Origin: Macrostomum lignano
Lineage: Eukaryota
Direction: 5' to 3'
Assembly: GCA_002269645.1 (NCBI GenBank)
Contig: NIVC01004921.1
Coordinates: 1 to 31,368, forward strand
Length of the DNA stretch: 31,368 nt
Numbering within the stretch: position 1 is the first letter of the stretch; each line of letters begins with the position of its first letter. This document shows, piece after piece, positions 1-31,368 of this stretch. Under the pieces are notes generated by a model. The model was given only the letters and a program-made list of their open reading frames with translations, was not told the origin of the DNA and made no database searches. Both the position numbers and the translations under genes were made by a program.

Positions 1-125
1 CTGCGGGCACGCGGTGGACCCAAATCAGCCTACTTGTTGGTTAGTCGCAGGACTCGAAACGGATATGAACGAATATAAAAATAAAAACAGCCTTAAATCA
101 TGACTACCGTAGTATTCTCAATACA

Positions 126-1328
126 GGAGAGGGCGACTCTAGGGAGGGCGAATCTAGGGGATTGTGATTCTAGGAAGGGCAACTCTAGGAGAGAGCGAAT
201 CTAGGGAGGGCGACTCTAGGGGAGGGCAATCTAGGGGAGAGTAACTCTAGAGAGGGCGACTCTAGGGAGGCAAATCTAGGGAGGGCGAATCTAGGGAGGG
301 CGAATCTAGGAGAGAGCGAATCTAGGGAGGGCGACTCTAGGGGAGGGCGAATCTAGGGGAGAGTAACTCTAGGGAGGGCGACTCTAGGGAGGGCAAATCT
401 AGGGAGGGCGAATCTAGGGAGGGCGAATCTAGGAGAGAGCGAATCTAGGGAGGGCGACTCTAGGGGAGGCGAATCTAGGGGAGAGTAACTCTAGGAGGGC
501 GACTCTATGGATGGCGAATCTAGGGAGGGCGAATCTAGGAGAGGGTGAATCTAGGGAGGGCGAATCTAGGGGAGGGCAACTTTAGGGGAGGGCGACTCTA
601 GGGAGGGCGAATCTAGGAGGGCGAATCTAGGGGAGGGCAACTTTAGGGAGGGCGACTCTAGGAGGGCGAATCTAGGGAGGGCGAATCTAGGAGAGGGTGA
701 TTCTAGGGAGGGCGAATCTAGGAGAGGGTGATTCTAGGGAGGGCGAATCTAGGGGAGGGCAACTTTAGGGGAGGGCGACTCTAGGGAGGGCGAATCTAGG
801 GAGGGCGAATCTAGGGGAGGGCAACTTTAGGGGAGGGCGACTCTAGGGAGGGCGAATCTAGGGAGGGCGAATCTAGGAGAGGGTGATTCTAGGGAGGGCG
901 AATCTAGGAGAGGGTGATTCTAGGGAGGGCGAATCTAGGGGAGGGCAACTTTAGGGGAGGGCGACTCTAGGGAGGGCGAATCTAGGGAGGGCGAATCTAG
1001 GGAGGGCAACTTTAGGGGAGGGCGACTCTAGGAGGGCGAATCTAGGGAAGGGCGAATCTAGGGAGGGCGAATCTAGGGGAGGGCGAATCTAGGAAGGCGA
1101 ATCTAGGGAGGGCGAATCTAGGAGAGAGCGAATCTAGGGGAGGGCGAATCTAGGGGAGGGCGAATCTAGGGAGGGCGAATCTAGGGGAGGGCGACTCTAG
1201 GAGAGAGCGAATCTAGGGAGGGCGAATCTAGGGGAGGGCGAATCTAGGGGAGGGTGAATCTAGGGAGGGCGATTCTAGGGAGGGCGAATCTAGGGAGGGC
1301 GAATCTAGGGGAGGGCGAATCTAGGGGA
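126..1328. repeat. G-rich minisatellite, 15-16 bp unit GGGAGGGCGAATCTA(G), probably in an intron of the zinc-finger gene
   Basis: Roughly 75 consecutive near-identical units visible, with variants GACTCT, CAACTTT and GTGATT. Confidence 0.97.
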
Positions 1329-1441
1329 GTTAATTAGATGGGAGTAGACGGGATCTTTACTTCAGCAGTCCACTCAGGTGCCCAAGTTGATAACCCCTTC
1401 ACAATGCATGTCATTAGCGTGTAATTGAGCTCGACACGCAC

Positions 1442-2593
1442 CTTCAGATAGCCCTGGTTGGCGTAGGTCTTGGCGCACACTGCGCACTGGTGCTTCTTGT
1501 CCGAGTGGTGCACCGGCAGGTGGCGCTTCAAGCTGGTCGGCGTGGCGAAGCTTTTGCCGCACTGCTTGCACACGTACGGCTTTTCTCCCGTGTGCGTCTC
1601 CAGGTGATTGCGCAGGTGGGCAAACAGGTGGAACCGGCGCTGGCAGACGTAGCAGGAGAAGCGCTTCTCCCGGTCCATGCTGAGCATTCGAGCGCGAACC
1701 ACGGCCACCGATGCTCGCTGGTGCTGGTGCTGCTGGTGCTGCTGAAGCAGCTGGCGTTGCTGCTGCTGGAACTGCTGCTGCTGTTGCTGCTGCTGGCGGC
1801 TCATCAGCAGGGTTGAAGCAGCTGGGGACGCTGACGCAGCCATGACCGTCTGCTGCTGCTGCTGCTGCTGCGAAGGCCGACTGGTAGAGGCGGCAGCGGC
1901 AGCGGCGGCGGTCTTCTGTATGGCAGCGCTGACGGGGCCGAAGTCCTGGCCGTGCTTGTCGGACAGGTAGTTGGCCAGCCGGGAGATGGTCGAGTTCAGC
2001 GTTGGCGCGTTGCTGCCGCGGCCGGCGCGCATCAGAGCCGCTCCGCTGCCGGCGCCGTCGTCGTCCTCGTCGGCAACGATCTCTTCCAGCTCGTCGAGTT
2101 CGTCGTCTGTGGCGGCCGAGGTGACCACAACCTCCTGGCCGGCCAGGGTGAACAGCGAGTCCACGGCGGCGTCGTCCACCGAGTCAACCGCAGCCGCCGC
2201 CTCCGCCGCTTCGGCCGCAGCCGCCGCCGCCGCAGCAGCAGCAGCCGCCGAGTTCGCCCCGACAATACGTCGGCCACCGCCAGAGCTCGCAGCCGCCGAC
2301 ACCGCGGTGGGTGTCGCAACATCGAGCGGCTCCTCCTTGACCAGCATGCGAGAGCCGCGGCCGGTGCGGACCTGCGGCCCGCCGGACAAAGACAGGTAGG
2401 TGGCAGCTCCGGCCCTGGGGGCGAACCGGTGCTTCAAGTTGTCCAGCAGCCTGTTGAACTCTTCGTCGTTGCAGCCGGGGCCCCCGCCGCCGCCGCCGCC
2501 GCCGGCGCCAAAGCCAGGGTAGGCGAAGTCGTCAAATACAATCTCCACTTCAGGCTCCTCAATGGGCCGCAACTGCGACTTCCGACTGCTCAT
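1442..2593 (-). CDS. C2H2 (Kruppel-type) zinc-finger transcription factor, coding exon (384 codons); gene continues toward the window start
   Basis: ORF has FSCYVCQRRFHLFAHLRNHLETH, the canonical TGEKPY linker, VCKQCGKSFATPTSLKRHLPVH, and a third finger HQCAVCAKTYANQGYLK cut at AAG|GTGCGT (phase-0 donor at 1441-1440) before its His pair. N-terminal part has poly-Gly, poly-Ala and poly-Gln. ORF residues after 1442 (VRVELN...) are probably intron read-through. Confidence 0.9.
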
Positions 2594-2944
2594 TTCGGGT
2601 AGTTAGAATTGAAATAGTCTTCAAATTAGGGTATTTTGTTATTTTAACAGATTTGCAGCTTGAGCAGAAACGGCAAAAGTTGTTTAAATAAGTCACTGGT
2701 ATGGGATGAGCTGCCATAGACACAGAGGAGCACCCACCCGGATGCGTACGCAAGGGACCCTTTATCAATAAATTAGGGTCCCTTGCAGTAGTCAGTAGTT
2801 TATCTGCGCATTGTCACTTAAAATTTAATGTCGCAGCTAAAAATTAAGCTTCTTCCTACGGGCTTGTGGGCCTGGGGTTATGAAGGAACAGCAAGTTATT
2901 CATTTAATTCGATGTACACAAGTGACTGCAAGACGGACGAAACT

Positions 2945-3069
2945 CAGACTAGGGGGCAGGCCCAATCTAGCTCAGCCAATGAGAGAGCAGTAAGGAGAGA
3001 GGTCAAAGTTAAACAGACGAAACACAGACTAGAGGCAGGCCCAATCTAGCTCAGCCAATGAGAGAGCAG
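2945..3069. promoter_or_regulatory. Direct duplication of a ~45 bp segment carrying two CCAAT motifs per copy, upstream of the zinc-finger ATG
   Basis: CAGACTAG(GG/A)GGCAGGCCCAATCTAGCTCAGCCAATGAGAGAGCAG at 2945-2990 and 3025-3069. The duplication is seen directly; promoter function is inferred. Confidence 0.45.
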
Positions 3070-4028
3070 CGAAAAAAGAGGTGAAAGGCGGACACATGCA
3101 CAAAAGAGAGAAAAAAATAAACTCTCACTTTGCACACGCACTAGAATTTGGGTTTTTCTTAGTTTTCCTGCAATCTTCAATCTTAAATTGATTTTAGAGA
3201 GCCAACCCCTGAGGTCCGGAGTCTGTACATCCTGGCGATAAGAAAGTCAAAGGGCCTGCCAGAAAAGTCAGACTCGTTTACCGCCGAGCTGTTCCACCCC
3301 TAAGACTCCGAACTCCCAGATTCCTGAGCTCAACGCGCAGTTAACGCCTATTCCTATTACACGAAAAGATAATGAAGCAAAAAGATGGCTGACAAAGCTG
3401 CAATGCCCCTCCCAAAGTCAGCCATCATCCATCAGCCAACTCTTCAAGAGTCCCCCCTCGGTCACCCGACCACCCTAGCCATTAGCATAGAGAGCAGGGT
3501 GATCAAGGACGAGCTCGGGATCCGAGAGGATCAGCCCAAGGGATTGGCCCCGCGCCCATTTCTAACAGTGTTTTTTAATCCAGATGAGAGAAAAGGCCTC
3601 TGAGAAATGCATCCTGAGCCTATGGGATGAAAATCTCCAAGCGATATCCCAATGCTGAGTCTGGGATTCTGTCTAGATTGGACTCTGCTTTGACAGACAG
3701 GCCAGCGTTTGGGGAATAAAAATATTGGGGAAGCGAGCAGAACTGACCCTCAATTCTAGATATTTCTGGAAAATAACAATTGGCTGCGATAGAGAGTCAG
3801 AGCATAGTTAAAATACTAGCAATAAATGATGAGATTATTTATGCAAATAAAGGCATGTGGCGAGGCGATAATGAAGTAAAGCTTGTGGGATTCTCCAATA
3901 CAGTAAGGACAAGAGGAGCGGCACGAAATGTTTTTGCGTCTACCGAGTATATGAGCTGTTAGTGGCGAAACAGTTCTTGCAACTTCTAGAAAGTATTATT
4001 TATAATATGCTTGTCTAACTATGCACCC

Positions 4029-4649
4029 GACTCAAATCTGAGCACTCAGACAACCAACTCAAATCTGAGCACTCAAATAACCAACTCAAATCTGAGCATT
4101 CAGACAACCAAAACTCAAATCTGAGCACTCAAATAACCAACTCAAATCTGAGCATTCAGACAACCAACTCAAATCTGAGCACTCAAATAACCAACTCAAA
4201 TCTGAGCATTCAGACAACCAACTCAAATCTGAGCATTCAGACAACCAACTCAAATCTGAGCATTCAGACAACCAACTCAAATCTGAGCATTCAGACAACC
4301 AACTCAAATCTGAGCATTCAGACAACCAACTCAAATCTGAGCATTCAGACAACCAACTCAAATCTGAGCATTCAGACAACCAACTCAAATCTGAGCACTC
4401 AAATAACCAACTCAAATCTGAGCATTCAGACAACCAACTCAAATCTGAGCATTCAGACAACCAACTCAAATCTGAGCACTCAAATAACCAACTCAAATCT
4501 GAGCATTCAGACAACCAACTCAAATCTGAGCACTCAAATAACCAACTCAAATCTGAGCATTCAGACAACCAACTCAAATCTGAGCATTCAGACAACCAAC
4601 TCAAATCTGAGCACTCAGACAACCAACTCAAATCTGAGCACTCAGACAC
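4029..4649. repeat. 27 bp minisatellite CAACTCAAATCTGAGCA(TTCAGAC/CTCAAAT)AAC, about 23 copies
   Basis: Two alternating unit variants; explains the SECSDLSWL-repeat ORF. Confidence 0.97.
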
Positions 4650-4845
4650 ACAAACTAAATAACAGCAGAACCGGACTGAAAAGGCCTGTCAACTTTAGCT
4701 CATAACTAGCAATCTTCGCCCCCCGTTGGGGGACATCTGGATAGAATCTCTGTTCTCTACAAGTAACAAAAAGACAGCCAAATAAAGCCTTCACAAAGAC
4801 GACAGACAAACTGCTCAAATAAAGTGTAATGCAAAAAAAAATCAT

Positions 4846-5396
4846 CCCAAGACAGCAAGCATCCCAAGATAGCAAGCATCCCCCAGATTGCAAGCATCCC
4901 CTAGATAGCAAGCATCCCCCACATAGCAAGCATCCCCCAAATAGCAAGCATCCCCCAGATAGCAAGCATCCCCCCAGATAGCAGGCACCCCCAGATAGCA
5001 AGCACCCCCCAGATAGCAGGCACCCCCCATATAGCAAGCACTCCCCAGATAGCAGGCACCCCCCAGATAGCAAGCATCCCCCAGATAGCAAGCACCCCAG
5101 ATAGCAAGCGACCCCAGATAGCAGGAACCCCCAGATAGCAGGCACCCCCAGATAGCAAGCACACCAGATAGCAAGCACCCCCAGATAGCAAACACCCCAG
5201 ATAGCAAGCACCCCCAGATAGCAAGCACCACCAGATAGCTAGCACCCCCAGATAGCAGGCACCCCCAGATAGCAGGCACCCCCAGATAGCAAGCACCTCC
5301 AGATAGCAAGCACCCCCAGATAGCAAGCACCACCAGATAGCAAGCACCCCCAGATAGCAGGCTCTCCCAGATAGCAAGCACCCCCAGATAGCAGGC
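4846..5396. repeat. 16-18 bp minisatellite CCCCAGATAGCAAGCA(C/T)
   Basis: About 33 units; abuts the next array with no spacer at 5396/5397. A related array lies at 12222-12440. Confidence 0.96.
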
Positions 5397-8300
5397 GACA
5401 TGGTGGCTTTTTACTGTTAGACATGGTGGCTCTTTAATGTTCGACATGGTGGTTCTTTAATGTTCGACATGGTGGCTCTTTACTGTTAGACATGGTGGCT
5501 CTTTAATGTTCGATATGGTGGCACTTTAATGTTTGACATCATGCCAGATTTATGTTCGACATGGTGGCTCTTTAATGTTCGAAATGGTGGCTCTTTTATG
5601 TTCGACATGGTGGCTCTTTAATGTTCGACATGGTGGTTCTTTAATGTTCGACATGGTGGCTCTTTACTGTTAGACATGGTGGCTCTTTAATGTTCGATAT
5701 GGTGGCACTTTAATGTTTGACATCATGCCAGATTTATGTTTGACATGGTGGCTCTTTAATGTTCGACATGGTGGCTCTTTTAGGTTTGACATGGTGGCTC
5801 TTTAATGTTCGACATGGTGGTTCTTTAATGTTCGACATGGTGGCTCTTTACTGTTAGACATGGTGGCTCTTTAATGTTCGATATGGTGGCACTTTAATGT
5901 TTGACATCATGCCAGATTTATGTTTGACATGGTGGCTCTTTAATGTTCGACATGATGGCTCTTTTAGGTTTGACATGGTGGCTCTTTAATGTTCCACATG
6001 GTGGCCCTTTAATGTTCGACATGGTGGCTCTTTATTGTTAGACATGGTGGCTCTTTAATGTTCGATATGGTGGCACTTTAATGTTTGACATCATGCCAGA
6101 TTTATGTTTGACATGGTGGCTCTTTAATGTTTGACATGGTGGCTCTTTTAGGTTTGACATGGTGGCTCTTTAATGTTCCACATGGTGGCCCTTTAATGTT
6201 CGACATGGTGGCTCTTTAATGTCAGACATGGTGGCTCTTTAATGTTCGACATGGTGGCTCTTTAATGTTCGACATGGTTGCTCTTTAATGTTCGAAATGG
6301 TGGCTCCTTAATGTTTGAAATAAAATCACATATATGTTAGACATAAAGTCACATATATGTTTGACATAAAGTCACATATATGTTTGACATAAAGTCACAT
6401 TTATGTTTGACATAAAGTCACATATATGTTTGACATAAAGTCACATATATGTTTGACATAAAGTCACATATATGTTTGACATAAAGTCACATATATGTTT
6501 GACATAAAGTCACATTTATGTTTGACATAAAGTCACATATATGTTTGACATAAAGTCACATATATGTTCGACATGGTGGCTCTTTTTAACATCTGACATG
6601 GTGGCTCTTCTATGTTTAACATGGTGGCTCTTTTATGTTTGACATGGTGGCTCTTTAATGTTCTTCATGGTGGCTCTTTAATGTTCGACATGGTGGCTCT
6701 TTAATGTTCGACATGGTGGCTCTTTAATGTTCGACATGGTTGCTCTTTAATGTTCGAAATGGTGGCTCCTTAATGTTTGAAATAAAGTCACATATATGTT
6801 AGACATGGTGGCTCTTTTTAACATCTGACATGGTGGCTCTTCTATGTTTAACATGGTGGCTCTTTTATGTTTGACATGGTGGCTCTTTAATGTTCTTCAT
6901 GGTGGCTCTTTAATGTTCGACATGGTGGCTCTTTAATGTTCGACATGGTGGCTCTTTAATGTTCGACATGGTTGCTCTTTAATGTTCGAAATGGTGGCTC
7001 CTTAATGTTTGAAATAAAGTCACATATATGTTAGACATGGTGGCTCTTTTTAACATCTGACATGGTGGCTCTTCTATGTTTAACATGGTGGCTCTTTTAT
7101 GTTTGACATGGTGGCTCTTTAATGTTCTTCATGGTGGCTCTTTAATGTTCGACATGGTGGCTCTTTGATGTTCTTCATGGTGGCTCTTTTTTGTTCGACA
7201 TGGTGGCTCTTTTTTGTTCTACATGGTAACTCTTTTATGTTTGATACGGTGGCTTTTTAATGTCTGACATGTTGGCTCTTTTATGTTTGACATGGTGGCT
7301 CTTTAATGTTCGACAAAGTGGCTCTTTAATGTTTGACATGGTGGCTATTGTTTGATATGCTGGCTCTTTAATTTTCGAAATAGTGGCTCTTCAATGTTTG
7401 AAATGGTGGCTCTTTTATGTTCAACATGGTGGCTCTTTTAGGTTTGACATGGTGGCTCTTAAATGTTTCACATGGTGGCTCTTTAATTTTTAACATGGTG
7501 GCTCTTTGATGTTCTTCATGATATAGCTCTTTTATGTTACACATGGTGGCACTTTAATGTTCGACATGGTTGCTCTTTAATGTTTGACATAAAGTCACAT
7601 ATATGTTTGACATGGTGGCTCTTAAATGTTTGACATGGTGGCTCTTTAATGTTCGACATGGTAGCTCTTTTATGTTCGACATGGTGGCTCTTAAATGTTT
7701 GACATGGTGGCTCTTAAATGTTTGACATGGTGGCTCTTTAATATTCTACATGGTGGCTCTTTTATGTTCGACATGGTGGCTCTTTCATGTTCTTCATGGT
7801 ATAGCTCTTTTATGTTAGACATGGTGGCTCTTTAATGTTCGACATAGTGGCTTTTTAAGGTTTGAAATGGTAACTCTTTAATGTTTGACATAAAGTCACA
7901 TATATGTTTGACATGGTGGCTCCTAAATGTTTGACATGGTGGCTCCTAAATGTTTGACATGTTGGCTCTTTTATGTTTGACATGGTGGCTCTTTAATGTT
8001 CGACAAAGTGGCTCTTTAATGTTTGACATGGTGGCTCTTAAATGTTCGACATGGTGGCTCTTTAATGTTCGACATGGTGGCTCTTTAATGTTCGAAATGG
8101 TGGCTCTTTTATGTTCGACATGGTGGCTCTTTAATGTTTGACATAGTGGCTTCTAATTGTTTGACATGGTGGCTCTTTAATGTTCAAAATGGTGGCTCTT
8201 TAATGTTCGAAATGGTGGCTCTTTAATGTTCGAAATGGTGGCTCTTTTATGTTTGACATGGTGGCTCTTTAATGTTCGACATGGTAGCTCTTTTATGTTC

Positions 8301-9010
8301 GACATGGTGGCTCTTAAATGTTTGACATGGTGGCTCTTAAATGTTTGACATGGTGGCTCTTTAATATTCTACATGGTGGCTCTTTTATGTTCGACATGGT
8401 GGCTCTTTCATGTTCTTCATGGTATAGCTCTTTTATGTTAGACATGGTGGCTCTTTAATGTTCGACATAGTGGCTTTTAAGGTTTGAAATGGTAACTCTT
8501 TAATGTTTGACATAAAGTCACATATATGTTTGACATGGTGGCTCCTAAATGTTTGACATGGTGGCTCCTAAATGTTTGACATGTTGGCTCTTTTATGTTT
8601 GACATGGTGGCTCTTTAATGTTCGACAAAGTGGCTCTTTAATGTTTGACATGGTGGCTCTTAAATGTTCGACATGGTGGCTCTTTAATGTTCGACATGGT
8701 GGCTCTTTAATGTTCGAAATGGTGGCTCTTTTATGTTCGACATGGTGGCTCTTTAATGTTTGACATGGTGGCTTCTAATTGTTTGACATGGTGGCTCTTT
8801 AATGTTCAAAATGGTGGCTCTTTAATGTTCGAAATGGTGGCTCTTTAATGTTCGAAATGGTGGCTCTTTTATGTTTGACATGGTGGCTCTTTTATGTTTG
8901 ACCTGGTGGCTCTTTTATGTTTGACATGGTGGCTCTTCTATGTTTGATATGTTAACTCTTTTATGTTCGATATGTTGGCTCTTCTATGTTTGACATTGCG
9001 CTTCTTTGAT
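5397..9010. repeat. 23 bp minisatellite GACATGGTGGCTCTTTAATGTTC with higher-order structure (~3.6 kb)
   Basis: About 155 units; includes an island of the variant TTTGACATAAAGTCACATATATG at ~6320-6565 and higher-order periods of 184, 232 and ~622 bp. Confidence 0.97.
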
Positions 9011-9044
9011 GTTTAGCAGTTTTGTTGTGTTTTTAAGGTGTTTT

Positions 9045-9130
9045 AATAAAAAATATCTTTTTGTACTACTAAGATTCGAACCCAGGTTGCTACAATAGCA
9101 TTCCAGTCTGTTCGCATCAGGGCTATCTCT
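9045..9130 (-). pseudogene. tRNA-derived (SINE-head-like) Pol III module, copy A
   Basis: Minus strand reads TAGCCCTG (A-box-like), then CTGGG-TTCGAAT-CTTAG (B box; T-arm pairs with G-U wobbles), then TTTTTT at 9048-9053. No complete cloverleaf. Confidence 0.6.
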
Positions 9131-10056
9131 TTTCAATTGGAGAACATGAATTGTGGCCCTTATAATTCAATTCTTACAGCAAGTCAATCGGAGTAAAAAG
9201 TTATGACATAATCAATTTCTCAGTCAGCCAGTATCAGTCTCAATTTAAGTTAGCAATATGGTTACGCAATTTAAATCAAGTCGTGTGTGCATTTCTTCGG
9301 CACTGTTTTCAACTTGTTGTGATGCAATCTTTATCACAATCGGAATTCAGTCAGTCAGTTTTTTCTCTAGCATTCTTACAATGCATTTCAAGTCGAAAAT
9401 TTGGCTTGACCTTTGCAAAAAAGCATGTTTTTCGAATATTTAATCCCTTTAACATTGAGCAATTTCTTAGCCAAGATGCATGTACCGTCCCAGGAAAATT
9501 TCTGATCGAATGGTGCAAGTTTGAAGAAAATCGGTTAAGCCAATTTTCTGAAATCTATCGCATAGCTACAGACATTTCATTTTTAGTATATGGGACTAGC
9601 TAAAGTTTTGCCCCCTTCGGGAGCAGAAATAATTAATATTCGTCTAATATAATATACCTTTTAGCAGGAGTACTTTAAGTGTTTTTCTTAAGCTTAAGCT
9701 TAAAATAGGAATTTTTGGAGATCGTTAATAACGCATTTTAGGTAAAACAAAACTATCAACTTTTTACAGTTTTTAGTTTAGAGCCCTGTATATGTCAACG
9801 TGTTTGATAAAAATTATTTTTATCATTTTTGATAAAAAATGGCCTTCGGGGTGGCCAATAAGCAAGGGACGAATCCTTTTAAATGAAAAAAAATTCTTAG
9901 GGAGGGGGGCTAGGAATCGAATTCTCATTTTAATTCCAGGCTTATGTACCAATAAAACATGTTTGTGCAGAATTTTATAACAGACATTGAAATTCAACCA
10001 TACTTGCCTTCTTTCAGAGCTACTTCTACCAGTATGCTTCAGTACGCTACCAGTAC

Positions 10057-10990
10057 CCTTGTAAGCCTTGACATGTCAGCAATCCCCCCCCACAAGCCTT
10101 AACATATCAACTCCCCCCTTGACATCTCAGCAATGCTCCCACAAGCCTTGAAATCTTAAAAAATCTGTCTATTTTCTAACCCTAACCCTAACCCTAACCC
10201 TAACCCTAAAGCATTGAAATTTCAGTAATTCTCTCTAAGAGTCTATAGCACTACTACAGCATTATAGCGATTCCCTGCAAGCCTCGACATCGTAGGGATT
10301 CCCAAATGAATCTCTTAACTTTGACATGAAGCTTCTTTTTTTTTACATTACGCTTTTTCTATCAGCGATCCCTCCCGTGAGGAGCCGACAAATAATGTAA
10401 TAACTTTTTTCCAATAAACTACATGTAGCTTCTGACATTAGCCTTGACATCTCATTTATTCCCCCGTGAGCCTTGACATCTCAGCTATAGATAGATAGAT
10501 AGATTCCCCTCGTAAGCCTTGACATGTCAGCGATGCCCCCATAAACCTTGAAATCTAAAAAATCCCCTGTTAACCTTGAAACGCGCTAAAATCTAACCCT
10601 CAACCCAAACCTGACGTAAACCTAACTTTCACCCAACCTAAAGCCTTGAAATCACAGCAATTCTTCTTCCCTAAGCCTTGGCATTTAAGTGATTCCTTCT
10701 TTAAGAATCACAGCACTATAACGATTCCCTCCAAGCTTTGACATCGTAGCAATTCCCAAATGAATCTTTTAACTTTGACATGACTTTTATTTTATGTATA
10801 CATAGTGCTCCTTTTATTTTTATATGACTCTTCTTCTATTAGCGCCCCCCCACCGTGGCAAGCCAACAAAGAATGCAATAAAAAACTTAAGTAAAGTACA
10901 TGTACTTTGAAGTAGCTTCTGACTTTTGCTTTAACATCTCAGAAACCCCCCTGTAATCTCAGTTATTCTCTGTGAGCCTTGACGTCTCAG
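10057..10990. repeat. Old diverged tandem duplication (~450 bp period) built from eroded CCTTGACAT(C/G)TCAGC motifs
   Basis: GTAAGCCTTGACATGTCAGC at 10061 and 10512; CCCAAATGAATCT(C/T)TTAACTTTGACATGA at ~10301 and ~10755; a (GATA)n microsatellite at the junction (~10487-10504). Confidence 0.75.
10176..10209. repeat. Interstitial telomere-type repeat (CCCTAA)5
   Basis: Five perfect CCCTAA hexamers plus a partial one; decayed counterpart at ~10594-10642. Confidence 0.9.
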
Positions 10991-11169
10991 TAATTCTCCC
11001 CAGCACAGCACTGTACTATAGCTTCATTTAATTTTTATATGACATTTCTTTCATGTCTGACATGACGCTTCTTTTGATTTTTACGTTACGCTTCTTTTAT
11101 TCTTCCATGATGCTTCTTAATTTTTTAAATGACACACTTTCATTAGTTTTTATATGAGGCTTCTATAAT

Positions 11170-12070
11170 TTTTTCATGACGCTTCTATGCTTGTTTACAT
11201 GACGCTTGTATGATTTTTACATGACGCTTCTATGATTGTTTACATGACGCTTGTATGATTGTTTACATGACGCTTCTATGATTTTTACATGACGCTTTTA
11301 TGATTTTTACATGACGCTTCTATGATTTTTTACATGACGCTTCTATGATTTTTACATGACGCTTTTATGATTTTTACATGACGCTTCTATGATTTTTACA
11401 TGACGCTTCTATGATTTTTACATGACGCTTCTATGATTGTTTACATGACGCTTCTATGATTGTATACATGACGCTTCTATGATTGTTTACATGACGCTTC
11501 TATGATTGTATACATGACGCTTCTATGATTGTTTACATGACGCTTTTATGATTGTTTACATGACGCTTCTATGATTTTTACATGACGCTTCTATGATTTT
11601 TACATGACGCTTCTATGATTGTTTACATGACGCTTCTATGATTTTAACATGACGCTTCTATGATTTTTTTACATGACGCTTCTATGATTGTTTACATGAC
11701 GATTGTATGATTGTTTACATGACGCTTGTATGATTTTAACATGACGCTTCTATGATTGTTTACATTACGCTTCTATGATTGCTTGCATGACGCTTCTATG
11801 ATTTTTTATGACGCTTTTATGATTTTAACATGACGCTTCTATGATTTTTTTACATGACGCTTCTATGATTGTTTACATGACGCTTGTATGATTGTTTACA
11901 TGACGCTTTTATGATTTTAACATGACGCTTCTATGATTGTTTACATTACGCTTCTATGATTTTTACATGACGCTTCTATGATTTTTACATGACGCTTCTA
12001 TGATTGTTTACATGACGCTTCTATGATTGTTTACATGACGCTTGTATGATTGTTTACATGACGCTTCCAT
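11170..12070. repeat. 22-23 bp minisatellite ACATGACGCTTCTATGATT(G)TTT
   Basis: About 40 units; degenerate on the left (~11060-11180), homogeneous to the right. Confidence 0.96.
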
Positions 12071-12099
12071 AATTTTTTTTGTCTTGGCGTTAAAAGGCT

Positions 12100-12186
12100 T
12101 TAATTAAAAAAACTCTACTCTCTAAAAATTCGAACCATCGTCCCTGCATTTAGCAGTTTAGTCTGTTTACCTCTAGGCTAGCTCTC
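12100..12186 (-). pseudogene. tRNA-derived Pol III module, copy B
   Basis: Minus strand reads TAGCCTAGAG (12171-12180, identical to copy C), CTGCTAA, GGTTCGAAT (12128-12136), then a T7 run at 12106-12112. Confidence 0.55.
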
Positions 12187-12221
12187 ATGAATTTTAGTCA
12201 TTACCCCTAAATAGAAAATAT

Positions 12222-12440
12222 TCCCAAGACAGCAAGCATACCCCCAGTAGCAAGCATCCCCTAATACTCCTAGCAAGCATCTACCCAGATAGCAAGCATC
12301 TGCAGATAGCAAGCATCTTGCAGATAGCAAGCATCTTGCAGATAGCAAGCATACCCCAAATAATGTAGAAGCATCCTTCCAGATAGCAAGCATCCTGCAC
12401 ATAGCAAGAATCCCTAAATAGCAAGCATCCCTGGATAGAA
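12222..12440. repeat. Degenerate CAGATAGCAAGCAT minisatellite, same family as 4846-5396
   Basis: Both arrays open with the same variant CCCAAGACAGCAAGCAT. Confidence 0.88.
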
Positions 12441-12463
12441 ATAATCCTATACATGTAGCCAAG

Positions 12464-14044
12464 CTTATCAAGCGCAGTAATCCTTGGCTATCGAGTGCAG
12501 TAATCCTTGGTTTATTAATAGCAATAATCCATGGCTTATCGAGTGCAGTAATCCTTGGTTTATTAATAGCAATAATCCTTGGCTTATCGAGTGCAGTAAT
12601 TCATGGTTTATTAATAGCAATAATCCTTGGCTTATCGAGTGCAGTAATCCTTGGTTTATTAATAGCAATAATCCATGCCTTATCGAGTGCAGTAATCCTT
12701 GGTTTGCCAAGAGCAATAGTCCTTGGCTTATCGAGTGCAGTAATCCTTGGTTTGCCAAGTGCATAATCCTTGGTTTATTAATAGCAATAATCCTTGGTTT
12801 ATCGAGTGCAGTAATCCTTGGTTTATTAATAGCAATAATCCTTGGCTTATCGAGTGCAGTAATCCTTGGTTTATTAATAGCAATAATCCATGGCTTATCG
12901 AGTGCAGTAATCCTTGGTTTGCCAAGAGCAATAGTCCTTGGCTTATCGAGTGCAGTAATCCTTGGTTTGCCAAGAGCAATAGTCCTTGGTTTATTGAGTG
13001 CAGTAATCCTTGGTTTATTAATAGCAATAATCCTTGGCTTATCGAGTGCAGTAATCCTTGGTTTGCCAAGTGCATAATCCTTGGTTTATTAATAGCAATA
13101 ATCCTTGGCTTATCGAGTGCAGTAATCCTTGGTTTATTAATAGCAATAATCCTTGGTTTATCGAGTGCATTAATCCTTGGTTTATTAATAGCAATAATCC
13201 TTGGCTTATCGAGTGCAGTAATCCTTGGTTTATTAATAGCAATAATCCTTGGCTTATCGAGTGCAGTAATCCTTGGTTTGCCAAGAGCAATAGTCCTTGG
13301 TTTTTTGAGTGCAGTAATCCTTGGTTTATTAATAGCAATAGTCCTTGGTTTATTGAGTGCAGTAATGCTTGGTTTATTAATAGCAATAATCCTTGGCTTA
13401 TCGATTGCAGTAATCCTTGGTTTGCCAAGTGCATAATCCTTGGTTTATTAATAGCAATAATCCTTGGTTTATCGAGTGCAGTAATCCTTAGTTTATTAAT
13501 AGCAATAATCCTTGGCTTATCGAGTGCAGTAATCCTTGGTTTATTAATAGCAATAATCCATGGCTTATCGAGTGCAGTAATCCTTGGTTTGCCAAGAGCA
13601 ATAGTCCTTGGTTAAGTGCAGTAATCCTTGGTTTAATAGCAATAGTCCTTGGCTTATCGAGTGCAGTAATCCTTGGTTTATTAATAGCAATAATCCTTGG
13701 TTTATCGAGTGCAGTAATCCTTGGTTTATTAATAGCAATAATCCTTGGCTTATCGAGTGCAGTAATCCTTGGTTTATTAATAGCAATAATCCATGGCTTA
13801 TGAGTGCAGTAATCCTTGGTTTATTAATAGCAATAATCCTGGCTTATGAGTGCAGTAATCTGGTTTATTAATAGCAATAATCCTTGGCTTATCGAGTGCA
13901 GTAATCCTGGTTTATTAATAGCAATAATCCTGGCTTATCGAGTGCAGTAATCCTTGGTTTAAGAGCAATAATCCTTGGCTTATCGAGTGCAGTATTCCTT
14001 GGTTTGCCAAGAGCAATAATCCTTAGCTTATCGAGTGCAGTAAT
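12464..14044. repeat. 24 bp minisatellite with a 48 bp dimer (ATCCTTGGCTTATCGAGTGCAGTA / ATCCTTGGTTTATTAATAGCAATA)
   Basis: Regular A/B alternation, with minor variants TTGCCAAGAGCAATAG and the 23 bp TTGCCAAGTGCATA. Confidence 0.97.
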
Positions 14045-14081
14045 CTAAGTGTTTTTATTTAGTCCTTTAATAAAAGCTTTT

Positions 14082-14178
14082 AATAAAAAATTTTACACTA
14101 CTACTTTTAAACTACTTAGATTCGAACCCAGGTCGCTGCATTAGCAGTCTGGTCTGCTCAGCTCTAGGCTAGCTCTCA
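14082..14178 (-). pseudogene. tRNA-derived Pol III module, copy C
   Basis: Minus strand reads TAGCCTAGAGCTGAGC (A-box-like), CTGCTAA (Ser-GCU-type anticodon loop, stem unpaired), CCTGGGTTCGAATC (B box 14119-14128), then TTTTTT at 14085-14090. Confidence 0.62.
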
Positions 14179-16583
14179 TCGAAGTTATCAGTGAATTTGT
14201 ACCACTTATATAATTCAACACTCACACCAAGTCAGGTAGAGTAAAAAGTCACGCGAAGCAGTTATGACATAATCAATTTCTTAGGCAAGTCAGTACCAGT
14301 GTCTATGAAAGTTAACAATATGGTTACGTAATATAAATTCAGTACTGCACTATACTTTCACCCTCAAAGCTGTGACGCAATTCAATTGAGTGTCAAATTC
14401 AGCCAGTACACAGAAGATAAATAAAGTGTATTGTGATGCAATCTATTTCAGAATCAGAATTCAACCAGTCAGATTTTTCTCTAGCATTCTTACAATGCAT
14501 TTCAGGTCGAAAGAGCTGCTTGACCTTTGCAAAAAATCATGTTTTTCGAATATTTAATCCCTTTAACATTGAGCAATTTCTTAGCCAATATGCATGTACC
14601 GTCCCGGGAAAATTTCTGATCGAATGGTGCAAGTTTGAAGAAAATCGGTTGAGCCGTTCGGGAGAAAATCAATTACAAGCAAGCAACCAAGCATTTCATT
14701 TTTAGTATATTAGAAGACTTAGAGATTTAGTATATTTAGAAGTGGAGCCCGAGAAACTTATGTACACAAATGATATGTCATTCTGCTCACAGTGCCACCA
14801 GAAAGCTGGGCTTGGCGAAAAAGTGACAAAAAATAGACTTGTAAATAAGTTAGGGACTTTTTTGTCAACTGAAGCTCATAAAGAAGAGTCCCGGGCGGCT
14901 TCACTTTAAAGGGCTTAAGTTGACAAGCCCTTTGTTTTTAGAACCTGATCCTAACTCTTACCTAACTAGAGATACTCGTAAAACTTGACTGTGGGTAGAG
15001 ACTATCCTCAATTATATTGGATTTCACTCTCTTCAAAGAGCGTTGATGGACAAGAAACAAGATAAAGGGTTGTTAACAACACACTATAACAGACTCGATA
15101 TTCAAGTAAATTCAATTGATCGCTATCGGTATAGTGACATTCGAGAGCATTATCTTTGAGCAGATGAGCATAGTTTTGAAGGCACGCCATGGGCTCCACA
15201 TACACACACTGATGGATTTTTTTTCGATTTATTCCCATATAGAGAGGCTGCACAAGGCAGCTTCATCCGCTAGCCTAATTGATATTCCCAGCCTTCCTGT
15301 CCCAGTAACTACTGCAAATCCCACACTATATAGCTGCGACTCTCGCCGAGTTCGATGGGAGAAACTAGGGAGACCCCCTCCCTCCTACAAGCAGCGTTTC
15401 GAACTGTGCGGCAAAATCGATCTAGTGAGCAAATGAACCGTGACGAGATCTGGGAGGTGCAGCGGTGCGCGCGGGACCTTCTTATTCTACTTAAAGAGAG
15501 AAAAGTCAGAGAAGACATAAAGGCCCGTAACAATCATAGAAAATGAGTCAAAGTTTACAGAAAATATAGTAGGACCTAGCTAAATGATGAAATTGCTGCT
15601 CCCAGAAGTCTGCTGCGCCACAGGACTTTTTACCGTAGACAAACTTTTTTGCTTGATTTTTGCGCTCTATGAATACATTGAACGCTTGCAGTGCCAACAG
15701 ATTGCCAACAAAACTATTTAATCCACACGTTTTACTACGTGTTATATATATATTATTTACAGCCAGTCCCTGATGCTAAATTACAGAGTACCGCAGCGTG
15801 TGTATGAGTGCGAAATGGGCAGAATTGCCCCAGCGCTGGTTGAGATGATGTCGCCGAAGCCCTCCCGTAAATACACTTTACGTGTTTACCGTAAGTGAAC
15901 ACGGTAACTTACCGTTAACTTACGCTGTACACCGTAAATACAATATTTATCTATTAAGTAGAAATTTTAATTTCTTTAGACCTAACAGTGGATGCAGGGG
16001 CTTGTAGATGGTTGGAAAAAAACTTATACTATATATCATTCCTGTGATTAAGGGCGATGGTACAGCAATGACAATATACCTATGCTGATTTTCCATTACC
16101 CTTTAAGACATGGGACAGAATTAATTGCATATAGGCAACCAAGAAAATTTTTAGGATTTTTTTCCACCAGAGAAGCAATAAAAAAGCATAAGCCTCCATC
16201 TGTAGCCACTTCGGACTAAACTGGGAACATAAAGCGTCAAGTAAGATAGAAATTTATGACGGGTAAAAAGCTGCGCGAAGATATTTTGCTTCGCCTTAGG
16301 AGGTCATAATAATCCTGCTGAAGACCTATCCAATGCTGTCATGACCCCTACCGCGAAGAAATAATAAAAAAGTATTCATCGTTTCTGCATCAGCATTGCA
16401 ATATTCAACTTTTTTAAACCGAATTCCCACTGATCGCTACAAACGGGGAAGAATGGGTTGTTTGATAAAACCCCCAGGTGTGCAAGAGCAGGCATTGTCG
16501 AAACTCTCCCATTCGCTCTTAGGAAAAATTTTTCTGAATAAATTTTGCATAAATTCCCTCATAACAATCTAATAACCTAATAA

Positions 16584-16625
16584 TCCTGCCTATATACTAA
16601 AAAATGGTTTGTCGGTAGCTATACA
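16584..16625 (+). mobile_element. 5' terminus of a third Helitron-like element (E3) of the E1/E2 family, in opposite orientation
   Basis: A|TCCTGCCTATATACTAAAAAATGGTTTGTCGGTAGCTAT matches the E1 start TCCCATATACTAAAAATGAAATGTCTGTAGCTAT. A possible 3' CTAG|T lies at 17833-17837 but has no clear hairpin. Confidence 0.55.
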
Positions 16626-16724
16626 ATGGAATAAAAAAACGGATAAAACGATTTTCATCATGATTTCATGTCATTTTCATGTAATTTTATCTTATTTTTA
16701 AAGAGATTCCTGTGTTTTTTGTCG

Positions 16725-17450
16725 GATTGCGCTTGGGGAAGTTGACCCCGCTAATATTGTGCTTGGGGAGGACATGCCCCCCTAATAGTTTTGCTACGGG
16801 AGGCGACGTACCCCTTAATATTGTTGCTTGGGAGGACATGACCCCGCTAAGATTGTGCTTGGGAGGACATGACTCCGCTAAGATTGTGCTTGGGGAGGAC
16901 ATGACTCCACTAATATTGTGCTTGGGAGGACATGACTCCGCTAATATTGTTCTTGGGAGGACATGACCCCGCTAAGATTGTGCTTGGGAGGACATGACCC
17001 CGCTAAGATTGTGCTTGGGAGACATGACTCCGCTAAGATTGTGCTTGGGGAGGACATGACTCCGCTAATATTGTGCTTGGGGAGGACATGACTCCGCTAA
17101 TATTGTGCTTGGGGAGGACATGACTCCGCTAATATTGTGCTTGGGGAGGACATGACTCCGCTAATATTGTGCTTGGGGAGGACATGACTCCGCTAATATT
17201 GTGCTTGGGAGGACATGACTCCGCTAATATTGTGCTTGGGAGGACATGACTCCGCTAATATTGTGCTTGGGGAGGACATGACTCCGCTAAGATTGTGCTT
17301 TGGGATGACATGACCCCGCTAATATTGTGCTAGGGATGACATGACCCCGCTAATATTGTGCTTGGGGAGGACATGACCCCGCTAATATTGTGCTTGGGAT
17401 GACATGACCCCGCTAATATTGTGCTTGGGAGGACTTGATCTCAATAATAC
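16725..17450. repeat. 31-33 bp minisatellite GACATGAC(T/C)CCGCTAA(T/G)ATTGTGCTTGGG(G)AG
   Basis: About 22 units; measured period is 32 bp (17041 to 17073). Confidence 0.96.
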
Positions 17451-18364
17451 TGTGCCCTAATCCTTAATCTGAAAGGTCAAGACTCCATTAATCCAACGGA
17501 GCATCGGTTCTGCCTAATAATTGCATCGCTGCAGAGTTTGAGTGCAATCTCATTAACCGCGCACACGTGGCCCTAAGGGTCAAATGCTGAGCAAACTGAG
17601 TAGAGAAGAGAGGGGAATAGGGAAGGAGAGAGAGGGGGAATGAGGATTTGCTTTCATAGCCACGAGAGGAATTTTTTCCCTTCGGGTCGGGTCGGGGCCC
17701 TACTGGGTTACATAATATGCAATAGAAAGGTATGAAAGAGGCATTTGGCCCGTCTCGTGGTATAAAGAAGACTGAAAGCGGAATTTTAAAAGCAGAGTGC
17801 AGCACAAGCACAGAGCGGAGGAAGCAGCCTAGCTAGTGGATTTCACCCGCTGATTGACACCTGAGAATTCATTAAAACCCCCTCCCCCAACCCATTCACC
17901 CATTTCTTCTGCTTCTGCTTGCGGCTTCCTGGCCGAAACAGCAGCAATCTTTACTACACTTTGCTGGGCATATAAAATCAGAGAGAAACGAAAGGCTTTG
18001 AAATGTATACACTGGTATGGCGAAATATGTATTTAGCAATAACCGTAGGAAACTATTGCATGAGAATAAGCAAAGGGGCATAACGGTGCCAACAAACACA
18101 GAACGATACATTTCTTATGCTTTTATAAAACATGGAACCGAAAGCGCTGCGGGTGCTTCAACAACAAAATCATTGCAGTGAAAAAGCAGACTTGTTGCAG
18201 AAATCTCTAATATTACATGTATATAACTATCTAGTTGCCGTGAAAAATGACTGAATTTTGTGTCACCAATTAGCATTGTGAATCCAAGGAGAAGTACAGG
18301 CACTAGATTGATTAATAGAGAGATACACGTGGCTACGTACTACTGTGTCTAACTGCGTTACAAC

Positions 18365-19140
18365 CGGGTTTCATATCTGGATCAAGCTGGGTCACACCAG
18401 AGTTTCATATCTGGGTCAAACTGGGTCACACCAGGCTTCATATCTGAGTCAAGCTGGGTCACACCAGGCTTCATATCTGAGTCAAACTGGGTCACACCAG
18501 GGTTTCATATCTTAGTCAAGCTGGGTCACACCAGGGTTTCATATCTAAGTCAAGCTGGGTCACACCAGGCTTCATATCTGAGTCAAGCTGGGTCACACCA
18601 GGCTTCATATCTGGGTCAAACTGGGTCACACCAGGGTTTCATATCTTAGTCAAGCTGGGTCACACCAGGGTTTCATATCTTAGTCAAGCTGGGTCACACC
18701 AGGCTTCATATCTGAGTCAAGCTGGGTCACACCAGGCTTCATATCTGGGTCAAACTGGGTCACACCAGGGTTTCATATCTTAGTCAAGCTGGGTCACACC
18801 AGGGTTTCATATCTTAGTCAAGCTGGGTCACACCAGAGTTTCATATCTGGGTCAAACTGGGTCACGCCAAAATTTCATATCTGGGTCAAGCCGGGTCATA
18901 CTAGGGTTTCATATCTGGGTCAAGCTGGGTCACACCAGAGTTTCATATCTGGGTCAAACTGGGTCACACCAGAGTTTCATATCTGGGTCAAACTGGGTCA
19001 CACCAGAGTTTCATATCTGGGTCAAACTGGGTCACACCAGAGTTTCATATCTGGGTCAAACTGGGTCACGCCAAAATTTCATATCTGGGTCAAGCCGGGT
19101 CATACTAGGGTTTCATATCTGGGTCAAGCTGGGTCACACC
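18365..19140. repeat. 33-34 bp minisatellite CTGGGTCACACCAG(G/A)GTTTCATATCTGGGTCAA(G/A)
   Basis: About 23 units, starting about 42 nt past the stop codon of the LDLa gene. Confidence 0.96.
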
Positions 19141-19181
19141 TAATTTTTCAACGTGGGTCAACAATAAGTCACGGCCGAAGG

Positions 19182-19695
19182 TCACTCCAAGGTGAGCAGA
19201 GCTGATTGCAGTGAGCTGCACAACGCCGCCAGAGCGAGCAGCAGGCAGGCGGGGCAGCCACTCAACACAGCTGACCGGTTTGGTCGCCAAATGCCGTCGC
19301 TAAACAAACCCGAAGCTTCGCCGTTGTCATAGCGACAATCGGCTTCATCTGACGAGATTAATGAAGTAGAATTGCTTCTCCGAGTGCCGCTGCTATTGCT
19401 GCCTCTGTTGCTGTTAAAGCAGTCGTCCAGTCCGTTGCAGCGGTGCGTGCTGTACACGCATTCCAGACTGCTGCCGCCGCCGCACCAGAAGCCACCGCGA
19501 CTCTCGCAGAGGAAGGCCCGCTCAGCGGCGGTGGACACGTCGGCTCTGAACTCTGCGTAGACGTGAACGGAGATTCGGGTCACGAAAGGCGAGGACGCTG
19601 GAGACGGTGGCGACGGCGAGAGGGCCACGGAGGCTCCGTCGCTGCCTTTGCCGGGACGGTCCGGCGCAGTGCGGTGCCAGGTGAGGCTGGTGAAT
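19182..19695 (-). CDS. Last exon of a secreted LDL-receptor class A (LDLa) domain protein with a hydrophobic C-terminus (possible GPI-anchor signal)
   Basis: Polypyrimidine tract then CCTCTGCAG|A acceptor at 19696/19695. The frame reads FTSLTW...AFLCESRGGFWC...LECVYSTHRCNGLDDC...SDEADC (six Cys plus the DC/SDE signature) and ends CPACLLLALAALCSSLQSALLTLE*. Codons are mostly C/G-ending. Confidence 0.8.
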
Positions 19696-19794
19696 CTGCA
19701 GAGGCAGGGGGAGGCGCGATGGAGGGTAGAATACAGAAAGACAATGCAGAAAGTATTTCAAGGTGACAGTTTGTTGGAGCTACTGAGTTTGACA

Positions 19795-20135
19795 AAGGAT
19801 TTGTGTGAATGCTAATTAGGATTTATGTGAATGCTAAGCAGGATTTGTGTGAATGCTAAGTACGATTTATGTGAATGCTCAGCAGGATTTGTGTGAATGC
19901 TAAGCAGGATTTGTGTGAATGCTAAGCAGGATTTGCGTGAATGCCAAGTAGGATTTGCGTGAATACCAAGTAGGATTTGCGTGAATTCCAAGCAGGATTT
20001 GTGTGAATGCCAAGTAGGATTTGCGTGAATGCCAAGCAGGATTTGCGTGAATGCTAAGTAGGATTTGTGAATGCCAAGCAGGATTTGCGTGAATGCCAAG
20101 CAGGATTTGCGTGAATGCCAAGCAGGATTTGTGTG
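19795..20135. repeat. 22 bp intronic minisatellite GCAGGATTTG(C/T)GTGAATGC(C/T)AA
   Basis: About 15 units inside the 19696-20251 intron. Confidence 0.95.
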
Positions 20136-20251
20136 AAGCAGGATTGCTTCAATGGATCAGGCATTTGCCAAGTTTGTAATGCCAAGCGTGAGCCGCAGGG
20201 TTTGCGTGAATGCCAAGCTACCAAAACTTGCGCAGCCAGAACCAGCCTCAC

Positions 20252-20482
20252 CTGTACAGCCGAGAGCCGCCAGCTGTTGTTGCACAACAGGAAGGCGTCA
20301 AGCAGAGTCTCGTCCGGATTGGCGTCCGCTCCTAGGAGCAGACTCTGGTCCAAGCAGCGAAGCCGGCTGGCAGCGCCGCGGCAGCGGGGATGGCCGGCCG
20401 GGAGCAGGTAGAAATTCACCACCGCGGCAGACAATAGAAGCGGCAGTAGAAGCAATAAAAGCAGCAACAGACAGGGCGGCAT
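20252..20482 (-). CDS. First coding exon of the LDLa protein (signal peptide plus start of the ectodomain, 77 codons)
   Basis: MPPCLLLLLLLLLPLLLSAAVV is signal-peptide-like, with GC3-rich codons and a strong CAG|GTGAGG donor at 20252/20251. Confidence 0.75.
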
Positions 20483-21716
20483 TCCGACGCTTCTGTTGAC
20501 TTTGCTTAGTTATAAGCTGTCGGCATTGCTCAGTGCTCTGCTCACACTAAGCATATTGTATATATATGTCTCTGCAGGCATACAGTAAGCCAGGCTAACA
20601 ACTATCTCGAATGTAGTGTTCCGTGTTTTTTGGCAGACGGAGCTTTTCACGCTGCTAAATAACAGGCTTGGGGAGGGGGGGCATTAGATTTGATGGCCAC
20701 ACAATGCCGAGTGATTTATACCCTACACCCAACATAAGCGAATGGGCCACTGCCTCTGCCCGGCCAATAGGGAGGCTGGTAGCCAGCCCCGGCTAACGGA
20801 ATCCCAACTCCGCCTCTTCCTGTGTACTCGTAGAAGCGAAAATGGGAGGGGAAACTGCCGCAGCCTTTATTATTGCCGCTGGGAAACGGATGGCCGGGAC
20901 GAAAACTGATGAAGGGGTCAAAAAGAGGGAGAAGAGAGATGAGGCAGCCTGGCCAGAGGATCTGGGATCGGGAACAGACAGACATACGGAAAGTGATGGA
21001 GAAAATGGAGGCTGAGAGGCCGAGCCACCAATCACTCAGCCGAGGCGATGCGCACACAACAAGCGCGCAGACACAGCCTGGGCTAGGCCCGGAGGTCTCG
21101 GCATCACTCAATGGACAACTGGCACGCGGGCCCTGATAGCAGCAAGGGTATGCAATTGGGGGAACTGAAGCGGGAGGGGAGCAGCAGAGCCTTGCGGCCA
21201 TTCCACTCTGGGGATAGTTGCAGACTGCTAGCTTAGCAGACTGGTTAGTTGGCAAATGGCGACAGGGCGATGAACGGCGAGATAATAATAATAAACAAAC
21301 CCGGCCCAAATTTATCAGCCAAGTTTATTCTTCATTATGTAGGCTGAGAGACTTTAGGTCGTGTCACAAGAGAGCAAGAAACCGGACACAAGAGCATCAC
21401 AATTAATGCAATTTACTACTGAAGCAGTCAAGCAGGTGAAGTGGAGTTTGTCCAAACTCAAAATCACCAACTCAGAGTTCTGGAGACTTATTGACTATTG
21501 ATTTTGCATTGAATTGTACTCGACTGACCCGCCCTTTAGACGAATGTACTGCTCATTCCTTATTCCTTATATCACTGTTTTTTTCGGTTGATTTCTTAAA
21601 GTATACGAGCCCTGAATATGTCATAGTGATAATAATAATAATCGCGACAGGAGCGATGTTTAGGACAGAGGCAGACAGTTGCGCGCTCATGGCACATGCA
21701 CCGATCCTCATTGCGG

Positions 21717-22163
21717 CTTGTGGTACTATGGCCTGACTTCTTTGCACGCTTGTGGCAATATGGCCTGACTTCTTTGCACCGCTTGTGGCAATATGGCCTG
21801 ACTTCTTTGCACGCTTGTGGCAATATGACCTGATTTCATTGCACGCTTGTGGCAATATGACCTGATTTCTTTCCACGCTTGTGGCAATATGGCCTGATTT
21901 CATTGCACGCTTGTGGCAATATGGCCTGATTTCATTGCGCTTGTGGCAATATGGCCTGATTTCTTTCCACGCTTGTGGCAATATGGCCTGATTTCTTTGA
22001 CGCTTGTGGCAATATGGCCTGATTTCTTTGACGCTTGTGGCAATATGGCCTGATTTCATTGCACGCTTGTGGCAATATGGCCTGATTCATTGCACGCTTG
22101 TGGCACTATGGCCTGATTTCCTTGCGCGCTTGTGGCACTATGGCCTGATTTACTTGCGCGCTT
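21717..22163. repeat. ~31-32 bp minisatellite GCTTGTGGCAATATGGCCTGA(T/C)TTC(A/T)TTGCAC
   Basis: About 14 units. Confidence 0.95.
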
Positions 22164-22918
22164 CTGATTCTCCTTGAACTTAAATGTCTTCTCCTTCATC
22201 AAGGCTTATAGACTCAAAGCGGCCCCACCTTATAGATATGTTTTCTGAGTCCAGACCGCCAGAGTTCTCTAGTTGAAAAAACTTTCCTTTACTGCTAAAG
22301 CAGAATAAGAAGACGAGAGAAATATGCAGACAGGAAGGAGTGCAGGAAGGAGCAAGCAATAAAATAGGGACTGTAGTCTAGGTCGAAATTCTATCGAATG
22401 CCGAGCTGGCTGCCACAGCCAAGGCACGTCAGGAAGTAGGGGGATCGAGATGAAGCAGACGCTACGAGTCGTGCCTGGAACTAGCCCAGCAGAGAAACCT
22501 GCGGGGAATGAAAAAAGCGACAGGAAAGTGAAGGGGAGAGAAAGGGAAGGAGTTCGGAGAGGCTGGGTAAGAAGAGTTGCAGCATCATCAGTATTAGCCG
22601 CAAAAAAACTTCAAGCTCGACTCCTCATCAATTTTAACCGAGACACAGGGACGACACGCCGAGGCATTGAGCTCAGGAGCAGAAGCAGCTGGGAGACGGG
22701 ATTAGAGTCAGTCAGCTTTGGAGATCCCAGCATACTTTGATAATAATAAATGACGCATTGTAAAGCCGAGGGGATTCCAAGCCAAACAGCCGATTACCTA
22801 ACAGCCGGACGCAAGCACGGGCTGGCAGAATGGATCAGGATGGAGAGATGCCATCCAGATTATGCAAGAGAGGCATGAGGGAGACGCGAGTAAGTGGCCA
22901 GTGCATGAGATCGTCACG

Positions 22919-22919
<1 letters not shown>

Positions 22920-22945
<26 letters not shown>
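22920..22945. repeat. (AG)n microsatellite
   Basis: About 13 AG units. Confidence 0.9.
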
Positions 22946-22951
<6 letters not shown>

Positions 22952-24569
22952 AGTGCATGTCGAGATACGGAATTTGAGCGGTGACTCATTTTTCAGTCTT
23001 CTTCTACTAAGTCTTGCTCGCCAGTTCTCTGTGACAGTCAAACGCGCAGTAAAGAAGAGAGAAAAAGTGAGATCTAACTCTAGAGAGCAGTTAGCTGAGC
23101 AGTCACGCGCCTACTAAACTCAACTAATAAATAGTCTCACTAAGCTTAACTTTTCCCTGTAGCACATGAAAAATATACTGCACAGGAAAGGAATTCACAG
23201 TACTGGAAAAATTTGTATCGATAAATCGATGAGGCTACCCAGGAAAGAGTAGAGAAAGTAAAAGTGCTGCAGCACACAGTTTTACAATTTACTACTCTGG
23301 CTAAATTGATGAAAAACTCAAGGCAGAAGACAGAAACAGAGAGAGAGTGAGAACAGATATAAAAGTGCTTAAATAGACTGACGCTCGGCAGAAATTGGGA
23401 TTTGGGAGAGGGGCGCCAGCAGCTGCACCGCGGGGGGGACAGATGGGGTGGAGCCGACGGTCGTATCAATAAAAAATTCAGCCAGGCACCGCTTGGGTGC
23501 CGGAGTACTTCTCCCTTTTCCAATCTTTCCAAGCCAGCAGCCTAAATAGAAGGCCTCCTGGCTGGAGAGGAAAGGCAAGCTCTTTAGCTGAGCGCAGACT
23601 CTCAAGTGGCGAGGCTCCATCTAGTTAACTAGCTGATAGAATGCGAAATGATATATAGCATAGAATTTTACTAAGTTAGGGAAGTTATCGACAAATGAGC
23701 AGGACTGTATTCAGAAAATTTCATCACCGCAATGGAGAGGGCTAACAAAATGCAATCAAAGCTCCTAAGGTATAATTTATGCTTAATGGTAAATCCAAGC
23801 AAAAAATCCTGTTCAACATTGCATTGCATCCATACCATACCACATAAAACTAGGGTGGGACCTACAAGTAATAGGTAATAATAGCAAAATGCACATATTG
23901 CTACTGTAAGTAGAGTGGATTTAATTAATAGTTCACATTAACATGAAGTATTACTACTCTCCAGTACATTGATGCTTATAACCTACACATGAATGCAAAT
24001 TAAAACTCTGATAGTTGATTGGTTGACAAAAATTAGAAAAAATGTAGTAAAGTAACAAAAACTATAAAAAAATCAATTAAAAACTCTATAGTAGTATATA
24101 TATATATATATATCCATTCTCATAAAAATCTCATTTCAAGTATTGCACTTTCTTATATACCCAAAAAGTTATTATAGACAATATAATTGCTTCCTATTAT
24201 ACTACAATAAATATATCATATAAAACTAAGCTCAGTATTGCTATAAACCATATTAAATTTAATATCATAAAATTAAATAAACCGAAATTCTAAAATAAGC
24301 AAATATTAAGTTTAGATATCTACCTTAAAGGTCAGCCCTTTATGGGTATGAATAGCTTAGTCCATAGCCATTTTTTTTCATAACCCTAATTTACTATGTA
24401 TATACATAAAACAAACTAAGTAAGTCTAAGTAGTATCTACCTTATATGCAACTAACCTTGCATCCTTATTAATATAGCCAACATAAATTATGATAGATCA
24501 AGGATAGGATAATTTGCAAAATAAGCAACTTTCTTGGCATTTTTGAAATTAATTAAAGTTAATTATCAC

Positions 24570-25767
24570 CAATGTTGGGCACCAGTCCATTAATAAGCAT
24601 TAATAAGCATTAAGATTTTTATTAACATTAACAGACTGCCATTAAGATTTTTTTGAACTAATGGATTAACAAATTTGTGTTAATAATTTTGTGAGTTAAT
24701 GACAAATATATTGTTAACATTAATGGCAATGTCAATGACCAAAGACACGAAGAAAGAACAAAAATATAAGTCTGAAAAGAAAATACAACATTACAAATAT
24801 ATTAGAATTTACCTAAATACCTAATTAATCTCTTTGTTTATGACAAATGATCATGCAAATGTAACAACTTCTTACTAAAGAACTTTAATAATGAAAATTT
24901 AAATTGTGAACTTTATTACTTGTGTGTGAGCATTGATTGCTTTGATTCATTTCTTTCCCAATCTTTTATAACTTTCTGCTATACCTGCTAATGCTATTGA
25001 AACAACCTTCTTATTTGTATCTTATTATTAACTAATTATGAAGTTGGTTGCTGAAATTTTTGAGGTTGCAAAATTTTGAGCATATGAAGTTTTGGGTTTG
25101 TGAAAATGGCTGCTAATATGGTTTTTAAGGTTGTGAATTTCGAGCTTATGAAATTTCAAGCTTATGAAAGTAACTGGTTTCGAGGTTGTGAAATTTTGAG
25201 CTTGTGAAAGCAACCCATGCAAATGTAACAACTTCTTACTAAAGAACTTTAATAATTAAAATTAAAATTTTGAACTTTATTGCTTATGTGTCAGCATTGA
25301 TTACTTTGATTTACTTATTTCCCAATCTTTTATAACTTTCTGCTGCACCTGCTAATGCTATTGAAACAACCCTCTTATTTGTATCTTATTATTAACTAAT
25401 TAGATTTCAAGTTTCAAATAAATAAGTTACTTCTTTTATCCCATGCTTACTTTTAGTAGTATTATACACACAAGTTTTTAAAATGATTATTTATTACTTT
25501 TTAGCTTGTAAATTGCTTAGATAACATTTGTGTTTTGCTAAAAAATGGAAAAGCAAAGACAGTGCATTGAAGTCTGTTTTTTAAAAAGTGTAAGATTTCT
25601 ATTTTTTGTATGTTAACTTTAATGGATTAATGCTTGTTTATGATTATCAATTAACATTGGGTTAACTTAACAAAATTAAAGTTTAAAAGTTAAGATTTTT
25701 CTGCTTTAACACTAATGCTTTTGCCATTAACAGAAGTTAAGATTTTCATTAATGGTGCCCAACACTG
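24570..25767. mobile_element. hAT-like non-autonomous DNA transposon (MITE), ~1.2 kb
   Basis: 15 bp TIRs CAATGTTGGGCACCA / TGGTGCCCAACACTG (14/15 match); 8 bp TSD ATTATCAC (24562-24569) / ATTATCAA (25768-25775); many subterminal ATTAA motifs; second copy at 31102. Confidence 0.85.
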
Positions 25768-26579
25768 ATTATCAATATAGTTATAGAGGATTTGCCTGTA
25801 TAATATATCTAAAAGTAGCACTTATTATCTTATATGCATAACTTTTTGGATTCTATTTAATCTATTCTAAAATTAAAAAACAATAATTTTAAATACCAAA
25901 TTTATACATTTTTTTCAAATTGAAAATCAAACCCAATTGGAAAGTGACCTATTTATGAATGGCCATCTAGCATGCCAGAGAGGCTGAAAGGTGGCATGTC
26001 AGAGGCTAAGGGGTGGCATGCCAGAAGGGTGGCACACTAGAGGGATAGTGTATACTTGAAGAGAGGCCTGCAGAAGTGGAAGCATATCAAAGAGTTAATA
26101 GGCTTATACTGTCCTAATGTGTATATGAATGTGTGATGCTTGGTCCATATCTGCAAACTTTGAGAATTTATTCCAATAGGGAAATCAAAGTGATAACTTA
26201 CTATATTTTAGTTTAAAGACAGAATTCTTTAAAGTCTTTTTACTAGTATTCCTTAATACTAGTTAGTTAGGTTCTATTAGTCAAAGGACACTTGTTCATG
26301 TTTTAAAAAATAGAATAGACAAGCTGTTGAAACCTGCGGATTTTGAACCCAGGGAATTATAATCCCCGGAACTATTTTTGCCTGTGTTCTAAAGTCTAAA
26401 GTCATACACAAACAAAAACTTGTTAATAGTTAGAGGTTAATAGATTTGTCAATGAATGGAGGTAAATATAGAATAGAGTAAATTCGCATAAAATTAAGAT
26501 TTAAGGCAAGCATTGATCTTGTTGGCTAGGTTAGCTGGCAGAATATCAGGCAATGTCTGTCTAAAATGTATTGAAAAAC

Positions 26580-26755
26580 TCTGACCTCTGCCTCTGCCTC
26601 TCTACATCCCTTGGATCCTTCGAAACTTCTATCTTTGCTTCTGTTTCCTCTCTTCTCTATCGTCTTTTGTCTCTCTTGTCATCTCTTCTCTTCTTTTCAC
26701 TCTCTTCTCTCCTCTTCTCTTGTCTCTTCCCTCTCCTCTCTCTTCTCTCTCCTTT
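26580..26755. repeat. CT-rich low-complexity polypyrimidine tract
   Basis: Imperfect (CT/CTT)n; explains the Leu/Ser/Phe-rich ORFs. Confidence 0.85.
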
Positions 26756-27129
26756 TAATTGCTGGAAAAATAGAAAATTTACTTTCAAGTTTTCAATAAC
26801 ATATGTAGTGTACACAACACAGACTTAATAGTTCACAATCAGTTCACAAAATAACCACACAACAAAATCATATTCACATGTTGCTCAATTTGATTATCAG
26901 ATTAGGCTATTCCTTTTCATAATACATATTTCATCAACAAATCGTGATTTGTGATTTGTAATTAGTAATTTATGGTTGAATAGATACAAATTTTGCATAG
27001 AAATAGTTTTATTATTTATAATGTGCGATATAACATACAAAAATATAAAAAAGAAGCAAAAAACCGGATTGAAACTGGACCAAAAAATGGGTTTTTGGTC
27101 CAAAAAACAGGAAACAGGCTAACCGAAAT

Positions 27130-27700
27130 TGGCATTCCTATTCTCAATTGCCCCCCTCAGCCATAAGCTGGATTCTTTTCTGGCCTTTGAGTAAAAGTCT
27201 GCCCATTCTGCTTGGAAAGCCAGTTTGTGGAACATAGCTTGTAGTACTCTCATGGCTGTTCTCATGCTTTGATCATGTCATCTTTCTTGCCAATTTGCAA
27301 GCACTGAAAATAATATGTGTATCTTCAGCTCCACTGCAGTCTGCATCAGTCTAACAACCAAGGAAATACACATTTCTTAGGAGGCCATTTAAATTTTTAA
27401 GTACTTTAAGAGAAACCTTAAATTTCCATGGTGTGACTAATTTAGTAGGGTTGTATTGCATTGCATTCCCTTTTCATAAATATTTCGCTTTTACAAACCA
27501 TGCTGGATTACCTTGATTTCCCATCCACTGTTAAACTGCTGCAGAGTTTGTTTATACAGAGCGGACAGAGGACAGTGGTTAGAATTTCTTACTAAACTGT
27601 TATAGATGGCTAAATGTAGCCTCTCCATGGGGTGCAGAGAAGGCCATAAACAAAGCTATTCCAAAACACTGTACATTGCCATGTACATTCAGCCCTATTG
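27130..27700 (-). mobile_element. Probable decayed non-LTR retrotransposon (LINE ORF2 C-terminal region)
   Basis: Manual minus-strand translation gives stop- and frameshift-broken protein-like text (LWPSLHPMERLHLAIYNSL..., HHGNLRFLLK...) and a CCHC-like remnant (CRL/CSGAEDTHIIFSACKLARK) typical of LINE C-termini. Not confirmed by search. Confidence 0.4.
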
Positions 27701-28195
27701 CCTGACCCTTGGTCTGGCTCTGGGGAATGAGTGAGTGGCACAAACAACAGAAAAAGCAGACAAAATTCACATGCTTACAGTTTCTGTTCTAAATGAGTTA
27801 CAGAGTTGAAACTTTACATTTAGATAGAAATGAGTCAATGAAGAATTGTTCAAGTTTAAAGTCAATCACTTCACGTGAAGCAAACTTATGGCAGCTGAAA
27901 GTTAGTCAATTCTGAAACCCCTTTTACACATCTGGGCCCAGATTGGGAAAGAGAGGCAGGCAGGCGGAGGTTGGGATGGCTGCCTCGCTGAAAAAACAGC
28001 CTAACTTTAAAAGTGCACAGCACCATTCAAGATTACCTTTGAGACTCGAAATTTTATATGATTGTGCCAAAATAGTTGAAGATTGTCTGTCAAATTTGAA
28101 GAGAATCTGTAGAAGTGGAGCAGCACTATGGAGGATAGTGAAAAAATTGTACATTTTAATAAGTTTTTTGTACTTTTAGGTAGGAAGACTTAAGT

Positions 28196-28360
28196 CTAGG
28201 AAATTTAAAGCCAAAAGTGGCCTAAGACATTCTCCATAGTAAGTTTAGGGTGGGTATAAAGTTTGGTGTAATTTGGTTGAGCAGTTTGGGAGTCCATAGC
28301 GATCAAAATTGTCCACAGACACACACACACACAGACAGAGTTTTGATTTTTATATGTAGA
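28196..28360 (-). mobile_element. Small Helitron-like element or fragment
   Basis: Minus-strand 5' end TCTACATATAAAAATCAAAACTCTGTCTG(TG)n...CTCCCAAACTGCTCAACCAAATT resembles the E1/E2 core. The left end has CTAG (28196-28199) and a GCCA-AAAG-TGGC hairpin. Flanks are not the canonical A|T. Confidence 0.45.
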
Positions 28361-29718
28361 AATATCTACATTATTATATATCCAGGTTAATTTTAAGGTG
28401 ATTATCTTAAGAGGCCAAGATAAAGACTAAGCACACTTGAACATAGGACTATAGCCTTTTATATAGGACAAAAAATCTTTGAATATGACAAACTATACTT
28501 CTAGCAATTATATAGATTTGGATAATAGCAATTGCTAACAAAATTAAAAGACTTCACTACCTAGTATGACCCCTAAAAGACTAAATTATTACAAACTAAA
28601 TATACTAAATATATCTATCTTGCATTTGCATAAACTATTTTTAGTACTAGTCTTTGCATGATTTTCATTTATACCTTATTTCTTTTTTATTAATATACAT
28701 TTTTAGTTTATCCTACTTCAATTACTTTTTGTATCTATGCTAACCTTTACTTCAAGTTAGCTTTTTTTCTTGCCACAACTTTTATAATTGTATATTTTAA
28801 AACTTAAATAATGACCTATCTTATTACAATATAAAGAATCCTTTAAATAGTTTCAAATACATATAAAACATTGCTTTTTTCATTATTTTAGCAAATTATA
28901 TTAATTACATTATATTATATTACTACTTATTATAAATATTTATTTTATACTTTTTCTAATTTATTATTTGTTACTAATAGTATAACGAATATTAACTTTG
29001 GTATTACTTCAATAAACCTCAAAAAATAAGCCATGATTAGCCAAAAAGTAGCTTTGTTTAAGTTAACTGATATTATTATTTATGTACTAAGAAGAACCAA
29101 ACTAGGTAATTTATAAATGACAGTAAAACAAAGTCAAAGAAAGGATTCCAAATATGTAAAAGTGCTAAATACAAAATAAATAATAAATATTAAGAAATCA
29201 ATATTTGAATTTTCTGTCATATGAATTGCAATCAAAACTACATTTAGCATTATTGATAGATTTATATTTATTTAACTAAGTCTTCATAGCATGCTTGCTG
29301 AGTGCAGCCTTAAATTTGTATATACAAGATATAGCAAATTCATATAATTAGATTGATTGGATTTTTGAAATTAGGAAACATGCCAATTAACAAAATTGAT
29401 ATTACTTTTATTAGTGAATATTGAATAGTTTGTAAAATATTTATTATATTGGTTATAGGATTACTTTTATATTATCATTTTTGCATCATAAACTGGAGCA
29501 CCAAAATGCTAAGCACCAAAAAAGCATGGAAACCCTGATTAACTGGCTGACCCCTAGTCTGGTATGCTAGTGTAGTCTAACTCGGAGGAAAAGGGGCATC
29601 CAAAATAGTTTAGACCTTTGCTACAATAAAATTATAGTCAAATTATTAAAAACTTTATAACTTAACTGATATATTTATAAATACAATATTAATCAATATC
29701 CATACACATGTATAATGT

Positions 29719-30015
29719 GGTAATGGCTAGAGTTCCGGCACCAGAACCCATTTTCTAACAGGTAGGGATCCGGCAGTGCCGTATAGAAGGATATAAAGAC
29801 TATTAAGAGCATATCTTAAGAAGTCTGAATATTAGAAGTATCTTGTCTCAAATCTTATCATATTGTCTTAAATTTTAATCTAGAACAAAATCTCAATATC
29901 AGCCACCAGTAGAAAGAAAAATATAATGTTCTATCTATATTATAATGGCACTGCCGGATCCGTAGCCATTAGGCATTAGAAAATGGGTTCTGGTGCCAGA
30001 ACTCTAGCTATTGCC
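29719..30015. mobile_element. Mutator/foldback-like MITE (~300 bp)
   Basis: About 40 bp TIRs (GGTAATGGCTAGAGTTCCGGCACCAGAACCCATTTTCTAA vs TTAGAAAATGGGTTCTGGTGCCAGAACTCTAGCTATTGCC), a second inner IR GGATCCGGCAGTGCC (29766-29780 / 29947-29961), and a 9 bp TSD GTATAATGT / ATATAATGT. Confidence 0.8.
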
Positions 30016-30909
30016 ATATAATGTACTATAGTGACATATGTAATTCTGTACAATTCAGATGAGTCTTACTATTAGATACATCAAAAAACAAAGAAGGATT
30101 GAAAGCAACATAAATGGAAACTATAAAAATAGTTTTATTGAATTGCAGTTTTATATATTCATAATTATTCTTTTCTAATGAGTGACGCACCAAGCTGAAG
30201 GCTCTGTAAATGGTGAAGCTGAAGGCTCTTGTTCACACCACCATCTAAAACAAAACCAAAGTTGTGATTAGGTCAACAAACAAAATACATAAATCTACCA
30301 CAGAATGTTTACAGCGAAATCAAATATTATGTAGATAATAAAATATGAGTTTTTAGAGAAATCCACAAAAACATATATACAGTAAAAGCTAGCTACAAAA
30401 TAAAAAAGTTATAGTATTATTATACTATACTATTACTATCCAGTTATATATGACATAGAATAAGACAACAGATGCGTAATAGGCATAAATTCTGATTTAA
30501 CACATAGAAATGTTAAAGAATTCACAAACCTTACCGTAGCTTTCCTATGTAATTCCCTGAAACTAGGCCATTTTAAAAATGTCAAGTATTTTCTTGACAA
30601 AAGAATTTGTGCTTTTATATTTTTAACAAATTCTAACATTACCACAAAAGCTTGACTAATGCCAAACAATAACTATATTAGGAATAGAAGTAAAATGAAA
30701 TTTAAAACGTAAATTAGCAACAAAATTATTATTAGTAACTACGATCCAGGAAGAAGAATATTTTTTAAATTACCATTACTACCTACGATCAGGTTCGAAG
30801 GGCGATTCACATTGTTGAACGTTTTCGCGTGGATTTTCCATACGTTCGAAAAACTACTGGCCAGTATTGTTTTTTTCCCAGGAAAAATCTAGCACAAAGG
30901 CTGCAGATA

Positions 30910-30967
30910 ATGAAAAGCATAGTTGTTTTGCTTTTAGCTGCCTTAATTTTTGATTATTCAGAAGCAG
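30910..30967 (+). CDS. Signal-peptide exon of an unidentified secreted protein; gene continues beyond the window
   Basis: ATG...MKSIVVLLLAALIFDYSEA(G) then a phase-1 donor AG|GTATGT; upstream acceptor TTGTTTTTTTCCCAG|G at 30881/30882. Confidence 0.6.
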
Positions 30968-31101
30968 GTATGTTTGCTGGTCTGATAATTTGCTTTTAAT
31001 TTAAATTATAGTAGTTAGTTGATAGGTAATGGCAATGCTAAGTTTTTAATGTTAAGCTTAAGCTAGTGATATAGCATGTCCTAATTTTTAGTTAATATAT
31101 A

Positions 31102-31368
31102 CAGTGTTGGGCACCAGTCCATTAATAAGCATTAATAAGCATTAAGATTTTTTATTAATGTTAACAGACTGCCATTAAGATTTTTTTGAACTAACAGATT
31201 AACAAATTTACATTAATAATTTTGTGAGTTAATGACAAATTCATCGTTAACATTAATGGCAATGTCAATGACCAAAGACACAAAGAAAAAACAAGAATAT
31301 GTCTGACAAGATGTTATATTATAACATTACAAATGTTTTTGAATTTACCTAAATGCCTTATTCATCTT
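31102..31368 (+). mobile_element. Second copy of the hAT-like MITE (left end, truncated by the window)
   Basis: Starts CAGTGTTGGGCACCAGTCCATTAATAAGCATTAATAAGC and aligns with 24570-24840. Confidence 0.88.

What the first reader, a model, noticed from the sequence alone, without database searches (positions are those of the whole stretch)
9045..14178. Recurrent tRNA-derived Pol III module pointing into each minisatellite payload
Three copies (9045-9130, 12100-12186, 14082-14178; minus strand) carry an A-box-like TAGCC(T/C), a CTGCTAA loop like the tRNA-Ser(GCU) anticodon loop (copies B and C), a GGTTCGAAT B box about 33 nt after the A box, and a T6-7 run. Each is followed within tens of bases by a different minisatellite array (23-, 22- and 24-mers). 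A SINE-like head embedded in a Helitron at a fixed position next to an expanding array suggests a composite Helitron/SINE/minisatellite element. The module could make a ~90-100 nt Pol III RNA, read through into the repeat, or act as a TFIIIC boundary or replication-pause site promoting array expansion. I do not recognise this exact architecture; novelty is unverified.
Basis: partly seen in the sequence, partly recalled or inferred. Interest (0 to 1): 0.8.

Follow-up and report, generated by a model that had tools for sequence, protein, structure and literature searches.

The report
Helitron arm with tRNA-like block
The three "modules" are one inherited ~90-bp stretch in the left arm of a minisatellite-carrying Helitron transposon, present as three head-to-tail copies in a Macrostomum flatworm genome; it has tRNA-gene-like promoter motifs but fails every tRNA model, so the architecture is a known kind and the Pol III idea is untested.

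Summary
Three homologous ~90-nt blocks on the minus strand carry an A-box-like TAGCC, an exact GGTTCGAAT B box 44 nt downstream and a T6-7 run. Each lies 28-51 bp from a 22-24-bp minisatellite.

They are not independent recurrences. They belong to three head-to-tail copies of one non-autonomous canonical Helitron family:
- 5'-TCCCATATACTAAAAATGA, then a ~465-bp left arm ending in the block
- minisatellite 1, then a 17-mer minisatellite 2
- a right arm, a GC hairpin and CTAG-3'
- CTAG|TC junctions between copies

A Macrostomum lignano contig holds a 90%-identical copy with the same layout. Adjacency to arrays is therefore by descent, as in other minisatellite-carrying Helitrons (oyster HINEs, Xenopus Heli2Xen, Paramecium).

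tRNA ancestry is only weakly supported:
- ARAGORN and the Rfam tRNA model find nothing.
- Predicted folds are no more stable than shuffled sequence.
- Only copy C gives a borderline in-register match to a tRNA sequence profile (E=0.042).
- Copy B has a T5 run inside its B box, and copy A has a weaker A box.

Most likely the block is a decayed captured tRNA-like fragment, or a chance motif, carried passively. Pol III or TFIIIC activity is possible but unshown. This is a new member of a known kind, of modest interest.

The parts
4706..9595 (-). Element A: the only copy with both Helitron ends in the window (4890 bp), from 5'-TCCCATATAC to GATTGCTAG-3'
   Evidence: Left terminal sequence at 9577-9595. 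3' end GTCCCCCAACGGGGGGCGAAGATTGCTAG followed by T. No terminal inverted repeats.
9131..9595 (-). Left arm of element A, including a 225-bp block (9317-9541) that is 93% identical to element C
9045..9130 (-). Module A: A-box-like TAGCCCTGATG at 9115-9125, B box at 9072-9082, T6 at 9048-9053
5396..8996 (-). Minisatellite 1 of element A: 23-mer, about 156 copies
   Evidence: The same 23-mer has only about 19 copies in the M. lignano copy.
4846..5393 (-). Minisatellite 2 of element A: 17-mer CCCCAGATAGCAAGCAC
4706..4845 (-). Right arm of element A, with GC hairpin at 4718-4734 and terminal CTAG at 4706-4709
9596..12200 (-). Element B, 5'-truncated just upstream of its module. Its 3' end is a hairpin (9609-9625) plus CTAG (9596-9599), abutting element A's TC.
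12100..12186 (-). Module B: A box TAGCCTAGAGG at 12170-12180, CTGCTAA at 12150-12156, B box at 12126-12136, T7 at 12106-12112, plus an extra T5 at 12124-12128 overlapping the B box
11031..12077 (-). Minisatellite 1 of element B: 22/23-mer, related to the 23-mer of element A
12201..14714 (-). Element C: 5' end TCTAATATACTAAAAATGA. It is 3'-truncated after its 17-mer array and fused to element B.
   Evidence: Comparison with the L001 junction.
14082..14178 (-). Module C: A box TAGCCTAGAGC at 14161-14171, CTGCTAA at 14141-14147, B box at 14118-14128, T6 at 14085-14090
12465..14045 (-). Minisatellite 1 of element C: 24/48-mer, unrelated to the 22/23-mers. The same array type occurs in M. lignano at L001 19615-21873.
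12215..12447 (-). Minisatellite 2 of element C: 17/18-mer of the same family as 4846-5393

Best explanation
The region holds three head-to-tail copies, on the minus strand, of one family of non-autonomous canonical (HLE1-type) Helitrons from a Macrostomum flatworm genome.

Each copy has this layout: a 5'-TC left end, a ~465-bp left arm, a 22-24-bp minisatellite, a 17-bp minisatellite, a short right arm, a GC hairpin and CTAG-3'. The 'module' is simply the last ~90 bp of the left arm. Every copy therefore has it next to its array by descent.

Shown here: the element anatomy, the termini, the tandem CTAG|TC junctions, the homology of the copies, a second locus with the same layout, and large differences in array length between homologous copies.

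Inferred:
- The elements are moved in trans by a RepHel transposase (rolling-circle or peel-and-paste transposition).
- Tandem copies arise from missed 3'-end recognition or concatemer formation.
- The arrays grow, shrink and are replaced by slippage or unequal exchange while being carried as payload.
- The tRNA-gene-like motifs (A box, anticodon-loop-like CTGCTAA, B box and oligo-T in tRNA register) are most simply the decayed relic of a tRNA gene plus terminator captured into the left arm. It is no longer a tRNA and there is no evidence that it is selected.
For: Termini:
- Left terminal sequence TCCCATATACTAAAAATGA at 9577-9595, with a 2-mismatch copy at 14696-14714; 0.03 expected by chance.
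- Hairpin followed by 9-10 nt and CTAG, then T or TCC, at 4706-4734 and 9596-9625, and in L001.
- No terminal inverted repeats.
- These match the published definition of HLE1 (PMC11417382).

Homology of the copies:
- A and C are homologous from TTTTAATAAAAAA to the left end, about 550-640 bp.
- B shares the module and about 10 nt beyond it.

Second locus: M. lignano contig NIVC01000245.1 has the order 23-mer array, module, left arm, CTAG|TCC junction, right arm, 17-mer array, 24-mer array. It is 90% identical over 992 aligned bases.

Arrays change after copying: about 156 versus about 19 copies of the same 23-mer.

tRNA likeness in register: module C is the best hit in 53 kb to a profile of 18 E. 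coli tRNAs. It matches profile positions 26-62 with E=0.042. The composite motif is expected 0.007 times per window.

Helitrons made largely of minisatellites are documented (PMC7492417; PMC12001565; PMC13085455).
Against: - Only four module copies (effectively three lineages) could be examined.
- No RepHel partner was identified.
- The A^T target site is seen only at the 3' side (CTAG|T). The 5' flank of element C is not an A, and no empty site is available.
- tRNA ancestry is weak. ARAGORN and the Rfam tRNA model fail. Predicted stems are broken and folds are no more stable than shuffles (z -0.33 to +0.38). No pair shows compensatory change.
- The A-type copies (window A and L001 copy) match the tRNA profile only over the T loop.
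- By my estimate, the invariant 9-nt B box is not significantly longer than expected for three lineages at 75-80% identity.
- Function of the block cannot be excluded.
Confidence: 0.62

Rival explanations
1. Chance motif. The block is ordinary Helitron internal sequence that happens to contain a B-box-like 10-mer and a loose A-box-like pentamer. It has no tRNA ancestry and no Pol III role. The element anatomy is the same as in the best explanation.
For: - No tRNA is called by ARAGORN at usable thresholds.
- There is no Rfam tRNA match at E<=10 in 131-141-nt searches.
- There is no stable fold or covariation.
- GGTTCGANTY alone is expected 0.22 times per window.
- The A-type copies (window A and L001 copy) lack CTGCTAA and have a weaker A box.
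Against: - The composite of A box, spacing, B box and oligo-T is expected only 0.007 times per window.
- Copy C aligns in register with tRNA profile positions 26-62 and is the top hit in 53 kb (E=0.042).
- By my reading, T8, A14, the Y32-U33 loop and G53-C61 fall at canonical tRNA spacing.
Confidence: 0.25
2. Active Pol III unit or TFIIIC site. The A and B boxes recruit TFIIIC and Pol III. The block then makes an ~80-95-nt RNA ending at the oligo-T, or acts as a boundary or replication-pause site that favours array instability next to it.
For: - The B box GGTTCGAATCT matches the consensus at 10 of 11 positions in A, C and L001.
- The A box matches 7 of 9 specified positions in B and C.
- A-to-B spacing is 44 nt, and T6-T8 lies 27-40 nt (my count) after the first base of the B box.
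- TAGCC, GGTTCGAAT and TTTTT.ATTAAA are among the invariant runs in the four-copy alignment.
Against: - There are no expression or binding data.
- Copy B has T5 overlapping its B box, which would end transcription early.
- Copy A has a degraded A box.
- The block is less conserved between A and C (about 79%) than the 225-bp block further up the arm (93%).
- Eight other minisatellites in the window and five in L001 lie far from any such block, so the block is not needed for arrays.
- No clear gradient of array homogeneity toward the block was seen.
Confidence: 0.12
3. Independent insertions of a tRNA-derived SINE next to pre-existing arrays. This is the literal 'recurrent module' reading.
For: Only the motif resemblance to a SINE head.
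Against: - Homology extends well beyond the block on both sides in A, C and L001.
- There is no SINE body, tail or target-site duplication.
- An oligo-T follows directly after the B-box region.
- No stand-alone copy exists in 53 kb.
Confidence: 0.02

Closest known systems
Non-autonomous canonical Helitrons (HLE1 / Helitron1), including tandem head-to-tail Helitron arrays
   Same: 5' TC, a 3' GC hairpin followed by about 10 nt and CTAG, T after the 3' end, no terminal inverted repeats, no coding capacity, and CTAG|TC head-to-tail junctions with truncated inner copies (definition in PMC11417382; tandem Helitrons with truncated inner copies are noted in PMC7492417).
   Different: No autonomous partner was identified, and the A at the 5' target site was not seen. 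The family itself could not be checked against Repbase or Dfam.
Minisatellite-carrying Helitron-like elements: oyster Cg_HINE and Drosophila DINE-1 type HINEs (Helentron group), Xenopus Heli2Xen / Helitron-N2_XT, Paramecium Helitrons built as left end, satellites, right end
   Same: The layout is left arm, one or two consecutive tandem-repeat arrays, short right arm with a 3' stem-loop. Related flanks are combined with different arrays, and array length varies between copies (PMC7492417; PMC12001565; PMC13085455).
   Different: HINEs have subterminal inverted repeats and insert between T and T, whereas these elements have HLE1-type ends and no inverted repeats. The repeat units here are short (17-24 bp). 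DINE-1 was explicitly reported to lack Pol III promoter or tRNA-like sequences (PMC2374699). I found no report of a tRNA-gene-like block in such elements.
tRNA genes and pseudogenes, and tRNA-derived SINE heads (type 2 Pol III promoters)
   Same: A-box-like and B-box motifs 44 nt apart, an anticodon-loop-like CTGCTAA in register in B and C, and an oligo-T downstream.
   Different: There is no cloverleaf, and ARAGORN and Rfam do not recognise it. It is not at the 5' end of an element, and it has no SINE body, tail or target-site duplication. It is embedded 465 bp inside a DNA transposon arm.

Membership tests
Canonical Helitron (HLE1), non-autonomous | 5' end starts with TC | tested here: met
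   TCCCATATAC (element A, 9595 downward), TCCTATATAC (L001) and TCTAATATAC (element C).
Canonical Helitron (HLE1), non-autonomous | 3' end is a short GC-rich hairpin followed by CTRR | tested here: met
   Hairpins at 4718-4734 and 9609-9625, and in L001, each followed by 9-10 nt and then CTAG.
Canonical Helitron (HLE1), non-autonomous | Insertion between host A and T, without target-site duplication | tested here: inconclusive
   CTAG is followed by T at element A's 3' end. The base before element C's 5' end is not A, and there is a partial duplicate of the left end there. No empty site is available.
Canonical Helitron (HLE1), non-autonomous | No terminal inverted repeats | tested here: met
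   The best match between the 5' 60 nt and the reverse complement of the 3' 120 nt is no better than shuffles (68% of shuffles score at least as high).
Canonical Helitron (HLE1), non-autonomous | Termini shared with an autonomous element that encodes RepHel | not testable with these tools
   No Rep or helicase ORF is in the window. The host genome could not be searched.
Helentron / HINE (HLE2) | 11-18-nt (sub)terminal inverted repeats and T-T insertion site | tested here: not met
   No inverted repeats between the ends. The ends are TC...CTAG.
Helentron / HINE (HLE2) | Central tandem-repeat array between a left and a right module, with a 3' stem-loop | tested here: met
   This feature is shared with minisatellite-bearing HLE1 elements, so it does not decide membership.
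tRNA gene or pseudogene | Cloverleaf recognised by tRNA models | tested here: not met
   ARAGORN finds none, and at a 60-70% threshold gives only inconsistent calls. The Rfam tRNA model gives no match at E<=10 for A, B or C. Fold z-scores are about 0.
tRNA gene or pseudogene | Internal A and B boxes at tRNA spacing, plus an oligo-T terminator | tested here: met
   B and C match the composite pattern, which is expected 0.007 times per window. A has a degraded A box, and B has a premature T5.
tRNA gene or pseudogene | Sequence similarity to tRNAs along the molecule | tested here: inconclusive
   nhmmer with a profile of 18 E. coli tRNAs: copy C scores 9.6 bits, E=0.042, over profile positions 26-62. 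The other copies match only the T loop, with E from 0.6 to 9.
tRNA-derived SINE | tRNA-related head at the 5' end of a short retroposon with a body, an A-rich or simple-repeat tail, and target-site duplications | tested here: not met
   About 465 bp of conserved Helitron arm lie upstream, and an oligo-T terminator and the arrays lie downstream. No stand-alone copy was found.

The most novel reading that the evidence does not exclude
A Helitron family has domesticated or captured a working type 2 Pol III unit (A box, B box, terminator) at the inner edge of its left arm. Every transposition would then seed a new TFIIIC/Pol III site, or a small-RNA gene, directly beside a hypervariable minisatellite. 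TFIIIC binding or Pol III-replication conflicts there would contribute to array instability.
Probability: 0.1. Interest if true: 0.6.

Novelty: new member of a known kind. Interest (0 to 1): 0.3.

Why it matters
It shows that minisatellites in this repeat-rich flatworm genome are spread and diversified as the payload of a canonical Helitron family, as already seen in oysters, flies, frogs and ciliates. That helps explain local assembly and annotation difficulty. It also gives a concrete family (left end, right end, arm) to catalogue.

The tRNA-gene-like block is a curiosity. If it were shown to bind TFIIIC or be transcribed, Helitrons would join SINEs as vehicles that scatter Pol III sites. 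Nothing here shows that.

Tried and rejected
- Fetching more copies through spurious ORFs: the left-arm ORF and concatenated array ORFs gave no protein hits.
- Exact-pattern scans of metagenome and prokaryote genome contigs for the arm and for the block found nothing.
- The open frame in the 225-bp conserved arm block has no Pfam match. A search of 1.8 billion representative proteins gave only two low-complexity repeat proteins, which I judge spurious. I dropped the idea of a captured gene fragment.
- Rfam on the whole window returned only weak matches (all far below family thresholds), none at the modules and mostly in minisatellite arrays or the coding trinucleotide repeats.
- A profile of the four blocks found no further diverged copy near the other arrays. 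A weak GGTTCGATT site at L001 12233-12251 is not tRNA-like on inspection.
- Helentron/HINE classification was rejected because there are no subterminal inverted repeats.
- Array identity to its consensus along each array showed no clear polarity toward the block.
- Literature searches for a tRNA-like or Pol III module in Helitrons, and for Macrostomum Helitrons or satellites, found nothing relevant.


Full report
**Observation**

Reading 8800-14500 and aligning the three stretches on the minus strand confirms three homologous blocks. Exact GGTTCGAAT occurs three times in the 31-kb window, all in these blocks. Positions are as follows:

| Feature | Copy A | Copy B | Copy C |
|---|---|---|---|
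| B box | 9072-9082 | 12126-12136 | 14118-14128 |
| A-box-like element | 9115-9125 | 12170-12180 | 14161-14171 |
| CTGCTAA | absent | 12150-12156 | 14141-14147 |
| Oligo-T | T6, 9048-9053 | T7, 12106-12112 | T6, 14085-14090 |

The A-box-like element reads TAGCCCTGATG in A and TAGCCTAGAG(G/C) in B and C. It starts 44 nt upstream of the B box. Tandem Repeats Finder places a 23-mer array at 5396-8996, a 22/23-mer at 11031-12077 and a 24-mer at 12465-14045, each ending 28-51 bp from the oligo-T.

A composite pattern (TRGCNNR, 25-50 nt, GGTTCGANTY, up to 60 nt, T5) is expected 0.007 times per first-order Markov simulation of the window. It is met by B and C but not A. The B box alone is expected 0.22 times.

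**Source and a second locus**

The zinc-finger ORF at 1334-2593 (-) has its best relative in Macrostomum lignano (56% identity). The DNA around that relative is locus L001, from contig NIVC01000245.1. It turned out to contain the same repeats:
- Window 8585-9569 matches L001 17807-18789 at 90% identity.
- The 17-mer and 24-mer arrays recur at L001 19051-19492 and 19615-21873.

The window is therefore Macrostomum DNA. The exact species and assembly are not established, and the family is multi-copy.

**Anatomy**

Copies A and C are homologous from TTTTAATAAAAAA, through the block, to ...CATTTCATTTTTAGTATAT. That is about 550-640 bp, and it includes a 225-bp stretch at 93% identity.

On the minus strand this shared unit begins TCCCATATACTAAAAATGA at 9577-9595, with a 2-mismatch copy at 14696-14714. 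Only 0.03 matches are expected by chance.

Immediately upstream of element A's TC lies GCTCCCGAAGGGGGCAAAACTTTAGCTAG. L001 has GGCGCCCCGAAGGGGGCCGCACTAGATTGCTAG|TCCTATATAC. Downstream of A's 17-mer array lies GTCCCCCAACGGGGGGCGAAGATTGCTAG|T, with CTAG at 4706-4709.

These are the defining ends of canonical Helitrons: 5' TC and a short 3' hairpin followed by CTRR (PMC11417382). There are no terminal inverted repeats.

Read on the minus strand, each element therefore has this order:
1. left end
2. ~465-bp left arm, whose last ~90 bp is the block
3. oligo-T and ATTAAA
4. minisatellite 1 (22-24-mer)
5. minisatellite 2 (17-mer CCCCAGATAGCAAGCAC on the plus strand)
6. right arm of about 140-230 bp
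7. hairpin and CTAG

The three elements in the window are:
- **Element A** (9595 to 4706, 4890 bp) is the only copy with both ends.
- **Element B** is 5'-truncated about 10-15 nt upstream of its block. It ends in CTAG at 9596-9599, directly abutting A.
- **Element C** is 3'-truncated after its 17-mer array and fused to B near 12190-12215. L001 shows the intact version of such a junction: 17-mer array, right arm, hairpin, CTAG|TCC, left arm, block, 23-mer array.

Head-to-tail Helitrons with truncated inner copies are a known pattern (PMC7492417).

**Is the block tRNA-derived?**

Tests against tRNA ancestry:
- ARAGORN finds no tRNA in the window, in L001 or in the isolated blocks. At 60-70% thresholds it gives only mutually inconsistent calls.
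- Rfam's tRNA model gives no match at E<=10 on the whole window or on 131-141-nt slices around A, B or C.
- Minimum-free-energy folds are no more stable than shuffles (z from -0.33 to +0.38).
- The four-copy consensus fold has 10 pairs and none shows a compensatory change.

Tests for tRNA ancestry:
- I extracted 18 class-I E. coli tRNAs with ARAGORN from K-12 loci and built a sequence profile. Copy C is its best hit in window plus L001: 9.6 bits, E=0.042, collinear with profile positions 26-62, which cover the anticodon arm to the T loop. The other copies match only the T loop, with E from 0.6 to 9.
- By my direct reading, T8-A9-G10-C11, A14, the C32-U33...A37-A38 loop and G53-C61 fall at canonical tRNA spacing in B and C. 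The acceptor, D and anticodon stems do not pair.

Signs of decay:
- Copy B has a T5 run overlapping its B box.
- Copy A has lost the A14-equivalent base.
- The block is less conserved between A and C (about 79%) than the 225-bp block further up the arm (93%).
- With three effective lineages at 75-80% identity, I estimate that an invariant 9-mer is not significantly long.

My reading is that tRNA descent is plausible at roughly even odds. It would be as a tRNA gene with its own terminator rather than a SINE head, because an oligo-T follows at once and the block lies 465 bp inside the element. There is no evidence of selection or function.

**The arrays**

- The unit of array A nearest the block (GACATTGCGCTTCTTTGATGTTT) is clearly related to B's unit; 0 of 300 shuffles score as high. 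C's 24-mer is unrelated to both. The family therefore carries at least two array types at the same site, as in oyster HINEs, where related flanks combine with different repeats.
- Homologous copies differ about 8-fold in array length: about 156 versus about 19 copies of the 23-mer. The arrays therefore change after copying.
- Eight other minisatellites in the window (129-1326, 4030-4660, the 17-mer arrays at 4846-5393 and 12215-12447, 16743-17438, 18343-19140, 19796-20137, 21708-22163) and five in L001 have no block within 100 bp. The block is not needed for arrays in this genome.
- No clear gradient of array homogeneity toward the block was seen.

**Mechanism**

Shown here are the anatomy, the homology, the tandem junctions and the array-length differences.

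The rest is inferred from established Helitron biology. A RepHel transposase supplied in trans recognises the left and right ends. Missed recognition of the 3' end, or concatemer formation, gives the CTAG|TC tandems. Slippage and unequal exchange remodel the internal arrays.

The block rides along passively. If it were transcribed by Pol III, T6-T8 would stop transcription before the array, so read-through is unlikely.

**Comparison with known systems, and novelty**

Helitrons made largely of minisatellites are documented in Drosophila, bivalves, bats, Xenopus, zebrafish and Paramecium. This is another such family, of the HLE1 type, in a flatworm.

I found no report of a tRNA-gene-like block in a Helitron. 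DINE-1 was explicitly reported to lack one. However, I had no access to Repbase, Dfam or SINEBase, or to the host genome.

Verdict: a new member of a known kind, interest about 0.3. The Pol III/TFIIIC reading remains possible (about 10%) and is testable.

**Dead ends**

- Protein-space searches with arm and array ORFs found nothing usable.
- Metagenome and prokaryote genome pattern scans found nothing.
- Literature searches on Macrostomum repeats found nothing relevant.

Noticed in passing
window 9317-9541, 14431-14655; L001 18536-18760: A 225-bp block in the Helitron left arm is 92-93% identical among copies, well above the rest of the arm. One plus-strand frame is open in all three copies. 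There are no Pfam or credible protein homologues, and substitutions are not biased to third codon positions.
   Followed up: partly
window 10176-10205 (and degenerate around 10595-10650): An interstitial telomere-type repeat (CCCTAA)5 lies inside element B. It sits within a roughly 450-bp unit present twice (10117-10329 and 10517-10783, 88-89% identity) that is built of degenerate AAGCCTTGACATCTCAGC-like repeats.
   Followed up: partly
window 9600-9860: Two hairpins of the Helitron right-end type (9609-9625 and about 9841-9858) are separated by about 220 bp of AT-rich sequence that L001 lacks. This could be an insertion, a duplication, or a fragment of a fourth element between B and A.
   Followed up: partly
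window 14715-14770: Just upstream of element C's 5' end there is a partial second copy of the left terminal sequence (CTTCTAAATATACTAAATC).
   Followed up: no
window 1334-2593 (-): A GC-rich (about 60%) exon encodes a C2H2 zinc-finger protein rich in poly-Q and poly-A. Its best relative is M. lignano BOX15_Mlig023465g1 (56% identity). The ORF probably reads into an intron at its 3' end.
   Followed up: partly
window 129-1326, 4030-4660, 16743-17438, 18343-19140, 19796-20137, 21708-22163: Six further minisatellites (15-, 27-, 32-, 34-, 22- and 32-mers) have no block nearby. The 32-mer at 16743-17438 shows weak similarity to the 22/23-mer (ACATGAC.C.GCT; shuffle p about 0.007). Whether they belong to other Helitron families is unknown.
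   Followed up: partly
window 24557-24831 and 31090-31367; 24852-25038 and 25216-25402: About 280-bp direct repeats (88% identity) lie 6.5 kb apart in a very AT-rich stretch (25-30% GC) without ORFs of 90 aa or more. They may be the long terminal repeats of a degraded element. A nearby 187-bp duplication is 93% identical.
   Followed up: no
window 19182-19628 (-): An ORF has a weak match to the LDL-receptor class A domain (E=0.005, below the Pfam threshold). It is probably an exon of a host gene.
   Followed up: no
L001 10882-11410: A (CTAT)~130 microsatellite lies within the span of the M. lignano zinc-finger gene, presumably in an intron.
   Followed up: no
L001 17806-18234 and its left flank: The M. 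lignano copy with the 23-mer array goes straight from the array into unique sequence. It has no 17-mer array, right arm or CTAG, so that copy appears to be 3'-truncated.
   Followed up: no
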